64,000 nt of DNA, taken from positions 78,670 to 142,669 of the forward strand of contig JAYVSO010000125.1 of the NCBI GenBank assembly GCA_043775315.1, in the 5' to 3' direction. This document shows, piece by piece, positions 1 through 64,000 of this stretch. The notes beneath the pieces were generated by a model. It ran no database searches, had not been told where the DNA came from, and worked only from the letters and a program-made list of their open reading frames with translations. This DNA is from Verrucomicrobiota bacterium (GTDB lineage Bacteria > Verrucomicrobiota > Verrucomicrobiia > Limisphaerales > CANJSG01). Position 1 is the stretch's first letter; every line of letters starts with the position of its first letter. The position numbers were made by a program, and so were the translations under genes.

Positions 1-635
1 TGCTGGATAAAGACCCCGCCGTTCGCCGCAACGCGATCCGCGCCCTGCCCGCGAACGAGACCGGACGCCAGATGTTCTTTAGCAGCGCCGTGATCCAAGA
101 CCCGGATCTCATCACCCGCCAGGCTGCCTACGTGAAGCTCGCGGAATTCCCGACCATTCCCGAGATTGAAACAGTCGTGGCCCAGCTTGGGCGGACGCCG
201 GTGAACACGAGCGACGCCTTCTTGAACGATTCGCTCACCCTGCTCGGACGCATCCACAAGGTCACCGGCGTTGGCCAGAACGAGGTGAAGGTCGAAGCGG
301 GCGACGCCAAGCGCGGCGAGGCCCTGTTCTTCACCAGTCCCACGGCCGCCTGCGCCGCCTGCCACACGGTCGGAGGCAAAGGTGGCGACGTAGGACCCAT
401 CCTCGACGGAATCGCCGTCCGCGCGGACAAGGCCTACATCCTCGAAAGCCTCGTGGATCCGAACGCCAAAAAAGCCAAGGGATTCGAGGAGCTTGAGATC
501 TCGCCCATGCCTCCGCTCGGCCTGTTGCTGAAGGAGCAGGAAGTGGCGGACATCCTGGCGTATCTCGCCACGCTCACGACGCCTCCCAAGGACGGCGTGA
601 CGGTTCCGGTGAAGAAGACCAACGCCTTTGAATGA
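1..635 (+). CDS. C-terminal part of a HEAT-repeat / c-type cytochrome domain protein (PVC-type heme-binding CxxCH protein); 5' end lies outside the window
   Basis: Reading frame is open from base 3 (LDKDPAVRRNAIRAL..., HEAT-like) into the ORF 72..635. It has a single CxxCH heme-binding motif (CAACH) followed by a downstream Met (EISPMPP), a cytochrome c fold signature. Confidence 0.7.
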   Translation, partial: LDKDPAVRRNAIRALPANETGRQMFFSSAVIQDPDLITRQAAYVKLAEFPTIPEIETVVAQLGRTPVNTSDAFLNDSLTLLGRIHKVTGVGQNEVKVEAGDAKRGEALFFTSPTAACAACHTVGGKGGDVGPILDGIAVRADKAYILESLVDPNAKKAKGFEELEISPMPPLGLLLKEQEVADILAYLATLTTPPKDGVTVPVKKTNAFE

Positions 636-1246
636 CCATGAAGAAACCATTCACCAAGCTGGGCCTTGTCGCCCTTTTCGGACTGTGGAGCGCGACCGCC
701 TACGCAGCCGACACCTCAAGCCTCGATCAGGCTGGATACATCCGTGACTGGGTCATGCTCGCCCCGATCCCCCTCCCCGATGGCGGGGCCGATCTGCTCC
801 TTCGCGACCAGGTCAAGGATGAGGCTTCCTTGAAACCCAAAGCCGGCGACACGGTCAAGGTCGGCAGCAAGGAACTGGTCTGGAAGAACGTCACCACGGC
901 GACCAATTTCTTCGACTTCAATGCCATCCTGAAATCCATCAACGACCAGTCGGCCGGCTACATGGTCGCCTACCTCGAGTGCGACAAGGACATCCCCGAA
1001 GTGACGATGACCGTGGGCAGCAACGACCAGGCCCGCATCTACTTCAACGGCGTGGACATCTACGCATTCACCGAGGCCCGCACCCTGGAGCTCGACGGGG
1101 ACAAGGGCCGCGTGACCCTGAAGAAGGGCGTCAACGTCATCGTGTTCAAAGTCCACAACGTGCAGAACAGCTGGCAGGGAGCCATGCGCCTGACCGACAA
1201 GTCGGGTGCACCGTTGAAGGACGTCAAGGTCAAGCTGGCCCCTTGA
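632..1246 (+). CDS. Secreted hypothetical protein (signal peptide, beta-rich)
   Basis: ATG overlaps the upstream stop (ATGA). N-terminus is MKKPFTKLGLVALFGLWSATAYA, a signal peptide. No motif recognised. Confidence 0.5.
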   Translation: MTMKKPFTKLGLVALFGLWSATAYAADTSSLDQAGYIRDWVMLAPIPLPDGGADLLLRDQVKDEASLKPKAGDTVKVGSKELVWKNVTTATNFFDFNAILKSINDQSAGYMVAYLECDKDIPEVTMTVGSNDQARIYFNGVDIYAFTEARTLELDGDKGRVTLKKGVNVIVFKVHNVQNSWQGAMRLTDKSGAPLKDVKVKLAP

Positions 1247-1363
1247 GTCCATGCCAGTCTCGACGATCCAGGCACCGGTGATGTCGTCTTCCGATTCAAT
1301 CGACACACAGTCTCCATGACGAACCGGCTGCCCGGATTCCGCGACCAACTACCCGAAACCAAA

Positions 1364-2665
1364 ATGAGAAGCCCCAACTCAAACCCGATCCTAAGAACCG
1401 GCCTGCTCGCCTCCATGCTGCTCGCGGTCGGCCTGCCCGCCCGGTCGGCTGAACTGCCCAGCCTGAAGGAGACGTTCAAGGACTACTTCCAGGTCGGCAC
1501 GGCGTTGAATCGCAGTCAGGCGACCCAGACCGGTGGCGGCCGCCGAAGTCAGGAGCTGACCGACAAGGACGTCGCCCTGGTCAAACACCATTTCAACCAG
1601 GTCGTGTCCGAGAACGACATGAAGTGGGAATCCATCCATCCCCGCACCGGGGCCGATGGCTACAACTTCGGTCCGGCCGACGCGCTCGCGGACTTCGGGC
1701 TCGCCAACAAGATGACGGTCGTCGGCCACACCCTCGTGTGGCACAGCCAGACGCCCAATTGGGTTTTCGCCGGCACCAACCCTCCGCCCGCTTCGGCGAT
1801 CAACACCCCGCCGCCCGCACCTGCGCCCACCGTCGCCACCAACAGCGCCGGCACCAACGCAAACGGCGCACGTCGTCCCGGCTTTGGTCCCGGTTTTGGC
1901 GGCGGCTTCGGCCGCGGCGGGTTCACCGGACCCAGGGCTTCACGCGAGGAACTCCTGGAGCGCATGCGCACCCACATCCACACGGTCGTCGGCCGCTACA
2001 CGGGCAAGGTCAAGGTCTGGGACGTGGTGAACGAAGCCCTTTCCGACAGCGGCACCACCAACGTCCTCCGGAGTTCGCTGTGGTCCGAGATCATCGGCCC
2101 CGACTTCATCGCCAAGGCCTTCCAATACGCCCACGAGGCCGATCCCGCGGCGATCCTCCGCTACAACGACTACGGCCTGGAGAACCCGATGAAGCGCCGC
2201 AAGCTCATCACCATGGTCAGGCAGCTCCAGGAACAAAAGGTGCCCATCCACGCCATCGGTTCGCAGGCCCACATCAACGTCTCCACCACCTTCGAGACGA
2301 TGGACCAGACGCTCGCGGAAATCGCGACCCTCGGCCTGCCCATCCACATCACCGAGCTGGACATCAACACGGCGCAGGGCGGGCAGCGCAGCACCGCCGC
2401 CGATATTTCGGCCAACGCCACCACCACCCAGGGCGGTCTCGTCAGCGACGCCGATAAACGGCTGGCCGATGTCTACGAGGCGGTCTTCCGCGCATTCCTG
2501 AAGCACGACAAATCGATCGACATCGTGACCTTCTGGGGCGTGAACGACGCCGTTTCCTGGCGCGCCCAGGGCAAGCCGCTGATCTTCGACGGCGACAACA
2601 AACCCAAGCCGGCCTTTGACGCCGTGATCCGCGCGGCCACCCCCCAAGCCGCCAAGGTCCAGTAG
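1364..2665 (+). CDS. Glycoside hydrolase family 10 endo-1,4-beta-xylanase (secreted)
   Basis: GH10 signature blocks HTLVWHSQTPNWVF, WDVVNEAL (catalytic acid/base), NDYGLE and ITELDI (nucleophile). Signal peptide follows the ATG at 1364. Unusual Pro/Gly-rich insertion at 1780-1935. Confidence 0.85.
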   Translation: MRSPNSNPILRTGLLASMLLAVGLPARSAELPSLKETFKDYFQVGTALNRSQATQTGGGRRSQELTDKDVALVKHHFNQVVSENDMKWESIHPRTGADGYNFGPADALADFGLANKMTVVGHTLVWHSQTPNWVFAGTNPPPASAINTPPPAPAPTVATNSAGTNANGARRPGFGPGFGGGFGRGGFTGPRASREELLERMRTHIHTVVGRYTGKVKVWDVVNEALSDSGTTNVLRSSLWSEIIGPDFIAKAFQYAHEADPAAILRYNDYGLENPMKRRKLITMVRQLQEQKVPIHAIGSQAHINVSTTFETMDQTLAEIATLGLPIHITELDINTAQGGQRSTAADISANATTTQGGLVSDADKRLADVYEAVFRAFLKHDKSIDIVTFWGVNDAVSWRAQGKPLIFDGDNKPKPAFDAVIRAATPQAAKVQ

Positions 2666-2676
2666 AACGAACGGCC

Positions 2677-3561
2677 ATGAAATCCCTGTCCGGACTCCTG
2701 CTGCTGGCGGCAATGGCGGTTCTCGCGACGACCGGTTGCGTGACCAGCGGTTCCACCTCCGCCGCGACAAACACCCGCTACGTGTTCCTCTGCTTCGGGC
2801 AGTCGAACATGGAGGGCTTCCCCGGCATCGCCGAGGAGGACAAGGGTCCGGTGGACGCACGGTTCCAGATGCTGGCCGCCGTGGACTTCCCCAAGCAGGA
2901 CCGCGTGAAGGGCACTTGGTATCCCGCCGTGCCGCCGCTGTCCCGGCCGTCGGCCGGACTCGGGCCCGTCGACTACTTCGGCCGCACGCTGGTCTCGAAT
3001 CTCCCGCCCCACATCCAGGTCGGCGTCGTCAACGTCTCGATCGGCGGCGGCAAGATCGAGCTGTTCGAGAAAGACTCCTTCCAGGGCTACGTCGCGACAG
3101 CGCCGCGTTGGATGACCAACACCATCGCCACCTACAGCGGCAATCCCTACCAGCACCTCGTCGAGATGGCGAAGCTGGCCCAGAAGGACGGCGTCATCAA
3201 AGGCATCCTCCTCCACCAGGGCGAATCGAACACGAACGACAAGGAATGGCCCAACAAGGTCAAGGCCATCTACGCAAACCTCCTCGCCGATCTCGGCCTG
3301 AAGGCGGAGGACGTGCCCCTGATCGCCGGTGAAGTGGTGAACGCCGACCAGAATGGGGTCTGCGCCGGCATGAACAAGATCATCGCCGATCTGCCCAAGA
3401 CCATTCCGACGGCGCACGTCGTTTCCTCCGCCGGATGCCTTGCCCGGCAGGACCGGTTGCACTTCACCGCCGTCGGCTACCGCGAACTCGGTCGGCGCTA
3501 CGCCGAAAAGTGGCTCGCATCCAGCAGGGTGAGGGCGACGGAGATTAAGGCCGTTCCATGA
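2677..3561 (+). CDS. SASA/DUF303-type carbohydrate esterase (sialate O-acetylesterase-like; probable acetyl-xylan esterase)
   Basis: Signal peptide with lipobox-like TTGC. YVFLCFGQSNMEG motif (GQSNM, SGNH-like DUF303) and C-terminal HFTAVGYRELGRRYA. Confidence 0.8.
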   Translation: MKSLSGLLLLAAMAVLATTGCVTSGSTSAATNTRYVFLCFGQSNMEGFPGIAEEDKGPVDARFQMLAAVDFPKQDRVKGTWYPAVPPLSRPSAGLGPVDYFGRTLVSNLPPHIQVGVVNVSIGGGKIELFEKDSFQGYVATAPRWMTNTIATYSGNPYQHLVEMAKLAQKDGVIKGILLHQGESNTNDKEWPNKVKAIYANLLADLGLKAEDVPLIAGEVVNADQNGVCAGMNKIIADLPKTIPTAHVVSSAGCLARQDRLHFTAVGYRELGRRYAEKWLASSRVRATEIKAVP

Positions 3562-6362
3562 ACGGACCCGCATCATCCCTTGGGTTTTCTTTCCGCAGTT
3601 CTCTGGCGCTTCTCGCGGGTGCGACCGCGTTGCTCGGCAGCCCGGCGTTGAACGCGGCACCGCTCCCGCCGTCGGCGCTGACGTTCATCGACCAGCATTG
3701 CGCGGACTGCCACAACCCCGCCGACAAGGAAGCGGGACTGGACCTCACGAGTCTGGCCTACGACCCCGCCGACGGGGCCAATTTCGCGCGGTGGGTGAAG
3801 GTGCATGACCGCGTGAAGGCCGGCGAGATGCCGCCGAAGAAGAAGACGCGGCCGCAGGCGGCGGGCCTCGATGCGTTCGTGCAGACGATGTCCTCCACCT
3901 TGACCGCTTCCGAGCGGGCCAGGATCGCGAGCGATGGCCGCGCGGTGCAGCGCCGCCTCAACCGCTACGAATACGAAAACGCACTGCGCGATCTGCTGAA
4001 CGTGCCCTGGGCACAGGTGAGGGACAAACTGCCGCTCGAAGGTGAACGCCATGGCTTCAACAAGAGCGGCGAGGCGCTCGACGTTTCGTTCGTGCAGATG
4101 GAGCGTTACCTGGGCGCGGCGGACTACGCGATGCGGCAGGCGATGTCGGCGGCGTTCGAGCGGCCGGCGAAGAGCGTGCGCAAGGTCTACGCGCGCGACG
4201 CCATCGTGGGCTATCAACCGCGCGAGAACGGCACCCTGCCGGACCGCCTTGCCTTCCCTGTGCTCGACTCCCACGCGCAGCCCGAGGTGCGCGCCGGGCG
4301 CGCACCCACCACCAGTCCCGAGACGCGCGAACGCGAGGCCGTGGGGAAAGTGTCCAGCATCTTTAGCGATGCGGGCGGCTACTCCTGGGGCTTCAGTGCC
4401 CCGACTTCCGGCCGCTACCGGATTCGACTGAAAGGCTACAGCGTCTGGGTCAGCGGTGGTGGGATCGGGCGGTGGATGTTTGAAGGGCAAGGAGCGGAAA
4501 AGGCTGCCACCTACTGGCTGCCCGTTTGGCACCGGCCCAACGCCGACGAGATCTGGCCGGGCCGCAACCGCGAGCCCATTGGTTTCTACGCCACGAGTTC
4601 CGGGCAGACCCGTCCAATCGGGGTGGGGGACTTTTCGCCCGACCCATCGGTCGTCGAAATCGAGGCGCAGCTTGCTGGAGGTGAAAGCGTCCGCACCGAC
4701 GCAATGCGCTTCTTCCGCACCCGGGTCAACGGCACCGACGAACAATACGTCAACCCGCTGGCGACCCCGGAGGGAATGCCGGGCTACGCGGTGCAATGGG
4801 TGGAGGTGGAAGGACCGCTGGAGGACCCAGCGCCAACGGCTGGCTACAACCTCCTTTTCGGTGATCTCCCCATGCGTCGCATGGAGGCGGGAAAGGCCGG
4901 TGGAGTGCTGCTGGAGGGCATTTCGTCGGGTGCGTCCGGTAGCGGACGCGGCGGAATTGGCGGCTTCGGTCCCGCCGGGCCGGGCGGTGGACGGGGTGGA
5001 CCGGGTCCGGCCGGTGGGCGAGGCGGGCGCGGTGGCGGGAGTGGCGGCGGCCTGATGGTCGATGTGTTCTCCAAAAGCCCGGAGCAAGACGCGGATCGAC
5101 TGCTGCGCGGCTTCATGCGGACGGCCTATCGGCGGCCGGTGCGCGAAGAGGACGAGCAACGCTTCCTCGGGTTGTTCCAAAAGGAGTTCGCGCAAGGCTC
5201 GGGCTTCGCGCGTTCGATGCTGACGGCCTACACCGGCGTGCTGGCCTCGCCCGGTTATGTGTTCGTCGATGAGTTACCGGGTCGGCTGAACGACATGGCT
5301 CTGGCCACGCGCCTCGCGCTCTTCCTGTGGAACTCCACGCCCGACGCGGCGCTCCGAGCAATGGCCGAGAAAGGCGAACTGCACCGGCCCGAGGTGTTGC
5401 GCGCCGAAACGGAGAGACTGCTCAACGACCCGCGCTCCAGCCGCTTTGTCGAGGCGTTCACGGACTACTGGCTGGACTTGCGGAAGATCGACGACACCTC
5501 GCCCTCCTCGACCATCTACAACGACTACGAGATGGACGACCCGCTCAAGCTCGCGGCGCTCGACGAGACCCGCCTGTTCTTCGCCGAACTCGTGCGCGCC
5601 GACCTACCAGCCCGCAATGTCGTGAACTCCGATTTCACGTTCCTCAACGGCCGCCTCGCCGCGCACTACGCGATTCCCGGAGTCGAAGGCGCGGCCATGC
5701 GTCGGGTGGCGCTTCCCGTGGGCAGCGACCGCGGCGGCCTGATGACGATGGCCAGCGTGCTGAAGGTCACGGCCAACGGCACGACAACCTCGCCCGTGCT
5801 TCGCGGCCACTGGATTACCGAGCGTGTGCTGGGAGTCGAAATCCAGCCGCCACCGGCGGGCGTCAAGGCCGTCGAGCCCGACATTCGCGGCGCGGTCACC
5901 ATCCGCCAGCAGCTTGCCAAGCACCGCGAGGATCCGAGCTGCGCCTCGTGCCACATTAAGATGGATCCGCCTGGCTTCGCGCTGGAGAACTACGACGTGA
6001 TGGGCGGCCGCCGCGACCGCTACCGGGCGGTGGCCGACACTGTTCCGCCCGTGCGCGGCTTCGGCATGAGCGGGCAGGCCTTCGCCTTTCATTACGGCCT
6101 CCCGGTGGACCCGGCGGGCGAACTGCCCGACGGCCGGCCGTTCAAGAACGTGATCGAGTTCAAGGCTCTCGTGCTCAAGGACGAGGTGACCGTCGCCCGC
6201 AATCTTGGAAAGCAGCTCCTGACCTTTGCCACCGGCGCTCCCGTGGGTTTCGCCGACCGCCCGGTGTTGGAGAAAATTCTTCAAAACGCCGCCCCAGGTC
6301 AGTTCGGTGTCCGCACGCTCGTCCACGAAATTGTGCAGAGCGGTTTGTTTCAGAACAAATGA
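3558..6362 (+). CDS. DUF1592/DUF1595/DUF1587/DUF1588/DUF1585 multidomain protein with N-terminal PSCyt (CxxCH) domain
   Basis: Signal peptide. [19 protein letters not shown] heme-binding motif typical of the Planctomycetes cytochrome domain. ~930 aa, followed by a DUF1552 partner. Gly/Arg-rich insert at ~4920-5060. Confidence 0.8.
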
Positions 6363-6369
6363 TCCTGCC

Positions 6370-7722
6370 ATGAGCAAAAATTTTCCGACGGCCCAGGCCC
6401 CGTTCATCGTCACCCGCCGGGCCATATCACGCCGGCGCTTCCTCCAGGGCGCGGGCGTCGCGCTCTCGCTGCCTCTGCTCGACGCGATGCTGCCGCCGTT
6501 TGCCCGCGCGGCCACCGGTTCGTCGCCGATTCAGCCGGGCGCGAAGCCGCGCCGGATGTTTGGCATCTGCAACAATCTCGGCCTGCGGCCCGACCTGTTT
6601 TTCCCCAAGGACAGCGGCCCGAACTACACGGCCTCCCCCTACTTGAAGCTCCTGCAGGAGCACCGCCAGGAGTTCACGGTGTTCAGCGGCGTGTCCCACC
6701 CGAACGTCGATGGCGGGCACCCGGCCGACATCGCGTTCCTCACAGCCGCACCGCACCCGGCGAGCAGTTCGTTTCGCAACACGATCTCGCTCGATCAGCA
6801 GATCGCCGAACGCATCGGCACGCTCACGCGCTTCCCCTCGCTCACGCTCGCGGTCAACGGCGGCGGGCGCGGCCTCTCGTGGACGGGAACCGGTGTCGCC
6901 ATCCCGCCCGAGCAGAGCGCCGCCGAGGTGTTCAATCAGCTTTTCCTCCAAGGCACGCCCGAGCAGGTGCAGGCGCAAATCCGCAAGCTCGACACCGGCC
7001 GCAGCATCCTCGACGCGGTGGGTGAGCAGACCAGGGACTTCCAGCGCGGGCTCGGCGCGCGAGACCGGAGCCGGCTCGAACAGTATTTCACCAGCGTGCG
7101 CGATCTGGAGCACCGGTTGCAGGAGTCGAAGGGCTGGGAGAGCAAACCGAAGCCCGTCGTCAACGTCGCGCCGCCCGCGGACCCGACCAACCCCGCGCAA
7201 TACATGGCGAAGATGAAGGCGATGTATGACCTCGTGCGCCTGGCATTCGAGACCGACTCGACGCGCGCCGTCACCCTGATGCTCAACAGCGTCGGCACGC
7301 CGGTCATCTCCGACACGGGCGAGACCCTGACCGACAGTTACCACAACCTCTCGCACCACGGAAAGGCCGACGAGAAACTCTCGCAGCTCAGGATCATCGA
7401 CGAGGGCCACATGAAGCTGCTCGCGGGCCTGTTCCACGACCTCAAGTCCGTCCGCGAAGGCGAAGACACGCTGCTGGATCGCACCATGGTTCTCTTCGGC
7501 TCCAACCTTGGCGACGCCAACGCGCACTCGACGACCAACATGCCCACGATCTTCGCCGGTGGCGGCTTCCGCCACGGCCAGCACCTGTCGCTCGATCCGG
7601 GCGGAATCTATCCACTGCCCAACCTCTTTGTCTCGATGCTCCAACGCATGGGTTTCGAGGATGAGAAGTTCGCTTCCTCGACCGGCACGATGCGCGGCCT
7701 CGAAGCGAAAGGCTCCGCATGA
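6370..7722 (+). CDS. DUF1552 domain protein with Tat signal (partner of DUF1592 protein)
   Basis: N-terminus [24 protein letters not shown] is a twin-arginine signal. ~450 aa. Starts 8 nt after the DUF1592 stop. Conserved [12 protein letters not shown] and [12 protein letters not shown] blocks typical of this family. Confidence 0.8.
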
Positions 7723-8393
7723 GGCCGATGCTTCCTCGGACGAATTCCTCCGGCGCCGCCATGTGTTCCCGCGCCGCAATCTTTCTCGGCGCCGTGGTGT
7801 CCGCCGTCTGCATCGCCGGCACCACATTCACCCCTGCGCCCGGCCCGCTCGCCTCGCCAGCCGCCATCGCGGCGATCCTCGCCGCCGTGCCGCCGCCCGC
7901 CGAGGGCGAGACTGTTGTGGACTTTGAGAAGGCGGAGATCGGGACGCCCTTGACGAAATGGGAAGAAAAAGGCGTGACCTTCGAACTCGCCGGCCCACTC
8001 AAACGCACCCCAGCGGCGAAACCCCGTGTGATGTTTTTTCCGCACCTCGCCACCGGGCACAAGGGCATCCTCAATGCCATGTCCACCGATCAGGCCGTGC
8101 CGCTCAAGATGACGTTGCCGGGTGCCGGCGCGTCTTCGGTCACGCTTGTGCTCTGGGGTTCGACCGGCTGCCCGGCTGTCGTCGAGGCCTTTGATCAGGA
8201 AGGAAAACTCCTCGATAAAAAATCCGTCGAAGCCATCCCCGGTCGCAAGGCTCCCGGCGAGCCCGTTCCTTTCTGCATGCTCACGGTTCAAGGCTCGTCG
8301 ATCGCCTACGTCAATCTCAGCGGCCCGCGCAACGGCGAATTTTTGGCGGCGGACGAAGTGCGGTTCGTGCCTTCAGCGAAGAGCCAGAAATGA
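7719..8393 (+). CDS. Secreted hypothetical protein translationally coupled to DUF1552 gene
   Basis: ATGA overlap with the upstream stop. Hydrophobic N-terminal signal. No recognised domain. Confidence 0.45.
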
Positions 8394-8458
8394 GACCCCA
8401 TCACCCCAATCCACAGGTGTGTGCTGAACAACTTCGTGCAACAACCAGGGCAATTCCC

Positions 8459-9313
8459 ATGAAAAACCTCTCTTTGCTGCTGCTCCTTGCAGTGGCCCTC
8501 ACGTTCGGATCGTCCGCGTTCGCCGAGCCAGACCCGAATTTCCACATCTACCTCTGCTTCGGCCAATCGAACATGGAGAGCGGAGGCAAAATGGAGGACA
8601 TGGACCGGACGGTGGACAAGCGCTTCCAGGTCATGGCCGACGCCGACTCCACCAACCGGGGCTGGAAAAAAGGCGCCTGGTATGAAGCCGTCCCGCCGCT
8701 GGCGGCGAAAGGCAACGGCATCTGCATGGTCGACTATTTCGGCAGAACGATGGTCGCCAACCTGCCGGAGAAAATCCGTGTGGGCGTGATCAAGGTGTCC
8801 GTTCCAGGCGCCAAGATCGAGCTGTTCGAAAAGAACACCTACACCAACTATTCTGCCACCGCCGCAGGTTGGATGCAGAACCACATCAAGCGATACGACA
8901 GCAACCCCTACCAGTTTCTCGTCGAGATGGCCCGCGCGGCGCAGAAGAAGGGCGTGATCAAAGGAATCCTCCTGCATCAGGGTGAATCCAACCCGGGCGA
9001 CAAGGAATGGCCCAACAAGGTGAAGGGCATCTACGACAACCTGATTAAGGACTTGAACCTTAGGTCCGGGGAAGTGCCGCTGCTGGCAGGCGAGACCGTG
9101 AACGCGGATCAGGGCGGAAAAAGCGCCGGATTCAACACGATCATGGCCGAACTGCCGAAGACGTTGCCGAATTCCCATGTCGTCTCATCGGCCGGTTGCT
9201 CCTGCCACCCGGACAAGCTGCATTTCAATGCGGCGGGTTCGAGGGAGTTCGGCAAGCGCTACAGCGAGAGGATGCTTTCCGTGCTGGGCTACAAGGTCAC
9301 CGACCCCAAATGA
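8459..9313 (+). CDS. SASA/DUF303-type carbohydrate esterase, paralog of 2677..3561
   Basis: MKNLSLLLLLAVALTFGSSAFA signal peptide, HIYLCFGQSNMESG and GILLHQGESN. Collinear and ~50% identical to the esterase at 2677..3561. Confidence 0.8.
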   Translation: MKNLSLLLLLAVALTFGSSAFAEPDPNFHIYLCFGQSNMESGGKMEDMDRTVDKRFQVMADADSTNRGWKKGAWYEAVPPLAAKGNGICMVDYFGRTMVANLPEKIRVGVIKVSVPGAKIELFEKNTYTNYSATAAGWMQNHIKRYDSNPYQFLVEMARAAQKKGVIKGILLHQGESNPGDKEWPNKVKGIYDNLIKDLNLRSGEVPLLAGETVNADQGGKSAGFNTIMAELPKTLPNSHVVSSAGCSCHPDKLHFNAAGSREFGKRYSERMLSVLGYKVTDPK

Positions 9314-9597
9314 CGAAGCACCGGACGGTTCGCCCCATGAAATCCTTCCTCCCTCATAGCCGGCTACCCTGAACCGCACGCGCCGGGTCGCGAGACCGGG
9401 CGGTTCATAGCGGTGTGGGGCTGACTAGATATCGTGGACAAGGCGAGGGGCAAGGGGGGGCGAGAAAGCGATCACAAGAGCCCAGTCACCGACTACGTGG
9501 ATGAATGCCCGTCACTAACAGACGGGGACGCTCCAGCTCTATTTCAATCAGCCCGACCGAACGGCCAATTTCCAGTAAGCTACGCCGCCTGTTCGAC

Positions 9598-10308
9598 TCA
9601 AGCGGCCTTGGCCGCGGACTTGGCCTGAAGCGCCGCGATCATGCTCTCGAAGATGAAGCGTCCGTCGGTCGTGCCGAGTAGGGCTTCGCTGGCGCGGTCG
9701 GGATGCGGCATGAGGCCGGCCACGTTGAAACGGTCGTTGGCGATGCCGGCGATGTTCTGGATGGAACCGTTCGGGTTGGCCGACTCGGTCACCGCGCCGT
9801 TCGCATCACAGTATTGCCAGAGGATCTGGCGGTTCGCCTTGAGCTTGGCCAGCGTCTCGGCGTCGGCGAAGTAGCAGCCCTCACCATGCGCGATGGGAAT
9901 CATCAGCGGCTTGCCGGCGGGGATCTTCGAGGTGAAGGCGGTGCCGAAGTTGTCGGTCTTGATGAAGACCTGCTCGCAGCGGAACTGGAGGTCGCGGTTG
10001 CGGATGAGCGCGCCAGGAAGCAGGCCGGCTTCGCAGAGGATCTGGAAGCCGTTGCAGATGCCGAGGACCATTCCGCCGTTGTCGGCGAACTGCTTCACGG
10101 CCTGCATCACCGGGCTGAACCGCGCGATGGCGCCGCAACGGAGATGATCGCCGTAGCTGAATCCGCCGGGAACGATGACGGCGTCGACAGCGCCGAGGCT
10201 CGTGTCCTTGTGCCAGACGAGCCCGGCATCGTGGCCGAAGACGCGGACTGCATGGACGCAATCCTGATCGCAGTTGGAGGCGGGAAATTGGAGGACGGCG
10301 AAGTTCAT
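9598..10308 (-). CDS. purQ: Phosphoribosylformylglycinamidine synthase subunit PurQ (glutaminase)
   Basis: Class I glutamine amidotransferase motifs GICNGFQIL (catalytic Cys), HGEG and MPHPDR. ~236 aa. Immediately downstream of purS. Confidence 0.9.
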
Positions 10309-10310
10309 GG

Positions 10311-10556
10311 TCAGTCGACGATCTCGAGCCGGTAGTCCTCGATGACGGGGTTGCTCAGGAACTTGTGGGCCGCATCGTTCAAAGCCTTGGTCGCGGCGGC
10401 CTTGTCGGTGCCCGCAGCCAGGTCGATCTCGATGTATTTGCCAACGTGGACGCCGGTGACGCCCTTGTAGCCCATGTGGTCGAGGGCGTTCTGGACGGTT
10501 TTCCCCTGAGGATCGAGGACGGCTTTCTTCGGAGTGATGATGATCTTCGCTTTCAT
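10311..10556 (-). CDS. purS: Phosphoribosylformylglycinamidine synthase subunit PurS
   Basis: 81-aa protein [33 protein letters not shown]...EDYRLEIVD, typical PurS. ATG confirmed at 10554-10556 (minus). The long ORF 10311..11696 is an artefactual upstream extension. Confidence 0.85.
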
Positions 10557-10661
10557 GGTCGTCGGGCGGGGCCCTGCTTCAGAAAGGCGATGTTGGGAAA
10601 GGCGGCCCGAACTCGCGAGCGAATTTTCCCTGCATCCAGTCGCATCCAGCCGGCGTAGAAT

Positions 10662-12335
10662 ATGGAGAAAGCCGTAAATCACTTCCAGCCAACTGCCATG
10701 AAGAACTACATCCCCCTCCTCCAGACCCCAATCCGTCTGGGCCTCGCCGCCCTCGCCACGTTGCCTGCGCTTGCTTCCAGCCATCGCGAAGCCCCCTTGA
10801 TCACGTCGACGCCGAAGATCGACTGCGCCGACTTCTACGCCTTCAACAGCTACGAGGCCGGACGCACGAACTACGTCACCCTGGTCGCCAACTACATCCC
10901 GCTGCAGGACGCCTACGGCGGGCCGAACTATTTCCAGCTCGACACCAACGCGCTCTACGAGATCCACGTCGACAACACCGGCGACGCCCGCGAGGACCTG
11001 ACCTTCCAGTTCCGCTTCCAGAACACTCCGAGGAACATCGCCCTCGAGATCGGCAGCGGCTCCAGCAAGCGCACAAACTCCGTCCCCGTCCTCGCCGTCG
11101 GCCCGATCACGGCCGGCAACAACGCGTCGCTCAACGTCGACCAGACCTATACCCTTTCGGTCATCCAGGGCCTGCGCCGTTCGGGAACCGCCACACCGCT
11201 CACCAACTCGGTCTCGGGCGTGTTCACCAAGCCCCAGGACTACGTCGGCACGAAGACATTCCCCGACTACAACGCCTACGCCGACCAATACATCTACTCG
11301 ATCAACCTCCCGGGCACGACCAACAAGGCCAAGATCTTCGTCGCGCAGCGCAAGGACCCATTCGTCGTGAACCTCGGCGAAACCTTCGACCTCATCAACA
11401 TCTCCACCAGTCCGCTCGGGCCCGAGGACGCCAACCGCGACAGCCTCGCGGACAAGAATGTCACCAGCATCATGCTTGAGCTGCCGAAGGAATACCTGCG
11501 CGGTGCCGGCGCCAACGGCGGAATCATCGGCGCGTGGAGCACGGCCAGCCTCATCCAGAACGGCCAGACCAACCAGATGTCGCGCCTCGGAATGCCCCTC
11601 GTGAACGAAGTTGTCATCGGCATCAGGGACAAGGACAAGTTCAACACCAGCGAACCCAAGGACGACCTCGCCAACTTCGCCGACTACGTTACGCACCCCA
11701 CGTTGCCCGCGATCATCGAACTGCTCTACGGCAGCGCCGGCGCCATCGCCCCGACGCTATTCCCCCGCACCGACCTCGTCGCCGCCTTTGTCACCGGTGT
11801 CACCGGCCTGAACGCCAACGGCGGCGCGGGCGAGATGCAGCGCCTCAACATGGACATCCCGGCCATCGCCGCCGCGTCGCAGAACCGGCTCGGCGTGATC
11901 GCCGGGGACAACGCCGGCTTCCCCAACGGCCGCCGTCCCGGTGACGACGTCGTCGACATCGAGCTCCGTGTCGCCATGGGCAAGCTCATCTCCCTCGGCC
12001 TCTTCGGCACTCCCGGCCAGGCTCCCGCCGGCAACGCGGCCTTCACCGACGGCGCCATGGTCAACGCGTCGTTCTTCCTCAGCCGCTTCCCCTACCTGCA
12101 GACGCCGATCCCCGGATCGCCGAACAGCGCGCAGTTCACCGTGACCGCCCAGACTTCGGGCACCGTGAACGGACCGTTCGTCGACACCTTCGGCGCCTAC
12201 GATCCGTCGACCCGCACCCTCAAGGTGGCGAAACCGTCGCCGAACACCGGCTTCCTCCGGCTAAAGGGCGAGGCTCCGGTCACCTTGGAGAAGCCCGCAG
12301 TCACCAGCACCAACTTCACGGTGAAGATCAAGTAA
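10662..12335 (+). CDS. DUF4331 family secreted protein
   Basis: Signal peptide, then the conserved SSHREAPLIT...DFYAF...YEIHVDNTGDARED block characteristic of DUF4331. 557 aa. Confidence 0.6.
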   Translation: MEKAVNHFQPTAMKNYIPLLQTPIRLGLAALATLPALASSHREAPLITSTPKIDCADFYAFNSYEAGRTNYVTLVANYIPLQDAYGGPNYFQLDTNALYEIHVDNTGDAREDLTFQFRFQNTPRNIALEIGSGSSKRTNSVPVLAVGPITAGNNASLNVDQTYTLSVIQGLRRSGTATPLTNSVSGVFTKPQDYVGTKTFPDYNAYADQYIYSINLPGTTNKAKIFVAQRKDPFVVNLGETFDLINISTSPLGPEDANRDSLADKNVTSIMLELPKEYLRGAGANGGIIGAWSTASLIQNGQTNQMSRLGMPLVNEVVIGIRDKDKFNTSEPKDDLANFADYVTHPTLPAIIELLYGSAGAIAPTLFPRTDLVAAFVTGVTGLNANGGAGEMQRLNMDIPAIAAASQNRLGVIAGDNAGFPNGRRPGDDVVDIELRVAMGKLISLGLFGTPGQAPAGNAAFTDGAMVNASFFLSRFPYLQTPIPGSPNSAQFTVTAQTSGTVNGPFVDTFGAYDPSTRTLKVAKPSPNTGFLRLKGEAPVTLEKPAVTSTNFTVKIK

Positions 12336-12366
12336 CCGCGTCAGATTCCTCGTCGTGTGACAGGAA

Positions 12367-12409
12367 GGCGGATCCCGGGAAAATAAATCCGTGTGCCCCG
12401 GGATCCGCC
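12367..12409 (+). terminator. Stem-loop (13-bp perfect stem GGCGGATCCCGGG / CCCGGGATCCGCC) downstream of DUF4331 gene
   Basis: Perfect inverted repeat 32 nt after the stop. No clear U-tract, so it may be a rho-independent-like or RNA-stability element. Confidence 0.45.
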
Positions 12410-12527
12410 TCAACCTTTCCAATGTTCCGTCCACGAAGGCCACGAAGTTCACCAGGTTCCAGGGCCAACGCCTCCCCTTCGTGTGCTTCGTGCCCTTCGT
12501 GGACGAACTCTTTTCCAAGACCATCCC

Positions 12528-13739
12528 ATGAAGCCGATTCTCAGCATGGCCGCCGGACTGATCCTCGCGCTGTCGGCCGCAGCCGAAACCCGCGGCTTCA
12601 TCCCTCCCTCGGACGACACCGTCATCGAGCGCCTACCGGCCGGATCAGGAACACCCGAGATGCGCCGCGCGCGCGAACTCTCCCGCCGGCTCCGCGAGAC
12701 GCCGGACGATCTGGTGCTGGCTTCCCGCGCCGCCCGCGAACACATCCAGAACGCCCGCGCCACTGCGGACCCACGCCACCTCGGCTACGCGGAAGCGGCC
12801 CTCCGTCCGTGGTGGACCGACAGCAACGCTCCCGCCGAAGCCCTGGTTCTCCGCGCCACCGTCAAGCAGAGCTTGCATGACTTTTCCGCCGCTCGCCACG
12901 ATCTGGAACTCGCCCTGGCCAAGGATCCGGCGAACGCCCAGGCCTGGCTCACGCTTACCACCATCGACACGGTCCAAGGCCGCTACAACGAAGCCCGCCG
13001 CGCGTGCATCCAACTCGCCCGACTCGGCGAATCCTTTTCCGCCACCGTCGCGGCCGCCGCCATCGCCGGCCTGAACGGGCAGTCGGCCTCCGCCGTTCGC
13101 CAACTCGAAAGCCTTCTGGACCGCAACACCGCAGCACCCGTGGATCAACGTCTCTGGGCGACCACCCAACTGGCGGAACTTCTCGCCAGAACAGGCCACA
13201 GCACCGAAGCGGATGCGCGTTTCCGCGAGGCATTGAAACTTTCCGGATCGGATCCCTACCTGCTCGGTGCCTACTCGGATTTCCTCCTCGACCAGAGACG
13301 CGGCGACGAGGTGACCCGCCTTCTGGCCAACCACGATCGACAGGACGGATCGCTCCTGCGCCTCGCCGAGGCCCGCCTACAAATCTCCGACAAATCCGGA
13401 ACATCCGAACTTGATCGAATGACGACCGAACTCCGCTCCCGCTTCGACGCAGCGCGGCAACGCGGGGATTCCGTGCATCAACGGGAGGAGGCCCGCTTTC
13501 TCGTGCGCCTCGGCAACGATCAGACCCGCGCGTTGTCGCTTGCAGTGGAGAACTGGCAACTCCAGCGCGAACCGGCCGATGCGCGGCTGCTGCTGGAATG
13601 TGCCGTCGCCGCGGGCCGCCCCTCGGAAGCCACTGCAGCACTTGATTGGATGGCCAAGAACAGGATCGAGGACAAAGTCATCTCGACGCTACGGGATCAG
13701 TTGACGACGATGACAGCGGCCACGTCCGCCAAGCCATGA
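12528..13739 (+). CDS. Secreted tetratricopeptide (TPR)-like repeat protein
   Basis: ATG at 12528 followed by signal peptide MKPILSMAAGLILALSAAAE. Helical repeat composition (A/L/R-rich, repeated W..A.L motifs). Stop overlaps the start of the HupE gene. Confidence 0.55.
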   Translation: MKPILSMAAGLILALSAAAETRGFIPPSDDTVIERLPAGSGTPEMRRARELSRRLRETPDDLVLASRAAREHIQNARATADPRHLGYAEAALRPWWTDSNAPAEALVLRATVKQSLHDFSAARHDLELALAKDPANAQAWLTLTTIDTVQGRYNEARRACIQLARLGESFSATVAAAAIAGLNGQSASAVRQLESLLDRNTAAPVDQRLWATTQLAELLARTGHSTEADARFREALKLSGSDPYLLGAYSDFLLDQRRGDEVTRLLANHDRQDGSLLRLAEARLQISDKSGTSELDRMTTELRSRFDAARQRGDSVHQREEARFLVRLGNDQTRALSLAVENWQLQREPADARLLLECAVAAGRPSEATAALDWMAKNRIEDKVISTLRDQLTTMTAATSAKP

Positions 13740-14875
13740 GTCGCAGTCTTCAATCGATCATATCAGCCCTCCTGTTCAGCCTGTGCACGGCATGGACGGC
13801 CCGGGCCCACAAGCTCAGCGACGCCTATCTCACGGTCGCGGTCGCCGACGGCCAGGTGACGGGCACTTGCGAAGTGGCTCTTCGCGACCTCGAAATCGTC
13901 CTAGCGCTCGACTCCAATCTCGACGGCGCAATCACATGGGCCGAGCTGAAGGCCAAACAGACCAACGTCGTCGGCTACCTTTCATCGCGCGTGCGGGTCG
14001 AAGCGGACGGGCAAGCCGTTCCACTCAATTGGGACGGCCTCCAAGTCAGCCTGCATCTCGACGGCAGCTACGCCCTGCTGGGCCTGAAGGGGGACATTCT
14101 CCCGACCGCGTCCAAGCTGAAGCTGATCTACGGCCTCCTTTGGGAAGAAGATCCGCTGCATCGGGGACTGTTGAAACTGACCGTGGGCTCCACCACGACG
14201 GTGGCTGTCTTCAGCCAGACGTCGCCGAGCGTCACGGTAGACCTTGAGAAGCCGGTCAGCCTGACACGCTTCGACCAGTTCCTCGTGGAAGGCGTTCTGC
14301 ATATCTGGAAAGGCTACGATCATATCCTATTCCTCGTGGCCCTGCTGCTCCCGGCGGTGATGATCCTCCAGGTCCAGACTTGGCGACCAACGGAAGCCTT
14401 CAAACCGGCCGCCATGAACGTGCTCAAAGTCGTAACCGCATTCACGCTGGCGCACTCGATCACGCTCAGCCTCGCGGCGCTCGACGTCGTGCGACTGCCC
14501 TCGCGCCTCGTGGAATCCACCATCGCCCTCAGCGTGATCATCGCTGCGGCGAACAACCTGAAACCGTTTTTTCGCGATCGCGGCTGGATGGTGGCCTTCG
14601 GCTTCGGGCTGATCCACGGCTTCGGCTTCGCGACAGTTCTCGGAGAACTTGGCCTGCCCGCAGGTTCGCTGGCCAAGGCGCTGGTCGGCTTCAATCTTGG
14701 CGTGGAAGTGGGCCAACTAGCGATCGTCGCCGTGTTCCTGCCCGTGGCGTTCCTCATGCGCTCGACGGTGTTCTATCGGCGCGTGGCATTGCAGACCGGT
14801 TCGCTGGCGATCGCCTTGGTCGCAGGCCTCTGGCTCATCGAACGTGCCTTCAACATCGGCTTCATGCCGTTCTGA
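13736..14875 (+). CDS. HupE/UreJ family metal (Ni/Co-type) transporter with extended N-terminal periplasmic domain
   Basis: ATGA overlap with the upstream gene. C-terminal membrane part has HIWKGYDHILFLVALLL (GxDH signature) and LIHGFGFA. N-terminal ~190 aa secreted domain. Confidence 0.7.
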   Translation: MSRSLQSIISALLFSLCTAWTARAHKLSDAYLTVAVADGQVTGTCEVALRDLEIVLALDSNLDGAITWAELKAKQTNVVGYLSSRVRVEADGQAVPLNWDGLQVSLHLDGSYALLGLKGDILPTASKLKLIYGLLWEEDPLHRGLLKLTVGSTTTVAVFSQTSPSVTVDLEKPVSLTRFDQFLVEGVLHIWKGYDHILFLVALLLPAVMILQVQTWRPTEAFKPAAMNVLKVVTAFTLAHSITLSLAALDVVRLPSRLVESTIALSVIIAAANNLKPFFRDRGWMVAFGFGLIHGFGFATVLGELGLPAGSLAKALVGFNLGVEVGQLAIVAVFLPVAFLMRSTVFYRRVALQTGSLAIALVAGLWLIERAFNIGFMPF

Positions 14876-14876
14876 T

Positions 14877-15560
14877 TTATCGCGGGCGGTCCGAATAAAC
14901 TACAGAGAGAAGTTTAGCCGACACGTCTTCGCTCGGTTTGCGGAAAGTGAATTTGCCGTCCTTTCCAGCTCGAACCGCCATCAGAAAATTCTTGGGGTTC
15001 ACCTTGAAAGGCGCATCCGCACAAAACTGTTTGAGGAAAGAATACGATGCTGGTTCACCCACAGGAACAGGAATGGCGATTCCCATTGGAAATGAGAATC
15101 GACCACCAAGGCGAAGATTTGCAGAGAACATCAGCACCCGCTGCATCTCGTTGCGCAGCTCCATGGAGCCTTCCGGCCACCGAAGGTTGGGCATGGCAGC
15201 GTCCCTCCATTTCAGATCACATCTAAAGGACACCCAAATCGGATCGTCTGGCTTTTTTGAAGCAGGATGAGTCTCGAAGATGAACCTCATGACTCGGTCA
15301 TAGTCGCTTGGTGCTAACGGCCAGTCGTTCGGCATATCCTGCCCACGCTCTCCGAAAATCTGGATCGCCTTTTGCCGTATCCGAGGAACGTGATTCCCCG
15401 TGTCGTAGTAGGGACAGAGATTCAACGTTAGACCGGATGGTTCTATTGGCTCAAAGTAGCGCTTAAGAAACGCATGGGTCCTCTGAATTGCCTTCAGGGT
15501 ATCGTTCGGATGCATCGCAGCGCCCCAACAAGTTCCCTTCGACGCGTTGTATGAGAACAT
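14877..15560 (-). CDS. Hypothetical protein, low-GC orphan
   Basis: ORF 14877..15620 trimmed to the internal ATG at 15558-15560 to avoid overlap with the Nif3 gene. GC is visibly lower than the neighbours. No recognised motif. Confidence 0.4.
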   Translation of the reverse strand: MFSYNASKGTCWGAAMHPNDTLKAIQRTHAFLKRYFEPIEPSGLTLNLCPYYDTGNHVPRIRQKAIQIFGERGQDMPNDWPLAPSDYDRVMRFIFETHPASKKPDDPIWVSFRCDLKWRDAAMPNLRWPEGSMELRNEMQRVLMFSANLRLGGRFSFPMGIAIPVPVGEPASYSFLKQFCADAPFKVNPKNFLMAVRAGKDGKFTFRKPSEDVSAKLLSVVYSDRPR

Positions 15561-15586
15561 AAAACCTACCCTCCTAATTGAAACGA

Positions 15587-16348
15587 TTACAGCCCGCTGG
15601 GATGGTCGATGAAGCTCCACGGCACGCGGAACTTGCGGCTGAGCTGGGCCGCGAGGGCTTTCACCCCAAACGTCTCGGTCGCGTAGTGGCCGGCGTAGAA
15701 GGCGTTCACGCCAAGCTCTTCGGCCAGGGAGAAAGTCCAGTGCGGTCCCTCACCGGTGATGAACGAATCCACACCATCGGCGGCAACCTGGGCCAACTCA
15801 CTTCCGGCTCCGCCGGTGCAGATGCCGAGAGTGCGGATGCTCTCGGATCCGCCGGGCAACAAGTTCACCGGCCCAGCCACGGCCTTCTCCAATCGCTGTT
15901 TCAATTCGGCCCTGCGCCATTTTCCAGAAAACTTGAGACCGATCGGTTGGCCTTTGCTGACGAGGAACGGCATGCCTTTCTTCAGGCCCAGCGCCGCCGC
16001 GAGGCACGCGTTGTTCCCAAGTTTTGGGTGCGCGTCGAGCGGAAGATGGGAGCTGTAGACGGCGAGGTTGCTCTTGATCAACAACCCGAGAAGTTCGCGC
16101 CTTTTGCCGGTCCAGGGAACAGTCGCGCCCCAGAACAAGCCGTGATGCACGATCAGCAGATCGGCGCCGGCCTCGACGGCTTTCTTCACGGTCGCAGAAG
16201 AGGCGTCGACGGTCGCCACGATCCGGGTCACGCGCCCGTCGTTCCCGACCTGAATGCCGTTGTGCGCGCCGTCGTAGTCGAGGATCTCCGACGTGCGGAG
16301 CGTGGTGTCGCAATGACGGACAATGTCGGCGAGTGATGCGGCGGCCAT
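15587..16348 (-). CDS. Nif3-like dinuclear metal centre protein (GTP cyclohydrolase 1 type 2 / YqfO family)
   Basis: Start at MAAASLADIV (ATG 16346-16348). ATVDASSATVKKAVEAGADLLIVHHGLFWG and C-terminal HYATETFG are Nif3 hallmarks. Confidence 0.8.
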   Translation of the reverse strand: MAAASLADIVRHCDTTLRTSEILDYDGAHNGIQVGNDGRVTRIVATVDASSATVKKAVEAGADLLIVHHGLFWGATVPWTGKRRELLGLLIKSNLAVYSSHLPLDAHPKLGNNACLAAALGLKKGMPFLVSKGQPIGLKFSGKWRRAELKQRLEKAVAGPVNLLPGGSESIRTLGICTGGAGSELAQVAADGVDSFITGEGPHWTFSLAEELGVNAFYAGHYATETFGVKALAAQLSRKFRVPWSFIDHPSGL

Positions 16349-16454
16349 ACGACGAGTTAAGCGAAGCCGCGATGGGCCGCAAGGAAGGTGACGACCGGAC
16401 CCGAAGAACTTCGCGTTGACGCAACCGACGAGTAAACGGATTTTCGCCGCTCTT

Positions 16455-18005
16455 ATGGCCCGAATCCAACGCGCGCTGCTCTCCGTTTCCGACAAGTCCG
16501 GCCTGGTCGACTTCGCCAAGGTCCTCGTCGCCGCCGGGGTTGAACTCGTCTCCACCGGCGGCACCGCCAAGGCGCTGCGCGAAGCGGGACTTCCGACGAT
16601 CGAACTGAGCGACTACACGGGCTTCCCGGAGATGTTGGACGGGCGCGTAAAGACGCTGCATCCGAAGATCCACGGCGGGCTTCTCTACCTGCGCGGCAAC
16701 CCCACGCATGAAGCCACCGTGGCGCAGCACTCGATCCGCGCGATCGACTTGGTCATTGTGAACCTCTATCCGTTCGAGCAGACCGTCGCCAAACCGGGAG
16801 TGGAGCTGCACGACGCAATCGAGAATATCGACATCGGCGGACCATCCATGCTCCGCAGCGCGGCGAAAAACCACGAGAGCGTCACGGTGATCGTCGATCC
16901 GGCCGACTACGCCGAAGTATCCCGTCTGGTCCTGGAATCGGGCGAGACGTCGCTGCCCCTGCGCCGAAGATTGGCGGCGAAAGTCTACGCCCGCACCGCG
17001 GCCTACGATTCGGCCATCGCCACCCATCTGGAGAAGGCTTTTGGCATCGCGCAGAACGCCCTTCCATCGACCTTGCGGGTCCATTCACCGATCGCGCAGC
17101 CGTTGCGCTATGGCGAGAATCCCCACCAAAAAGCCGCCCTTTACGGAGGATTCCAGAAGCACTTCACGCAGCTGCACGGTAAGGAGCTTTCGTATAACAA
17201 CATTCTCGATCTGACGGCCGCGGCCCAACTTATCAACGAGTTCGGCGCTGACGGACCGACGTTGGCCATCCTCAAGCACACGAACCCCTGCGGCATTGGC
17301 CAAGGCGCGAACCTGCGCGAAGCGTGGGACCGGGCCTACGCGACGGATCGCCAAGCGCCGTTCGGCGGAATCATCACGGTGAACAAGCCGCTCGACGCCG
17401 CCTGTGCCGAAGCGATCGCGGAGATCTTCAGCGAGGTGATCGTCGCGCCCGAATTCACGCCGGAGGCGCTGGCAGTTCTTCAGAAGAAGAAGAACCTGCG
17501 GCTGCTGAAGATGGCCCGGTTCCCGATGCCCAGCGCTGGAATGGACGTCCGCAGCGTGGGCGTTGAATCGTTCCTTGTTCAGGAACGTGACACCCGGATC
17601 ACGACGGCCTCGGATCTGAAGATCGTCACCAAACGCCAACCAACGGCGACGGAGATCGAAGCGATGCTCTTCGGCTGGCGCGCGGTGAAGCACGTGAAGT
17701 CGAACGCGATCGTCTACGTCGCCGCCGGACAGACCCTCGGCATCGGTGCGGGCCAGATGAGCCGGGTGGATTCGAGCCGGATCGCCGTGTGGAAAGCCGG
17801 CGAAGCCAAGCTGTCGCTGAAGAACAGCGTGGTCTGCAGTGACGCGTTCTTCCCGTTCGCCGACGGACTCATCGCCGCGGCCGAAGCGGGCGCAACGGCA
17901 GCCATCCAGCCAGGAGGTTCAGTTCGTGATGCCGAAGTCATTGCCGCCGCGGACGACCGTGGCATGGCGATGGCCTTCACCGGGCACCGCCATTTTCGTC
18001 ACTGA
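16455..18005 (+). CDS. purH: Bifunctional AICAR formyltransferase / IMP cyclohydrolase PurH
   Basis: [24 protein letters not shown]...STGGTAKAL (MGS-like IMPCH domain) plus a C-terminal AICARFT domain. ~517 aa. Confidence 0.9.
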
Positions 18006-18388
18006 TCGGTCAAGCGGTAGATCGCGAAAACCTGCGCCGCAAACAATGCGGCCAGCGCCAACCAGAAGACGGCCTGTGAAAACTCGGCCGCCTTTTGTTT
18101 TGCCGGCGTCAACGAGACAAGCCAACGCACGGAGCCAGCCACAACCAAATCCCCGCTCCTGAGGATGTGACGAGTGACGGCTTCGCCGTTCACCAACAGG
18201 GTTCCGCTGCTGCAGGCGATCAACGTCGGTCGGCAGAGCTCAAGTTCGACCACGGCGTGCTGATCCCAAACCCCAGGTCGCTCGATCCGGCAGTCGTTGT
18301 CGGCTGATCGCCCGATCCGAAAAGGGAAATGGCGGATCACCTGGTCGGTGTCCGCCAAAGTTGGATCAGCCGGAGTAAGCTGAATCAT
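17999..18388 (-). CDS. FHA domain protein with C-terminal transmembrane anchor
   Basis: [13 protein letters not shown]...VWDQHAVVE...LLVNGEAV pattern typical of FHA. Hydrophobic C-terminal helix. Confidence 0.55.
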
Positions 18389-18391
18389 GGG

Positions 18392-19018
18392 TCAAAAACC
18401 CTGCGGCACATCGATGCGGTCCTGTGGATAGACCTCTAGGTCGAGCTTCGGATTCTGCTTCGCCTTCTTGCAGTTGATGATGTGGCGCTCGCCCCCCGGA
18501 CGGGTCAAAACGACCTTCGTCTTGTCCGCATAGTCGGTGAAGTCACCAGCCGTTTGAATTGCCTGAAGGACCGTAACCCTGCCGATATAAAGCTGACGTC
18601 CCGGCAGTTTAACCTGGCCGCCCACGTAATAGACCTTGTCGGGCCCGGTAACGACGACGTTGAGATTGAGGAAATACTTCGGGACATAGGCCGCCTTAAT
18701 TTCCTTCTCAATGTCACCAAGAGTCTTGCCCGCAACTTTGACGAGTCCGACCAACTCCAAAGAGATTGCGCCGTCCTCTTTGACTTCCGTCTCCACGGTC
18801 TTGAGTCCTGCCGCTTCGACGCTCCCAGCTCCGGAAAACTCCACCTTGATCTTGTCACCTGCCCGGACAGTCACCGTGCCAACGGATTGCGGTTTACCAA
18901 CAGGTGCGTTGGTTCCAGCGGGCTGGGTTGTCTCGCATGCCGTGGTAACCAGCATGACCAGCATCACGCCGACGGCTCCCAACCATTTCAAAATCATTTC
19001 ACGTCCCATACAGATCAT
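18392..19018 (-). CDS. Polysaccharide export protein (Wza/Poly_export + SLBB family), lipoprotein
   Basis: Signal with LVTTAC lipobox. PGDKIKV..GxG and a C-terminal soluble-ligand-binding beta-grasp-like segment. Directly downstream of the Wzc-like kinase. Start uncertain (ATG at 19018, 19009 or 18997). Confidence 0.7.
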   Translation of the reverse strand: MICMGREMILKWLGAVGVMLVMLVTTACETTQPAGTNAPVGKPQSVGTVTVRAGDKIKVEFSGAGSVEAAGLKTVETEVKEDGAISLELVGLVKVAGKTLGDIEKEIKAAYVPKYFLNLNVVVTGPDKVYYVGGQVKLPGRQLYIGRVTVLQAIQTAGDFTDYADKTKVVLTRPGGERHIINCKKAKQNPKLDLEVYPQDRIDVPQGF

Positions 19019-19026
19019 CAGTTAGG

Positions 19027-21201
19027 TCAGAATTTGCTCTTAATCTCAAGCTTCGCGGCGGCTGATTTCGGTCCCTTCTTGGCTGACTTTTTCGATGCGG
19101 CATCGTCGTCATCGTCCTGCTTCGAGTAGTAGTCGTAGTAGTAACCGCTGTAGTAGTAGTAATTTTCGTCAGAGGCCATGTTGATGTTGTTCAACACGAT
19201 TCCAAGCAGGTTGCCACCGACCTTCTGGATCATCTGCTTGGCGCGGATGGTCATGGGCTGCGGGTAGCGCCGGTATTGGATCACCTGCATGACTATATCG
19301 ACCTCGCTCGCCAGGATCGCCGCGTCGCTGATTCCCATGATCGGGGGCGAATCGAAGAAGACGAAATCGTAGCGGCGTTTCAACTCGCCGATCAGCGCCT
19401 TCATCTGCGGGGAACTGAGAATGCCCATCGAGCTCGACGGAAGTTTGCCGGACGGCAGCACATCCAGCGAGGCGAGGCTGGTCCGCTGGATCACCTCCTC
19501 AAGCGTGTTCTGGTTCAGGAGGAAATTCGTCAGACCGAGGGAGTTCGAGACGTTGATGATCTTGTGGATGCTCGGGCGCCGCAGATCGGAGTCGACGACC
19601 AGAACCCGCGCTCCGTTTTGGGCGAAGGTCGTGGCCAGATTGAAGAGCGTGGTGGACTTGCCTTCGCCGGCACCCGCGCTGACCACCGTCATCGTATTGA
19701 AGGTCGGGTCCTTTCGAGAGAACAAGATGTTGGTCCGCAGGACGCGGTATGCCTCGGCGTGGGGGCTTTCGGGTCCTTCGAAAAGGAGGGTCCCAACATT
19801 CTGCGGGATCACCGCGAGCACCGGCGCCTGAAGCGCGCGTTCGACGTCGTCGATCGTCTTCACCGACGTGTCGAGATACTCGATGAAGAACGCAAGCCCG
19901 ACACCTAGGATCAAGCCGACGACAACACCCAACGTGACGTTCAGGGTGATGTTCGGACGAACGGGCTTGAGGGGACGGAGCGCCTTGTCGATCACCTTGA
20001 CCATCGATTCCATCGACAGTTCAGTGTCCAAGTTCTGCTGTTCCTTCCTCAGTTCCAGCGCAGCGATCATTCGGTCAAGCCTGTCCGCTTCCTTCTTTTT
20101 TTCGATGTAGGGAAGGGACAAGGTAGTCTGATCGGTCATTTCCTGCTTCGAGGCTTCAAGCATCTCGCTCACCTTTGCCAGTCGGTTGGAAAAGCTGCGG
20201 ACGTTGATCTCCATGCCGTTGATGATGCCCTTGATCCGATTGTCCAACTCGGTCGTCGTGTTCTCGATGAGAGTTTTCCAGACAATGACTTGGGGATGCT
20301 CGAGACCCAGTTCACCCGTCAGTTTCGTCAGGGCCGCCTTGTAATCGGTCAATGAGTCCGTCAAGCGCTGGAGCGTCGGATCAGGAACAACCGTATACAG
20401 CGACAGTCTAAGATCGGTCGGTGCCAGTTTTACCACCTCGTCCAGTTGCGTTTTGTAGCGGACATATTCGCCTTCGACCAACAGCTTCTGGGAGTTCAAC
20501 TCGCGCAGCGCATTTGCCTGAAGCATCTGGACGCCCTGCATGGATCCCTCGTCGATGAGCGATATCTTGTTTGTGGCCCGGATCATTTTCAGATCCGCCT
20601 GAACAACGGTCAGATTGGTCTCCAGCTGACTCAGTCGCTTCCCCAACTCCTCGACGCCCTTCCTGCTGGTCGATTTGTTGTCCCGTATCCGGGAAAAGCG
20701 GTAGATCTCGGCAACCTTGTCGGCGATCTGGACCGCCTCCTCTATGCTGGTGCTACGAGCTGTAATCTCAATCAAACTTGTGTTTCGAGAAAGGCGCACA
20801 TCCAGACTATTGCTCAAGATTTTTCGCACTTGATCCTTGGTCAAGGTCTGGTTTCCGCCAAATTCCTTCTGCCAAGTCTCCTCCAAATGCAGGTCGTCGA
20901 TCACTTGATCGAGAATTGATTGGGACGTGATGATCTCAAACTGGGTTTGGAGAAAAAATGGGTCGTATCCACCACCCAACGCGGTATCGCCAATTCCCTT
21001 GATGTCGGTTTTGTCCTTGTCGACCTGGATCCGGACCGTGCTCGCGTAGATCTTCTTCATCAACAGCGTCGCAGCGACCGAGGTCATCACCACCAATATG
21101 AAGACGATGAAAATGACCAACTTGCGAATCCGAATGATGCGCCAGTAGTCGAGGAAATGCAGCTTTATCTCCCCACCCTCGGGGCTTTTGGAGGCGTCCA
21201 T
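19027..21201 (-). CDS. Polysaccharide co-polymerase / BY-family tyrosine autokinase (Wzc/GumC-like)
   Basis: Two TM segments flank a large coiled-coil periplasmic domain. Walker A VVSAGAGEGKSTTLFNLA, VVDSDLRRP, and a C-terminal Tyr cluster YYYSGYYYDYYSK. Confidence 0.85.
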   Translation of the reverse strand: MDASKSPEGGEIKLHFLDYWRIIRIRKLVIFIVFILVVMTSVAATLLMKKIYASTVRIQVDKDKTDIKGIGDTALGGGYDPFFLQTQFEIITSQSILDQVIDDLHLEETWQKEFGGNQTLTKDQVRKILSNSLDVRLSRNTSLIEITARSTSIEEAVQIADKVAEIYRFSRIRDNKSTSRKGVEELGKRLSQLETNLTVVQADLKMIRATNKISLIDEGSMQGVQMLQANALRELNSQKLLVEGEYVRYKTQLDEVVKLAPTDLRLSLYTVVPDPTLQRLTDSLTDYKAALTKLTGELGLEHPQVIVWKTLIENTTTELDNRIKGIINGMEINVRSFSNRLAKVSEMLEASKQEMTDQTTLSLPYIEKKKEADRLDRMIAALELRKEQQNLDTELSMESMVKVIDKALRPLKPVRPNITLNVTLGVVVGLILGVGLAFFIEYLDTSVKTIDDVERALQAPVLAVIPQNVGTLLFEGPESPHAEAYRVLRTNILFSRKDPTFNTMTVVSAGAGEGKSTTLFNLATTFAQNGARVLVVDSDLRRPSIHKIINVSNSLGLTNFLLNQNTLEEVIQRTSLASLDVLPSGKLPSSSMGILSSPQMKALIGELKRRYDFVFFDSPPIMGISDAAILASEVDIVMQVIQYRRYPQPMTIRAKQMIQKVGGNLLGIVLNNINMASDENYYYYSGYYYDYYSKQDDDDDAASKKSAKKGPKSAAAKLEIKSKF

Positions 21202-21239
21202 AAAATAAAATGAGGCTGAAAACTAAGTTCTCAGCCTCA
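21202..21239 (-). terminator. Rho-independent terminator downstream of the outer-membrane protein gene
   Basis: 9-bp perfect stem TGAGGCTGA/TCAGCCTCA with a 11-nt loop, followed on the minus strand by UUUUAUUUU. Confidence 0.55.
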
Positions 21240-21264
21240 TCAATGACAAGTTGTATCTCGGGTA

Positions 21265-22497
21265 TCAGTAGGTCGCACGGAGACCAACGAACGCCCGATT
21301 CCGCGTATAGTCGCGGCCAAGGCTATCGGACTCAAGTTTGTCCAAGGAGTAACCAAACTCAGCAGCCCAATTGCGGGTGAAGTCGTATTTCAGGGTGAAA
21401 CCCAATGAGTAATAGGTCTCATTCTTTCCATCCAACGAGCCGCCATCAAATGTAGAAGCCTGCACAAAGCCTAGGGCGTTTCCGGAGAGGAACTCTGTGA
21501 ACTTGTGATTCACGCTGCCGTAAACGGTGGTGGACTGTTGGGCCAAAACAATCTGGTTTACCGCAACTAACCCGGTCACATCGGTCTGAGTCCGTTGGTG
21601 ACGAACGCCCAACTGAACCGATCCAGCGCTGCTGTAAGAATAGGTGGCGGAAACATCGGCATACGGATCAGTCGATTCCTGACCCAGCTTGTAGGAATCA
21701 GTGAACGACAGACCACCACGTGCGGATACCCGCAACTGGCTGCTGAAATCGTGGTCAACTCCCAAGAAAACAGTGTGGGAGCGGCTATTGCGAAGCTTCG
21801 ACGAGAACCCAGGAACGATGTCGTCATTGCTGGTGTAATCAACAATGCGATACTGGTATCCAAGAAGCGCCGTAGTCTGCGGTTGAACAAACCAACGAAG
21901 ACTCCCTGAAATCAGGTGCTCCATCCGATCCAAGAGTGCCGAATAGCTGCCAACACCAGACTTCTTGAAGTCGTAAAAACTATTGGCATAGCCGAGGTCG
22001 TATCCGAACGTCTTCGAAAAGTCCCCACGAAACAGTATGTCGACAACGTTGCGCAGGTTATCGCCTTCGGACCGGAACGGATTCCCTGCACCGTTCAGGA
22101 TTTCAGGATCTTGAGACAGCGAAAAATTCTCGTTGACCTTGAGGTTATAGCGTTCGGAGAAGGAGTGATCCAACCCAAGATTGAACTGGTGGGACAAATC
22201 CCATTCGTTGCTCGGACGGTCCCGGAAGTATTTTCCGGAGAACTCGTAGCTCCCTACGATCAGCGTCTGATCCAAGGGGACATTGAACCCGATTCGCGGG
22301 GTCACCTCAAATCCAATGCTGCTTTCGCTGGTGGCGCTGGGAGCGGTGTTGTAGTTGTCGTCATAGAAGCCGCGAACAGCGGCTGAAACTGTCCAGCCTT
22401 TCGAAGCTTCCGAGGTGGTCAAACCCGGTGCGTAGACGGCATGCAAGCTGACAGCTCCGAGTGCCAGTATCCCAAATGAGGAGGTGATGGTTTTCAT
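21265..22497 (-). CDS. Putative outer-membrane beta-barrel protein (EPS-locus associated)
   Basis: Signal peptide MKTITSSFGILALGAVSLHA. Alternating amphipathic beta-strand pattern rich in Y/S/G. C-terminal aromatic residue (..LRATY). Confidence 0.5.
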   Translation of the reverse strand: MKTITSSFGILALGAVSLHAVYAPGLTTSEASKGWTVSAAVRGFYDDNYNTAPSATSESSIGFEVTPRIGFNVPLDQTLIVGSYEFSGKYFRDRPSNEWDLSHQFNLGLDHSFSERYNLKVNENFSLSQDPEILNGAGNPFRSEGDNLRNVVDILFRGDFSKTFGYDLGYANSFYDFKKSGVGSYSALLDRMEHLISGSLRWFVQPQTTALLGYQYRIVDYTSNDDIVPGFSSKLRNSRSHTVFLGVDHDFSSQLRVSARGGLSFTDSYKLGQESTDPYADVSATYSYSSAGSVQLGVRHQRTQTDVTGLVAVNQIVLAQQSTTVYGSVNHKFTEFLSGNALGFVQASTFDGGSLDGKNETYYSLGFTLKYDFTRNWAAEFGYSLDKLESDSLGRDYTRNRAFVGLRATY

Positions 22498-22617
22498 ATC
22501 TGCAAATTTACCCTTCCATAATCGGCCGAAGACAAAAAGCCTTAAGGCCGCGAATACTTAGGTTGTCCGGCTCCGCAGTGTCAAATCCGAATTTCTAATT
22601 CTGCATCCAATCGTTGA

Positions 22618-24447
22618 TCATCGTTGAGAACTTCCGCGCCACCGCTCCCAATCGCTCAACAATAACTGCCCGGATTCCAGGAACCCGGGCGGCACTTTCC
22701 GAAGCGGAAACCCCGTGGGGACCTCGCCCCGAGAAAAGATATCAGACACAAACCGCCCCCAGCTACGGGTCTGCTTCCACATTCCCGAGTGGAACCTGGC
22801 ATCCAGGGTTCGTGGCGTGAAATAGACGAGCGACACGGTTTTTAGGGAATCGTTTACGAAATAGAAGTCCTCACTGCTGTCGAGCGTCAGCCACATTGAC
22901 TTCCGGCCTCCATACCAGGCGATGGCCCACGGGACATCCGACATCACCATTTCTTCCGGCCTCATCCATTTTCCAATCTGCCCGAACAGCGGGGGGAAAT
23001 ACGGCGGGTAGGCCAATGGAATTGTCCTTGGAGGCATGAGGTGGAGGACCAAGGAAAGGCTAAAAAGAGAAACGGCTCCCGCCTGGATCACATACCGCAA
23101 TTGTCTGAAAGGCAGAATGATCTGATCGAGCAGGACCATGAAGAACCCTGAGCCAAAAACCATGACCATGGGGGCGGCAACGATCAGAAACGCGTCCCCA
23201 TTCACCTCGGGATTCTCAGAGACCCGGAAAGACCTGGACCCGGCGTGGACCAACAGAGCCACCGGGATCGCCATCAGCAGGAACCACCGGAGCCGCCCGA
23301 TTGATGGGTTCATGAAAGGCAGCAACAGGCCTGGCAGGAAGAACGCGATCACCCATGTGCTTCCCATTCCGGGAACATCTTTCTGCACTGCGTCCCGCAG
23401 ATTGGAGGTCAGCTTTCGACCGACTTCTTTTGCGAGCGCTCCGAATTCCACGAACCCCGAGGTCGCCTCGTCGGACCCGCGAGCAAGCTTGAAGTCCAAG
23501 CTGCGCGGCAAAGTTTCCCCCGGAAAAAGACCCGTATCCTCCAACGCCGAATAGGCAGCCGAGCCAAATGGATTTCCAACAATCTGAACGTTCCGAACCG
23601 CCCACGGAGAAAACACCAATAGCATGGTCACCAATGCGACTGCTGGCCCGGCGACCCGCACCGGACGCGCCCAAATCGCCAAAAAAACAACCACCGGCAC
23701 AACAAAAAAGCCGAACGAGTATCGGGTCAGCATTCCAAGGCCAAGCACAAGTCCGGCGAAAAAACAGCTCAGGAGCAGTGATCCTGACGACGATTTCGTT
23801 TCTCCCGAAACCCCACTCTCGATGCGCAAGAGCAACCAAATGAGGGCCAGAAAGAGCAGCATGATGAGACTCGTGTTCATCCCGGAAACCGTGAACCGCC
23901 AAAAAACATCTCCGCCGACGAGAAACGCCGACGAGAGCCACGCGGTTTGAACGTCGAACAGCTTCCTCGCGATAAGGAATACAAACCCAACGGATGCGGC
24001 AAAGAGCAGTTGATTGAAGATCGCCACGATCCACTCCGGCAGGTAGGTGCTGAACGGCTCTTTCCGGGTTTCGCTGATCTCAAACGCTTTTTCCGGAAGC
24101 AGCTTGAACAGGCCCGCAACGATCAAGGGATACAGCGGGGGATGGGAAATATCGGGAACCGCGCCCTTGAGGACCGCCTTTTCGTCGAGGCCCTGCCGTT
24201 TCATCTGTTCCTGCAGCAGAAAGACGTCGAACGGTTTGATGAAATCCGTCGTGAACCCCTTACCCAAGGCGATGTTCCGCGCCAGTTGCGCGTTGTCCAT
24301 CGCATCGGGTGTCTCGAAGTTTCGATAGCACCGGTAATTGAACAGCGCACCGACTCCCACGATCAGCAGAAGCGCGACCGTGATCCGGACCCACTTGGCT
24401 CCGCCGCCTTCTTCAAGTTTGTAGATCAGCTCTTGCAGTCCCGCCAT
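22618..24447 (-). CDS. Polytopic membrane glycosyltransferase, ArnT/PMT-like (GT39/GT83 family) - tentative
   Basis: At least 10 predicted TM helices. N-terminal loop FETPDAMDNAQLARNIA resembles the DE..YA motif loop of the dolichyl/undecaprenyl-phosphate sugar transferases. Start 3 nt downstream of the response regulator stop. Confidence 0.45.
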   Translation of the reverse strand: MAGLQELIYKLEEGGGAKWVRITVALLLIVGVGALFNYRCYRNFETPDAMDNAQLARNIALGKGFTTDFIKPFDVFLLQEQMKRQGLDEKAVLKGAVPDISHPPLYPLIVAGLFKLLPEKAFEISETRKEPFSTYLPEWIVAIFNQLLFAASVGFVFLIARKLFDVQTAWLSSAFLVGGDVFWRFTVSGMNTSLIMLLFLALIWLLLRIESGVSGETKSSSGSLLLSCFFAGLVLGLGMLTRYSFGFFVVPVVVFLAIWARPVRVAGPAVALVTMLLVFSPWAVRNVQIVGNPFGSAAYSALEDTGLFPGETLPRSLDFKLARGSDEATSGFVEFGALAKEVGRKLTSNLRDAVQKDVPGMGSTWVIAFFLPGLLLPFMNPSIGRLRWFLLMAIPVALLVHAGSRSFRVSENPEVNGDAFLIVAAPMVMVFGSGFFMVLLDQIILPFRQLRYVIQAGAVSLFSLSLVLHLMPPRTIPLAYPPYFPPLFGQIGKWMRPEEMVMSDVPWAIAWYGGRKSMWLTLDSSEDFYFVNDSLKTVSLVYFTPRTLDARFHSGMWKQTRSWGRFVSDIFSRGEVPTGFPLRKVPPGFLESGQLLLSDWERWRGSSQR

Positions 24448-24449
24448 GG

Positions 24450-25838
24450 TCAGAATCCTTCCAAGTGATACGTGTGCAGCTTCCGGTGCAGCGTGCGCCG
24501 GCTCATGCCAAGTTTTTGTGCGGCCAGCGTGCGGTTTCCACCGCTCTCCTGCAAGGCACGGATCATCAACTGCCGTTCCGCGTCCTTCACGGAAAGCTCC
24601 GAGCTTGCCGGCGCAGCGGCTCCGGGGCTTGGCGCAGCGACACTCGGCGAAGGCACCGCAGGCGCCCGGACGGACGGCGGCAAGTCACGCAACGTTACCC
24701 GATCCGCCTTCGCAAAGACCACCGCGTGTTCGATCGATGTCCGCAACTCGCGCACGTTGCCGGGCCAACCGTAGCGCATCATCGCTTCGAGTGCGTCGAC
24801 GTTGAAATCGCCGATTTTTTTTCCGTTCTCCTTCGCAAACTCCTTCAAGAACGCGGACGCCAGGAGCGGGACATCCGCCAATCGTTCTCGCAGGGACGGC
24901 ATGTGGATCTCCACAACCTTGAGGCGCCAGAACAGGTCTTCGCGGAAGGTTCCGGCCTTCACCATCTCCTCAAGCTTCCGGTTGGTCGCAGCCACGAGGC
25001 GAACGTCCGATGTCAGAGTCTTGTTCGAGCCGACCCGTTCGAAGGTCCTCTCACCCAGAAAGCGCAGGAGCTTCACCTGGATGATCGCGTCGATCTCGCC
25101 GATCTCGTCGAGAAAGAGCGTTCCACCCTGCGCCTGCTCAACCCGCCCGATGCGCCGTTCATGGGCTCCGGTGAAGGCTCCTTTTTCGTGGCCGAAGAGT
25201 TCGCTTTCAAGCAACGCCGCCGGCAACGCCGCGCAATTGACGGTCACGAGCGGCGCCTTGGCCCGCGGACTGAGTTGGTGAATCGCCTTGGCGATGACCT
25301 CTTTGCCGGTGCCGCTTTCACCCTGGATCAGCACATTGCTCCGGCTCGGGGCCACTTGTTTGATCGTGTCGATGATCTCCAACATCTCCGGCGTCTTGCC
25401 GATGATGTTCTCCAAGCCGAAGCGCGTATCCAACTGCTGGCGAAGCTCCGTGTTCTCCGTTTCCAGCTTCTGCCGGCGAAGCGCGCGCCCGATCCGCATC
25501 TCCAACTCGTCGATCTGCAGACGCCCCTTCGCAATGTAGTCGTCCGCGCCCCTCTTCATCGCTTCGACGGCGATTTCCTCGCTGCCGTAGGCGGTCATGA
25601 GGATGCAGACGGGTGGTTTGGAAAGCGCTTTGGCCCTGGCGATGAGCTTCAAACCATCCTCATTCGGCAGGCGGAAGTCGGTCAGCATCACATCGAAATG
25701 CTCCTGCTCCAAAAGAAGTCCCGCCGCCGCCGCGTCCTCGGCCACGTAGACGTCGTAATGGTCCTCCAACGCCGCGCGGAGGCCTTCCCGCGTGGGTTTT
25801 TCGTCATCAACGATGAGAAGCATGGGCTTCACGTCCAT
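24450..25838 (-). CDS. Sigma-54-dependent two-component response regulator (NtrC family)
   Basis: REC domain (LLIVDDE...D), AAA+ sigma54 activation domain (GESGTGKE, GAFTGA, ESELFGHEKG) and a C-terminal Fis-type HTH. Confidence 0.9.
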   Translation of the reverse strand: MDVKPMLLIVDDEKPTREGLRAALEDHYDVYVAEDAAAAGLLLEQEHFDVMLTDFRLPNEDGLKLIARAKALSKPPVCILMTAYGSEEIAVEAMKRGADDYIAKGRLQIDELEMRIGRALRRQKLETENTELRQQLDTRFGLENIIGKTPEMLEIIDTIKQVAPSRSNVLIQGESGTGKEVIAKAIHQLSPRAKAPLVTVNCAALPAALLESELFGHEKGAFTGAHERRIGRVEQAQGGTLFLDEIGEIDAIIQVKLLRFLGERTFERVGSNKTLTSDVRLVAATNRKLEEMVKAGTFREDLFWRLKVVEIHMPSLRERLADVPLLASAFLKEFAKENGKKIGDFNVDALEAMMRYGWPGNVRELRTSIEHAVVFAKADRVTLRDLPPSVRAPAVPSPSVAAPSPGAAAPASSELSVKDAERQLMIRALQESGGNRTLAAQKLGMSRRTLHRKLHTYHLEGF

Positions 25839-25976
25839 GCGGGAAACTCAATCACAACGCTCCTCACCCGCACAACCTGAATGCCAAAGTGTCCCAGCAA
25901 GTCGGCCTGACTATTGAGCCTGGTTGGCAGTCAACACCCCGTTCAACCAGCGGGCTCCGGCATCCCGTTCACACCC

Positions 25977-27218
25977 TCACGCCGGCCCAGCCAGCAGCTT
26001 CGGCTGCCGTTCGGCCAGGGGGAACCACAGCCGGAAGACCGTCCCCTTGCCCACGTTGCTCTCCAGCTCAATGCGGCCGCCGTGTTCGCGGACGATCCGC
26101 TGGACGATCATCAGGCCAAGCCCCGTCCCCTTGGTCTTCGTCGTGTAGAACGGCTCGAAGATACGGTTGATCTGTTCCTGCGGAATGCCGCCGCCGGTGT
26201 CGGTCACGCTGACCCAGACGCCTTCGCTGGTCTGTCCGGTCGCCAACGTCAGGGCGCCGTCCTTGCTCATGGCCTGCATGGCATTCTTCACCAGGTTCAC
26301 CAGGGCCTGCTTGATCTGAGCGACATCCAACGGCGCAGGGTCCAGCCGTCGCACGCACTTTTCGCGGACGGTGATCCCGCGGTTCTCCATCTCGGGCCGA
26401 AGCAGGTTGAGGGTGTCCAAGACCACCTCGTTGAGCGATGCCGGCTTCAGGTTTGGCTTCGTCGGGCGGATGGCCTGGAGAAACTGCGTGATGATGTAGT
26501 CGAGCCGCGTGATCTCTCCCTTGGCGACGTCAAGGTAGCCGTCGACCTTGTCGAGGATTTCTGCGGCATCGACCGGGGAAGCAGGTTTGCGTTCGCGGAG
26601 CAGAGCCCCGTCCCCCACGCTGCCGTTCAAGGCTTGGCGGAGCTTCTTCGACTCCCGGGTGATGAGTTGCAGATGGATGTGGAGGGCGTTGAGCGGATTG
26701 CCGATCTCGTGGGCCACGCTCGCCGCCAGCAAGGTCAGGGCTTGGATGCGTTCGCTCTCGATCGCCTCGAAGGTCTCCTGCCGGGCTTCAGTGGCGTCGT
26801 GCAGGATAAGCGCGAGGCCCGAACTGCCCTTGGAATCGCCGTCGAGCGGCGCCGCGTAGAGACGGACGAACCGCGGCTCCGGATAGGAGATTTCGAATTC
26901 ATGGCGGACGACCCTTGGCCCTCCCTTGATGTCGAGCTTGCTGAGCCGCTTCCAATCGAGCTCCGGCAGGAACTTGGTGATCGGTTCGCCATCAGCGCCG
27001 TCCGAAGGAAGGTTGAGCAACCGCACGGCGCCCTCGTTGAAGTAGAGGATCCGGCCCGCTTCATCGACCACGAGGACGCCGTCCTCGATGGTGTTGAAGA
27101 GCATTTCGAGGAACGCCCGCTCGCGCGCCAACCGCTCAAACACCGTCTGCATGCCCTGCGGATCCAAGCGGCCGATCCGGCCGAGGACGCGGTCAAGGAA
27201 GCTGGTCTTGGCAGCCAT
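25977..27218 (-). CDS. Sensor histidine kinase (PAS + HisKA + HATPase_c), cytoplasmic
   Basis: PAS-like N-terminus, H-box HEIGNPLNALHIHLQL, N-box LVNLVKNAMQA and G-box GTGLGLMIVQRIV. Confidence 0.85.
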   Translation of the reverse strand: MAAKTSFLDRVLGRIGRLDPQGMQTVFERLARERAFLEMLFNTIEDGVLVVDEAGRILYFNEGAVRLLNLPSDGADGEPITKFLPELDWKRLSKLDIKGGPRVVRHEFEISYPEPRFVRLYAAPLDGDSKGSSGLALILHDATEARQETFEAIESERIQALTLLAASVAHEIGNPLNALHIHLQLITRESKKLRQALNGSVGDGALLRERKPASPVDAAEILDKVDGYLDVAKGEITRLDYIITQFLQAIRPTKPNLKPASLNEVVLDTLNLLRPEMENRGITVREKCVRRLDPAPLDVAQIKQALVNLVKNAMQAMSKDGALTLATGQTSEGVWVSVTDTGGGIPQEQINRIFEPFYTTKTKGTGLGLMIVQRIVREHGGRIELESNVGKGTVFRLWFPLAERQPKLLAGPA

Positions 27219-27221
27219 GGT

Positions 27222-28220
27222 TCAGAGCCATTTCCTGCGCTTGAACCACCAGTAGGTCAGGCCGGTCGAGAACACCGTGACGCCGATGGCGACGGCGTAG
27301 CCGTGCTTCAGCTTCAGCTCGGGCATGTCCTCGAAGTTCATCCCATACCAGGTTCCGAGCATCATCATCGGCGTAGTGATGAGCGTGATGAGCGTGAGGA
27401 GCTTCACCACTTCGCCGGTCTGGTTCGACGACATGTTCAGGTAGACCTGCAGGATGCCGGTGAGGGAGTCGGTGTAGTTCTGCGCCAGCTCGGAGATGTG
27501 GTAGAGGCCGTCGTAGACGTTGCGGTAGTAGGGCACGAGATGCGCTCGGATGAGCTTGAACTCACCCTTGGCGAACCGGCCGATGACTTCGCGCTGCGGA
27601 CCAATGATCTGACGGAGATGGAGCACTTCCTTCTTCACCTGGAGGATCTTGTTCAACGTGTCCTTCGTCGGCGCCGTGAGGGCGAGCTGCTCCAGCTCGG
27701 AGATCTCGAGCGACAGCTCCTCCAAGGCCGGCTTGTAGTTCTCCACGATGGCGTCGAGCAGGCTGTGCGCGACGCGGTCCGGCGCCCGGGCCGTGTGCAT
27801 CGTGCCCTTGATACAACGGTCCTCGATCGACTGCACCGCGCGCAACGGCGTGTCGTGGAAGGTCACGAGGAAGTTTTTCCCGAGGAAGAAATTCAGCTCG
27901 CTCGTGGCGAAGACGCCGTCCTTGCGGCTGTAGTCGACGGCGTGGACCACCATGAAAAGGTAGGGCGCGAAGCGGTCGTCCTCCTTCGGCGAATACTCCT
28001 CCACCTTCGGCGACGGGCTGACCATCACGCAGTCCTCGACCGAGAGCGGATGGAAGTGGAAGACGTCTTCGAGGATGAACTTCGATTCCTCGGGGGTCGG
28101 GTTTTCCAGATCGACCCAGAGGAAGAGGTTCGTGTCCGCCAGCAACGTCGGCATGAGGAACATGTCGATGTCCCGCATGTGCAGACGACCCTGGGTGGTG
28201 AAGGCGAACGAGCGAACCAT
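27222..28220 (-). CDS. corA: Magnesium/cobalt transporter CorA
   Basis: YGMNFEDMPEL (GMN signature) preceding two C-terminal TM helices. ~330 aa. Confidence 0.85.
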   Translation of the reverse strand: MVRSFAFTTQGRLHMRDIDMFLMPTLLADTNLFLWVDLENPTPEESKFILEDVFHFHPLSVEDCVMVSPSPKVEEYSPKEDDRFAPYLFMVVHAVDYSRKDGVFATSELNFFLGKNFLVTFHDTPLRAVQSIEDRCIKGTMHTARAPDRVAHSLLDAIVENYKPALEELSLEISELEQLALTAPTKDTLNKILQVKKEVLHLRQIIGPQREVIGRFAKGEFKLIRAHLVPYYRNVYDGLYHISELAQNYTDSLTGILQVYLNMSSNQTGEVVKLLTLITLITTPMMMLGTWYGMNFEDMPELKLKHGYAVAIGVTVFSTGLTYWWFKRRKWL

Positions 28221-28267
28221 GCGGGGATGATTGGCCGGGCCGACCGCCAGCGGTCAAGACGGCGGGC

Positions 28268-29197
28268 TCACCGATCCCTCTTCAGCAGATACTCCGCGAG
28301 CGCTTCCAGCGCGACGGCCTTGCCCTTAAAGACAGTCAGCGCCTGGAACGCCCGGTCGGTGAGCTGCTGGGCGATCTTCTTCGATTTCTCCAAACCCACG
28401 ATGCTCGGGTAGGTCGCCTTTTGCGCCTGCGTGTCCTTGCCGGCGGTCTTGCCCAGTTGCTCGCTCGTCTGGGTGATGTCGAGGATGTCGTCGATGATCT
28501 GGAAGGCCAGACCCACGCAGAAGCCGAACTCGGTCAATGCCTCCAACTGCTTGGGCGTGCAGTTCGCGCTCATGCCGCCGAGCCGAACGGAGCAGCAGAG
28601 CAGCGCGGAGGTCTTCCGCTCGTGGATGTATTCCAGCTCCTTCTTCGAAAGCGGCTTCCCTTCGCCCTCCAGGTCCGCCACCTGCCCGGCGATGAGCTGG
28701 AGGGAACCCGAGGCTTTGGCGATCTCCATGACCACCGTCCGCATGTCATAACGCTTCCAAGTGCGGCACTGCGCGGCGATCTCGAAGGCCTGCGTCAACA
28801 GCGCGTCGCCCGCCAACACAGCGATGCCTTCGCCGAAGACTTTGTGGTTCGTCAGCTTGCCGCGGCGGTAGTCGTCATTGTCCATCGCCGGCAAGTCGTC
28901 GTGGATCAGCGAGTAGGTGTGGATGCACTCCACCGCGCAGGCCAGCGGCATGGCCTCGGCGATGTCCCCGCCGCAGGCCTCGGCCGCCGCGAGCGTGAGC
29001 GCGGGCCGCATGCGTTTGCCGCCGGCGAAGAGCGAGTAGCGCATCGCCTTGTGGATGGTGGCGGGCTTGGTCTTTTCCGACGGGAGAAAGCGGTCGAGCG
29101 CCCGGTTCACCTGTTCGGTGCGTTCGGCGACGTAGGCTTGGAGATCGAAGCTCCGGTTGGCATTACGGGCTCCGGCTCGGGTGGCGGTGGACGACAT
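28268..29197 (-). CDS. Polyprenyl diphosphate synthase (FPP/GGPP synthase family)
   Basis: FARM LIHDDLPAMDNDDYRRG and SARM GLAFQIIDDILD. Confidence 0.85.
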   Translation of the reverse strand: MSSTATRAGARNANRSFDLQAYVAERTEQVNRALDRFLPSEKTKPATIHKAMRYSLFAGGKRMRPALTLAAAEACGGDIAEAMPLACAVECIHTYSLIHDDLPAMDNDDYRRGKLTNHKVFGEGIAVLAGDALLTQAFEIAAQCRTWKRYDMRTVVMEIAKASGSLQLIAGQVADLEGEGKPLSKKELEYIHERKTSALLCCSVRLGGMSANCTPKQLEALTEFGFCVGLAFQIIDDILDITQTSEQLGKTAGKDTQAQKATYPSIVGLEKSKKIAQQLTDRAFQALTVFKGKAVALEALAEYLLKRDR

Positions 29198-29248
29198 CGC
29201 CGAGGTTTCTAGGGTCCGGCGAATTGCCCGGCAAGACGAGAAGCTAAA

Positions 29249-30970
29249 TCAACCATCGAGACCATCATCTTCACCGTGATGGCGCTCATAGTATCTCTGC
29301 CGCTCTTCCGGGGTCATGCGTTCAATGGCTTGGGTTTCCTTCCACTGACTGGCCTCGGCCAGCATGGTGAACGAGACGTCCATTCCTTTTGAGGAGACTA
29401 GATCGCGAATCTTCTGAAGCGGGAGGCGGAAAAATTCCTTTCGGAAGTTGATCTTGTTGATCCGTCGATCGTCGAACTCGGTATGAAGCAGGAATTCCAG
29501 TGCGGGCGCATCCTGGCTGTAAATCATCGCGTGGACATCGAACCCGAACGGAACTGAGGCGTCGCCAAGCTCCTTGATCCGATCCAGAGGCTCCAGCCGT
29601 CGAGTCATGCCAATCTTGAACACATCTTCGCCAAAAGCACCGAGGTTCGAGATGACGTAGACATGTCCCGCACGGGTTTGTTGGGCCATGGAAAGGGCGC
29701 GTGTTTTAGAAGCTGTATTAGCAAGCTCTTGGCTAAGCTTCGCAATCCGGTCTTCAAGCTTAGCGCGCTGTTCCGCCGTGGCCAACTCCACCTCGGAGCG
29801 GGTCTTTTCAATAGCCTCCCGAATCAATTCCTCCTTCTTTTGAGCTTCCTGGATTGCTCGTTCATATTCGCGTCTGACTTTCTCCTCCTCCCGGATTCGT
29901 TCCTTGATCAGCCGCTGTTCTTCACGCTCTTTCTGCCGGAGCTCATGAACCACGACCGCCCACTTCAATTCTGAAAGCCGTGCGTCCAGATACGCCGGCA
30001 AGACTCGTGCATCTCGAAAGGCTTTGCCGTTCAGGTTCACCAAGCTGAAGGCATCGCGAATTTCTCGTTCAAGGGTCCCGTAGTTGTCGTGCTTCGTTCT
30101 GGAAAGGATGGCGTCCACACGACCGTTGAAGGCGTCGATCACGAAGCGAATGGCGGTTTCGCGGCGATTTGCCTCCGCATACTCACAATCGGCGGCCTGT
30201 GCTTGTTCCACCATCCGTCTCGACTGGTCTCGGGCTGCCGCCAAAGACTGGCCTGCTTCAGTATGCCCAAAGTCTCCGGCCAGATCGTCGAGCAAGCTGC
30301 GGGTAGGGATGATGTAGCGATCCCCATAGCCTTCGACCACGTTCTTGATCGCAGTAACAGCCTGCTGGAGGAGGTGCTTTTCCTTCAGCGCGAGGTAGGC
30401 GTCGCCTCCAATCTCGGCAGCTCTCTTTTCAGCCTGCTCAACAATCCAGCCCGCATCTTTTGTGGCTTGGGACAGCAGTGTTTCGGCGTGGTGGCGTATC
30501 TCCTTTGCTTTTGAGATCGCTTCAGACTGCTCCTTCTGAGCGGCACTTCTGGCCGCTTCCAGTATGGCATCCGCGTCACTCTTCAACCCGACGGCCTGCT
30601 CCAAAGCTTGGGCAAGAATTTTTTGCGCCTCGCCGATGGCATCACTGTTGGCACCATATTTTCTAAGCGGCTCCAGGTCTTTGATGGCCTTGGAAACCAG
30701 TGCGTCGGCCGCTTCCTGAATCTTGCGAGCTTCAGCTTCAAAATGGCCACGAAGGCGCTCCTCTTCTTGCTTCAGGTCAGCCAACTGCTGGTCAATCAGC
30801 GTCCTAGCTTCATTCTCGATGCGGGCTGTCTCAGATTCGAAGTGTGCGGTCAAATCAGCCACCTGCTTAAGGGATGCGGCCAATTTTTTTTCGAGCCGCT
30901 TGACCTCCATCAAGGCTACAAGAAAGAGGCCAGCAAACACTGCTGCCACGATTGCGAAGACGATGATCAT
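29249..30970 (-). CDS. DUF4041 + T5orf172 (GIY-YIG-like) domain protein with N-terminal TM helix and long coiled coil
   Basis: N-terminal MIIVFAIVAAVFAGLFLVALM TM segment, ~350 aa of E/K/A-rich coiled coil, and a C-terminal GHVYVISN...FKIGMTRRLEPLDRIKEL...ALEFLLHTEF block matching T5orf172/MUG113. Lower GC than the flanks. Confidence 0.75.
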   Translation of the reverse strand: MIIVFAIVAAVFAGLFLVALMEVKRLEKKLAASLKQVADLTAHFESETARIENEARTLIDQQLADLKQEEERLRGHFEAEARKIQEAADALVSKAIKDLEPLRKYGANSDAIGEAQKILAQALEQAVGLKSDADAILEAARSAAQKEQSEAISKAKEIRHHAETLLSQATKDAGWIVEQAEKRAAEIGGDAYLALKEKHLLQQAVTAIKNVVEGYGDRYIIPTRSLLDDLAGDFGHTEAGQSLAAARDQSRRMVEQAQAADCEYAEANRRETAIRFVIDAFNGRVDAILSRTKHDNYGTLEREIRDAFSLVNLNGKAFRDARVLPAYLDARLSELKWAVVVHELRQKEREEQRLIKERIREEEKVRREYERAIQEAQKKEELIREAIEKTRSEVELATAEQRAKLEDRIAKLSQELANTASKTRALSMAQQTRAGHVYVISNLGAFGEDVFKIGMTRRLEPLDRIKELGDASVPFGFDVHAMIYSQDAPALEFLLHTEFDDRRINKINFRKEFFRLPLQKIRDLVSSKGMDVSFTMLAEASQWKETQAIERMTPEERQRYYERHHGEDDGLDG

Positions 30971-30980
30971 AGAGCGTTGG

Positions 30981-32051
30981 CTATTGAGCGGGCTTTAACG
31001 GCTGAGGAGAGAGCTGCGTCAGTCTGGAGCTAAGTTCACCTCGCAGCTGCGAAACTCGGGCGACCAGATCATCAATGGTCCAGCTGCCGATAGGGGTGCC
31101 CGATAGTTCCTGCGGTGAGAGAGGGGTGATCCTCTGAAATGCCAAGGCTTTCCGGCTGCCCTTGAAATCACCACGGTGCTGGAACGCCTCGATGGCATCG
31201 GAAGGATCAAGGTGCTCGAAGTTGAGGCGTAGCAGTTCCTGGCGGGGGAACGCGACCGAGAGAACAGCCTGTTCTTCAGTGTTTCCAGTAGCCAAATCCA
31301 GCGCCTCCACCGACGCAGTGATCAGCACGACTTTCAGGGGTAACAGCGCAAATACTTCCCTAGCCACTCGCAGGAGGCACCCGCAAACGTGATCTTGGTA
31401 GATTTCGTGGAAACCCGCTCGCGGCATCGCCTTGATGGAGAGTTTCCCGCCAGCCGAGAGGGATTTGACCTCAGACGGGATGACATGGGTGCCATTCACC
31501 CGCAGTCGACACTCGACGAGTTGTGATGAGTGAACCGTGAAGTGCGCCGATGATCCGAGGCTCGATATTTCGGACAAAGGACTGAGTTCAGCCAACGCTT
31601 CGGCATAGGCCGCGTGGTCTCCGGAAAGGATTCGCACTGCCAAGCGGCGCATCTCCTCCATCTCGGAGACGGCTACAACATGAGCCTTTAGGGCTTCCTG
31701 AAAGCTGCTTTCGTCCAATCGAATTGCGGCTTCGCACGAAACTTCCGATTTTGGGTTCAGCGCCTGAAGCAGGGCGGCTTTCTCGTGCAGCCGTAAGTTG
31801 GATGGGGCAGGCGGCGGAAGGGCAGCGGCAAACTTCCTCCAATTCACTTCCTGCCCCTGCTCCTTGTGGACCGACAGGAGCACCTCCAACAGGTTTTCAT
31901 GGGTTTCAACTTCAAGGCGTGCTTGTTCGATCACGGAGAGCCTGACCTGCTCCTTTGTCCGTCGCTCCAACTCCTTCATCCGTCTCTGCGCCTCACGTTG
32001 CTGCCGTTTCTCGGCGGCTTCTATTGCTCGGAGTGTAGCTTTCCATCCCAT
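30981..32051 (-). CDS. Hypothetical protein with N-terminal coiled coil (partner of DUF4041 protein)
   Basis: Starts 10 nt upstream of the DUF4041 gene on the same strand. EAAEKRQQREAQRRMKELERRTKEQ coiled coil. No recognised catalytic motif. Low GC. Confidence 0.45.
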   Translation of the reverse strand: MGWKATLRAIEAAEKRQQREAQRRMKELERRTKEQVRLSVIEQARLEVETHENLLEVLLSVHKEQGQEVNWRKFAAALPPPAPSNLRLHEKAALLQALNPKSEVSCEAAIRLDESSFQEALKAHVVAVSEMEEMRRLAVRILSGDHAAYAEALAELSPLSEISSLGSSAHFTVHSSQLVECRLRVNGTHVIPSEVKSLSAGGKLSIKAMPRAGFHEIYQDHVCGCLLRVAREVFALLPLKVVLITASVEALDLATGNTEEQAVLSVAFPRQELLRLNFEHLDPSDAIEAFQHRGDFKGSRKALAFQRITPLSPQELSGTPIGSWTIDDLVARVSQLRGELSSRLTQLSPQPLKPAQ

Positions 32052-32156
32052 TGGCGTGCCGAAAACTGGCTTGGGCTTTTGGGAGGAGCAACGCGAAAAC
32101 TTTGCTCTTTCGACGAGGCGATTGCTTGCCGATCAGACGCAGCTCAAGGGAAGAGT

Positions 32157-32240
32157 TGGTGCGGACGAGAGGACTTGAACCTCCACTCCTTACGGAACCA
32201 GATCCTAAGTCTGGCGCGTCTGCCATTTCGCCACGTCCGC
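32157..32240 (-). tRNA. tRNA-Leu (anticodon UAG), CCA encoded
   Basis: Reverse complement gives GCGGACGTGGCGAAATGGCAGACGCGCCAGACTTAGGATCTGGTTCCGTAAGGAGTGGAGGTTCAAGTCCTCTCGTCCGCACCA. It has a 7-bp acceptor stem, anticodon loop CTTAGGA, a long variable arm (class II) and T-loop GGTTCAAGTCC. Confidence 0.8.
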
Positions 32241-32523
32241 ACCCGGCTTGGGATTGATACAAGGACAAGTTCGGCAGAACACGCAGAAAATTGTCAGGCG
32301 ACGGACCACCTTCGATCCTGGTCAAAACGATTCCGCCGGTAGGGCGAAGGCTCCCGCCGAGCCGCCGCTGCGCTTTCTGAAAACAAATGGGCAGCGGCGG
32401 CACCGCCTGACGGTTGATGTAGACGTCCGGCTTCCCACGAGCAGCCGACTTGTCACGAGATGGTCACACGGCGGCTAGCCGGGAGGCTTCGCTCTACCGC
32501 TGCGCTCTTCAGCGACCACGGAG

Positions 32524-34332
32524 CTATTCCAGCGCGATCTGACCTCGCGTGACGCGGGCGTAGTAGCCGTCGCGTTGGCTGAGTTCGTCGTGGTTGCCGC
32601 ATTCGGCGAGACGTCCGTCGTTCAGGACAAGGATCTTGTCGACCCGACGGATGGTGCTGAGGCGATGGGCCACCATGAGCACGGTCCTACCTTTCATGAG
32701 TTCGTGGAAGCTGCGCACCACCAGTTCCTCGCTCTCGGCGTCTAGGGCGCTGGTGGGTTCGTCGAGAAGAAGGATCGGGGCGTCCTTGAGGAAGGCACGC
32801 GCAAGGTTGAGCCGCTGGCGTTCTCCGACGGAGAGACGGGCGGCTCCATCGCCGACCTGGGTGTCGTAGCCCTGCGGCAGGCGGCGGATGAAGACGTCGG
32901 CATTGGCGGATCGTGCGGCGCTTTCAATCTCCTCGCGCGACGCCTTGGGCCGGCCATAGGCGATGTTCTCCGCGATGGTCGTCGGGAGTAGGATCGGTTC
33001 CTGCAGGACGACGGCGATCTGCGAACGGAGATCCCGCAGCTTCAATTGACGAAGATCCGCGCCATCCAGCCGCACTGTGCCTGATACCGGATCGTAGAAG
33101 CGCGGCAGCAGGTTCATCAGCGTGGTCTTGCCGACGCCGCTGGGGCCGATGACGGCGGCGGATTCACCGGCTTTCAGCTCGAAGGTCAACCCCTTCAGAA
33201 TCTCGCGTTCGGGCGTGTATCCGAAATGGACGTCATTGAACTCAATCGCACCCGAGACGGACAGTGCCGTTCCGGTAGCGGAGGCCGGCGCCGCTGAAGT
33301 TGCACGCACGACGGCGCGCGCGTCCGGCGCGTCCTTCACATCTTCCGGGGCATCGAGAAGCTCAAGCACACGCCCGGCTGCAGCCGAGGCGCTGGATACG
33401 GTCGCACCCACATGCGAGAGTTGATTGAGCGGATCGTAGAGCTGGCCGAGGTAGCTCAGGAAGATGAAGAGGTCGCCCTTGGTCAGCTTGCCGGCCAGCA
33501 CCTCGAGGCCACCGACCCAGATGATGAGCGCCGCGCCCAGGCCGAAGATGCCGCCGATCACCAGCCAGTAGATCAACTCCCACGCGTGCTGTTTGAGACG
33601 CTTTTGCTGGGCGTCTTCCGTCTGTGCGGAAAACTGGCCCACCTCGTAGTCTTCCCGGGTGTAGCTCTGGATCAGCGGCAAGGCCGTGACCGTCTGCTGG
33701 ACATGCGTCGTCACCGCGCTGTCGGCCTGCTGCGCCGCCAGGCCGCGCTCGGTCATCTTGCGGCCGAAGAAGCGGATGGCCACAACCAGCAAAGGCACAA
33801 TGGCAAGGGCCACGAGGGTCAGCCGCCAGTTCAAGGCGAGCATGAAGGCGGTCATGCCCACCAGCGTCAGCCCGGCCTTGAGCATCGTGAGCGCGCCCTG
33901 CTGGAAGAGCGTCTGCACCGAATAGGTGTCCCACGAGGCGCGGTAGATCAGGTCGCCGGACTTTGTTCCGTGATGGAACTTCATCGAGAGCCGCTGGAGG
34001 CAGGCGAAGACGGCGTTGCGCGCGCGCATGAGCCCGCGCAGGCCGATGCCTATGGCGGCGTAGTTCTGGGCCGCGTCGATGGACCCGTGCAGCACATAGA
34101 GGCAGAAGGCCGCGACCGCCAGCGCGAAGACCGACGCATCGGGCGTCCACCCCGACGCGGCGTCCAGCCAGGCCGGGAGCGGCTTGGAATCGAGGACGGA
34201 ATCGATCAGCAGCGCGACAGGCCAGGGCTTGAGGAGGTTCGCGCCGATGCCGGCGAGGAGCAGCAGGAATACGCCCGCCAGACGCGGGCTTTCCGGTTTG
34301 TAGAACTGTGAGATCCGACGCCAAAGCGACAT
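32524..34332 (-). CDS. ABC transporter, fused permease/ATP-binding protein (MsbA-like exporter)
   Basis: Six N-terminal TM helices. Walker A GPSGVGKTT, signature LSVGERQRLNLARA and Walker B LLLDEPTSALD. Start set to ATG 34330-34332 (MSLWRRISQFY). Confidence 0.85.
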   Translation of the reverse strand: MSLWRRISQFYKPESPRLAGVFLLLLAGIGANLLKPWPVALLIDSVLDSKPLPAWLDAASGWTPDASVFALAVAAFCLYVLHGSIDAAQNYAAIGIGLRGLMRARNAVFACLQRLSMKFHHGTKSGDLIYRASWDTYSVQTLFQQGALTMLKAGLTLVGMTAFMLALNWRLTLVALAIVPLLVVAIRFFGRKMTERGLAAQQADSAVTTHVQQTVTALPLIQSYTREDYEVGQFSAQTEDAQQKRLKQHAWELIYWLVIGGIFGLGAALIIWVGGLEVLAGKLTKGDLFIFLSYLGQLYDPLNQLSHVGATVSSASAAAGRVLELLDAPEDVKDAPDARAVVRATSAAPASATGTALSVSGAIEFNDVHFGYTPEREILKGLTFELKAGESAAVIGPSGVGKTTLMNLLPRFYDPVSGTVRLDGADLRQLKLRDLRSQIAVVLQEPILLPTTIAENIAYGRPKASREEIESAARSANADVFIRRLPQGYDTQVGDGAARLSVGERQRLNLARAFLKDAPILLLDEPTSALDAESEELVVRSFHELMKGRTVLMVAHRLSTIRRVDKILVLNDGRLAECGNHDELSQRDGYYARVTRGQIALE

Positions 34333-34385
34333 CTCACCGAGACTAGGGAACGAAGCGGGCGAGGGGAACTGGGAATCTGGTGGGT

Positions 34386-34434
34386 CCAGCCGCGCTGCGG
34401 CTGGACGCCGAGTCGCAGCGCGACTCGGCCCACC
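34386..34434. repeat. Compound palindromic element (two adjacent hairpins) - intergenic copy
   Basis: CAGCCGC-GCT-GCGGCTG followed by GAGTCGC-AGC-GCGACTC. ~42 nt nearly identical to 51102..51150 inside the giant ORF. Confidence 0.6.
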
Positions 34435-34456
34435 TTTGCTGGGGGCGCTGCTTCGC

Positions 34457-35545
34457 CTATTTGGCCGGCCAAGCGCCATCCACCATTGGAACTGTCACGA
34501 CCTTTGCCGGATCAACCACCGCATTTTTCACGCGCTGGCGTTTCCATGTGTATGTGATCTGGACGAGTCCGTCGGCCGATTGGATGACGGCGGGGTAGCT
34601 GAACTCCATGTTCGGCTCGTTCTCCAGGACCAGCGCCGCATCCCAAGTTTTGCCGTCGCGACTCACGGCGACATTGAGCGGCGACCGTTTTCCACCCCAT
34701 TGCCCCGGCAGGCCCGGGACGTGGTTGTAGACAATCAGGTGGCGTCCATCCTTGAGCGTGAGCGCGTCGGTGCCGGAATTAGGATTCGGCAACATTCCGA
34801 GCGTCATCGCTCCCCAGGTCTTGCCGCCGTCGGTGGAACTGATGTCGAAGATGCGGTTCTGCCGGGAACGGCCGATGGCCTGAAGGCGCCCATCCGGGTG
34901 AAACAAAATGCTCGGCTGGATCGCGCCGATGGTCCGGCCGTCGTTGACGAATGGCGTCGCCATCCAGGTCTTTCCATTGTCGGAGCTGCGCTCGAAGTAG
35001 ACGCGCCAGGTGTCGGTCTTCGGATCCTCGTTGCTCGTGGGCGAGAGGATCGTGCCGTCGGCGAGCTGGACGGGCTTGTTCTTGATCGGCCCAAGGATTC
35101 CATCGGGCAGACGGCGGCGATTCCTCCAAGAGACACCGCTGTCGTCGGACTCGATGACTTCGCCCCACCACGTCTGCGGACTCAGCCCCACCTTGAAGAA
35201 CAAGAGCAGCGGTCCCTGCTTCGGCTGGAAGAGGACGGGGTTCCACGTCGGAACGCGTTTGGTCGGCGACTGCACACCGTTGGCCACCTCGATTGGCGAC
35301 GTCCATTTGCCGCCGACATTCCGCGAGACCCAGATTCCGACATCGGGATTCTTCTCCCGCGTTCCGCCAAACCACGCCGAGACCAGGCCGGCTTTCGTTT
35401 CCACAATCGTCGACGCATGGCACTCCGGAAACGGCGCGGTCTCGTAGATGAACCCGGATTTCACGAAGCCCGGTTGGGACGCCAGGTCGGCGGCCATCAA
35501 TGAAATCGAGCTCAATGCCAGCAGAGAGATGACGTGAAGTTTCAT
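34457..35545 (-). CDS. BNR/Asp-box repeat glycoside hydrolase (sialidase-like)
   Basis: Signal peptide. Four Asp-box motifs (SDDSGVSW, SSDNGKTW, STDGGKTW, SRDGKTW). Confidence 0.65.
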   Translation of the reverse strand: MKLHVISLLALSSISLMAADLASQPGFVKSGFIYETAPFPECHASTIVETKAGLVSAWFGGTREKNPDVGIWVSRNVGGKWTSPIEVANGVQSPTKRVPTWNPVLFQPKQGPLLLFFKVGLSPQTWWGEVIESDDSGVSWRNRRRLPDGILGPIKNKPVQLADGTILSPTSNEDPKTDTWRVYFERSSDNGKTWMATPFVNDGRTIGAIQPSILFHPDGRLQAIGRSRQNRIFDISSTDGGKTWGAMTLGMLPNPNSGTDALTLKDGRHLIVYNHVPGLPGQWGGKRSPLNVAVSRDGKTWDAALVLENEPNMEFSYPAVIQSADGLVQITYTWKRQRVKNAVVDPAKVVTVPMVDGAWPAK

Positions 35546-35664
35546 GGGGAACGAGCCGACGTTAGCAGAAACCGCCGGCGAGGAAAGATCTCAGAACAAT
35601 CCACGGAAGTGGGTTGACCGGTAACCCTGTCATCGACCCATAACGCCCGAGAACGCCGATCGTT

Positions 35665-35982
35665 TCAACTCACGGAAAGCAGCGAAACTTTCTCGCCCTG
35701 GGGATTGCGGGCCGTCCCGTTGGCGCGCGGATCCAAGACCGGCTTGCCGTCGATCATGAACGCATACTGATGGTGGCCGAGGCTCACGGTCAGTTGGCCC
35801 TGCCACGATCCGTCGACATGTTTTTTCATCGGATTGGCCGCGGGGTCCCATCCGTTGAAATCGCCGACGATGGAAACGGACTTCGCGGCGGGTGAGATGC
35901 AGAGGAAATTGACCGGCTTGGTGACGTTCTTGGCCGAATACTTTTTCAGCCCGTTTTGTTGGTAAGCTCTAAGATACGACAT
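35665..35982 (-). CDS. Small CBM48 / E-set (AMPK-beta/isoamylase N-terminal-like) glycogen-binding domain protein
   Basis: VSIVGDFNGWDP...W...L..GHHQYAFMIDG...LDP pattern in a 105-aa stand-alone ORF. Confidence 0.55.
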   Translation of the reverse strand: MSYLRAYQQNGLKKYSAKNVTKPVNFLCISPAAKSVSIVGDFNGWDPAANPMKKHVDGSWQGQLTVSLGHHQYAFMIDGKPVLDPRANGTARNPQGEKVSLLSVS

Positions 35983-36093
35983 GGCTTAGCGGCAATTTAA
36001 CCGGTTTCGCGTTTTGGCAACCGGGTGAGTGGGATTTTTAGTGGCGCGAAAAAAAAACCAAAGTCGCCCCGCACCTCGCAAGTCCCAAACCTG

Positions 36094-36849
36094 TCACCGG
36101 CCCGAAAGTCGACGCCACCATGCCTTCAGGCTGCGCGACTGATACCGCGCCGTGAATCGCAGCAGTGCGAAACGGCCCGACTCCGAGGAGTTGAAGCCCG
36201 ACGCCGTCGTCACCGCCGTTTTGAACCCCGCCTCGACCACGATATCGCGGACCGATTCGTTCCAATCGCCGAACGGATAGCAGAAGTGGACGACCGGCCG
36301 CTGGAACAGGTCCTCCAGCTTGCGCCGGCTGGAGATGATCTCCTCGCGAGCCTGCTGGAGCGGAATGCGCGTCAGGAACGGATGCGTGCAGGTATGCGCG
36401 CCGATGTTGTGCCCCGCAGCGAGCCAACGGCCGATCTCCTCGCGGTTCATCAACGGCTCCGGCGCTTCGCCCTGAGCGATGTCCCACTCGTTCCGTTTGC
36501 CGATGAGGTCGGGAATGATGAACTGGATGGCGGTCAGCTTGGCTTCGCGCATCGGTTCGAGCGCGTGTTCCAGGACGTTGCGATAACCGTCGTCGAAGGT
36601 GAGGACGATCTTCGGTGGCTGAGATTGCGGCGCGGAAAGGACAGCGTCGGGTGAAGCGGAGGTGAAACCGGCCGCGCCGAGTTCCTTCATCTGCCGAAGG
36701 AACAGGCGCGGCTCGACATACATTCCCTTCAGCCGGACGCGCGACGGGCGCGGGCCGACCTTGTGATACATCAGGATCGGGATCTGCCGCGCGAAGGCCT
36801 CCCGGAACGGGCCGAGCGACGAATACACGGCTGGCAGGCGCGTGGTCAT
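36094..36849 (-). CDS. Polysaccharide deacetylase (CE4 family)
   Basis: LTFDDGY (Asp-Asp metal motif), HTCTHP, and a NodB-like fold. Confidence 0.8.
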   Translation of the reverse strand: MTTRLPAVYSSLGPFREAFARQIPILMYHKVGPRPSRVRLKGMYVEPRLFLRQMKELGAAGFTSASPDAVLSAPQSQPPKIVLTFDDGYRNVLEHALEPMREAKLTAIQFIIPDLIGKRNEWDIAQGEAPEPLMNREEIGRWLAAGHNIGAHTCTHPFLTRIPLQQAREEIISSRRKLEDLFQRPVVHFCYPFGDWNESVRDIVVEAGFKTAVTTASGFNSSESGRFALLRFTARYQSRSLKAWWRRLSGR

Positions 36850-36857
36850 TTCCCGCC

Positions 36858-37037
36858 AAGCTGCGGAGCAGCGAAAGAAAGTAGCCCACGGCGTGAGCTG
36901 TGGGTTTGGCGTCCGAAGAGAATCAAGCCCTGGAAGGGCGACAGAAGCGCGTCTGCCGCTCCTCCGGAGCTCCTGCGTTCGGCGCGGCGAACCCCGGGCT
37001 CACGCCCGGGGCTGCTGTCTTCCGCTGCTCCGCAGCT
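36858..37037. mobile_element. REPIN-like element copy 1 (inverted REP doublet)
   Basis: Terminal inverted repeats GCTGCGGAGCAGCGAAAGAAAGTAGCCCACGGCGTGAGCTGTGGGT ... GGGCTGCTGTCTTCCGCTGCTCCGCAGC, plus an internal CGGAGGAGCGG / CCGCTCCTCCG hairpin. Confidence 0.7.
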
Positions 37038-37071
37038 CAACTGAAAGCCCGACATGGTGATTCGGTTCCCT

Positions 37072-38067
37072 TCACTTCACCCACGTCACGCCGTTCTGCC
37101 GGTAGATGGTCTCCACGACCTGAAGCGCTCTTTTGGCTTCGAGCAGGCCGGGAACGGGCGTCCGTTTTTCGGCGATGTCGCGGAAGAATTCGTCCATCTC
37201 GATCTTCCACGACGCGTCGCCACGCGGGAATTCGTAGATCACCGTATCGGGCGGGCCCATCTCCGGGAGCATCTTGTAGTGGTGGAGCCGTTCCACGCCG
37301 TAACTGCCGCCGAGGCCTTCCCAATGGAGCTTGCCGTGGCGGCCGTAGAGTTCGAGGGAGAAGCCGTTCTTCCATTCGCTGCAGCTCGCGTGCAGCCACG
37401 CCGTCTGGCCGGTGGCGGTGCGGAGGCTGAGGAAGGCGTTGTCGTCGACGGGCATGTCCCAGAAGAACGTGGCCACATGGCCTGAGACTTCGGTGAACTC
37501 GCCGAGAAGCATCCCGGACAAGTCGATGAGATGGACGCCCTGGTCGATGAGTTCGCCACCACCGGCCAGCTTGGGATCGGCCCGCCATTCGCGGTCGTAG
37601 CCGACACGGCCGCCCTGGCCGTAGCGCGCACGGAGGAACATGAGCGGGCCGAGTTCGCCGCTGCGGACGATCTCCACGAGCTTGAGGCACGCGGGATGGT
37701 AGCGGTGGTTGTAGCCCACGCGGACGAGTGCGCCGGTGGCCTTCGCGGCCAACTCGATCTCGTCGAGTTCACAGACGCGGATGGCGGCCGGCTTTTCCAC
37801 GAGGACGTGTTTACCGGCGCGCACGGCGGCCAAGGCCAGCGGCGCCAGCGATGAATTGATCGTGGCAATCATGACCGCGTCGACGTCGGCGGAGGCGACG
37901 GCTTCGTCGATGGAGGCGACGGCGCGGCAACCGGGCGATTGCGCGGCGAGCTTCTGCGCTCGGGCGAGGTCGAGGTCACACGCGACGGTGACGGAGCCTT
38001 TCGGCAACTGGTTCAGCCGTTTCTGGCCGACAAGGCCGCAACCGACGATGGCGATGCGCGTATTCAC
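37072..38067 (-). CDS. Gfo/Idh/MocA family NAD(P)-dependent oxidoreductase
   Basis: N-terminal Rossmann IAIVGCGLVGQKR, EKP motif (VEKP) and a C-terminal GFO_IDH_MocA_C-like region. Confidence 0.85.
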   Translation of the reverse strand: MNTRIAIVGCGLVGQKRLNQLPKGSVTVACDLDLARAQKLAAQSPGCRAVASIDEAVASADVDAVMIATINSSLAPLALAAVRAGKHVLVEKPAAIRVCELDEIELAAKATGALVRVGYNHRYHPACLKLVEIVRSGELGPLMFLRARYGQGGRVGYDREWRADPKLAGGGELIDQGVHLIDLSGMLLGEFTEVSGHVATFFWDMPVDDNAFLSLRTATGQTAWLHASCSEWKNGFSLELYGRHGKLHWEGLGGSYGVERLHHYKMLPEMGPPDTVIYEFPRGDASWKIEMDEFFRDIAEKRTPVPGLLEAKRALQVVETIYRQNGVTWVK

Positions 38068-38110
38068 GGGATAATGAGGCTAGCCCAAGGAAGCATTGTC
38101 GAAGTCGTTT

Positions 38111-38526
38111 TCATGACTCGCCATTAGAGCTTCTGACCTCTTTGTATTTTTTGTTCCACCACCTCACTGCTTCGGCGTGTTGTCCGGAGGGGAGCCATGT
38201 CGTGTTTTCCTGAGAGCTTGGGTCTCCCCCAAAGACCATAGGCTGGATGAACCATCTGATTCTTCCTTTAATCCGTTCGTCTGTGACCAGTGCCAGGGTA
38301 GTTGGAAGTGCGTCGCTTTTCTGAAGGTATGACGCATCCAACGGAACAGTAGGAACCTTGAAGAGATTTCCGGCCGAATCTTGAACGAGAAACTCCGACC
38401 AGTTGCTCAGTCCGATGAAATGAAATTGGGGTAGGGCCTCGTCGATTCCATAGAGCAAGCCGAGATGGAAAGCTTCATCAGGAGTTTCAGCCAGGATCAA
38501 ATAGTCCTCGTTAAACCAGCCTTCTC
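38111..38526 (-). CDS. Possible small ORF (non-ATG start), low GC, function unknown
   Basis: C-terminal 138 codons of the track ORF 38111..39064 lie in a low-GC stretch that does not overlap the SDR gene (the N-terminal part overlaps it in another frame). Sequence ...GWFNEDYLILAETPDEAFHLGLLYGIDEALPQFHFIGLSNWSEF... No ATG, so the start is uncertain. Confidence 0.3.
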
Positions 38527-39402
38527 TCACGACCACTTCCTCCCGCGATCCTCGGGCACGATGCGACGGAGGCAGTAGATGTCGGACTTGGCCAACTCGT
38601 CGCGGCGGGCGGCGAGATCCTTCCACGGGTCCCACTGGGCACTGAGGAGACGGCCGGTGATGCCGTTGCTCTCGGCTGAGGCCAGCCAGACACAGAGGCC
38701 CGCGCCCAGCTCGGGCGGGGTCGCGCCTTCCTCGGACCACTTCTTGTTCTTGGCGAAGAAATCGGCTCCGACCTTCTCGGGTCCGGCTTCGATGATCTGC
38801 TGCACTAAACGGGTGTTCAGCGCGCCGGGGGCAACGGCGTTCACGTCGATGCGGTCGGCGGCGAGTTCGAGGGCGAGCGTTTCCGTGAGGCGCACGACGG
38901 CGGCCTTGGACGCGGCGTAGGAGCTGATGCGCGGGAGCGGATTCGTCGCGCCGCCGCCGGAGATGTTGACGATTTTGCCGCCGCCGCGCGCACGCAGACG
39001 GGGAATGGCCTGACGGCAGGTGTGCATGACGCCGAAGAGATTGATCTCGATGGCCTGCTGCCATTCATCCCACGGCACGTCTTCGGTGGGCCCGAGAGGA
39101 CCGTAGATGCCGGCGTTGTTCACCAACACGTCGAGCGGTCCGAGTTGCTGGTCTGCCAAGGCGAAAAGCGCGGCGACATCGGCAGGTTTGGAAACGTCGG
39201 CGGTGGTGCCGAGAACCTTGGCATTGCCGACGACGAGCGGCTTGTAGGTTTCCAACGCGGCCTGCACATCGGCGGCGGAACGCGCACAGAAGAGCACGCT
39301 CGCGCCTTCGCGCAGGAAGGCCTCGCCGATGGCGCGGCCCAGCCCTTGGCTGCCGCCGGTGACGATCGTGTTTTTGCCGGAGAGTTTCATCGTTTGCGTC
39401 AT
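38527..39402 (-). CDS. Short-chain dehydrogenase/reductase (SDR)
   Basis: TGGSQGLGRAIG (TGxxxGxG), NNAG and YAASKAAV (YxxxK). Confidence 0.85.
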   Translation of the reverse strand: MTQTMKLSGKNTIVTGGSQGLGRAIGEAFLREGASVLFCARSAADVQAALETYKPLVVGNAKVLGTTADVSKPADVAALFALADQQLGPLDVLVNNAGIYGPLGPTEDVPWDEWQQAIEINLFGVMHTCRQAIPRLRARGGGKIVNISGGGATNPLPRISSYAASKAAVVRLTETLALELAADRIDVNAVAPGALNTRLVQQIIEAGPEKVGADFFAKNKKWSEEGATPPELGAGLCVWLASAESNGITGRLLSAQWDPWKDLAARRDELAKSDIYCLRRIVPEDRGRKWS

Positions 39403-39650
39403 CGAAATTGGAGCGACAGGCCGCGAGTCCACGAGCAATTCAATGTCGCGAAGCGACCCAGGAAAGCAGCCAGCCACGAAGTGGCTGGAAGGGCGTTCCA
39501 AGTGAGCGCCAAGTCCTGAAGGGACGATGGAACCGCATGCGCCAGCAAGAGGCTCCGACGTCTCTCCGGGACTTGCGCCTCTGGGTGGCGGGTGGTCCAG
39601 CCACTCTGTGGCTGGCTAATATCCGAAGGCCCTTCGGGCCAAACTCCCAG

Positions 39651-39827
39651 CACCGGAGGTGCGACAGACAGTAGCCCACAGCGTAAGCTGTGGGTCTGGT
39701 ATCCAGGAGGGATCAAGCTCCGGAGGAGCGGTAGAAAGTCTTCTGCCGCTCCTCCGGAGCTGACTTCCACCGATCGGTTAACCCCGGGCTCACGCCCAGG
39801 GCTACTGTCTTCCGCTGCTCCGCAGCT
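39651..39827. mobile_element. REPIN-like element copy 2
   Basis: GACAGACAGTAGCCCACAGCGTAAGCTGTGGGT ... GGGCTACTGTCTTCCGCTGCTCCGCAGC. Perfect internal hairpin CCGGAGGAGCGGTAGAA/TTCTGCCGCTCCTCCGG. Confidence 0.7.
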
Positions 39828-39859
39828 TTCAGGGAGACCTCTTTTGGCGACGCAGATCA

Positions 39860-41131
39860 TTATGTGTTTTGCCCGACGCTGTGGTAACGCAGGCCAGAAA
39901 TCCCCGCGACGACGTTCCGGAGAAATCCATTCGCATCCAGGACGAGCGGACGCCTCATGGATGCGAGCAACGTGGGCCAACTGGCTTCGCGGAAGACTGG
40001 CCATTCAGTGGAAACGACGGCGGCATCGGCTCCGGTGAGCGCTTCTTCCATTGAAGCGGCCGCGAGCAATCCGGGGCACGCATGAGACGCGTCGCGCACG
40101 GCGGGATCGTAGGCGATGCACGCAGCTCCGGCGGCGATGAGCTTGGCGGCAACTTCGAGCGCGAGGCTGCGGCGGAGCGTGTCGGTGCCGGGTTTGTAGG
40201 TGAGGCCGAGGATGGCGACGCGTTTGCCGGAAAGGTCGCCGAGTGTTTCCTGCAATCGCTTCACGGCCCAGCCGCGATGATGGTCGTTGCTGCGCTTGAT
40301 CGCGGGGACGAGTTCGAGGCCGAGCCCACAAGTCTCGCTGATGCGCGAGAGGCTGACGACGTCGCGGGCCAGTGTGCCGCCGGCGAACGGGCCGCCGGGA
40401 TTGACGAAGGCGCGTTCGCCCACGCGCGGATCGCTCTTCAGGCCTGTGGAGACTTCCTTCGCATCGGCACCGAAGGCTTCGCAGACCGTGGCGATCTCGT
40501 TGATGAAGGAGATGGAGAGCGCGAGGAAGCCGTTGAGGGCGTGCTTCACCATCTCGGCGGACTCGGGGCGCATCCAGATGAGGCGCTGGGTGAACCGGCC
40601 GAGAAGAGATTCAAGTAACGGCCGGTTCCTTTCGTGGCGCAGGCCGATGACGATGCGGTCGGCCTTCTCGAAGCCCGCGATGGCCTGGCCGAGACGGAGA
40701 TTCTCCGGCGAGACGGCGAAATCGAGCGCGGCGAATTCGCCTTCCAACTTGGCGCAGGTGCCGACGGGAAGCTGGGAGGAAATCAGCACGACGGTTCCGG
40801 GCGCGAGGTGCGGCAGGACGTTCCGCAGCGGAGCGAGGACGGCTTCGACATCGGACGTGTCGTCATCGGCCACGGGCGTGTCGAACGTGACCCAGAGCAA
40901 TTGCGCTCCAGCGCAGGCGGACGCGGCGTCGGTCGTGAAGCGGAGATGCTTCGTGGCCAGGCCGGAAGCGATCAGTTCGTTCAAGCCCGGCTCGGAGATC
41001 GGCGGTTTGCCGGTGGAAAGGTTCGCGACGAGCGCGGCATCGGGATCAAGGCCGACGACCTCGACGTGTTTCGCGCAGCACGCGGCGGTGACACAGCCCA
41101 GATGCCAGAGACCGAGGACGACGATTTTCAT
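39860..41131 (-). CDS. Nucleotide-sugar dehydrogenase (UDP-glucose/GDP-mannose 6-dehydrogenase family)
   Basis: MKIVVLGLWHLGCVTAACCA NAD-binding N-terminus with a central catalytic Cys region. ~423 aa. Confidence 0.85.
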   Translation of the reverse strand: MKIVVLGLWHLGCVTAACCAKHVEVVGLDPDAALVANLSTGKPPISEPGLNELIASGLATKHLRFTTDAASACAGAQLLWVTFDTPVADDDTSDVEAVLAPLRNVLPHLAPGTVVLISSQLPVGTCAKLEGEFAALDFAVSPENLRLGQAIAGFEKADRIVIGLRHERNRPLLESLLGRFTQRLIWMRPESAEMVKHALNGFLALSISFINEIATVCEAFGADAKEVSTGLKSDPRVGERAFVNPGGPFAGGTLARDVVSLSRISETCGLGLELVPAIKRSNDHHRGWAVKRLQETLGDLSGKRVAILGLTYKPGTDTLRRSLALEVAAKLIAAGAACIAYDPAVRDASHACPGLLAAASMEEALTGADAAVVSTEWPVFREASWPTLLASMRRPLVLDANGFLRNVVAGISGLRYHSVGQNT

Positions 41132-41408
41132 CGGAGGGGGTTGCCCGCAGATGGGCGCGGATGAAAACCGATCAAGAAACCTGACTCGCCTGGCGGCGAG
41201 TTGTAGTCACGGCTGCGCGGCAGCGCAGCCCCACCATTATTGCAGGTAGGGCGGAGCTGCTGCTCCGCCGTCCGTTCTTGTAAAAGCCATCTGGGTTGAT
41301 CTGCGTTCATCTGCGGTTGAACAGCCCGATGCTCAGCGACCACGGCTACAAGGCTTGCCGATTGCAACTGAAGCCCAGTGGAAGGGTTCATCGGAGGCCA
41401 CAAGGTCT

Positions 41409-41828
41409 TCATACTCGTCTCAACGTAATCTCACCGCCGTCTCCGGCATCGTCCTCATCTGCTCCCGCCAAGCCATCGATCTGCCAAGAGCATGTCGGGC
41501 GGGCAGAAGCCTGCTGTATCATCGTGTCGAGAGTGTAAAGCCAAGCACCGTAAATCTGAATCGCTTGGCTTCCCTGTTGCTCACGTCGAAGCTCGCCCAA
41601 CACCTCCTCGCGGTGAGCTTGAAGCTCGCCCCGCAATAACTCGCATTGCGTCCGGATCGTCCGAGCGTCATCCACACCGTTTGCGTTGGTAAACTTCGAG
41701 AACCAGTGGCGCGTGTCCTCCGGGACCACGCACAGCCTGCTGGCGAGGTCTAGCAACTGTGCCCAATTGGGGAGCAGCTCGCCTTCAAAGCGAATGGTCT
41801 TAAGATTGAGATGCGAAGGACGTGCCAT
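41409..41828 (-). CDS. Hypothetical protein
   Basis: 139-aa ORF between the dehydrogenase and epimerase genes. No recognised motif. Confidence 0.35.
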   Translation of the reverse strand: MARPSHLNLKTIRFEGELLPNWAQLLDLASRLCVVPEDTRHWFSKFTNANGVDDARTIRTQCELLRGELQAHREEVLGELRREQQGSQAIQIYGAWLYTLDTMIQQASARPTCSWQIDGLAGADEDDAGDGGEITLRRV

Positions 41829-41846
41829 GCAGCTTAGATAGGTTCT

Positions 41847-42818
41847 TCACCGCTTCTCCAGAATCCACTTGTTCTCGCGGATCCAGTCGATGGTGCGTTC
41901 GACGCTTTGGCGGATGGTCAGCTTGGGCGTCCAGCCGGTGGCGCGGATCCTGGCGGTGTCGAGGTAGATGAACGGGTTGTCGCCGACCCAGCCGCGGTCG
42001 CCGCCGGTGTAGTCGAAGCGCGGCGCGAGCCCGAGCCGCTGGCAGATGACGCCGATGGAGTCCTTCACCGTGACGAACTCGTCGGTGCCGAGGTTGTAGA
42101 CCTGCACGCGGTGTTTGGCGGTCTTGGCCGTGCCGGTCTTCACCACGTGCATGAGCGCGGCGATGCAGTCGCCGACATGGAGGTAGGACTTCCTCTGCGA
42201 ACCGTCGCCCAGCACGCGGAGGTGGTCCGGGTGGTCGAGGAGCTGCTTGTAGAAGTCGAAGACGTGCCCGTGCGTGTAGCGTTCGCCCATGATCGAGACG
42301 AAGCGGAAGACGTAGCCCTCGAAGCCGTAGCCCTCGCAGTAGGAATGGATGAGGCATTCGCCGGCGACCTTGGACGCGGCGTAGAGCGAGGTCTGGATGG
42401 GGAAGGGATGGTTCTCCGGCGTCGGGATGATCTCGGCCTCGCCGTAGACCGAGCCGGTCGAGGAGAAGGCAATGACCTTGGTGCCATTGGCCCGCATGGA
42501 TTCCAGCACGTTGAAGGTGGCGATGGTGTTCTGCTCCAAATCGCGGCGCGGATGGTTCAGGCCGAAGCGCACGTCGGCGTTGGCGGCGAGATGGTAAACG
42601 GTGTCGCAGCCAACCATGGCGGCGGTGAGGGCGGGCAGGTCGAGGTTGTCGCCGCGGACGAGGCGGAAGTTGGGATGCTTCAAGGCCCCGGCGAGGAAGG
42701 TTTCTTGGCCGGTGCTGAAGTTGTCCCAGCCGACGACGGTGCAGCCGGCGGCCAGAAGGACGTCGATCAGGCTGCTGCCGATGAAGCCGGCGGCTCCGGT
42801 GACGAAGACTTGTTTCAT
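41847..42818 (-). CDS. NAD-dependent epimerase/dehydratase (UDP-glucose 4-epimerase / UDP-xylose synthase-like extended SDR)
   Basis: VTGAAGFIGSSL and YAASK motifs. 323 aa. Confidence 0.85.
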   Translation of the reverse strand: MKQVFVTGAAGFIGSSLIDVLLAAGCTVVGWDNFSTGQETFLAGALKHPNFRLVRGDNLDLPALTAAMVGCDTVYHLAANADVRFGLNHPRRDLEQNTIATFNVLESMRANGTKVIAFSSTGSVYGEAEIIPTPENHPFPIQTSLYAASKVAGECLIHSYCEGYGFEGYVFRFVSIMGERYTHGHVFDFYKQLLDHPDHLRVLGDGSQRKSYLHVGDCIAALMHVVKTGTAKTAKHRVQVYNLGTDEFVTVKDSIGVICQRLGLAPRFDYTGGDRGWVGDNPFIYLDTARIRATGWTPKLTIRQSVERTIDWIRENKWILEKR

Positions 42819-43050
42819 GCAATGGGAACGGAACGGAAAGACGCCGCGAATTCAGTCGGTCCCGGCGGGAAACTCAAGGCGGGATGTTCGCGGTTGGAAA
42901 AGAGGGCAGCAAATCCTACTGGCCGCGCCCTTGGCGATTGGGTAACTCCATGTCCGTCCCAAGCCGAACCCAGTTGCCAGATCCGAGGACGGCGGGAGGA
43001 CGAACACGACGAAGGAGCCAAACCCAACCCCACCCCACGCTTTCCCGCCC

Positions 43051-45174
43051 ATGCAATACCTCATCTACGCCGCCATCGCGTTTGTCGTCCTGATCCCCAT
43101 CGCGATCACGATCGTGCTCTGCATCCGCAAGATCCACCCCGGCAAGGCCGGCATCAGCGTCGGCCTCGGAGGGCTGCGCGTGGCCTTCGACTACATGATC
43201 CGCCTGCCGCTGGTGCAGAACTTCGAGGAGATGGACATCTCCGTGAAGAAGCTGGAGATCCACCGCAAGGGCAAGGACGGCCTCGTCTGCAAGGACAACA
43301 TCCGCGCCGACATCTCCGTGGCCTTCTACATCCGCGTCGAGGCCACCGTGGACAGCGTGAAGAAGGTTTCCCAGATGCTCGGCGTCGAACGCGTGTCCGA
43401 CATGGCCCAGCTCCGCGAGCTGTTCGAGGCCAAGTTCTCCGAGGCGCTCAAGACCGCCGGCAAACAGATGGAGTTCCACGAGCTCTTCACCGAGCGCATC
43501 AAGTTCCGCGAACAGATCCAGGCCACCATCGGCAAGGATCTCGACGGCTTCTTCCTCCAGGACGTGGCGATCGACTACCTGGAGCAGACGCCGCTCGACC
43601 AGCACGACCCCAGCAACGTGCTCGACTCCGAGGGCATCCGGAAGATCACCGAGATCACCCAGCGCGAACGCGTCAGCGCCAACGAATTTTCCCAGCGCGC
43701 GCAGGTCCAGATCGAGAAGGAGAACGCCGACGCCGACATCGCCAAACGCGAACAGCGCCGCCGCAACGAGGAGGACACCGCCAAGCAGACCCGCGCCATC
43801 AACGAGGTGAAGGCCAACGAGGAGGCCGAGGCCCGCAAGGTCATCGAAGGTCGCCGCCAGGAAGTCGAAGGCAAGCGCCTGGAAGCCGACGAATCCATCC
43901 AGTTGCGCACCCAGGACATGAACCGCGCGGTGCAGGAACGGGAGTTCACCGTGAAGAAGGAACGGCAGCGCCTCGAACAGGAGGCTGTGCAGGAAGGCGA
44001 GGAGGCCCGCGTCCGCCGCGAACGCACGGTGTCGCTCGCCGAGATGGACAAGGAAGTGAAGGTCAACGAGGCCGCCGTCGAAGTGGAACGCAAGCGCGCC
44101 ACCGTCGTCTCCGAACAGAAGGCCGTCACCCAGCAGGAGGAGGAGAAGCGCAATATCGAGGCCCGCATGACCGCCGAACGCGTCCGCGAGGTCACGCTCA
44201 TCGAAGCCGAGATGAACGCCAAGAAGGACCAGACCGAGAAGGTCGTCGCCTCCGAGGCCCAGAAGGAAGTCGCGCGTAACGTCGCCGAAGCCGACAAGAT
44301 CCGGACCATCACCGCCGCCGAAGCGGGCCGCGAAGCCGCCTTGCGCGATGCCGAACGCATCCAGACCACCGCAGACGCCGAAGCCAAGGTCGCCGACAAA
44401 CGCCGCCACGCCGCCGAGCAGGAAGCCGAAGGCACCGCCGCCCGCGAAGCCGCCAAAGGCCTCGCCGAAGCCAAGGTCACCATCGCCAAGGCCGGGGCCA
44501 TGAAGATTGAGGCCGCCGCCATCAAGGAGGTTGGTCTCGCCGAAGCCGAGGTCATCAAGGCCAAGGGCATGGTCCAGTCCGAGAACACCCAGACCTTGGC
44601 AGAAGCCGACGCCACCGGCATCGAGGCCCGAGGCACGGCCGAGGCCAAGTCGATCCATCTGAAAGCCGACGCCATGAAGCTGCTCCACGCCGCCGGCCAG
44701 CAGCACGAGGAGTTCAAGCTCCGCCTCGCCAAGGACCGCGACGTCGAACTCGCCGGCATCCACGTCCAGCGCGACGTGGCCCAGGCCAACGCCCAGGTCG
44801 TCTCCGAGGCGCTCAAGACCGCCAAGATCGACATCGTCGGCGGCGAGAACGACTTCTTCGAGAAGATCGTCCGCAGCATCGGCACCGGGAAATCCGTGGA
44901 CCGCATGGTGCAGAACAGCGCCACGCTCACCGACATCAAGGAGACCTTCTTCAACGGCGACCCCGAGCACTTCAAGACCCAGCTCCGCCAGTGGGTCGCC
45001 GACTTCGGGATCAAGACCGAGGATCTGAAGAACCTCACGCTGTCCGCCCTGCTCGCCAAACTCGTCGCCTCCACCGACGACGCGGGAGTGAAGGCCACCA
45101 TCAAGTCCGCCCTCGCGCTGGTGAAGGAGAAGGGAATGGGAGAGGTGAAGGCGGAGACAGTGGTGAAGGCATGA
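43051..45174 (+). CDS. Flotillin family (SPFH/band-7) membrane protein with extended E/A/K-rich coiled-coil
   Basis: N-terminal TM helix, SPFH domain (ISVGLGGLRVAFDYMIRLPLVQN...DNIRADISVAFYIRV), then ~400 aa of EA-repeat coiled coil. Confidence 0.8.
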   Translation: MQYLIYAAIAFVVLIPIAITIVLCIRKIHPGKAGISVGLGGLRVAFDYMIRLPLVQNFEEMDISVKKLEIHRKGKDGLVCKDNIRADISVAFYIRVEATVDSVKKVSQMLGVERVSDMAQLRELFEAKFSEALKTAGKQMEFHELFTERIKFREQIQATIGKDLDGFFLQDVAIDYLEQTPLDQHDPSNVLDSEGIRKITEITQRERVSANEFSQRAQVQIEKENADADIAKREQRRRNEEDTAKQTRAINEVKANEEAEARKVIEGRRQEVEGKRLEADESIQLRTQDMNRAVQEREFTVKKERQRLEQEAVQEGEEARVRRERTVSLAEMDKEVKVNEAAVEVERKRATVVSEQKAVTQQEEEKRNIEARMTAERVREVTLIEAEMNAKKDQTEKVVASEAQKEVARNVAEADKIRTITAAEAGREAALRDAERIQTTADAEAKVADKRRHAAEQEAEGTAAREAAKGLAEAKVTIAKAGAMKIEAAAIKEVGLAEAEVIKAKGMVQSENTQTLAEADATGIEARGTAEAKSIHLKADAMKLLHAAGQQHEEFKLRLAKDRDVELAGIHVQRDVAQANAQVVSEALKTAKIDIVGGENDFFEKIVRSIGTGKSVDRMVQNSATLTDIKETFFNGDPEHFKTQLRQWVADFGIKTEDLKNLTLSALLAKLVASTDDAGVKATIKSALALVKEKGMGEVKAETVVKA

Positions 45175-45215
45175 CGGAGTTCGCCCGCCAAGAAGCCAAG
45201 TGATACAAGTAACCC

Positions 45216-45431
45216 ATGAAAACGATCCACGCGGTCTTTGAGCAGGGCGTCTTTCGTCCTTTGGAAAAGGTCGAGCTTCCGGAAAACACGGAAGTTGAGT
45301 TTGAGCCCCGCACCACCCTTGCGCGCCAACCGATGAAGGAAGGCATGGCCGCCATCTACGCCATTCTGTCCGAACGCTACGAGACCGGCGAAACTGACGT
45401 CGCGGCCCGGCACAACGAGCATCAGCCATGA
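45216..45431 (+). CDS. Type II antitoxin (DUF104/AF2212-like) paired with PIN toxin
   Basis: MKTIHAVFEQGVFRPLEKVELPENTEVEFE. 71 aa. Stop overlaps the PIN gene start (ATGA). Confidence 0.6.
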   Translation: MKTIHAVFEQGVFRPLEKVELPENTEVEFEPRTTLARQPMKEGMAAIYAILSERYETGETDVAARHNEHQP

Positions 45432-45826
45432 CGGTCTTCCTCGATACCATCGGCCTGCTGGCCGTCTGGGACAAGACCGACCAATGGCACACTGCGGCAA
45501 CGGTCAGCCTTGCTGGATTGCAGGCGGCCGGGGCGGAACTGGTCACGAGCGCGTATGTCCTGCTGGAGTGTGGCAATGCCGCCGCCCGTCGGCCGTATCG
45601 CCCGTCGGTCATCCGCTTGAAGCAGCGACTCGAAGCGGAGCGATGCCTGATCTTGCCGACCGAAGAAGATTGGTCTGTCGCTTGGAACGCCTACATCCGC
45701 GGCGAAGCCGACTCGGCTGGCATCGTGGACCAGGTCTCCTTCGCCGTGATGCGGCGGCTGGGGATCGCCACCGTCTTTACCAACGACAGACACTTCCTCG
45801 CCGCCGGATTTGAAACCCTGTTTTGA
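45428..45826 (+). CDS. vapC: PIN-domain toxin (VapC-like ribonuclease)
   Basis: MTVFLDT (first acidic residue), E at ~40, D..., and C-terminal TNDRHF. 132 aa. Confidence 0.8.
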   Translation: MTVFLDTIGLLAVWDKTDQWHTAATVSLAGLQAAGAELVTSAYVLLECGNAAARRPYRPSVIRLKQRLEAERCLILPTEEDWSVAWNAYIRGEADSAGIVDQVSFAVMRRLGIATVFTNDRHFLAAGFETLF

Positions 45827-45844
45827 AATGAAACCTGACCGCTT

Positions 45845-45965
45845 AGTCCTGTTCGCCAGACTCGCCGACGATGCCGACGTGAAATACGCGATCAAGTCCG
45901 CCCTCACGTTGGTGAAGGAGAAGGGAATGGGGGAGGTGGGGGCGAAAAAGGCGTTGGAGAGCTGA
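45845..45965 (+). pseudogene. Duplicated remnant of the flotillin 3' end
   Basis: Encodes LFARLADDADVKYAIKSALTLVKEKGMGEVGAKKALES*, against the flotillin C-terminus LLAKLVASTDDAGVKATIKSALALVKEKGMGEVKAETVVKA*. ~120 bp direct repeat flanking the vapBC cassette. Confidence 0.6.
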
Positions 45966-45998
45966 TCCGCCTGATATTCAGCCCAACCCAGTAACCAA

Positions 45999-46568
45999 AT
46001 GAACAGGTTCCTAGAAAAAGCCTTTCCACCGGACCTTGTTCTATCCCTTGGGCCGATCAGTGATCGCTTGATGGCCCCAAGCAACCTAGACCCGAGCGAC
46101 GTATTTGCCGTCATCGTCGCCTCTGGGCCAATCGAGATCCCCTACAGAATTTACGTTGAACCACTCACTCCCCAAGAGATCGACCATCTCCCCGAAAAAA
46201 TTCGGGGTGCTGTCGCCTGCTGGTTTTCAAGACATCACAACGGGCGAATTCGTGAGGATTTCTTACGAAGCATCACCGCTTATGATTCAGACTGGATTAT
46301 TGGCTACGTGTTGCCACTAAGCGGAGAATATGTTCTCCCAATTTTGGAGTTGATCTGGGACCGACGAGATCGTTTTGACATCTCAGTCCTGAGATCTTGG
46401 CTCAAGAACAACGATTCGTTCTACCATACCGTCAGGCGGCGAGTGGTTAGCTACTGGAATTGTTATCATAGACCAGGGAACCCGGATTTTCGGAAATATG
46501 TCGGCGGTAGACTGATCGATTTTTTTGACGGCTATCGAAAGCCTGCGTGCAACGCAATCTCAGCATGA
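45999..46568 (+). CDS. Hypothetical protein, low-GC orphan
   Basis: 189-aa ORF with markedly lower GC, between vapC and the REPIN/RAYT. No motif recognised. Confidence 0.4.
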   Translation: MNRFLEKAFPPDLVLSLGPISDRLMAPSNLDPSDVFAVIVASGPIEIPYRIYVEPLTPQEIDHLPEKIRGAVACWFSRHHNGRIREDFLRSITAYDSDWIIGYVLPLSGEYVLPILELIWDRRDRFDISVLRSWLKNNDSFYHTVRRRVVSYWNCYHRPGNPDFRKYVGGRLIDFFDGYRKPACNAISA

Positions 46569-46663
46569 AAGGGATTTTCGACAGCCGTATGCAACGCCCC
46601 AACGGGGCACCGCCTTCTAGCCCAGGATTGGCGCAACCGCGCCTACCCTGGGAACGCTTGTCC

Positions 46664-46867
46664 TCAGGCGCGGAGCGCCGAAAGAAAGTAGCCCACAGCG
46701 TGAGCTGTGGGTCCTCGTCCCCATTGATTCCCCAGCCCCGGAGGGGCGACAGAATCCTTCGCGCCAATCCCGCGCTCCGCATTCTTTCGCCCCTCCTGGG
46801 CTCGTCCGATTTCCCATCGCAACCCACGGCTCACGCCGTGGGCTACTTTCTGCCGGTGCTCCGCACC
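46664..46867. mobile_element. REPIN-like element copy 3 (5' flank of RAYT)
   Basis: GGAGCGCCGAAAGAAAGTAGCCCACAGCGTGAGCTGTGGGT ... ACCCACGGCTCACGCCGTGGGCTACTTTCTGCCGGTGCTCCGC. Confidence 0.75.
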
Positions 46868-46937
46868 TATGCACTGAGCCTCTGCCGGAATCACACCGCT
46901 CGACCTAAGATTCACTAGAAATCCGACCTGACCCACC

Positions 46938-47390
46938 ATGCCCCGCACTTACACCCAGCTTCTGAACCACATCGTGTTCAGCACGAAGGAGCGCCGGCCC
47001 ACGCTGACGCCGGAGCTGCGGGCGCGGCTGTTTCCCTACATGGGCGGGATCATCCGGCAGCTCGATGGAGCGGCCTTGCTGATCAACGGGGTCGCGGATC
47101 ACGTCCACATCCTCGCGTCGCTGCCCGCTACGGCGGCGTCTTCGGAGTTTGTCGGCAAGCTGAAGGCGAATTCCTCGAAATGGGTGCATGAGAACTTCCA
47201 GGAACATCGCGCCTTTGCATGGCAGCTCGGATACTCCGCCTTCAGCGTAAGCGTTTCGCAGAAGCAGGGAGTTTTGGACTACATCGCCGGACAGGAAGAA
47301 CACCACCGGAAGGTGTCTTTTCAGGAGGAGCTGATCTCGTTCCTGAAGAAGCACGAGGTCGAATATGACGAACGCTACGTGTTTGAATGA
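46938..47390 (+). CDS. REP-associated tyrosine transposase (RAYT; IS200/IS605 TnpA-like HUH Y1 transposase)
   Basis: 150 aa. HUH motif HVHILASLP, catalytic Tyr region LGYSAFSVS, and N-terminal YTQLLNHIVFSTKERRP typical of TnpA_REP. Flanked on both sides by REPINs. Confidence 0.8.
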   Translation: MPRTYTQLLNHIVFSTKERRPTLTPELRARLFPYMGGIIRQLDGAALLINGVADHVHILASLPATAASSEFVGKLKANSSKWVHENFQEHRAFAWQLGYSAFSVSVSQKQGVLDYIAGQEEHHRKVSFQEELISFLKKHEVEYDERYVFE

Positions 47391-47440
47391 AGATGGACGC
47401 CACCAACGCCATAAGCTCTGAAGCGAACCCATCTAGCCAC

Positions 47441-47634
47441 GGAGCGGCGGCAGACAGTAGCCCACAGCGTGAGCTGTGGGTTCTGATCACCCTGAATCTT
47501 AAGCCCCGGAAGGGCGGCAGAATTGTTCGCACCAATCGAGCTCCGACAGCTCTATCGCCCCTCCGGGGCTCATTCACTTTTGGCAGCCAACCCACAGCTC
47601 GCGCTGTGGGCTACTTTCTTTCGGTGCTCCGCAC
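47441..47634. mobile_element. REPIN-like element copy 4 (3' flank of RAYT, 5' of giant ORF)
   Basis: GGAGCGGCGGCAGACAGTAGCCCACAGCGTGAGCTGTGGGT ... ACCCACAGCTCGCGCTGTGGGCTACTTTCTTTCGGTGCTCCGC. Confidence 0.75.
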
Positions 47635-47690
47635 CTTGGGCCGGCTGCCGACGGTTCGGTCTTTTGACCACCATTTTGCCTCTTTGACCC

Positions 47691-50600
47691 ATGGCTGACC
47701 CCACTCCTCCAGCCCAGCCTTCCGCCACCGCCCCGTCCGCCCTCGTGGGCGCGACCTACGAGATCATCCGGCAACGGCTGGCGACGAACTCGTCCACGTT
47801 GCGCGAGCGCATGGGCAAGCTCGACGCACGGCGGCAGGAGGTCTTCGGGCGGATCGAGTCCAAGCTCCTCCAGGCCGACCGTGTCACCACCGCGCACAAC
47901 TGCATGCCGCGCGACATGGTCCCGCTCGGCCACGGCCGGTTCCTCTTCGCCTTCAACGTCCGGTTCGGCCTCAAGAAGGAGATGGATCTGGCGGATGTCT
48001 TCGCCATCTACCGGCGCGACGAGGCCACGGGCGGGTTCAAGGAGGAGTCGCTGGAGCCGCTCCAGGACAAGCAGTTCGTCACCGACTTCAAGCGCCTCTA
48101 CAACGTCTATGAGAAGACCGCGTTCAGGAAGTTCGCCGTCATCGGCGGGAACCTCTACGCCAAGTTCGGCACCGGCGCGTCGCTCAACGACTACGCCGTC
48201 TTCAAGTGGGCCTTCAACGACGGCAACCTCCGCTACCTCGACGGCCGCTCCGAGGCCGAATACCGCCGCGTCGGCTATCCGCCCACGCACGATTTCCGCT
48301 GGCAAACGCCCGACCGCGAGTCCTACCGCTACGGCGACCATCCGCACGTCTCCATCGCGGAGCGCGTCTTCGTCGAGTGCGTCGGCGGCGACCTCACCAT
48401 CAAGGTCGAGGACAACACCGCCACCGGCGAGGGCATCTATTCGGAGTCCGTGGACGACCGGCACCAGAAGGTGGACGACGCCGAAATCGCCTTCGCGGAG
48501 CTGGACCATCTGATCCTGCTCAAGGTCCGGCCCTACAAGGAAACCGCCGCCCGCTTCTTCATCTTCAACGAGAAGCTCCGCTCCGTCGTGCGCGTGGACT
48601 CCATCGGCGACGCCTGCGTGCGGTTGCCGGAGGAACACGGCCTGATCTTCCCCGACGGCTACTACCTCGGCACCGGCGAGCTGAAGCGTTTCGACGCGAA
48701 GGAAACCGGGCTGATCCTGGAGCGCGTGGTCCATTCGCCCAACGGCGAGGATTCGCTCTACGTCTTCCACGGCCGCGCTTCCGGCGAACACGTCCTGCTG
48801 CCCTACCGGTTGATCGAGCAGAAGGTGGAGGAACGCATCGCCTGCCACGGCTTCGCGCTGTTCCCCAACGGCCAGCTCATCCTCTTCCGCGCGGACGACG
48901 TGCCGCAGAAGCACCACCAGATCCAGCTTCGGCAGACGCCCTTCTACCAACTCGGCTTCGAACCTTCCGGCCAGAAGGACGCCTTCCTCTACCAGGTCGG
49001 CAACAAGGACGTGGTCCGCTGCCTAGCCGAGTGCAACGAGGTGCTGACGCTCGCCGGCAAGGACACGCCCTACGCCGAGCTGTATTCCGACCTCGTGCGC
49101 CGCTGCACCGCGATGCTTGATGCGTATCCGTGGCTCACGAGCCCGGATGGCTTCCAGATCAACGACGCGCTCCAGCAGCTCCGCGAGATCGCGGACAAGG
49201 CGGTGGATGAATTCGCCAAGGTCCGCCGGCTCCAGCACGAGGCCGTGCTGCGCATTGCCGACGTGAAGAAGCGTTGCGAGGAACGGTTCCAGGCCGCGCG
49301 CCGGGCCGCGTTCTCCAAGCTGGAGGACTTCGTCCACAACCTCGCCGCGCTCCGCCATCTCCGCGGCGAACTGATCATCACGCGCGAAGTCCGCTACATC
49401 GATCTCGCCGCTCTCGATACGCTGGAGAAGGCCGTCATCGCACAACTCGCCGAGCTTTCCGCCTTGTGCGTGAAATTTCTGCTGAAGCCCGAGGCGCTCG
49501 AGCCCTACCGCAAGCAGGCCGCCGAACACCTCGCCGCCGTGGACAAGGTCGCGAAGGTCGCCGACGGCCGGAAGTTGGAGAAGGCCGTGGCCGACGCGGG
49601 CGGCGAGCTGGAGATGCTCATCGAGATCGTCAACAGCCTGAAGATCGACGACGCCACCGAGACGACGCGCATCATCGACAGCGTCACGGCCGTCTATTCG
49701 ACGCTCAACCAGGTGAAGGCGGCGCTGAAGAAGCACCTCCAGGCGCTGGTCGCAACAGAAGGCGCGGCCCAGTTCAACGCCCAGCTCAAGCTCCTCGGCC
49801 AGTCCGCCTCCAGCTACCTCGACCTCTGCGACACGCCGGAGAAGTGCGACGAGTATCTCAACCGCCTCACCGTCCAGCTTGAGGAGATGGAGGGCGCGTT
49901 CGCCGGGTTCGACGAATACACCGTCCAGCTTTCCGACCGCCGCACCGAGTTCTACGAAGCCTTCGAGCAGCGGAAGATCGCGCTCGTCGAGCAGCGCAAC
50001 AAACGCGCCGGCGCGCTCCTGACCGCCGCCGAACGCATCCTCAAGGTCATCCAGAACCGCCTCGCCGGGTTCAAGGCGCTGGAGGAGATCCACACCTACA
50101 TGGCGTCGGACCTGATGACGGCGAAGGTCCGCGAAACGATCGAGCAGTTGCTGGAGTTGGGCGATTCGGTGAAGGCCGACGACCTGCAGGGCCGGCTCAA
50201 GACCGTGCAGCAGGACGCGGTGCGGCAGCTCAAGGACAGGCAGGACCTGTTCGTCGATGGCACGTCCGTCATCCAGCTCGGCAAACACAAGTTCAACGTC
50301 AACACCCAGCCGCTGGACCTGACCATCGTCCAACGCGAAGGCCAGCCGCACTTCCACCTGACGAGCACGAAGTATTTCGACCCGATCACCGACACGGACT
50401 ACCTCGCCACGCGGCAGGTCTGGGATCAGGAAGTGATCTCGGAGAACGCCGACGTTTACCGCGCCGAGTATCTCGCGTGGCAGATGATGAACGCTTCCAA
50501 GCTCGAAGACTTCCTCGCCCGCCCCGAGGACCAGCGCCTTGCCGCCGTGCAGGCGTTCATGGCCGCGCGTTACCAGGACGGCTACACCAAGGGCCTCCAC

Positions 50601-53114
50601 GACCTCGACGGCTCGCGCATTTTCTCCGTGCTGGCCGAGACGCATCTCGCCCTGCAACGCGCGCGATTCCGCCCCGAAGCGCGGGCTTGCGCGGTGGTTT
50701 ACTGGAGCCGCTTCTGCCCCGCTGAAACCCGCACGCTCTGGACTGCCAAGCTTGCGGCTTTCGGCGAACGCAACCGGCTCTTCCCCGGCGATCCGGTGCA
50801 GCAGGACTACGTCGCCGCGCTCCAGAAACTCATCGGCGAGTTCCTGAAAACCCAGCCGCTCTATCCCGAGACGCTGTCCGCCGAAGCCGGCGAATACCTG
50901 TTCCACGAGCTGAGCGACGGCGAGACCTTCACCGTCACCCGCGAAGCCGACCACTTTGCCACGGCGTTCCAGCAACACCTCGTCGCCAAGGGCCGCGACG
51001 ACACCTTCGCCGCCGCCCGCGCCGCCTTGAACAGGCATCCTTCCAGCGAGCTGGAACTCGTGCGCGACTGGGTGAAGGGATTCCTGCTTTCGCAGGTGGG
51101 TGCGGCTGCGCTGCGGCCGAACGCCGAGTCGCAGCGCGACTCGGCCCACCACACGTCGCATCTCGAAGAAACCACCGCCATCCTCTTCTGCGGCGACGCC
51201 CTGCCGCGCGCGGCCGTCCATGCCGAATCCCGCCGCGTGCTCGAAGCCATGCGCGGCGCGCATCCGCGCATCGAGGTCAGCCGCTACACCTTCGACTACC
51301 TCGACTTTACCGCGCGCCTGCGCCGTTTCGAGACCGAGGCCGCACCGCGCTTCGAGGCGTATCACCGGATCAAGGGGCAGTTGCTCGACCGCGAACGCAA
51401 GCGGCTCCGGCTCGACGAATTCAAGCCGCGCGTCCTCTCGTCCTTCGTCCGCAACCAGCTCACCGACCGCGTCTATCTCCCGATGGTCGGCGACAACCTC
51501 GCCAAGCAGATCGGCGCGGCCGGCGCGGCCAAGCGGACGGATCTGATGGGCCTGTTGCTCCTCATTTCGCCGCCCGGCTACGGCAAGACCACGCTGCTGG
51601 AATACGTCGCCAGCCGGCTCGGCATCGTCTTCGTGAAGATCAACGGCCCGGCCATCGGCCACGCCGTCACCTCGCTTGATCCCGAGGAGGCGCCCAACGC
51701 CGCCGCCCGCGAGGAGATCTCCAAGCTGAACCTCGCGCTGGAGATGGGCGACAACGCGTTGATCTGCATCGACGACATCCAGCACTGCAACCCGGAGTTC
51801 CTCCAGAAGTTCATCTCCCTCTGCGACGGCCAGCGGAAGATCGAGGGCGTCTGGCGCAAGCAGTCCCGCACCTATGACCTGCGCGGCCGCAAGGTCGTCG
51901 TGGTCATGGCGGGCAATCCCTACACCGAGAGCGGGCTGAAGTTCAAAATCCCCGACATGCTCGCGAACCGCGCCGACACCTACAACCTGGGCGACATCAT
52001 CGGTGGCAACGCCGAATGGTTCCGCGCCAGTTACCTCGAAAACGCCGTCACCTCCAACGCCACCCTCGCCCCGCTCGCCGTCCGCAGCCAGGGCGACATC
52101 CGCGCCTTCATCCGCATGGCCGAGACGGGCCAGCGCACCGCCGAGGGATTGGAGGGAACCTATTCCGCGCAGGAGCTGGACGAAGTGCTCTCCGTGTTGA
52201 AGAAACTCGTCGCCGTCCGCGACGTCGTCATGCGGGTGAACGAGGAATACATCGCCTCCGCCGGCCAGGCCGACGAGTTCCGGACCGAGCCCGCGTTCAA
52301 GCTCCAAGGCTCCTACCGCAACATGAACCGCCTCGCGGAGAAGGTCGTCGCCATCATGGACGACGACGAAGTCCGCGCGCTCGTCGTCGTCCATTACCGG
52401 GGCGAATCCCAGACGCTGACCACCGGGGCCGAGGCGAACCTGCTCCGCTTCAAGGAACTCATCGGCGAACTCAAACCCGACGAAGCCGCGCGTTGGGCGG
52501 ACATCAAGAAGACCTTCAAACGAAACCAGTTCACCCGGGGCGTGGACCCGGGCGATCCAGTCGGCCGCCTGGTGGCCCAGCTCGCGCAGTTCCAGGCCGG
52601 GCTCGAATCTATCCAGACCACGCTCGCCAGCGCCGCCGCGCGGTCGAAGGAACCCGTCGTGCTCGATGTCAGCTCGCTCGGCCAGAGCCTCGAATCGCTC
52701 CGCACCACGCTCGAAGACCGTCTCACCCGCGTCATCGCGGCGACGACCCCTCCCGCCGCCGCGCCTGCCTCGACCGCCGGCCTGGAGAAGATCGGCGCGC
52801 AGCTTGGGGAGGGGTTGAAAGCCTTGGGTGAAGATCTCCGCCGTAACGCCGGCGTCGTCCACGACGCGGCCATCACGGGCAAGATCGACAGCCTCTCGCA
52901 TGAGCTGGAGATGATCCACAGCACCATGGCGTCGTTGAAGGATCTAGCCACGCAGCAGCGCGACCATCTCCGCACCGCCGAGGAACTCCTCGCCACCCGG
53001 GCCAAGCAGGGCACGGTGGAAGTGGAGCTGACGCAGGAGATGCTCAGCAACGAACGCGTATTCATGGAACGCTTCCAACAGGTGCTCGACGACGCGCAGA
53101 AGCCGAAGACGTGA
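47691..53114 (+). CDS. Giant (1807 aa) uncharacterised protein with MoxR/AAA_5-like ATPase module in C-terminal quarter and multiple coiled-coil segments
   Basis: ATG at 47691 follows the REPIN. Continuous ORF with coding-like composition. Walker A ISPPGYGKTT (nt 51576-51593), Walker B ALICIDDIQH, sensor-like VVVMAGNPY. The N-terminal ~480 aa and the middle region have no recognised motif. Coiled coil at ~490-800 and 1650-1800. Confidence 0.7.
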   Translation: MADPTPPAQPSATAPSALVGATYEIIRQRLATNSSTLRERMGKLDARRQEVFGRIESKLLQADRVTTAHNCMPRDMVPLGHGRFLFAFNVRFGLKKEMDLADVFAIYRRDEATGGFKEESLEPLQDKQFVTDFKRLYNVYEKTAFRKFAVIGGNLYAKFGTGASLNDYAVFKWAFNDGNLRYLDGRSEAEYRRVGYPPTHDFRWQTPDRESYRYGDHPHVSIAERVFVECVGGDLTIKVEDNTATGEGIYSESVDDRHQKVDDAEIAFAELDHLILLKVRPYKETAARFFIFNEKLRSVVRVDSIGDACVRLPEEHGLIFPDGYYLGTGELKRFDAKETGLILERVVHSPNGEDSLYVFHGRASGEHVLLPYRLIEQKVEERIACHGFALFPNGQLILFRADDVPQKHHQIQLRQTPFYQLGFEPSGQKDAFLYQVGNKDVVRCLAECNEVLTLAGKDTPYAELYSDLVRRCTAMLDAYPWLTSPDGFQINDALQQLREIADKAVDEFAKVRRLQHEAVLRIADVKKRCEERFQAARRAAFSKLEDFVHNLAALRHLRGELIITREVRYIDLAALDTLEKAVIAQLAELSALCVKFLLKPEALEPYRKQAAEHLAAVDKVAKVADGRKLEKAVADAGGELEMLIEIVNSLKIDDATETTRIIDSVTAVYSTLNQVKAALKKHLQALVATEGAAQFNAQLKLLGQSASSYLDLCDTPEKCDEYLNRLTVQLEEMEGAFAGFDEYTVQLSDRRTEFYEAFEQRKIALVEQRNKRAGALLTAAERILKVIQNRLAGFKALEEIHTYMASDLMTAKVRETIEQLLELGDSVKADDLQGRLKTVQQDAVRQLKDRQDLFVDGTSVIQLGKHKFNVNTQPLDLTIVQREGQPHFHLTSTKYFDPITDTDYLATRQVWDQEVISENADVYRAEYLAWQMMNASKLEDFLARPEDQRLAAVQAFMAARYQDGYTKGLHDLDGSRIFSVLAETHLALQRARFRPEARACAVVYWSRFCPAETRTLWTAKLAAFGERNRLFPGDPVQQDYVAALQKLIGEFLKTQPLYPETLSAEAGEYLFHELSDGETFTVTREADHFATAFQQHLVAKGRDDTFAAARAALNRHPSSELELVRDWVKGFLLSQVGAAALRPNAESQRDSAHHTSHLEETTAILFCGDALPRAAVHAESRRVLEAMRGAHPRIEVSRYTFDYLDFTARLRRFETEAAPRFEAYHRIKGQLLDRERKRLRLDEFKPRVLSSFVRNQLTDRVYLPMVGDNLAKQIGAAGAAKRTDLMGLLLLISPPGYGKTTLLEYVASRLGIVFVKINGPAIGHAVTSLDPEEAPNAAAREEISKLNLALEMGDNALICIDDIQHCNPEFLQKFISLCDGQRKIEGVWRKQSRTYDLRGRKVVVVMAGNPYTESGLKFKIPDMLANRADTYNLGDIIGGNAEWFRASYLENAVTSNATLAPLAVRSQGDIRAFIRMAETGQRTAEGLEGTYSAQELDEVLSVLKKLVAVRDVVMRVNEEYIASAGQADEFRTEPAFKLQGSYRNMNRLAEKVVAIMDDDEVRALVVVHYRGESQTLTTGAEANLLRFKELIGELKPDEAARWADIKKTFKRNQFTRGVDPGDPVGRLVAQLAQFQAGLESIQTTLASAAARSKEPVVLDVSSLGQSLESLRTTLEDRLTRVIAATTPPAAAPASTAGLEKIGAQLGEGLKALGEDLRRNAGVVHDAAITGKIDSLSHELEMIHSTMASLKDLATQQRDHLRTAEELLATRAKQGTVEVELTQEMLSNERVFMERFQQVLDDAQKPKT
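51102..51150. repeat. Compound palindromic element, in-frame inside the giant ORF
   Basis: GCGGCTGCGCTGCGGCCGAACGCCGAGTCGCAGCGCGACTCGGCCCACC, ~42 nt identical to 34386..34434. Translates as AAALRPNAESQRDSAHH. Confidence 0.6.
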
Positions 53115-53182
53115 ACCACGAATGGACACGAATCCATTCCGGGTAGCCGCCGACGCGAGGAGGTGGAGCGCGTTCTTTCTTC

Positions 53183-53394
53183 AGGCGCGGAGCGCCGACA
53201 GAAAGTAGCCCACAGCGTGAGCCGTGGGTCAGCGATGCCCGAAACTCCCCAGCCCCGGAGGGGCGGCAGAAGGTTTCGCTGGCTCCTGGGTCAGCTCGTT
53301 CTTTCGCCCCTCCGGGGCTCGTCCGGTTTCCCATCGCAACCCACGGCTCACGCTGTGGGCTACTTTCTGCCGCGCCTCCGGCGCTTTAACCCCG
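53183..53394. mobile_element. REPIN-like element copy 5 (3' of giant ORF)
   Basis: CAGGCGCGGAGCGCCGACAGAAAGTAGCCCACAGCGTGAGCCGTGGGT ... ACCCACGGCTCACGCTGTGGGCTACTTTCTGCCGCGCCTCC. ~90% identical to copy 3. Confidence 0.75.
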
Positions 53395-53628
53395 CGGGCA
53401 TCCGCAGTCCGGGCCATTTCGTCGTCCCGACTCAGCCGGGCTCATGCAGTTGAAGGCCGAGCCGCGAAGCGGCTGCTCCAGGGTAGGGCAGTGCATCTTG
53501 CCTGCCCACGGCGCTGCCGGCATGGAACCAAACGGTGCGGGCGTATCAGGACATCGGACAGTGCGGATACCCTTGCCAGCACGGGGCAGGCTGGAAGCCC
53601 GCCCTACCTTCTACTGCATGAGTCCGAC

Positions 53629-56600
53629 TCAGAAGTCGTGCTTGTGCTCCTGGGCTCCGGCTTTCGGGAGGTTGGCCACGGGGTTGGCCAGGAGGTAGGC
53701 GTCCACGTCCTTTGTGACGACGAGACGGCCCCACATCATCTGGTAGTGATCGGGGAACGTGCAGACGTATTCGTAGTCACCCGGAGTCGTGGGGGCCGTG
53801 ATCTTGAGGGTCACGCGCTGGCCCGCTTCAATCGACTTGGTTGCGGCCAAGATGTCCGTTGAATCCGGCACGAAAGCCCGGCCGGAACGATCCAGCTTGT
53901 CGGGCGTCATCGTCGCGGAGGCTTTGCCGACGGCCTCGCGGGCACCGGGTTTCACCACGACGAGATTGTGCGGCATGAAGTCGTCGTTCTCGACGATGAT
54001 CTCGAAGGCCTTGCCGGCCTCCACGACGATGCGCGGGGTGTCGTAGCGCATCTGCTCGCGCACGGTGCGGACGACGTAGACGTCGACGCGGTAGGCCTTC
54101 AACTCCTTGCGCAAGGCACCGGCCTGGTCGGCCGGGAGCAATCCGGAAAGGTCGTTCGCCACCTGCACGGTTTCGACGTAATCCTGCGACGTGCGCTGGC
54201 CGACAGGGACCGTCTTGGCCCAGCCGAGCAACGACGTCGCCACGGCGCCGCCGGCCGGCTTGGGCCAGGTGTCACGGGGAAGGGCCCGGATGCCCTGTGC
54301 GGCGGCGACGATCTGCTCGCCCTTGCCGATGAGGCCGCCCAGCGCGGTGAACACGGCAGCGGGCTCGCGGCCCATGCTGACGGCCGCGCGGATCGCGGCG
54401 CGTTGGAGGCTGCCGATGGAGTCGTTGCCGACGGCGAGGGCCACGTTCACATCGGGAGCCGGAACACCTGTCTTGCGGTGGACTTCGCCACGGTTTCCGT
54501 CGAGCACGGTGAGCGTGAAGCCTTCGAGGCGTTTGCCGAGCTCGCCGTCACGGCGGTTCCAGACGGTGATCGAATCGATAGCGTAGTCCGCGCCGAGATC
54601 GAGTTCCCACCAGGGATTCCGCTCGTTCTCGTTCGTGTGGGTCTGGGTGCCGGTGTCCGAGTAGGCCCCTTCGGTGCGGCCGTCGATGGCCCTGGAAGCA
54701 ACGCCGTTGTTGGACGTGCTGGACTGTGTGGCTTTGCCGCCGAGAGCGACGTTCCGGCCACCGCTGGCCACCTGCACTTCGGCCAAGGTCAACGTGCCGC
54801 GGCGGGGAAGTTCGATCCGGACGAAACGACCCTTCGCGCCGGCGTTGGCTTTGGCCGCGGCGACGAGGTCGGCGGGAAGAGCCGAAAGAAGCGGTTTCAC
54901 ACGGTCGTAGGCCTTGCCGCGGATCTCGGGATCCACGATCAGCGGAATGCCGGAGAGCAATTCAGCGAGGGTCGCGGCCGACTTCTCGGCGTCGGCCCAG
55001 ACCTTGTCGAAGCCGCCGTCGGTGGTCACGAGCGTGGCCCAACCGTAGTGCCGGACGGCCGGGGTCCGGCCAGAGGAGGCGAGTTTCGCGAGCCGATCAC
55101 GGAAGGACTTCAGCTCCGTCGCAGGCTGCGTCGGCAGGAGGCTGGCGAGCACCGCGACCGAAGATGCGTCCGCCGCATCGATCGACGCGAAGAGTTCGGT
55201 GAGCCGGGTGGATTTGCGGATCTTGGCCAAGCCGTCGAGGGCTTCGATACGGTCGTTGGCCGACGCGTCAGCCCGCTTGAGGATGCCGGCAAGGACGTTC
55301 TCGGTCTTCGGCACCTTGAGCAGTTCGGGCGTGGTCAATCCGCCGACGAGGTAGTTCAAGCCGGCCGGGTTGCCCGAGCTGATCGGCTTTCCCGACGCGA
55401 TGGCCTTGCGCCAGACGGGATCCAACTGGCGGAGCGTCTCCTTCAGCGTGTAGTCGAGGTAGTAGTCGGTCGGGGACTTCAACGCGGCCAACGCGACGTC
55501 GGCGGCTTCGGAGACGTTGAAGAAGCTCGCGGCGCGGACGGCTTCAAGACGGACGCGCGGATGGGCGTCTTCGGCGAGTTTGCCGAAAAGCGAGAGGGCA
55601 TCGGGCACACGGTCGCGCCAGTAGCAGAGCACGCGGGCCGCAGCGGCGCGCGCCCGGTAGTCGGACGAGGTGAGCATCCGGTTGAGGAATCCGGCATCGA
55701 CGCTGTTGTGCCACTGGTGGACCCACAGGGCCTCCATCATCTGGTGCTCATACTCCTTGTCGGACTTGTCCAAGCTGGAGGCCCACTTCTTGGTCGCGGC
55801 GATGACCTTGGCGCTGTCGTGTTTGGAAAGCTCCACCTTGGCGAGTTCGCGAACGCCGTTCTCCGGCTCCTTCAGAAGTTCGAGCAACGCTTCGACCGGC
55901 TGGCCGTCGATCTTCTTCGGCGTCAGCAGCGGGCGGCCCTCGTAGGTGATGCGATAGATGCGGCCAAGTCCCACGGCGCGGTTTGGGTCGCGGAGGTGGT
56001 GTTGCAAGTGGCCGATGATCGTGTTGTGCCAATCGGTGAAGTAGAGTGCGCCGTCGGGTCCGGTGCTGATCGACGAGGGACGGAAGTTCGGGTCGCTGGA
56101 GGAAACCAGATTCTCGAGAGTCTCCCCCTTCAGGCCGGAGCCTTCCTCGTCGACCTTCACGCGGAAGATGCCCTGGAAGCCGATGACATTCAGGTTGAGG
56201 AAATTCCCCTGGAACTCGTCGGGGAAGTGACGGCTGGAGATGATGCCGGTGCCAGGACAGGGCCGCGACGGGCGGTTCCAAAACTCCTTCATGCCGGCGT
56301 GCTTCGCCGGGTAGTCGATGCGTCCACTGAAGGCCGCGCCGAAGTAGGTGTTGTTGCCCGTGGCGTCGGTCACGAAGTCATTGCCCCAGCGGTCGAAGAC
56401 GCGGCCATGGGGATTCGCGAAGCCGTAGGAGATGTAGGTCTCGAACTTCGCGGTCAACGGCTCGTAGCGGTAGATGGCGGCGTCGTTGTTGCGGACGGGG
56501 CCGCTGGCGGTCTCGACCTGCGTGCGGTGGAAGACACCGTCGCTGAGATAGATCGCGCCGCCGGGGTCATGGCAGATGGCGTTCGCCGTGTGGTGCGAGT

Positions 56601-58086
56601 CGGCCGAGTCCATGCCCATGAGCACGCGCTCGCGGGTGTCGGCCTTGCCGTCGCCATTGGTATCACGGACGAACCACACGTCCGGAGCCTGCACGACGAG
56701 CACGCCGTCCTTGTGGAACTGGAAGCCGGTCGGGGCGTTCAAGTCGTCGAGGAACTTGGTCATCTTGTCGGCCTTGCCGTCGCCATCCGTGTCCTCGAAG
56801 ACGAGGAGGCTGTCGCCCTCCTTGCTCCAGGGCGTGCGTTCGGGGTAGTTGCGCCACACGGCGACCCAGAGGCGGCCCTTGGCATCCCAGGCCGATTGGA
56901 CCGGGTTGATGAGTTCGGGGAACTGTTTCTCGTCGGCGAAGAGGTTCACCTTCATGCCGGAGTGGATGGTCATCTTGGCGATCGCTTCCTGGCCGTTGAG
57001 GAAGACATGCGAACCATCTTCCTTCGGACCGGGCTTGTTGGTTGGAACCGGAGCGACGGGCGGAAGGTTGTCATCGATCACGACCAGGTCGCCGCCGCCA
57101 GCCACGGCCCAGACGCGCTTCTCGCGATTGGCCGTCATGACATCGCGCACGGCCATCTCCTGTTGCATGACCTTGTAGTTGGACGTGTAGGGCGCGGGCG
57201 CCTGCCGGTCCGAAATGGAACCGCCCTTGCCCGGAAGATACGCCATGGCGGAACGGCCGCCGTAGACGTTGTAGCCGTCGATCGTGCGGTAGCGGGAATG
57301 CCACATCGCGTTCTTCTCGTTGATGGCGGTGCGGAGCTTTTCGAAACTGGAGGAGGGGCCTTCCGCGCCGGACGCCGGAGCGGCTTCACCGACGAGCCCC
57401 TGGTAGATGACGGACGCGAGGGCCTTGTCACCGGCCTCGCCGAGGAGAAACCCATTGATCGTGAGCGACGCGCCCTGGGCGGCAGCGGCGGCGTAAAGCT
57501 GCTGGCTGGGCTTGAACAGGCCGATGAAGGGAACGCCGTTCGCCTTGGCGACTTCAGCCATCGCGGCCGAATACAGAACAAGGTTGGCGTTGGCCGGAGC
57601 GGGATCGGCGAAGTTCGAGTCGCGATGCTTCTCGGCGGCGATGGGCGAGAAGAGGACGATCCGAGGCGAACCTTTGCCGGAATAGTTCTTCGCCTTCGAC
57701 TCCTTGATCCACTTGTCGAGATCCGCCCGGAACTTCACCAGACCAGCCTCACCCTGGAACGATTCGTTGTAGCCGAAGAACGCGAGGATCACGTCGGCCT
57801 TGACCCGGGTGAGCCAATCGTCGGGCGTTCCGAAATTCTCCGAACGATGCCGCGTGACCACTTCATCGCCAGACGCGGCGAGATTGCGGAAGACGAGTTG
57901 GTGCTTGGGGAATTTGGTCAGGAGCAGCGTCTCCAGATAGCCGGTGTGCTGCATCCGGTCGGGCAAGGCATTGCCGATGAGGGCGACGTGATCGCCGGCA
58001 TTCAGGGTGATCGCCGCCGAGGACTGCCCGTGTGCCGGCCGGACCAAGGTCAGGGCGACCAGGAGTGAGAGGATGAAGATGCGCAT
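53629..58086 (-). CDS. Secreted 1485-aa multidomain protein: SGNH-hydrolase-like N-terminus, glucose/sorbosone-dehydrogenase-type beta-propeller, HEAT repeats, F5/8 type C (discoidin) domain and C-terminal cupredoxin (azurin-like) domain
   Basis: Signal peptide MRIFILSLLVALTLVRPAHG. NPWWELDLGADYAIDSITVWNRRDGELGKRLEGFTL (discoidin). C-terminal GDYEYVCTFPDHYQMMWGRLVV matches the azurin/plastocyanin Cu site (C, H, M). Confidence 0.7.
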   Translation of the reverse strand: MRIFILSLLVALTLVRPAHGQSSAAITLNAGDHVALIGNALPDRMQHTGYLETLLLTKFPKHQLVFRNLAASGDEVVTRHRSENFGTPDDWLTRVKADVILAFFGYNESFQGEAGLVKFRADLDKWIKESKAKNYSGKGSPRIVLFSPIAAEKHRDSNFADPAPANANLVLYSAAMAEVAKANGVPFIGLFKPSQQLYAAAAAQGASLTINGFLLGEAGDKALASVIYQGLVGEAAPASGAEGPSSSFEKLRTAINEKNAMWHSRYRTIDGYNVYGGRSAMAYLPGKGGSISDRQAPAPYTSNYKVMQQEMAVRDVMTANREKRVWAVAGGGDLVVIDDNLPPVAPVPTNKPGPKEDGSHVFLNGQEAIAKMTIHSGMKVNLFADEKQFPELINPVQSAWDAKGRLWVAVWRNYPERTPWSKEGDSLLVFEDTDGDGKADKMTKFLDDLNAPTGFQFHKDGVLVVQAPDVWFVRDTNGDGKADTRERVLMGMDSADSHHTANAICHDPGGAIYLSDGVFHRTQVETASGPVRNNDAAIYRYEPLTAKFETYISYGFANPHGRVFDRWGNDFVTDATGNNTYFGAAFSGRIDYPAKHAGMKEFWNRPSRPCPGTGIISSRHFPDEFQGNFLNLNVIGFQGIFRVKVDEEGSGLKGETLENLVSSSDPNFRPSSISTGPDGALYFTDWHNTIIGHLQHHLRDPNRAVGLGRIYRITYEGRPLLTPKKIDGQPVEALLELLKEPENGVRELAKVELSKHDSAKVIAATKKWASSLDKSDKEYEHQMMEALWVHQWHNSVDAGFLNRMLTSSDYRARAAAARVLCYWRDRVPDALSLFGKLAEDAHPRVRLEAVRAASFFNVSEAADVALAALKSPTDYYLDYTLKETLRQLDPVWRKAIASGKPISSGNPAGLNYLVGGLTTPELLKVPKTENVLAGILKRADASANDRIEALDGLAKIRKSTRLTELFASIDAADASSVAVLASLLPTQPATELKSFRDRLAKLASSGRTPAVRHYGWATLVTTDGGFDKVWADAEKSAATLAELLSGIPLIVDPEIRGKAYDRVKPLLSALPADLVAAAKANAGAKGRFVRIELPRRGTLTLAEVQVASGGRNVALGGKATQSSTSNNGVASRAIDGRTEGAYSDTGTQTHTNENERNPWWELDLGADYAIDSITVWNRRDGELGKRLEGFTLTVLDGNRGEVHRKTGVPAPDVNVALAVGNDSIGSLQRAAIRAAVSMGREPAAVFTALGGLIGKGEQIVAAAQGIRALPRDTWPKPAGGAVATSLLGWAKTVPVGQRTSQDYVETVQVANDLSGLLPADQAGALRKELKAYRVDVYVVRTVREQMRYDTPRIVVEAGKAFEIIVENDDFMPHNLVVVKPGAREAVGKASATMTPDKLDRSGRAFVPDSTDILAATKSIEAGQRVTLKITAPTTPGDYEYVCTFPDHYQMMWGRLVVTKDVDAYLLANPVANLPKAGAQEHKHDF

Positions 58087-58256
58087 GGTGTTCGCGATTA
58101 GAATTCTTACGGACGCAGAGCGTCGACCGTTTGTTCAGATGGGACTTCCCCACCCTGCCACAAGCACCCCGTCCAAGATCAATGGGAATTCCTGCGCGAC
58201 CGGGATTCGCCCGTCCCTCAAGGAATCATGGCGACGCGCTCCGGGACGTGCCCTTC

Positions 58257-59192
58257 TCAGAGCCTTTCCCAGCCTTTCCCTTCGTAGTCCGGCTTCGGGA
58301 ACAGGACCGGGTGGAACACTTCGGCGAGCATTTCGACGGAATCGACCAACCTCGGCCCGGGCCGATTGAAGTAGGCGTCGCCGTCGACCAAGAACACCCG
58401 CTTGTCCTTTACCGCCCGCATTTGCCCCCAACCCGGCAGCCCTGTGAGGATGGCCAATTCGCGCCGCGTCCTGGCGATGTCGAATCCACAAGGCATGACC
58501 ACGATCACGTCGGGATCCGCCTTCGAAACGGCCGCCCAATCAACCCACGGCGAATGGGCTCCCCCGAACGACAGGAGGCTTGTTCCTCCAGCGAGTTCGA
58601 CGATGTCCGGGATCCAGTTCCCGGCGGTCATCAGGGGATCAAGCCATTCGAGGCAGACGACCTTGGGGCACTTGGCCAACTGGAAGACCCGGACGATCAC
58701 GTCTGCGACGCGGGTCTTCAACGACTGGATGTATTCGCGGCCGGAATCGGCCACACCAACGGCCTCGGCGACTTGCCGGAGGTCGGTCCACAGGTCGGTG
58801 AAGCGCTTCGGGCTCAGGGAAACGATCCTAGGCTGAAAACCGATCTCGGCGGCCAGGGCGGCCTCCACCTCGGGCAGCGACACGGCACAAACCTCGCACT
58901 GGGCCTGCGTCAACACGACGTCAGGCCGGAGACGACGCAGGAGCGGGACATCGATCTCGTAGAGCGAAAAGGCATCCTTGAGACGCTGTTTCACCTCGCG
59001 GTCGATGGCAGCGCTCGGGGCGTCCGCGTGGATCCGGGAGCGGGTGCAGACCGGCAGTCCGGCGATCTCGGGCGGGAAGTTGCACTCGTGCGACCGCCCC
59101 ACCAGAAGAGCCTGCATGCCGAGGCCGCAGACGATCTCCGTGCAGCTTGGCAACAGGGAGACCACGCGGGTCAGCGGCGGAGACGGCGTCAT
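58257..59192 (-). CDS. BtuF/FepB-like (class III) ABC substrate-binding protein homolog lacking a signal peptide
   Basis: VVSLLPSCTEIVCGLG...VGRSHECNFP pattern of cobalamin/siderophore binding proteins. No N-terminal hydrophobic signal. Confidence 0.55.
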   Translation of the reverse strand: MTPSPPLTRVVSLLPSCTEIVCGLGMQALLVGRSHECNFPPEIAGLPVCTRSRIHADAPSAAIDREVKQRLKDAFSLYEIDVPLLRRLRPDVVLTQAQCEVCAVSLPEVEAALAAEIGFQPRIVSLSPKRFTDLWTDLRQVAEAVGVADSGREYIQSLKTRVADVIVRVFQLAKCPKVVCLEWLDPLMTAGNWIPDIVELAGGTSLLSFGGAHSPWVDWAAVSKADPDVIVVMPCGFDIARTRRELAILTGLPGWGQMRAVKDKRVFLVDGDAYFNRPGPRLVDSVEMLAEVFHPVLFPKPDYEGKGWERL

Positions 59193-59291
59193 GGCCAGAC
59201 GAAATCAGGCCTGCCCGACGGGAAGCAAGACCGCGATGCAGCCGATCAACCTCCACAAACCTTGTGCTTCATCGAATCCCGATTCGGCGCG

Positions 59292-59750
59292 ATGCTTGGC
59301 GCACAAGTGAACCGAGACATCTGCAACCGCGACGACATCCGCCGGCTTGTCGACGCCTTCTACGCGAAGGCGCTGGTCGATCCGGTCATCGGTTTCCTTT
59401 TCACGGACGTGGCCCGGATCGATCTGCCGACGCACCTGCCCAAGCTCTACGATTTCTGGGAGACGCTTCTCCTCGGAGCCACCAGCTACCAGTCGAGCCC
59501 GTTGATGCCGCACTTCCACCTGCACATGCGGCATCCATTGGAGACGGCTCACTTCGTCCGATGGGTTGAGCTGTTCCATTCCACCGTGGATGAGATCTTC
59601 GATGGACCAGTCGCCCAGATGGCCAAGGTGCGCTCCGAACGGATCGCGCTGAACTTCCGCGAGCGCATCCAGCTGGGAGAGGTCGCCGGATTCTTCGACA
59701 CCTACCGTCGTAAAACCGCGCCGGCGGCGGACTCGGATCAGCCCTTGTAG
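59292..59750 (+). CDS. Globin-like protein (truncated-hemoglobin/group III-like) - tentative
   Basis: 153 aa. DIRRLVDAFYAKALVDPVIGFLF...LPTHLPKLYDFWETLLLG...HLHMRH. Helical globin-like pattern with a candidate proximal His. Confidence 0.45.
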   Translation: MLGAQVNRDICNRDDIRRLVDAFYAKALVDPVIGFLFTDVARIDLPTHLPKLYDFWETLLLGATSYQSSPLMPHFHLHMRHPLETAHFVRWVELFHSTVDEIFDGPVAQMAKVRSERIALNFRERIQLGEVAGFFDTYRRKTAPAADSDQPL

Positions 59751-60247
59751 ACGATGACCACGGCGAAGTCCTCGATGAACTTCTGCGTGCCCACGTCCAC
59801 GTGGGTGTAGGTCACCGGGGTGATGCTGACAAAATTATCGTCGCCGATCTTGGAGAGGAAGTCGGAGGTCACCTCGTCGAACTTGTCCTTGCCCACCTCC
59901 ACGCAATCACCGTGCTTGATCGTCTTCACCCGGAGATGCCGGCCCGTATCCTTGGCCGCCACTTCGAGCGGCCGATTCGGTTTCTGGATGAGGGATTCCG
60001 ATGTGGCCCGCTGCGGCACGTTGAATTCCTTGACCACCTTGGCCGGCGGCCCAGTGGGGGCCGGGGTCGCGGGCGCGCCGCCGGATGACGCCGCCGTCGC
60101 CATCGGCGCGGTGCGGACGTCCGCAGCGTCGCTCGCCGGGATCGTGATCGTCTTGCTGCACGAGGGGCACTCGATCTCGGTGCCGGTATCGACAGGGTCG
60201 GCGGCAAGTTCCTGATCGCAGTAGGGGCAGTTGAAGATGATGTCCAT
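59738..60247 (-). CDS. Zinc-ribbon protein (CPxC...CPxC) with uncharacterised C-terminal domain
   Basis: MDIIFNCPYCDQ...IECPSCSK zinc-ribbon, then a Pro/Ala linker and an ~90-aa C-terminal domain. Confidence 0.45.
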   Translation of the reverse strand: MDIIFNCPYCDQELAADPVDTGTEIECPSCSKTITIPASDAADVRTAPMATAASSGGAPATPAPTGPPAKVVKEFNVPQRATSESLIQKPNRPLEVAAKDTGRHLRVKTIKHGDCVEVGKDKFDEVTSDFLSKIGDDNFVSITPVTYTHVDVGTQKFIEDFAVVIVYKG

Positions 60248-60337
60248 GATAGGGCGGGTCTCGTTGAAGGGCTTCAGGGGTAAACCAATGCCCAAAGAGG
60301 AGCAAGCGCCCAGACTTGCATGGGAACGGACCCGGCC

Positions 60338-60763
60338 TCAGCGGAAATAGGGCTCCAGCTGGAGGATCCGAGGAACGATCGGCGAGTTCGTGGGAGCGCG
60401 GGTCTTCACCATCTCGAAGTAGACCCTGGCCTCATCCGGCTTCGTGCTCCGGGCCAGCACGGCGTATTCGAGCTGGATCCATCCGAGAAGCGGGTCCAGA
60501 CAGCGCTTTTCGTTTTGCCGCATCCATTCACGGAGGCCCCGCGCGCCGTTCCTCCGGGCCTCTTCCAGCGACGGCCGCAGCGATCGCGGAACGCCGGACA
60601 AGGACGCCTCGTCGATCCCGAGCGTCGAGGTCGGCGGCGGCGGACCGGAAGGACCACGCCGGAACCAAAGCAACGCACCCACGCCGACCGCCAACGCCAC
60701 CACGGCGAATATCATCCGGCGCTTGGAACGAAGTGAGGGCATGACGGAAATCAAACCCATCAC
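60338..60763 (-). CDS. Hypothetical membrane-anchored protein
   Basis: N-terminal TM MIFAVVALAVGVGALLWF. No motif. Confidence 0.4.
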   Translation of the reverse strand: MMGLISVMPSLRSKRRMIFAVVALAVGVGALLWFRRGPSGPPPPTSTLGIDEASLSGVPRSLRPSLEEARRNGARGLREWMRQNEKRCLDPLLGWIQLEYAVLARSTKPDEARVYFEMVKTRAPTNSPIVPRILQLEPYFR

Positions 60764-60858
60764 GGCGGACGGTTAAAGCGCAACCTCATCGAAATAACCG
60801 CGCCGATGGACGGCGGCGCAGTTGAATCCCGCACCGGGTTTGGGATTAGTTCAGGGCA

Positions 60859-62337
60859 ATGCGCGCGCGAATGCTGGGTGTCCTGCTTGGGGTCTGGGTC
60901 TTGGCCGGGCTGGCCGTTTCGGGATGGACCGCCGCGCCCAAGCCTCCGGCGCTGCCGCGCGAATTCCGCGCCGCCTGGATCGCCTCCGTGGCGAACATCG
61001 ACTGGCCCTCCCGTCCGGGCCTGCCGGTCGACCAGCAGAAGTCCGAGCTCATCGCCATGCTCGACCGGGCGAAGCAGCTCCGCCTCAACGCGGTCATCTT
61101 CCAGGTCCGTCCCTGCTGTGACGCGCTCTATCTCTCCTCCATTGAACCGTGGTCCGAATACCTGACCGGCCGCATGGGACAGGCGCCCCAGCCGTATTAC
61201 GACCCGCTCGCGTTCGCCATCACCGAAGCGCACCGGCGCGGCCTCGAACTCCACGCGTGGATCAACCCCTTCCGCGCGCTCCACCAGTCCGCCAAGTCGC
61301 CGCCCCCGGCGGACCACGTTTCCCGGCGCAAACCTGGGCTCGTCCGATCCTACGGCCGCCAGCTCTGGCTCGATCCCGGCGACCCGGCCACGCAGGACCA
61401 CTCCGTCTCCGTCATCCTCGACATCGTCCGGCGTTACGACGTCGACGGCATCCACATCGACGACTACTTCTATCCCTACCGCGAGCAGGACGCCTCCGGC
61501 CGCGAGATCCCTTTTCCCGACGAAGACACGTTCAAGCGATACGTCTCGGGCGGCGGGAAACTCGATCGCGACGACTGGCGCCGGAACAACGTCGACCGCT
61601 TCGTCGAGCGCATGTATCGCGAGGTCAAGGCGGCCAAACGCTTCGCCAAGGTCGGCATCTCCCCCTTCGGCATCTGGCGACCGAACAACCCGCCGGGCAT
61701 CCGCGGTTTCGATCCCTACGCCAGCATCTACGCCGACGCGCGCAAGTGGCTGATGAACGGCTGGTGCGACTACCTCGCACCGCAGCTTTATTGGCCGCTG
61801 GCCAAGAAAGAGCAGAGCCTGCCCGCGCTGTTCAAATGGTGGACCGACCAGAGCACCAAAGGCCGCCCCGTCTGGCCGGGCATCAACTCGACCGTTGTCG
61901 GAGAATTGCCCGCCAGCGAGATGGTGAACCAGATCGCAGCCCTCCGGAAGGTGAAGCCCGGCTCCGGCCATATCTTCTGGAACATGAGGAGCCTGATGAA
62001 CAACAAGGGGAAGCTGGTGGAGACCCTGCAGAAGTATTCCTTCCCGGATGCCGCGCTGGTTCCCGAACTGTCATGGCTCGGCGGGAAGACACCGTCCGCC
62101 CCCGGGGCTGTCTACGGCCGCAGCGCCGGCGAGACCGTCATCACCTGGGAATCGTCCACCAATCCGTCCGTCTGCTGGTTCGCGGTGCAGAGCCGCGAGA
62201 AAGGGAGATGGACCACGGAGATCCTGCCGGCCACCCGGCTCATGTGGCGCACGAACCGAAAGGTCGACGCGGTGGCCGTCAGCGCCGTCGTGCGCACGGG
62301 CCAGGCGAGCAAGCCATCTGTCGTGGTCGTTCCCTGA
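60859..62337 (+). CDS. Glycoside hydrolase-like family 10 (GHL10 / DUF187, YngK-like) protein
   Basis: Signal peptide, then EFRAAWIASVANIDWPS...RLNAVIFQVRP...DALY.S..EPWSEYLTG, the conserved DUF187 block. Confidence 0.75.
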   Translation: MRARMLGVLLGVWVLAGLAVSGWTAAPKPPALPREFRAAWIASVANIDWPSRPGLPVDQQKSELIAMLDRAKQLRLNAVIFQVRPCCDALYLSSIEPWSEYLTGRMGQAPQPYYDPLAFAITEAHRRGLELHAWINPFRALHQSAKSPPPADHVSRRKPGLVRSYGRQLWLDPGDPATQDHSVSVILDIVRRYDVDGIHIDDYFYPYREQDASGREIPFPDEDTFKRYVSGGGKLDRDDWRRNNVDRFVERMYREVKAAKRFAKVGISPFGIWRPNNPPGIRGFDPYASIYADARKWLMNGWCDYLAPQLYWPLAKKEQSLPALFKWWTDQSTKGRPVWPGINSTVVGELPASEMVNQIAALRKVKPGSGHIFWNMRSLMNNKGKLVETLQKYSFPDAALVPELSWLGGKTPSAPGAVYGRSAGETVITWESSTNPSVCWFAVQSREKGRWTTEILPATRLMWRTNRKVDAVAVSAVVRTGQASKPSVVVVP

Positions 62338-62437
62338 AGGACCCAACTTCGCGCCCGCGATCCCTCGGGTTCTCGTCCTCTCCGATATGTCCCGTTCCCG
62401 GCAGGAGGATGAGAACAAGCAGCAGGCCCAGAGGAAA

Positions 62438-64000
62438 CTAAACGTCCTCCGCCAACTTGCGGTAGAGGGTGGCCAGGCTGATGTCGAGGATCTCGGCGGC
62501 CTTCTCCTTGTCACCGCCGGCCTGGGCCATGGCGCGGTTGATGTAGGACACTTCCTGGTCGCGGATAAAATTCTTCAAGGCCGCCACTGGCTGGTGGCTT
62601 CCGTTCCCGTTCAGGTGCACGCCGTTTGAAACCGGCGCCAGAGCGGCGCCGTTGGGCGCGACGGGGGCGTTGTTGCCGAGTTGGACCGACTGCGGGTTCG
62701 AGTGCCCGTTGGGCGCGTTCTTCCCGGAAGGCCCGCCCTCGTTGGGGATGACCTCCTCGGATTCCTCGGAAGAAAAGGTGCGGAAGATCGGCGGAAGATC
62801 GGCGACCTGGATCGTGTCGCCCTCGCACAGCGCGCAGGCGCGTTCGATGGCGTTCTCCAATTCGCGGACGTTCCCGGGCCACTCGTGTTTGCACAGGATG
62901 GACATCGTGCGCTTCGAGATGTGGAAGGCCTTGCCCGTTGCTGGATTGGGCCTGGTCCGCAGGAAGTGCAGCGCCAGCAGGGAAATGTCCTCGCGCCGTT
63001 CGCGAAGGCTGGGCAGCCGGATCGTGATGACGTTGAGCCGGTAGAAAAGGTCCTCGCGGAAAGTCCCGCGCTTGATGCGTTCGTCGAGCTTCTCGTTCGT
63101 CGCGGCTATGATGCGGACGTTGACATAGACGGGCGAGTTGTCGCCGACGCGCCGGACTTCCTTTTCCTGCAGGACGCGGAGAAGACGGCTTTGCAGCAGG
63201 GCGGGCATCGTGCCGATCTCGTCGAGGAACATCGTGCCGCTGTCGGCTTCCTGGAAGAGGCCGACCTTGTCGTTCACCGCCCCCGTGAAGGATCCCTTGC
63301 GGTGGCCGAACAGTTCGGACTCGAGAAGGTTCTCGGGAAGCGCGCTGCAGTTGATGGGCACGAATGGCGCGAACTGGCGGCGGCTGTTGAAATGGAGGGC
63401 GCGGGCGATCAGCTCCTTGCCGGTGCCGCTCTCACCCTGGATGAGGACGGTCGACTCGGACTCGATGATCTTCTCGAGCAGGCGGAAGACCGCCTGGATC
63501 GCGCGCGAGGTACCGACGATGTTCTCGAAGCGATAGCGCTCGCCGAGCTCCTGGTTGAGCGACGACAGCTCGCGCTCGCGACGCGTCTGCTCCGCGTGGT
63601 AGGTCTCGATCTCGGTGGCGCCGAGCTCGAGCAGATCACAGAGGTGATCGAGCTCCGTCTCGCGCAGGCGTGGGATGCGAGCGATGGAGCGCTCGAGCTC
63701 GGCCACCTCCTCGACAGGGTTGCCCGGCGCGATCTCGTGGATCTTGCGCAAGAGGGCCTCGTTGCCGAGCGGGCTGAGCGCGGCCTGCACCGACCCTCCA
63801 ACGAACAAAAAACCGGCCAGCTCGCCCTCGAGCGTGATCGAGCAAGCCACGATGTCAAAGTTCAGGTGACAGGCATGGACGATCGCTCGGCGCGAGCGCG
63901 GCGCCGACGCACGCAGCTTGTCGCGCGTGTCCTTGACCGACTCATTGCAGCGACGGAATCCCTCCTTGGAGAAGAGGGCGACCCGACAGAACTCATTGTC
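62438..64000 (-). CDS. Sigma-54-dependent transcriptional activator (GAF-like N-terminus, AAA+ sigma54 domain, Fis HTH); 5' end beyond window
   Basis: GESGTGKE, GSFTGA, ESELFGHRKG and a C-terminal HTH. The frame stays open on the minus strand through base 64000 (the track start at 63850 is a GTG), so the N-terminus is truncated by the window edge. Confidence 0.85.
   Translation of the reverse strand, partial: DNEFCRVALFSKEGFRRCNESVKDTRDKLRASAPRSRRAIVHACHLNFDIVACSITLEGELAGFLFVGGSVQAALSPLGNEALLRKIHEIAPGNPVEEVAELERSIARIPRLRETELDHLCDLLELGATEIETYHAEQTRRERELSSLNQELGERYRFENIVGTSRAIQAVFRLLEKIIESESTVLIQGESGTGKELIARALHFNSRRQFAPFVPINCSALPENLLESELFGHRKGSFTGAVNDKVGLFQEADSGTMFLDEIGTMPALLQSRLLRVLQEKEVRRVGDNSPVYVNVRIIAATNEKLDERIKRGTFREDLFYRLNVITIRLPSLRERREDISLLALHFLRTRPNPATGKAFHISKRTMSILCKHEWPGNVRELENAIERACALCEGDTIQVADLPPIFRTFSSEESEEVIPNEGGPSGKNAPNGHSNPQSVQLGNNAPVAPNGAALAPVSNGVHLNGNGSHQPVAALKNFIRDQEVSYINRAMAQAGGDKEKAAEILDISLATLYRKLAEDV

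Follow-up and report, generated by a model that had tools for sequence, protein, structure and literature searches.

A two-gene islet adjoining a tRNA-Leu gene in a verrucomicrobial genome probably encodes a two-component variant of the anti-phage defence SNIPE, in which the product of the upstream gene (geneA) would serve as an adaptor or sensor subunit to the nuclease encoded by the downstream gene (geneB). Judged by its sequence, geneB is clearly a SNIPE (PD-lambda-1) homologue and a putative anti-phage nuclease; this family has already been published as a single-gene defence, and the new element is the partner, geneA. SNIPE represents a recently described self/non-self principle, i.e., DNA is cut at the place and time of its injection. 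Its targeting and licensing are partly understood, and a conserved partner would offer a concrete handle on this step.

Layout, composition and mobility of the islet

Within the window, i.e., the whole 64,000-nucleotide stretch of DNA that was analysed, ORF calling placed geneA (32051..30981; 356 aa, a SNIPE partner without known characterisation) and geneB (30970..29249; 573 aa, a membrane-anchored nuclease of the SNIPE/PD-lambda-1 family) co-directionally between tRNA-Leu(UAG) and the polyprenyl synthase gene, with a spacer of 10 nt (30971..30980) between them (all features given here and below lie on the minus strand). The tRNA (anticodon TAG; 32157..32240; ARAGORN, Rfam tRNA 59 bits) faces the islet with its 3′ end. 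Two co-directional genes 10 nt apart were indeed present, as the preliminary description of this DNA had stated. It had, however, numbered the genes in plus-strand order; in order of transcription, geneA comes first and adjoins the tRNA. A leader of 47 nt (32052..32098) precedes geneA and forms the upstream edge of the cassette, as homology with a second metagenomic contig (L158) begins here. Promoter and terminator scans yielded no signal beyond shuffled expectation.

The low GC content reported for the islet was confirmed: the region 29198-32156 has a GC content of 0.559 (vs. a window mean of 0.623), and the GC3 of geneA (0.636) and geneB (0.613) contrasts with the 0.79-0.91 of five flanking genes. 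Equally low GC was encountered in 6.4% of equal-sized windows, stemming from only two regions, i.e., the islet and an exopolysaccharide locus. Within the window, the islet is flanked by genes with housekeeping roles, and the second low-GC region is devoted to exopolysaccharide export.

Comparison with L158 via blastn revealed the same 2.85-kb cassette in flanks unrelated to those of the window, with 84% nucleotide identity limited to window positions 29248-32098. Moreover, a close relative (L059) carries a frameshifted deletion remnant of the cassette at the same tRNA-Leu/polyprenyl synthase locus, where the tRNA-Leu marks the break in synteny and the alignment with this relative begins at 32244. 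The deviating GC3, the presence of the L158 cassette in unrelated flanks, and the deletion remnant at the orthologous locus of L059 identify the islet as a two-gene cassette gained by horizontal transfer (window 29248-32098, 2.85 kb), in line with the small acquired module that had been proposed. Both genes are under purifying selection when compared with L158 (dN/dS of 0.15 for geneA and 0.09 for geneB), and internal deletions wrecking both genes together were found in L059, P0366 and P0244.

The cassette thus displays the atypical GC3 and variable presence of a genomic island, but neither the integrase nor the tRNA 3′-end repeat at the far boundary that would mark a tRNA-integrated island. 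No integrase-sized ORF occurs in the islet, of which geneA and geneB are the only ORFs, as had been noted before. When the window was searched with the 3′-terminal 25-mer of the tRNA (up to 3 mismatches), no second copy forming a direct repeat was found, nor was any repeat longer than 12 nt common to both islet boundaries. With regard to the earlier mention of the tRNA 3′ end as an integration hotspot, the tRNA is not where the pair generally integrates: a tRNA is located directly upstream at just two of the 60 geneA loci scanned, and an att repeat is lacking. A phage origin of geneA was rejected, as geneA as a query found no copies among the phage genomes of IMG/VR and INPHARED.

geneB as a SNIPE homologue

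The geneB product matched the PADLOC PD-Lambda-1 models PDLC03976 (E=3.4e-108, residues 246-558) and PDLC03977 (E=1.7e-106, residues 131-556), as well as phrog_1847 (E=1e-114). Its N-terminus forms a TM anchor (residues 2-23, IIVFAIVAAVFAGLFLVALMEV; 30902..30967; Kyte-Doolittle 19-residue mean of 3.09), and a TM-like N-terminus (mean of 2.1-3.4) is shared by 46 of the 47 partnered geneB homologues, the single exception probably having a mis-called start. Further downstream, DUF4041 (PF13250; residues 276-331; 29978..30145; Pfam E=4.6e-13, 49.3 bits vs. a cut-off of 27) is the best-conserved block of geneB across the partnered clade, and this Pfam entry is now labelled SNIPE in precomputed annotation. 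The C-terminal part contains a GIY-YIG-type nuclease domain (T5orf172/MUG113; residues 435-526; 29393..29668; Pfam E=5.7e-19 for MUG113 and 2.9e-14 for T5orf172), and all Pfam matches of geneB (DUF4041, T5orf172 and MUG113) exceed their gathering scores. The membrane anchor and C-terminal T5orf172/GIY-YIG-like nuclease of the preliminary description were therefore both recovered.

Within the nuclease domain, residues Y438, K452, G454, R457, R458, E467, N505 and E512 are invariant (alignment A3), and Y438, R457, R458, N505 and E512 are unchanged in 31 geneB homologues. The catalytic glutamate of E. coli SNIPE is E414, for which E512 of geneB is a candidate counterpart. The AF2 model predicts helices at residues 2-103, 109-214 and 323-431, and a beta-alpha core in the nuclease domain, albeit with low confidence (pLDDT 64). 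The roughly 350 aa of coiled coil previously ascribed to this protein thus hold up in terms of helical content, but are split around DUF4041 in the model. Taken together, the PADLOC match, the Pfam domains, the TM helix, the invariant GIY-YIG-type residues and the AF2 layout assign geneB to the SNIPE family.

In E. coli, SNIPE is a single-gene defence whose membrane-anchored nuclease cuts phage DNA at injection, offering direct, non-abortive protection that leaves infected cells alive (Saxton et al., Nature 2026, PMC13190303), and its DUF4041 binds both DNA and the phage tape measure protein (PMC13190303); PD-lambda-1 was the subject of an earlier paper (Vassallo et al. 2022, PMC9519451). As in SNIPE, the TM anchor of geneB is followed by a helical N-terminal region of variable nature, then by DUF4041 and a linker helix, and finally by the GIY-YIG/T5orf172 nuclease at the C-terminus; geneB matches the full-length PADLOC model (E=3e-108). 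Unlike the published one-gene system, however, geneB and its mostly verrucomicrobial subclade have a conserved, translationally coupled geneA upstream; the text of PMC13190303 mentions no partner gene. Also distinctive in geneB is the region between TM helix and DUF4041, a long coiled coil (helices 2-103 and 109-214 of the model) that spans roughly 190 residues. With regard to the abortive-infection or anti-phage nuclease pair suggested earlier, the SNIPE homology supports the anti-phage part, whereas abortive infection is unlikely because the characterised SNIPE acts by direct defence and infected cells survive (PMC13190303).

geneA and its pairing with SNIPE

In the predicted structure of the geneA product (AF2 pLDDT of 76), an N-terminal helix is followed by a helical region, an alpha/beta core and, lastly, a C-terminal helix. 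The N-terminal helix (residues 3-59, RRQQREAQKR..ELER..KEQAKLSAIEQARLEVE; 31875..32045) is long and highly conserved according to alignment A1 and DSSP of the AF2 model, and the core (residues 166-295; 31167..31556) bears the motif MPxxRFHEIYQDYVCGCxLRVAREVFALLP (alignments A1 and A2). While the long helix at residues 3-59 fits the earlier impression of a coiled coil similar to that of geneB, the protein is a module in its own right, whose alpha/beta core recurs in SngA fusions of the Shango system and in DUF4236 proteins of ter clusters. No significant match to geneA was found in Pfam (E≤1), NCBIfam or PADLOC, its sole match being the uncharacterised phrog_38135; more specifically, Pfam gave no TerB match at E≤1, and no fold match to the core was found in the PDB. 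A PD-(D/E)XK nuclease reading of this core was ruled out, as the D...(D/E)xK motif is not conserved across the wider family. This family comprises 2040 clusters among 1.84e9 representatives, and no Pfam domain was detected in any of the more than 739 homologues of geneA.

With geneA as the query, a SNIPE gene was found immediately downstream and on the same strand at approximately 47 of 62 geneA genome loci, mostly from Verrucomicrobiota, the remaining loci being Shango fusions, contig ends or fragments. Of the 47 pairs measured, 38 have a geneA stop that overlaps the geneB start by 4 nt (ATGA), where the window has its 10-nt gap. Pairwise identities of geneA and geneB are correlated (r=0.69, 861 pairs), and a plasmid of Fibrella (Bacteroidota) carries the pair in reversed order (geneA homologue 31% and SNIPE 52% identical). 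The survey for a conserved partner of DUF4041-T5orf172 homologues was thus positive for the SNIPE subclade of the window, supporting geneA as a true conserved partner of SNIPE within this subclade. Most SNIPE homologues outside the partnered subclade lack geneA; in a set of 80 metagenomic SNIPE loci, a geneA was missing from the surrounding 4 kb in about 60. No shared alternative partner was found upstream of these geneA-less SNIPEs, where the genes are heterogeneous. A single instance of TerB preceding SNIPE was encountered, on a Hymenobacter plasmid, where the two genes are 12 nt apart. Defence-island context, another expectation raised for these loci, proved weak, with approximately 4 of 112 neighbouring ORFs in 19 paired loci matching PADLOC at E≤1e-15.

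Shango consists of the TerB protein SngA, the BrxC/D-like ATPase SngB and the DEAD-box helicase SngC, encoded in one operon (Millman et al. 2022). In SNIPE-less loci (e.g., L047 and L053), geneA residues 1 to ~320 form the N-terminus of SngA, fused directly ahead of TerB and TerB_C, with SngB (E=1e-162) and SngC (E=4e-227) downstream. The window differs from this arrangement in that geneA has no TerB, SngB or SngC beside it, stands free with a C-terminal helix of its own, and is partnered by a nuclease instead of an ATPase-helicase pair.

Members of the geneA family are further found in the absence of SNIPE, namely in ter clusters, on Bacillus plasmids and in Nostoc. More specifically, tblastn against plasmids revealed distant geneA homologues headed by DUF4236 in ter clusters of Klebsiella and Hymenobacter, and on a Geobacillus plasmid such a homologue adjoins a TM-anchored SNase. 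These DUF4236 proteins of ter clusters and Firmicutes plasmids share with geneA a homologous coiled coil and alpha/beta core and a conserved MG[WF] start, with 29-37% identity over 74-82% of geneA for the Nostoc, Bacillus and Geobacillus proteins, and 33% identity over geneA residues 191-348 for the Klebsiella ter-cluster homologue. DUF4236 itself (PF14020) was detected in the geneA homologues of L064, L065 and L066 (E=1e-19 to 1e-22), but geneA lacks this 55-residue region, giving no Pfam match to it at E≤1 and keeping only the MGW start in alignment A2.

Possible roles of geneA

In the two-component reading favoured here, both proteins would be co-produced from a two-gene operon, given that the ORFs overlap in most relatives. 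The N-terminal TM helix would anchor geneB in the inner membrane, with its long coiled coil, DUF4041 and GIY-YIG nuclease on the cytoplasmic side, and by homology geneB would cut phage DNA upon entry into the cell, conferring direct defence on its bacterial host rather than abortive infection. The geneA protein would most likely be a non-enzymatic adaptor or sensor that, possibly through contact with geneB, helps to position the nuclease where the phage enters, or to license it there. Since the same module heads the Shango TerB protein and occurs in ter clusters, geneA appears to act as a front end that can be exchanged among envelope-proximal defence systems. Weighing against this reading, E. 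coli SNIPE works alone and geneA is absent at about 60 of 80 SNIPE loci, which indicates that SNIPE function does not inherently require the partner; known defence genes are also little enriched around the paired loci (n=19).

As a more speculative extension, which we put forward only tentatively, the geneA module could be an unnamed sensor/adaptor domain of early-infection, envelope-proximal immunity that links the detection of phage entry to various effectors, among them the SNIPE nuclease, the TerB-ATPase-helicase set of Shango, the Ter stress system and perhaps the TM-anchored SNase. If so, two-gene SNIPE would be a distinct subtype, with a specificity set by geneA and not by SNIPE's own N-terminus. 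The presence of the module on the Shango TerB protein and in ter clusters could also shed light on what is sensed by TerB-type "membrane surveillance" systems.

A gene located upstream and coupled by translation would suit an inhibitor or antitoxin equally well, and it is conceivable, if rather unlikely, that geneA binds SNIPE and silences its nuclease until phage infection removes or displaces it, which would turn the pair into a toxin-antitoxin-like or abortive module. As in many type II toxin-antitoxin operons, a non-enzymatic gene is coupled to, and located upstream of, a potentially toxic nuclease; E. coli SNIPE is toxic without its TM helix and its membrane-bound form has been described as auto-inhibited (PMC13190303), and the repeated deletions hitting both genes would suit a costly toxic module. 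However, geneA (356 aa) is large for an antitoxin, and its module is reused as a fused N-terminal part of Shango SngA and in ter clusters, where there is no GIY-YIG nuclease to inhibit. Moreover, single-gene SNIPEs are tolerated without geneA, nucleases of this family function on their own in other bacteria, and the mode of action characterised for SNIPE is direct, not abortive (PMC13190303).

The occurrence of the geneA family without SNIPE, and of most SNIPEs without geneA, could also reflect an independent defence or stress gene of the cassette that merely travels with SNIPE and has no functional coupling to it, and correlated divergence is expected of any two linked genes. Such independence nevertheless seems improbable, given that the 4-nt ORF overlap is retained at 38 of 47 loci, that the pair recurs across phyla and in both gene orders, and that the module, where SNIPE is missing, does not stand alone but forms a covalent fusion with another defence protein. 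Finally, it seems highly improbable that the cassette is a selfish mobile element, with geneB as a homing-type endonuclease that spreads the islet to tRNA-proximal sites instead of defending the host. GIY-YIG domains are found in homing endonucleases, the cassette has sharp boundaries in different contexts (window vs. L158), and a tRNA is adjacent in both the window and L041; yet this adjacency is confined to 2 of 60 loci, target-site repeats are lacking, and the geneA query found no copies in IMG/VR or INPHARED phage genomes. In addition, the full-length architecture of geneB (TM anchor, DUF4041 and nuclease) matches an experimentally characterised defence protein (E=1e-108), and a membrane anchor is not a known feature of homing endonucleases.

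For genome annotation, recognition of the pair would bring a practical gain, as defence-finding tools currently treat PD-lambda-1 as a single-gene system and overlook the partner. In at least one public annotation, moreover, this partner is given a truncated start, with 332 aa listed where it should be 356 aa.

Layout of the islet and its two proteins

The low-GC islet is completely occupied by two minus-strand ORFs, placed correctly in the preliminary description, i.e., geneA (32051..30981, 356 aa), which is transcribed first, and geneB (30970..29249, 573 aa), which follows after 10 nt. A tRNA-Leu gene (anticodon TAG; 32157-32240) on the same strand points its 3′ end towards geneA and has an ABC transporter gene as upstream neighbor, while a polyprenyl synthase gene (28268-29197) lies downstream of geneB. 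The GC content of the islet was 0.559 vs. a window mean of 0.623, and only 6.4% of equal-sized windows were as low, in two regions (the islet itself and an exopolysaccharide export locus at ca. 17-23 kb). Since the contrast was sharper at third codon positions (GC3 of 0.636 for geneA and 0.613 for geneB vs. 0.79-0.91 in five flanking genes), the previously noted drop in GC is a genuine compositional anomaly. A 31-nt inverted repeat (32337-32367 / 32469-32499; 87% complementary, arms 101 nt apart) without a match in Rfam was also seen in the gap that separates tRNA-Leu from the stop codon of the ABC transporter gene.

The geneB product matched both PADLOC PD-Lambda-1 models (E=3.4e-108 and 1.7e-106) and phrog_1847 (E=1e-114), and Pfam placed DUF4041 at residues 276-331 and a GIY-YIG-type T5orf172/MUG113 domain at residues 435-526, all above gathering scores. 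It starts with a strongly hydrophobic helix (residues 2-23, Kyte-Doolittle mean of 3.09). In the AF2 model, whose overall confidence is low (pLDDT 64), helices 2-103 and 109-214 come before DUF4041, which is itself modelled as helical, and a long helix (323-431) then serves as linker to the nuclease core (435-527, beta/alpha). Eight residues (Y438, K452, G454, R457, R458, E467, N505, and E512) were invariant in 31 homologues. Profile, DUF4041, nuclease domain, and predicted membrane anchor together assign geneB, as judged from its sequence, to the known SNIPE/PD-lambda-1 family as a new member. PD-lambda-1 was discovered in E. coli through functional selection and later characterized and renamed SNIPE; binding of DNA and of the phage tape measure protein maps to its DUF4041 domain, its variable N-terminal region serves as adapter, and the protein is active at the membrane during injection (PMC13190303). 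Because SNIPE defence is direct and infected cells survive (PMC13190303), the abortive infection initially suggested for this locus is not the best fit for geneB.

Searches of Pfam, NCBIfam, and PADLOC gave no significant match for the geneA product, whose sole library match was the uncharacterized phrog_38135, and neither sequence nor profile comparison linked it to a PDB entry. Its AF2 model (pLDDT 76) comprises a long N-terminal helix (3-59), a helical region (106-164), an alpha/beta core (166-295), and a C-terminal helix (326-347). Among 1.84 billion representatives, a profile search retrieved 2040 clusters at E<=1e-3, of which 814 reached E<=1e-30, and since few polar residues (E42, H62, R228, D285) are invariant across this wide family, an enzymatic role appears unlikely. 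The NCBI call of geneA (P0001) is 332 aa long and starts at M25; as homologues keep residues 1-24 (31980-32051) and gene calling in Logan gives 356 aa, the deposited start is probably too far downstream.

Conservation of the geneA-SNIPE pair

Querying one genome per species with geneA yielded 62 loci, mostly from Verrucomicrobiota, with minority labels of Lentisphaerae/Victivallales, Acidobacteriota, and Thermoanaerobaculales. A SNIPE homologue was situated directly downstream on the same strand in ca. 47 of the 62, making the pair a conserved operon within this subclade and giving a positive answer to the survey proposed earlier for a conserved partner. Of 47 pairs whose ORF boundaries were measured (38 of these genome loci plus 9 from metagenomes), 38 had the geneA stop and geneB start overlapping by 4 nt (ATGA) and 46 had a TM-like helix at the geneB start. 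Pairwise identities of geneA and geneB correlated (r=0.69, 861 pairs), as expected anyway for linked genes, and dN/dS against the closest intact relative was 0.15 for geneA and 0.09 for geneB.

When geneB served as query, geneA was found upstream in 9 of 80 metagenome loci, all within the closest SNIPE subclade, while ca. 60 further SNIPEs of gut and marine origin lacked geneA within 4 kb and had heterogeneous genes upstream. The partner is thus a subclade-specific addition to SNIPE and not a general feature. Independent support for the pairing comes from outside the phylum, as on a plasmid of Fibrella (Bacteroidota) a SNIPE gene with 52% identity to geneB is followed in reversed order, 42 nt downstream, by a full-length geneA homologue (31% identical). 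At one of the paired loci (L020:4993-5775 and 7104-8144), a truncated SNIPE gene (346 aa) lies downstream of geneA and an inverted SNIPE C-terminal half upstream, suggesting an inversion or rearrangement inside the cassette.

The effector family is already known, and what is new here is SNIPE with its conserved partner geneA: the main text of PMC13190303 handles SNIPE as a single gene and names no partner, and geneA was absent from PADLOC-DB v2, Pfam, and the literature searched.

Other contexts of the geneA module and its possible role

In geneA loci lacking SNIPE, the module (residues 1 to ca. 320) formed the N-terminal end of a fusion with a TerB+TerB_C protein matching Shango SngA, followed by the ATPase SngB (E=1e-162) and the helicase SngC (E=4e-227); further geneA-TerB fusions and one split version occurred among the representatives. 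In addition, tblastn of plasmids located distant geneA homologues in 2399 records, annotated as "DUF4236 domain-containing protein". The DUF4236 segment is missing from geneA, apart from the "MGW" start. The Klebsiella match inspected (L066) lies within a ter (tellurite resistance) cluster between an HpcH-type aldolase gene and a CopG-family gene (TerW by annotation in other records), and on a Hymenobacter plasmid the DUF4236-type homologue comes after ter-associated kinase, phosphatase, and DUF475 genes. On Geobacillus plasmid pBt40 (L065:4770-6985), a DUF4236-headed homologue shares 1 nt with the start of the next gene, which encodes a non-homologous but likewise membrane-anchored nuclease (N-terminal TM helices, SNase and Excalibur domains), and on a Bacillus tropicus plasmid the genes around the homologue encode AbiH, a P-loop NTPase, and a TIR protein. 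Direct TerB-SNIPE pairing was a single case, in which the gene for a 147-aa TerB protein is separated by 12 nt from a downstream SNIPE gene (TM-anchored, DUF4041) on a Hymenobacter monticola plasmid (L152:3114-4990), adjoining Qat system genes. Since membrane surveillance has been proposed for TerB systems such as Shango (10.1101/2022.05.11.491447; 10.1101/2025.09.30.679545) and SNIPE acts at the membrane, their shared context would be envelope-proximal, early-infection defence. This connection of SNIPE, Shango, and Ter via one unnamed module was unexpected and is directly testable.

A two-component SNIPE is the best-supported reading of the cassette. By homology, geneB would be the membrane-anchored effector that cuts incoming phage DNA, and we infer for geneA, likely co-produced from the two-gene operon, a non-enzymatic part as adaptor or sensor in positioning or licensing the nuclease. 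An antitoxin-like geneA that inhibits the SNIPE nuclease is a serious rival, albeit one we consider rather improbable. The adaptor is favored over the inhibitor because the geneA module also takes the place of the SngA N-terminal region and turns up in ter clusters, contexts that hold no GIY-YIG nuclease to inhibit, and because SNIPEs without geneA are tolerated. Less likely than the inhibitor are a geneA that merely travels with SNIPE as a hitchhiker, and a cassette that is itself a selfish homing element.

Mobility of the cassette and its neighborhood

The tRNA adjacency seen in the preliminary description holds for this locus, but general use of tRNA genes as integration site does not follow, as a tRNA was directly upstream in only 2 of 60 geneA loci scanned (L041, and L059 at the same locus) and the tRNA 3′ end was not repeated in direct orientation anywhere in the window. 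No integrase was found in the islet. L059, a relative at ca. 87% nucleotide identity, shares both the tRNA-Leu and the polyprenyl synthase flank, its synteny stopping at the tRNA. At its orthologous locus (L059:5806-6560), a 2273-bp internal deletion joins geneA residues 1-67 out of frame to geneB residues 464-573, with CAAGGAGC as short sequence common to both genes at the joined positions; in two other proteins (P0366 and P0244), independent deletions have left in-frame geneA/geneB chimeras. A metagenomic contig (L158:720-3572, Logan SRR23479362) carries the two-gene cassette at 84% nucleotide identity between unrelated flanks and without a tRNA, and its homology, covering exactly 29248-32098, defines the cassette boundaries in the window. 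Given the L059 remnant, the L158 flanks, and the chimeras, the islet behaves as a small, mobile, dispensable cassette, in line with the module originally proposed.

Defence-island context of the pair was weak, with only ca. 4 of 112 neighboring ORFs in 19 paired loci matching PADLOC at E<=1e-15 and housekeeping genes flanking the islet in the window. The second low-GC stretch (17400-24450, minimum of 0.525) is no defence locus and encodes an exopolysaccharide export set of Poly_export/SLBB (18392-19018), Wzz plus tyrosine-kinase-like ATPase (19027-21201), beta-barrel porin (21265-22497), and PMT_2 glycosyltransferase (22618-24447) genes, all on the minus strand. Next to it, a sigma-54-dependent response regulator (24450-25838; receiver, AAA+, and Fis HTH), adjoined by a histidine kinase gene (25977-27218), matched PADLOC RtcR_PspF2 (E=5e-112), probably owing to its generic enhancer-binding-protein core.

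Follow-up and report, generated by a model that had tools for sequence, protein, structure and literature searches.

Why should the 3' end of one gene occur twice, once at the end of the intact reading frame and once, with a stop codon of its own, behind a toxin-antitoxin (TA) pair? This arrangement is found in a 64,000-nucleotide stretch of DNA from a Verrucomicrobiota bacterium (hereafter the window), where the gene in question encodes a flotillin-named membrane protein (Table 1). A preliminary description, made from the sequence alone, had offered two answers: the TA module integrated by duplicating its target, or the flotillin 3' end was replaced, leaving a recombination scar.

Table 1. 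Features of the locus in window coordinates; the slot is the spacer between the flotillin-named gene and the ATPase gene
Feature	Position	Strand	Basis or remark
Gene for flotillin-named (YqiK-like) membrane protein, 707 aa	43051..45174	+	ORF; conserved upstream anchor of the slot
Intact copy of the duplicated 3' segment, tail ...GEVKAETVVKA, then stop	45048..45174	+	Alignment, repeat search
TA unit (last ~19 flotillin codons, 41-nt leader, antitoxin, toxin, AATG)	45118..45830	+	
Antitoxin, AF2212-like (COG2880/DUF104), 71 aa	45216..45431	+	PF01954
PIN-domain toxin (VapC-like), 132 aa	45428..45826	+	PF01850
Putative illegitimate junction, end of TA unit to truncated flotillin 3' end	45827..45847	.	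Homology break
Stub: truncated, apparently displaced flotillin 3' end, tail ...GEVGAKKALES, then stop	45848..45965	+	
orf189, low-GC cassette gene	45999..46568	+	Goes with the displaced tail
REP palindromes bracketing the Y1 gene	46666..47636	.	Right-hand part of the slot
IS200-like Y1 (RAYT-type) transposase gene	46938-47390	+	PF01797
DUF3686/DUF7902 AAA-ATPase gene, 1807 aa	47691..53114	+	Pfam matches; conserved downstream anchor of the slot

Duplication of the flotillin 3' end

Local nucleotide alignment pairs positions 45048-45064 and 45074-45153 with 45848-45944, leaving one in-frame gap of 9 nt. The alignment score of 93 compares with 17.2±2.5 (maximum 37) in 500 shuffles, and an independent repeat search gave 78% identity between 45074-45168 and 45865-45959. 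The similarity proposed in the preliminary description thus stands on formal alignment, and its re-encoded C-terminus of ~120 bp, ending in its own stop, had been placed to within a few bases. At the protein level, the stub re-encodes the last ~40 residues (tblastn, E about 1e-7); its translation, ...IKSALTLVKEKGMGEVGAKKALES as against ...IKSALALVKEKGMGEVKAETVVKA in the intact gene, runs in frame to the stop at 45965. Overall, the two copies are ~80% identical (78-80%), and their last 8-9 codons are unrelated. Between them lie the two TA genes only, and no recombinase, transposase or integrase is encoded there.

The window, like the related loci, comes from a MAG or metagenome contig, and strain-level allele diversity at the slot is high, circumstances that would suit an assembly chimera of two strain variants. 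Such an artefact is nevertheless extremely improbable: an independent Logan assembly (L081, recorded for two samples) has the same structure as the NCBI contig of 142,669 bp, the two copies share no exact match longer than about 21 nt, an analogous junction is present in the genome GFS_5502, and the ~45 nt past the PIN stop resemble no intact flotillin gene closely and must therefore exist in reads. The junction sequence is unique DNA and not a shared k-mer.

The toxin-antitoxin pair

The two TA reading frames are co-oriented, antitoxin first, and the toxin start overlaps the antitoxin stop (ATGA). The antitoxin matches the Pfam family PF01954 (AF2212-like, formerly DUF104; E=1.5e-9, 38.6 bits versus a cut-off of 21.6) over residues 2-28 only. 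The toxin matches PF01850 (PIN; E=2.5e-9, 38.2 bits versus a cut-off of 23.6) and, in the PDB, VapC20 of M. tuberculosis (5wzf, E=2.2e-5). Toxins of the VapC20 kind cleave the sarcin-ricin loop of the 23S RNA. The Pfam matches and the reading frames thereby confirm the earlier assignment of a DUF104-type antitoxin and a PIN toxin, overlapping by ATGA, behind the flotillin gene. The toxin residues D6, E47, D101 and D120, which we take from general knowledge of PIN domains to be catalytic, lie in motifs that are kept in seven of the eight slot-borne copies and partly altered in that of the relative L025. About 1,000 homologues of the toxin are spread over many bacterial phyla, and the pair of antitoxin and PIN toxin recurs in seven other loci.

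The pairing of COG2880 with PIN has been predicted to form a TA family, described chiefly from thermophiles and archaea (Makarova, Wolf and Koonin 2009, PMC2701414). With the VapBC modules of that family the pair shares the small upstream antitoxin gene overlapping the PIN toxin gene, both Pfam families and the conserved acidic residues of PIN, and a patchy, horizontally mobile distribution. It differs from the family as described for thermophiles and archaea in that the host belongs to the mesophilic Verrucomicrobiota and the PIN homologues are found in many bacterial phyla. Most likely, the pair is a type II, VapBC-like module, as predicted from these matches; the PIN RNase would be neutralised by the antitoxin, and the pair would persist by addiction.

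A scan from the flotillin stop to the REP hairpins found no sigma-70-like promoter, and the only terminator-like site before the hairpins lies at 46205, inside orf189. Because no promoter was found and the sole terminator-like site is inside orf189, there is no evidence of independent transcription of the TA genes. Unlike typical VapBC modules, the pair has no detected promoter of its own and begins 41 nt after the stop of the preceding gene. Since it lies within this distance of the flotillin stop, it is probably read through from the flotillin gene, with which the TA genes are probably co-transcribed.

A conserved gene pair with a hypervariable slot

The label 'flotillin' rests only on annotation names: more than 7,600 homologues of the protein are called 'flotillin family protein' or 'YqiK' in NCBI and JGI naming. 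The protein has no Pfam match even at E<=1, and hence none to a Band_7/SPFH model, none in NCBIfam, and none in the PDB by sequence search; a profile search with 20 sequences retrieved only QmcA, at a marginal E=0.014 across a coiled-coil stretch. The gene has an epimerase gene and the DUF3686 AAA-ATPase gene as neighbours, and the ATPase gene lies downstream of it in nearly all of 80 genome loci; in Verrucomicrobiota, the flotillin and ATPase genes form a conserved pair. A literature search on DUF3686 found no paper.

The spacer between the two genes is a hypervariable accessory-gene slot. In distant relatives it measures only 7-170 bp; in this clade the short interval has come to harbour small accessory genes, and its contents differ in almost every close relative (orf164, SUKH-1, DUF1877, orf86, orf107, orf180, R2K_3 and BrnTA). 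A slot allele consists of a flotillin 3' tail, a leader of 10-40 nt and a cassette gene. The TA pair is no one-off insertion of the window: at least six other lineages have it in first position behind the flotillin gene. Flotillin 3' end and TA pair are together collinear with those of relatives at the nucleotide level (L025, 72-78%; L145, 83%; L149, 83%; L150, 84%), and the leader is conserved across the TA-bearing relatives. In several lineages (e.g. L145, L025 and L153), the pair directly precedes the ATPase gene, and in L149 R2K_3 is stacked behind it with no stub; in most TA-bearing loci the flotillin 3' end occurs just once.

Two tails and their cassettes

The two tails in the window belong to different allele classes, both of which serve as functional tails in relatives. 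The KAETVVKA class precedes the TA pair in five of six other lineages and is present in relatives with and without the pair. GAKKALES resembles the tail ahead of an orf189 homologue in a relative, where the spacing is likewise ~33 nt. From the stub's stop at 45965 to orf189 it is 33 nt, as in L086, while the distance is 37 nt in L090, and in both of these relatives orf189 directly follows the intact flotillin gene. The stub's closest protein tail is that of L090 (73% over 33 aa), and its closest nucleotide match is L003 (84% over 76 nt). With two allele classes of tails, and a stub at the native spacing of orf189, the suggestion of a recombination scar in which the flotillin 3' end was replaced is upheld. 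A strict linkage between tail and cassette was rejected, since the gene behind a B-type tail is R2K_3, orf180 or orf189, depending on the genome.

In its 5' third, the stub has decayed heavily, with about 19% substitutions and an in-frame deletion of 9 nt. The stub lies within an open frame of 45 codons from the ATG at 45828, 1 nt past the PIN stop (TGAAATG), and the ORF called on it is a singleton cluster among 15 billion proteins. In annotation, the 51-aa ORF at 45810-45965 would thus be a gene remnant, not a gene. It is a possibility, though a rather improbable one, that the stub is retained as an open frame of 45-48 codons, starting at the ATG of TGAAATG, which would deliver ribosomes to the displaced cassette as happens in the cassette's native setting. 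A search for further stubs with all flotillin tails (tblastn and blastn, about 90 related loci) recovered only the window and its duplicate L081; the stub of GFS_5502 came to light later, via look-ups of PIN homologues.

orf189 and the REP-RAYT block

The GC content of orf189 is 47-53%, compared with 62-70% in its flanks, and it has only five homologue clusters. In both clusters that were looked up, besides the window's own, the gene is located 33-37 nt past an intact flotillin gene. No match was found for orf189 in Pfam or NCBIfam, nor for any protein of the region with PADLOC. An AlphaFold model built from five sequences reached a mean pLDDT of 60, and a Foldseek search of the PDB with this model returned nothing at E<=0.001.

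To the right of orf189, the Y1 transposase (PF01797, E=2.7e-22) has a weak match to the NCBIfam model REP_Tyr_transpos (19.7 bits versus a cut-off of 80). Inverted REP repeats flank its gene, and the window contains eight REP hairpins where none are expected, so that the element shows the REP/RAYT pattern: a Y1 transposase between REP hairpins, with hairpins also dispersed. The stretch 45890-47637, comprising stub, 33-nt spacer, orf189 and the REP-Y1 block, is collinear with L090 at 74%. The Y1 tree follows the flotillin tree, and REP-Y1 divergence scales with flotillin divergence. This argues that the REP-Y1 block is a vertically inherited, resident part of the slot, and import of the block from a distant lineage was rejected on the same grounds.

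The junction and the sister genome

Homology to the TA-bearing relatives L144, L149 and L153 stops 4 nt past the PIN stop, and homology to L025 about 18 nt past it. The ~20 nt that follow the junction are only loosely flotillin-like. In our reading of the sequence, TGAA at the junction may be a microhomology with flotillin CTGAAGAACC.

The genome GFS_5502 (L144) has the order flotillin gene, TA pair, stub, orf86 and ATPase gene. The position of the junction is shared with the window, while the displaced tail and the next gene differ and the stub is undecayed; the distance from this stub to orf86, 34 nt, is that seen in L002, whose allele has a single cassette. Between window and GFS_5502, the TA unit differs at 5 of 713 nt (0.7%), and the flanking flotillin and ATPase sequence at 85 of 3,288 nt (2.6%). 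The TA unit is thus about four times less diverged than its flanks (Fisher p=0.001), and was therefore exchanged more recently than its surroundings. A step in divergence at the left border of the TA transfer is visible only in this comparison; a sliding-window search against L145, L149 and L153 found no sharp step.

An identical junction position in two genomes is what would be expected of a site-specific mobile element (a transposon, an integron-like or a RAYT-mobilised element) that duplicates a fixed target at the flotillin 3' end. The right boundary TGAAATG is also identical in three downstream contexts (the window, L144 and L149/L153), and the Y1 transposase gene is about 1.1 kb downstream. 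However, the interval between the repeats encodes no recombinase, identity between them is about 80%, their unrelated terminal codons represent two allele classes, and most TA-bearing loci are free of the duplication, making this explanation very improbable and target duplication, one of the two origins first proposed, untenable. Insertion mediated by the RAYT was rejected: the Y1 gene is vertically inherited, and the TA-bearing L025, L144, L145 and L149 are devoid of it. An integron cassette array was also rejected, given that no attC-type palindrome and no intI are present beside the slot and that the cassette spacers are 20-40 nt. The inverted repeats touching 45175-46600 amount to a single weak 18-nt pair whose arms are separated by 1.1 kb, which is not attC-like.

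A model of allele concatenation

It is probable that two alleles of the slot were concatenated in tandem by recombination that was homology-anchored on one side and illegitimate on the other. Allele 1 would consist of the tail KAETVVKA and the AF2212-like/PIN pair, and allele 2 of the tail GAKKALES, orf189 and the resident REP-RAYT-REP block. Under the preferred polarity, DNA carrying a flotillin 3' end and the TA pair would, on the left, have recombined homologously inside the flotillin gene; on the right, its end just past the PIN stop would have been joined illegitimately to about codon 660 of the resident flotillin gene. The process could have been homology-facilitated illegitimate recombination (HFIR) or, which amounts to the same, integration of a small circle by one crossover. 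The flotillin reading frame would have stayed intact because the incoming DNA brought a complete 3' end, and the resident 3' end would have been displaced downstream as a promoterless stub, still ahead of its own cassette.

Several observations do not fit this model easily. The heavily decayed 5' third of the stub sits awkwardly with a very recent arrival of the TA unit, which is nearly identical to that of GFS_5502. In the ~21 nt past the junction, window and GFS_5502 match at only 12 of 21 positions; a single inherited junction would thus have to have been converted or to have decayed afterwards, and independent origins in the two genomes would require identical breakpoints. Tail and cassette are also not strictly linked, as AAKQALES stands ahead of R2K_3 in L003 and of orf180 in L156. 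Lastly, the specific polarity, with the TA unit as the incoming partner, is close to an even call, as the same structure would arise if an orf189 allele with a leading flotillin arm had been joined behind a resident TA pair.

In this reverse case, the resident order would have been flotillin gene, TA pair and ATPase gene, and the stub would be imported DNA: an allele from another strain, comprising a partial flotillin 3' end, orf189 and the REP-RAYT block, would have entered by an illegitimate join past the PIN stop on its left and a homologous crossover within the REP or ATPase region on its right. Several lineages do have the ATPase gene immediately behind the TA pair, the GC content of orf189 looks foreign, the decayed 5' part of the stub would suit an old or divergent import, and L149 has R2K_3 behind the TA pair without a stub. 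Nevertheless, the Y1/REP block follows the flotillin phylogeny and is therefore resident and not imported, the anomalously low divergence from GFS_5502 is found in the TA unit and not in the right-hand part, and the sister genomes share the TA side but differ on the stub side, a pattern more simply explained by a mobile TA unit. The reverse polarity is unlikely.

An extension of the concatenation model, which we regard as rather improbable, is that the TA unit between two direct flotillin 3' copies acts as a mobile cassette independent of a recombinase. A RecA-mediated crossover between the copies would free a ~0.8-kb circle made up of flotillin arm, tail, TA pair and junction, and this circle could re-enter any flotillin 3' allele by a single crossover, each time taking over the reading frame and displacing the resident tail and cassette downstream. 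If true, this would explain why two genomes that differ in their displaced tails share one junction, why the TA unit is roughly four-fold less diverged, and why the TA pair, wherever present, heads the slot.

Relation to known systems

The locus fits a cassette-stacking scar at a recombination hot spot, and it fits C-terminal displacement; the kind of scar is known, the place is new. Arrays of orphan modules formed by C-terminal displacement at rhs, cdiA and T6SS loci were reportedly described by Jackson in 2009 and by Poole in 2011. Common to those arrays and the locus are a gene whose 5' body is conserved while its 3' end varies, a small gene behind it, the capture of the reading frame by a new 3' end and module while the old end and its partner become a downstream 'orphan', and HFIR or a homologous anchor as the proposed mechanism; immunity-type families (SUKH-1, DUF1877) are found among the slot genes of relatives. 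For the effector-immunity arrays of T6SS and for rhs loci, the same displacement has been modelled, with HFIR as the proposed mechanism (Kirchberger 2017, PMC5361080). In the window and in GFS_5502, a 5'-truncated 3' end likewise stands ahead of its own partner gene, at the distance seen in the native allele. There are also differences: the carrier is not a secreted toxin but a flotillin-named membrane protein paired with an AAA ATPase, the incoming module is not an effector tip with an immunity gene but a self-contained TA pair, and one displaced stub is present instead of a long array. A pattern of toxin tail and immunity gene is not seen, since the variable tail has ~10 residues and no toxin domain, and orf189 is without family or fold match.

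Integrative elements at the 3' ends of genes, such as tRNA and tmRNA islands, supply a replacement 3' end to the gene that they enter. There, too, the interrupted gene is kept intact by the substitute and the old end lies on the far side; at the present locus, however, there is no integrase, there are no near-identical att repeats, and the element is only ~0.8 kb long.

The scar would provide a dated, base-level snapshot of the exchange and stacking of small accessory genes, here a TA pair and immunity-like genes, at a hot spot in the chromosome of uncultured Verrucomicrobiota without a dedicated recombinase. It would extend the 'C-terminal displacement' pattern of rhs, cdi and T6SS loci to a carrier gene that does not encode a toxin, and it flags the flotillin-like gene and the DUF3686 ATPase gene as a conserved two-gene unit that attracts accessory genes.

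The toxin-antitoxin pair and its surroundings

A DUF104-type antitoxin and a PIN toxin whose reading frames overlap by ATGA had been described directly behind the flotillin-named gene, and the ORF map and Pfam matches (see table) bear this out, with 41 nt between the flotillin stop and the antitoxin ORF. In the PDB, the toxin matched VapC20 of M. tuberculosis (E=2.2e-5), and the PIN motifs with the acidic residues D6, E47, D101 and D120 are kept in seven of eight slot-borne copies, the copy in the related locus L025 being partly altered. Makarova et al. (PMC2701414) predicted that COG2880/DUF104 and PIN together form a toxin-antitoxin (TA) family, and the pair is an ordinary new member of it.

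The pair lies in the spacer, here called the slot, between the flotillin-named gene and a DUF3686/DUF7902 AAA-ATPase gene. These two genes are adjacent in nearly all of the 80 Verrucomicrobiota loci (L001-L080), often only 7-100 bp apart, and form a conserved two-gene unit; PADLOC gave no match for the pair, and a literature search found no paper mentioning DUF3686. It should be noted that "flotillin" (or YqiK) is a name from NCBI and JGI only. The protein has no Pfam match even at E<=1, none in NCBIfam and none by PDB sequence search, and a 20-sequence profile retrieved only QmcA, marginally (E=0.014). Very long overlapping ORFs on the opposite strand or in other frames (898, 790 and 641 aa; 41907-45612, both strands) reflect the scarcity of stop codons that is usual in GC-rich DNA and are not genes.

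The slot measures 7-170 bp in distant relatives, compared with 0.3-2.5 kb in close relatives, where its content changes almost from genome to genome and the cassette genes begin 9-40 nt past the flotillin stop. Many of the slot genes belong to immunity-type or TA-type families; a lipoprotein and several orphan ORFs also occur, and differing small genes are further present in L149-152 (R2K_3), L144 (orf86), L023 and L045/L053.

Features of the window and slot contents of related loci
Feature	Position or locus	Length	Assignment
Flotillin-named ORF	43051-45174	707 aa
TA unit (flotillin tail, leader, TA pair)	45118-45830
Antitoxin ORF	45216-45431	71 aa	PF01954 (AF2212-like, former DUF104), E=1.5e-9
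Toxin ORF	45428-45826	132 aa	PF01850 (PIN), E=2.5e-9
Stub	45848-45965		second copy of flotillin 3' end
orf189	45999-46568		low-GC slot gene
REP palindromes and IS200-like Y1 transposase	46666-47636		right side of slot
Y1 gene	46938-47390
AAA-ATPase gene	47691-53114	1807 aa	DUF3686/DUF7902
Slot content	L083, L071		orf164
Slot content	L004		SUKH-1 (SMI1/KNR4) protein
Slot content	L085		DUF1877
Slot content	L002		orf86
Slot content	L001		orf107
Slot content	L156		orf180
Slot content	L003, L021		R2K_3 ATP-grasp
Slot content	L066		BrnT/BrnA

Farther right in the window, orf189 has a GC content of 47-53%, against 62-70% in the background. Only five homologue clusters were found among 5.8 billion proteins, and both clusters looked up besides the window's own directly follow a flotillin gene; orf189 had no domain match, and its predicted model (pLDDT 60) no fold match. 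Next comes a Y1 gene flanked by two composite REP palindromes of about 200 bp each. The hairpin GTAGCCCACAGCGTGAGCTGTGGGT has eight copies in the window (none expected), and the REP hairpin recurs at 36881, 39671, 53205 and 53339. Many genomes also carry a Y1 transposase between REP palindromes at this side of the slot, the gene being present in the same spacer in at least 11 relatives, and the Y1 tree tracks the flotillin tree, so that the block is resident rather than a recent import and looks like a vertically kept RAYT. A role of the RAYT in TA insertion was rejected because a Y1 gene is absent from the TA-bearing loci L025, L144, L145 and L149.

The duplicated flotillin 3' end

Between the TA pair and orf189 lies the stub, which the preliminary description had taken to re-encode the flotillin C-terminus up to a stop of its own. 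Formal alignment confirms this: 45048-45153 pairs with 45848-45944 with a single in-frame 9-nt gap at a score of 93, compared with 17.2±2.5 (maximum 37) in 500 shuffles, a repeat search gave 78% identity over 95 nt, and the frame is open to its stop at 45965. The stub ORFs form singleton clusters in a set of 15 billion proteins.

The copies are similar across IKSAL.LVKEKGMGEV and then wholly different, the intact gene ending in KAETVVKA and the truncated copy in GAKKALES. In a set of 120 homologues of the upstream protein, full-length proteins have both types of ending as normal C-termini, as well as a third, AASSAIAKS, and all three are present even in proteins more than 90% identical to that of the window. 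A target-duplicating insertion cannot give such a pattern, and the two copies are two alleles, not a duplication made in place. Thus, the earlier suggestion of a recombination scar or a replaced flotillin 3' end stands, whereas integration of the TA module by target duplication has to be abandoned, as the tails are unrelated and both allelic in relatives. Other observations also led to the rejection of a target-site duplication or a site-specific element: there is no recombinase between the repeats, most TA-bearing loci have no duplication, and, for a site-specific element, no attC-like palindromes were found. An assembly chimera was likewise rejected, since two assemblies made independently show the structure, the junction is unique in sequence and a comparable junction occurs in a second genome.

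Two slot alleles in tandem

Each half of the structure has single-cassette counterparts. The left half (flotillin 3' end, 41-nt leader and TA pair) is collinear in blastn at 72-84% nucleotide identity with L025 (72-78%), L145-148 (L145, 83%), L149-152 (L149, 83%; L150, 84%) and L153/154; in all of these and in L155, where the leader is only 12 nt, the TA pair comes first after the flotillin stop. Homology to L144, L149 and L153 reaches only 4 nt past the PIN stop (TGAAATG), and that to L025 extends to about 18 nt past the PIN stop. The right half (45890-47637: stub end, 33-nt spacer, orf189 and REP-Y1-REP) is collinear at 74% with L090, in which the flotillin gene is intact, ends in GAKQAIES and lies 37 nt ahead of an orf189 homologue, with the same Y1 block next; L086-089 have a flotillin-to-orf189 spacer of exactly 33 nt. 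Since each half matches a single-cassette locus elsewhere, the window contains two slot alleles (each a flotillin 3' tail, a short leader and a cassette gene), joined at 45827-45847.

The closest relative found, the MAG GFS_5502 (L006 and L144), matches the window at about 97% identity over the flotillin gene and at 96% over the first 1.3 kb of the ATPase gene, with the order flotillin gene, TA pair, stub, orf86, ATPase gene. Its stub begins at the same spot, directly behind TGAAATG, but, unlike that of the window, is undecayed, with a single mismatch over 95 nt to the intact copy in the same genome; its tail differs again (GEMKAETAVKA), and the 34-nt gap to orf86 is that of the single-cassette allele of L002. 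In the roughly 21 nt past the junction, only 12 of 21 positions match between the two genomes. The TA unit has 5 mismatches in 713 nt, compared with 85 in 3,288 nt of flanking flotillin and ATPase sequence (Fisher p=0.001). The unit has thus undergone exchange at a later time than the sequence around it, and its left border lies within the last 19 or so flotillin codons.

Other loci bear signs of a non-vertical history and turnover of the TA pair. Between L025 (4748-5358) and L145 (2739-3349), antitoxin and PIN are only 55% and 53% identical, compared with 89-93% for the flanking flotillin and ATPase proteins; the pair either was exchanged for a divergent homologue or is decaying in L025. GTG is the start codon of the L025 PIN ORF, in which one motif has LLEGG in place of LLECG. 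In L153 (2234-2375) and L154 (2959-3100), about 50 nt of the R2K_3 cassette, namely the leader and the initial 8 codons known from L149, remain behind the PIN stop. The remainder is deleted, which makes this another type of scar in the slot.

In the window (45824-45830), L144 (1034-1040) and L149 (4749-4755), the ATG of TGAAATG lies 1 nt past the PIN stop, in frame with the next ORF (stub, stub and R2K_3, respectively), which suggests translational coupling. That the stub is open from this ATG in two genomes is, with two examples, not evidence of selection.

Discussion

Two alleles have been concatenated through one illegitimate junction right behind the PIN stop, with the flotillin 3' segment as the shared homology. 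DNA carrying a flotillin 3' end and the TA pair might have undergone homologous recombination in the flotillin gene, its other end being joined illegitimately to the resident gene near codon 660, possibly with TGAA microhomology; alternatively, the DNA could have entered as a small circle through one crossover. The ORF would be completed by the incoming tail, and the resident tail would become the stub ahead of its own cassette. The same structure would result if a TA pair had been resident and the orf189 allele had joined it from behind, but this reverse order appears less likely. TA arrival is favored by how little the TA unit has diverged and by the Y1 block being resident; a very recent arrival is disfavored by the heavily decayed 5' third of the stub in the window.

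No terminator-like or sigma-70 promoter-like site was found from the flotillin stop to orf189, and the only terminator-like site before the REP hairpins is inside orf189 (46205). Transcription from the flotillin gene therefore probably runs on through TA pair, stub and orf189, as judged from these predictions. We give little credence to the speculation that the TA unit moves as a cassette without a recombinase, with the flotillin 3' end as attachment homology.

C-terminal displacement, for which homology-facilitated illegitimate recombination is the proposed mechanism, is known from rhs loci and from effector-immunity arrays of the T6SS (PMC5361080), and the scar in the window follows the same pattern. 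It adds a new case, in an unusual carrier locus, to a type of recombination already known.

Follow-up and report, generated by a model that had tools for sequence, protein, structure and literature searches.

Partnerships between an HUH/Y1 enzyme and dispersed hairpin repeats, termed REPtrons or REPIN-RAYT systems and built on class 2 TnpA_REP proteins, have been described in Escherichia, Pseudomonas and Stenotrophomonas (Nunvar 2010; Bertels & Rainey 2011; Ton-Hoang 2012; Messing 2012; Corneloup 2021). REPs headed by GTAG were also catalogued in 2013 in Opitutus terrae and Rhodopirellula baltica, and a first-pass annotation of the DNA studied here went too far in calling such systems barely described in PVC-type genomes. 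Another group, TnpA_Y1 subclass 1.2, is marked by the motifs DH[IV]H, WQ and Y...Q..HH (YIxxQxEHH), a length of about 148 aa and a conserved C-terminal tail, and is listed as 'REP: no' with a distribution in Cyanobacteria and Bacteroidetes (Quentin et al. 2018, PMC6006769). The group defined by Bertels has abundant flanking 16-mers, no duplicates and no plasmid copies (2017, PMC5581495). Families of TIRtron repeats occur in Acidobacteria and Planctomycetes (Di Nocera 2013; Quentin 2018). Finally, the Rfam family Acido-Lenti-1 (RF01687) was catalogued in 2010 as a small RNA and rated 'probably RNA' on the basis of covariation (Weinberg et al. 2010). Its entry describes a trans-acting sRNA found in Acidobacteria and Lentisphaerae, and the sole note on its context is 'sometimes near group II introns'.

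Here we analyse a 64-kb window (the whole stretch of DNA examined) from a Verrucomicrobiota genome in which these lines of description converge. The locus is probably a REPtron- or REPIN-like system that uses an IS200-like Y1 enzyme of the subclass 1.2 type instead of a classical RAYT. In this setting the RF01687 unit appears to be the DNA partner of the enzyme's family in several phyla of soil bacteria.

Organization of the locus

The window contains one Y1 gene and six inverted doublets, each made of two mirror-oriented repeat units:

46938..47390, plus strand: Y1 gene, encoding a 150-aa HUH/Y1 protein, IS200-like, with a subclass 1.2 signature
36859..37037, no strand: doublet R1, intergenic, between polysaccharide deacetylase-like and Gfo/Idh/MocA oxidoreductase genes, both on the minus strand
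39444..39641, no strand: decayed doublet R0, 8 nt from R2, present in the window and in the related locus L130
39649..39827, no strand: doublet R2, intergenic, between UDP-glucose dehydrogenase and SDR genes
46666..46868, no strand: doublet R3, upstream of the Y1 gene (left unit 46666-46711, right unit 46823-46868)
46734-46754 and 46782-46802: inner hairpin-A modules of R3
47435..47636, no strand: doublet R4, downstream of the Y1 gene (left unit 47435-47480, right unit 47591-47636)
47502-47522 and 47550-47570: inner modules of R4
53183..53385, no strand: doublet R5, directly after the stop codon of a 1807-aa DUF3686/AAA gene

The first-pass annotation had reported the Y1 gene between inverted elements of about 200 bp and five such copies within 17 kb. 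Both statements hold (the open reading frame, its Pfam match and doublets R3 and R4 are all in place), and the decayed R0 is added as a sixth copy. The three copies it placed away from the gene, at 36858, 39651 and 53183, are R1, R2 and R5 and do lie in intergenic positions. The REPtron/REPIN layout that it recognized, with inverted REP doublets both flanking a Y1/HUH gene and present at intergenic sites away from it, is supported.

An IS200-like Y1 protein

The 150-aa protein matches Pfam Y1_Tnp (E=2.7e-22, 79.6 bits) and passes the NCBIfam IS200 equivalog model (61.2 bits, cut-off 55). Its HUH motif is H55-V-H57 (DHVH), followed by W95-Q96 and by the catalytic Tyr115 within YIAGQEEHH. In the family alignment H55-V-H57 and Y115 are invariant, and the C-terminal tail is conserved at F128, E131, L136, H139 and D144. 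A homologue at L106, where the gene is flanked by the 46-nt unit described below, carries the exact subclass 1.2 consensus YIKNQKEHH.

As judged from signature motifs and length, the protein fits the TnpA_Y1 subclass 1.2 type. It shares with that subclass the DH[IV]H, WQ and YIxxQxEHH motifs, a length of about 148-150 aa, the C-terminal tail and, probably, low copy number and a lack of insertion-sequence behaviour; the match to the groups of Quentin and Bertels is one of motifs. Unlike the subclass as published, the clade studied here has a defined flanking REP unit. Class 3 Y1 proteins differ by description, at about 178 aa with NHVH and YV..EQ motifs and hairpins with a CnGA foot. TIRtrons (TIRYTs) resemble this locus in that long inverted repeats, some of them 'double palindromic', bracket tyrosine-transposase genes (Di Nocera 2013; Quentin 2018); their published description as long class 2.1 proteins with Y...NP sets them apart.

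The first-pass annotation had named the protein a RAYT. A class 2 RAYT (TnpA_REP, groups 1-5) was ruled out, because the protein falls far below the NCBIfam REP_Tyr_transpos cut-off (19.7 bits against 80) and its tyrosine motif, YIAGQEEHH, is not of the Y...NP form. Its closest solved relatives, in both sequence and fold, are the TnpAs of IS608, ISDra2 and Sulfolobus, and the predicted fold resembles DNA-bound IS608 and ISDra2 TnpA with E about 1e-8. The E. coli RAYT structure (4ER8) is the weakest of the structural matches, well behind these three, and gave no sequence match at E<=1. The outcome that the annotation had named as refuting its reading, an IS200 protein associated with TnpB, occurs by half: the protein groups with IS200, and no tnpB-like ORF adjoins the gene in the window or in any homologue context examined. 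No second copy of the gene was found within the 64-kb window, and no sigma-70-like promoter around the gene.

The locus resembles the IS200/IS605 group (IS200, IS608, ISDra2) in Y1 fold, in HUH and Tyr motifs, in its closest solved structures and in having hairpin ends. It also departs from that group. IS200/IS605 ends are not inverted and carry both hairpins on one strand, whereas the ends here are inverted; and those elements are multi-copy, near-identical and often accompanied by tnpB, whereas here there is one copy in 64 kb with no adjoining tnpB.

A 46-nt two-hairpin unit shared with RF01687

The conserved unit is 46 nt long and holds two hairpins, A and B, joined by a linker and (G)TAG. 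Its layout on the GTAG strand is A-[hairpin A: 5 bp, loop GGA]-CG-linker-(G)TAG-[hairpin B: 8 bp, loop GTGA]. The repeat had earlier been described as GTAG plus an 8-bp hairpin, 24 nt in all, which captures hairpin B and misses the full size and second hairpin of the unit. Similarly, the canonical GTAG head stands as to TAG, which is conserved in a wider unbiased sample, but not as to the preceding G, present in just 33% of units there. A doublet spans 180-220 bp with a variable core between its units, and in each half hairpin A recurs, together with GRCAGA, some 22 nt inward of hairpin B.

All ten arms of R1-R5 match RF01687 at 44-56 bits, above its gathering score of 37, and agree with it in sequence and in two-hairpin structure. 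Unlike the family's record, however, the unit here behaves as the end piece of a DNA repeat that is linked to a Y1 gene. The range of RF01687-type units also takes in Verrucomicrobiota, Planctomycetota, Thermodesulfobacteriota and more. Pairs in (-,+) orientation (n=48) occur in Acidobacteriota, Verrucomicrobiota and Planctomycetota, 45 of them spaced 128-176 bp start to start. The inner hairpin A is present in 37 of 45 left and 35 of 45 right doublet halves, 17-29 nt from hairpin B. Sequence conservation stops abruptly past the terminal T of the unit, and no target motif was seen outside the unit tips.

In alignments fitted to the covariance model, 98.4% of cells are paired, with compensatory changes in 12 of 13 pairs and 360 double-change cells against 94 in shuffles; slid controls were all at or below 45% paired. 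Selection on a long hairpin formed arm to arm was considered and dropped, since the arms often differ while the local hairpins are conserved: local stems are 98.1% Watson-Crick, and the two arms of a doublet are just 87% identical at the same positions. This distinguishes the doublets from the long hairpin of REPINs.

Covariation earned the family its 'probably RNA' rating in 2010, and the strong covariation seen here can be read as the mark of a structured sRNA (Acido-Lenti-1) or a cis-acting RNA whose proximity to the Y1 gene is regulatory or incidental. Counter to this, units occur in both orientations and as mirrored pairs, with four hairpin-A modules per doublet. In addition, G-U pairs are virtually absent: G-T cells (12) are not enriched over A-C cells (24) among 2459 cells, and non-Watson-Crick cells show no strand bias. 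We consider an RNA identity very unlikely.

Doublets within the window

The doublets fall into the pairings noted earlier, copies 1 and 2 and copies 3 and 5, at somewhat lower identity than the roughly 90% given for the latter. R1 and R2 are 80% identical, R3 and R4 81%, and R3 and R5, which lie 6.5 kb apart, 85% (93% over the right 82 nt). The 24-mer GTAGCCCACAGCGTGAGCTGTGGG occurs 8 times in the window with up to 3 mismatches, whereas 100 shuffles gave none. In copies 1 and 2 the right arm escapes this search solely because of compensatory stem changes (CCCCGGGC/GCCCGGGG), as in the right hairpin B of R1. The decayed R0 gives weak covariance-model matches, 25-28 bits, at 39444-39488(-) and 39597-39641(+).

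The inner inverted repeat of the doublets, AGCCCCGGAGGGGCGRCAGAA ... TTCTnTCGCCCCTCCGGGGCT, accounts for the 'nested internal hairpin' of the first-pass annotation, and both of its arms are 5-bp hairpins in their own right. As single-stranded DNA, R3 folds at -73.9 kcal/mol (z=-13.4). The outermost arms around the Y1 gene, 46666-46712 and 47590-47636, are 94% complementary.

The six doublets are all found less than 10 kb from the Y1 gene and the other 47 kb of the window have none, as might be expected if the repeat were an artefact of local tandem or segmental duplication, or confined to this locus and unlinked to the gene. We regard this as extremely improbable. Unrelated genes separate the doublets, and in at least about a dozen genomes a single MAG carries the unit on several different contigs. 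Moreover, published seed matches are scattered along the Koribacter versatilis chromosome and across many Lentisphaera contigs.

Association of unit and gene across relatives

We examined 80 metagenomic loci chosen solely for encoding a relative of the Y1 protein (43-60% identity). The unit is present in 63 of them, and in 34 of these 63 a (-,+) pair brackets the gene with gaps of about 45-65 bp. Across the 80 loci, 135 of 150 tabulated unit matches are no more than 400 bp from the gene; this zone accounts for 34% of the bases. Five independent contexts of close homologues agree: all model matches lie within about 300 bp of the gene, with none farther out in 10 kb. In the converse direction, the gene was found within an 8-kb stretch in 6 of 119 loci selected by the repeat, and flanks read for four of these have the unit no more than about 100 bp from the gene.

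The clade with the flanking unit extends over Verrucomicrobiota, Acidobacteriota, Planctomycetota and others. The placement of the unit on both sides of a Y1 gene, at distances that stay fixed from phylum to phylum, is a further argument against an RNA whose proximity to the gene is regulatory or incidental.

At L125, L127, L103, L106 and L026 the gene sits inside the core of a doublet, L126 and L077 show half of this layout, and at L082 outer units bracket the gene with no inner modules seen. Since the gene lies inside a single doublet in most relatives, the ~200-bp elements look like gene-less derivatives.

Inheritance of the gene and possible mobility of the doublets

The Y1 gene is under purifying selection, with dN/dS of 0.08 against L120 and 0.05 against L130. 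Its gene neighbourhood is kept in relatives with 69-95% Y1 protein identity, and the neighbours co-diverge with it: at L120, L124 and L127 the Y1 protein is 89, 80 and 69% identical and the 707-aa neighbour 90, 75 and 76%. Single in the window, with low dN/dS and conserved synteny, the gene behaves as domesticated. In another lineage it occupies the nuoK-nuoL position on two contigs. A tie to the neighbouring DUF3686 'DNA-repair ATPase' gene was dropped because in other lineages the Y1 gene is part of the nuo operon.

These observations bear on whether the block of unit, gene and unit is an active, autonomous IS200-like insertion sequence with long composite inverted ends, selfish and horizontally moving rather than domesticated, with the doublets as its MITEs. 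Arguing for such an element, the gene is nested exactly in a doublet core in most lineages, the protein passes the NCBI IS200 model, at least three phyla share near-identical unit sequences, and the site of the block varies by lineage, between nuoK/nuoL in one and beside the DUF3686 gene in another. Against it stand the chromosomal position kept at 69-95% protein identity with co-diverging neighbours, the same protein in the same context in four independent assemblies, and the lack of a second copy in 64 kb. The literature also gives the matching groups low copy number and no duplicates. Carriage by phage was dropped, with 2 matches in 2.9 million viral contigs, a scarcity that also weighs against a horizontally moving element. 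On balance an active insertion sequence seems unlikely, although less so than an RNA.

One doublet shows a precise presence/absence difference at its site in the comparison with related strains that the first-pass annotation had proposed. R2 has no counterpart in the close relative L130 (a metagenome scaffold), which is the sole clean doublet indel. The ends of this 179-bp indel are the outer tips AGC...GCT within about 1 nt, and no target duplication is visible. Exact ends without target duplication are expected of the peel-and-paste chemistry of IS200/IS605 elements. That the unit forms the exact ends of an indel also speaks against an RNA identity. Together with occurrence in both orientations, the lack of a G-U excess and the association with the gene, it points indirectly to constraint on RF01687 at the DNA level.

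Intergenic gaps in an orthologous operon, taken from gene spacing on P0125 contigs, are 1-6 bp and so leave no room for doublets. Near the R1 site, L130 ends 36 bp past the oxidoreductase gene, and in L131 the downstream gene differs.

A candidate REPtron on the IS200 side

The preferred reading, a REPtron- or REPIN-like system with a subclass 1.2-type enzyme, can be set beside the classical systems feature by feature. As in REPtrons, a positionally stable and probably low-copy HUH/Y1 gene lies between hairpin repeats of its own, which are arranged as inverted doublets around a spacer and dispersed through intergenic DNA; (G)TAG stands 5' of the hairpin foot; and the gene shows purifying selection and housekeeping-like inheritance. 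The enzyme, however, is on the IS200 side (Y...Q..HH, 150 aa) without C-terminal RAYT features, and the repeat unit combines two hairpins with a third, inner module. The unit is also near-constant across phyla, whereas classical REPs are genus-specific.

We suggest that the 46-nt unit would be the cognate DNA of the Y1 enzyme. The ancestral form may have been a Y1 gene in the core of one doublet, the commonest layout among relatives, and the gene-less doublets may be miniature derivatives of it. By analogy with IS608, ISDra2 and E. coli TnpA_REP, the enzyme would bind the hairpins as they fold in single-stranded DNA, such as that of replication forks, and would use Tyr115 and the HUH metal site to cut at the outer tips. 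Gene-less doublets could then be excised, inserted or copied in trans while the gene stays put; we infer such mobilisation in trans from the same analogy.

It is conceivable, if a little short of an even chance, that the RF01687 unit and the subclass 1.2 Y1 protein form a second partnership of the REPIN/RAYT type on the IS200 side, possibly domesticated independently of classical RAYTs, with a DNA module near-unchanged in at least three phyla and the gene-in-doublet form as its surviving 'autonomous' ancestor. If so, that form would be a living intermediate between IS200 elements and REPtrons, and a 15-year-old Rfam sRNA family would be a DNA element.

The association would give the orphan family RF01687 a concrete biological context, with a change of annotation in thousands of soil and freshwater genomes, and would supply the missing DNA partner of a Y1 clade described as having none. 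Gene-inside-doublet and gene-less forms coexist here, and the system may serve as a test bed for the origin of REP systems from IS200-like elements and for the handling of inverted ends by Y1 enzymes. Given the high conservation of the unit, one pair of enzyme and oligonucleotide could be tested biochemically and the result generalised widely.

Possible effects at the RNA level

A secondary effect of the doublets at the RNA level may accompany their proposed role as DNA. When followed by CTACTTTCT, hairpin B has a terminator-like score, at 7 sites where 1.3 would be expected, which is one more point on the side of an RNA function, and doublets could thus be bidirectional attenuators or mRNA stabilisers, like E. 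coli REPs. Doublets lie inside co-directional operons (nuoK-nuoL and a polysaccharide cluster), which argues against strong termination.

The Y1 gene and its doublets

The window encodes a 150-aa HUH/Y1 transposase-like protein with catalytic Tyr115, and no second copy of its gene was found within the window. The first-pass annotation had placed this gene among flanking REP-type elements, and the window bears this out: the ORF is confirmed, and repeat finding and alignment yielded five doublets of mirrored units (R1 to R5), alongside a sixth, decayed one (R0). All six are intergenic.

Features of the window
36859-37037, doublet R1
39444-39641, doublet R0, decayed
39649-39827, doublet R2
46666-46868, doublet R3
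46938-47390, + strand, Y1 gene
47435-47636, doublet R4
53183-53385, doublet R5

R1 to R5 are 179-203 bp long, with mirrored outer arms and, in each of the five, the nested inner inverted repeat that had been reported as an internal hairpin. The annotated REP 24-mer occurs eight times in the window at up to three mismatches, versus none in 100 shuffles. Pairwise identities (R1-R2 80%, R3-R5 85%, R3-R4 81%) show that the two proposed subfamilies are real; the ~90% identity claimed for R3 and R5 holds only for their right halves (93%).

A unit already catalogued as an RNA

Rfam family RF01687, 'Acido-Lenti-1 RNA', matches all ten window arms end to end at 44-56 bits (gathering score 37). In Rfam orientation the 46-nt unit opens with hairpin B, an 8-bp stem with the loop TCAC; GGCTAC, a linker and CG lead on to hairpin A, a 5-bp stem with the loop TCC, and a T closes the unit. 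Beyond this T conservation ends abruptly and the flanks are random. The GTAG-headed hairpin of the first-pass annotation is not the whole unit, being the reverse complement of the first half of the 46 nt. Weinberg et al. 2010 described Acido-Lenti-1 as a probable trans-acting RNA of Acidobacteria and Lentisphaerae, their sole remark on context being that it sometimes lies near group II introns. Among the papers listed as naming Acido-Lenti-1, no title or abstract connects it to a transposase. The composite two-hairpin unit of a REP-type system has been in Rfam as a small RNA.

An IS200-like enzyme

The protein matches the full Pfam Y1_Tnp profile (E=2.7e-22). Its reading as a REP-associated transposase is right as to kind and wrong as to family: it scores 61.2 bits against the NCBIfam IS200 equivalog (cut-off 55) and 19.7 bits against REP_Tyr_transpos (cut-off 80). 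By sequence, only IS200-type TnpAs were retrieved from the PDB, and the E. coli RAYT was not found; by fold, the predicted structure (pLDDT 86) matches IS608, ISDra2 and Sulfolobus TnpA at E values of 5e-9 to 1e-7 and the E. coli RAYT (4ER8) at E = 1e-5. Relatives number in the thousands. In a word-index search the best 120 of at least 8000 candidates share 65-91% identity with the protein, almost every one of them being 150 aa long, and a full scan gave 274 cluster representatives (50% identity) at E<=1e-30. Some relatives of ~270-300 aa (P0241-P0248, P0250, P0253 and others) carry two tandem Y1 domains per chain. They may represent single-chain 'dimers', the enzymes of this family being normally dimeric.

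Judged by signature motifs (DHVH, WQ, YIAGQEEHH) and length (150 aa), the protein fits TnpA_Y1 subclass 1.2, which Quentin et al. 2018 (PMC6006769) describe as near IS200, not IS-like, low in copy number, distributed in Cyanobacteria/Bacteroidetes and 'REP: no'. [quoted passage not shown] 2017, which is without duplicates or plasmid copies and has abundant flanking 16-mers, is, to judge by motifs, probably the same clade.

Doublet architecture and probable constraint on DNA

Among 192 strong unit matches there are 48 neighbouring (-,+) pairs, 45 of them with starts 128-176 bp apart. Doublets of different phyla, set side by side, follow a common plan: an outer hairpin A is joined through CG-linker-(G)TAG to hairpin B; after a spacer of ~22 nt comes an inner hairpin A with GRCAGA behind it, and a variable core of 10-50 nt separates this half from its mirror image. 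By a strict rule, the inner hairpin A was detected in 37 of 45 left halves and 35 of 45 right halves, in the detected cases always 17-29 nt from hairpin B.

Covariation was assessed in a sample picked by protein rather than by repeat, with the caveat that the alignment was fitted to the model. In that alignment 98.4% of cells are paired, 12 of 13 pairs show compensatory changes, and double-change cells number 360 versus 94 in shuffles; in slid controls pairing is at most 45%. G-U is nearly absent. The non-Watson-Crick cells among 2459 comprise 12 G-T, 24 A-C and 13 others, and therefore show neither a wobble signature nor a preference for one strand. Watson-Crick pairing accounts for 98.1% of the local stems, whereas the two arms of a doublet are only 87% identical at those positions and differ in stem B in 21 and in stem A in 26 of 45 doublets. 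Conservation thus concerns the individual local hairpins and not the long one formed between the arms, although the latter is very stable in the window (-73.9 kcal/mol, z=-13.4).

Less probably, the unit functions as RNA. Its original annotation would fit this, and so would hairpin B and the T-rich linker, which together resemble a terminator; neither the mirrored layout nor the lack of G-U is explained in this way. A secondary effect on RNA is possible. Hairpin B followed by CTACTTTCT scores as an intrinsic-terminator-like site at 46823-46842, 46692-46711 and 47591-47610, on the strand leaving the doublet. Seven terminator-like sites were found versus 1.3 expected, and the doublets could therefore be weak bidirectional attenuators.

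Association of the unit with the gene

In all five independent contexts examined for close homologues the unit is present, and never farther than ~300 bp from the gene. Among 80 metagenomic loci chosen by protein patterns alone (43-60% identity), 63 contain the unit and 34 have the canonical layout, in which units lie 45-65 bp from the gene on both sides, (-) upstream and (+) downstream. The zone within 400 bp of the gene makes up 34% of the sequence of these loci and holds 135 of the 150 unit matches listed. An RNA-level function leaves this association unexplained as well.

Where flanks were read, the gene sits exactly in the variable core, between two inner hairpin-A modules, at five loci (L125, L127, L103, L106, L026); two more (L126, L077) show half of this layout, and at L082 outer units bracket the gene but inner modules were not seen. 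A gene-less 200-bp doublet thus corresponds to this element lacking the ORF. The window differs, as do L124, L120 and L130, its nearest relatives: a whole doublet lies on each side of the gene, and the best-matched arms are the outermost pair around the window gene (94%).

On two metagenomic contigs, L125 (4904-5562) and L126 (4760-5563), the NADH dehydrogenase operon carries the whole unit-gene-unit block between its nuoK and nuoL genes. The block has the orientation of the operon and must therefore tolerate read-through transcription. At L077 (3120-3573, Thermoanaerobaculia) the unit-flanked gene lacks the HUH region through a deletion from about residue 45 to 95; it appears to be a decaying copy with intact units still around it.

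Spread of the unit

The degenerate pattern GTAGCCCNNNGCGTGAGCNNNGGG, run against a species-representative genome collection, matched at least 119 stretches. A covariance model made from the window arms and published seeds found the full two-hairpin unit at 41 Acidobacteriota, 17 Verrucomicrobiota and 17 Planctomycetota loci, and at a few in Thermodesulfobacteriota, Sumerlaeia, a 'Deltaproteobacteria' MAG and others. Among the matches listed, about a dozen MAGs carry the unit on two to four separate contigs, and published seeds are scattered along the Koribacter chromosome. The repeat is therefore dispersed in other genomes, which contradicts local confinement for those genomes.

A further 25 Opitutae-type loci have a shorter REP, GTAG and hairpin B only, reminiscent of the GTAG families of Opitutus terrae (Di Nocera et al. 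2013). In Opitutaceae (L010, L044, L047, L065, L067, L069 and others) these compact REPs often come in back-to-back pairs at distances of 12-36 bp; they have the hairpin-B module of the 46-nt unit but no hairpin A, which hints that classical GTAG REPs and the 46-nt-unit family are modularly related.

A positionally stable gene and putatively mobile repeats

In the window, L130, L120, L124 and L127, the upstream neighbour of the gene encodes a ~707-723-aa protein without a Pfam match and the downstream one a ~1800-aa DUF3686/DUF7902/AAA protein.

Protein identities in relatives sharing this neighbourhood
L130: Y1 95%, 707-aa neighbour 97%
L120: Y1 89%, 707-aa neighbour 90%, giant neighbour 85%
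L124: Y1 80%, 707-aa neighbour 75%
L127: Y1 69%, 707-aa neighbour 76%, giant neighbour 71%

The dN/dS of the Y1 gene is 0.08 against L120 (dS 0.71) and 0.05 against L130 (dS 0.50), which indicates purifying selection and, like the shared neighbourhood, is a signal of domestication. In another lineage two contigs, with Y1 proteins 70% identical to each other, have the gene at nuoK-nuoL. Since other lineages put the gene elsewhere, a functional tie to its neighbours is unlikely; the downstream giant (47691-53114 in the window, with orthologues in the same four relatives) carries DUF3686, 'ATPase involved in DNA repair'. An active IS accompanied by MITEs would fit the nested architecture and the cross-phylum similarity, and is at odds with the positional stability of the gene and its single copy in the window.

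R2 is missing from the close relative L130, a metagenome scaffold with flanking proteins 91-97% identical. To within ~1 nt the gap coincides with 39649-39827, opening at the A that begins AGC and closing at the T that ends GCT, and no target duplication is visible there. The window and L130 have in common the old doublet R0, whose tip is 8 nt away from R2; in a more distant orthologous operon, the intergenic gaps at the positions of R0/R2 and R1 measure 1-6 bp. Relatives differ in how many arms surround the syntenic gene and in the state of these arms. The R2 indel, a single case, is consistent with precise insertion or excision of the Y1 type; its ends, too, find no explanation in an RNA-level function.

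The enzymes of IS608, ISDra2 and E. coli TnpA_REP bind folded hairpins on single-stranded DNA and cleave with a Tyr and an HUH-bound metal; a short stretch on the 5' side of the hairpin foot contributes to the choice of cut site. By analogy, the Y1 enzyme would recognise the hairpin modules and the TAG-containing linker and cut at unit tips. It would thereby move or copy gene-less doublets in trans, its own gene remaining in place. The system belongs most naturally with the REPtron/REPIN kind, and pairs an IS200-like subclass-1.2 enzyme with a composite two-hairpin unit. It is not categorically new, as parts of it were anticipated by Bertels' RAYT-like IS200 group and the PVC GTAG repeats.

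Other insertions and repeats

Directly left of R3, a ~1.4-kb segment (45170-46654) is also missing from L130. It holds a PIN-domain ORF (45428-45826; Pfam PIN, E=2.5e-9), a 189-aa ORF with no family match (45999-46568) and, at 45865-45959, a duplicate, 78% identical, of 45074-45168, where the 707-aa gene has its 3' end; this suggests an insertion adjoining the repeat.

A 56-nt double-hairpin palindrome, GGTGGG...CCCACC, occurs in two copies that are 91% identical (34379-34434 and 51095-51150) and may represent a second, intragenic REP-like family. One copy lies within the 1807-aa DUF3686 gene, where it codes for VGAAALRPNAESQRDSAHH, a peptide kept in the L127 orthologue and replaced in that of L120.
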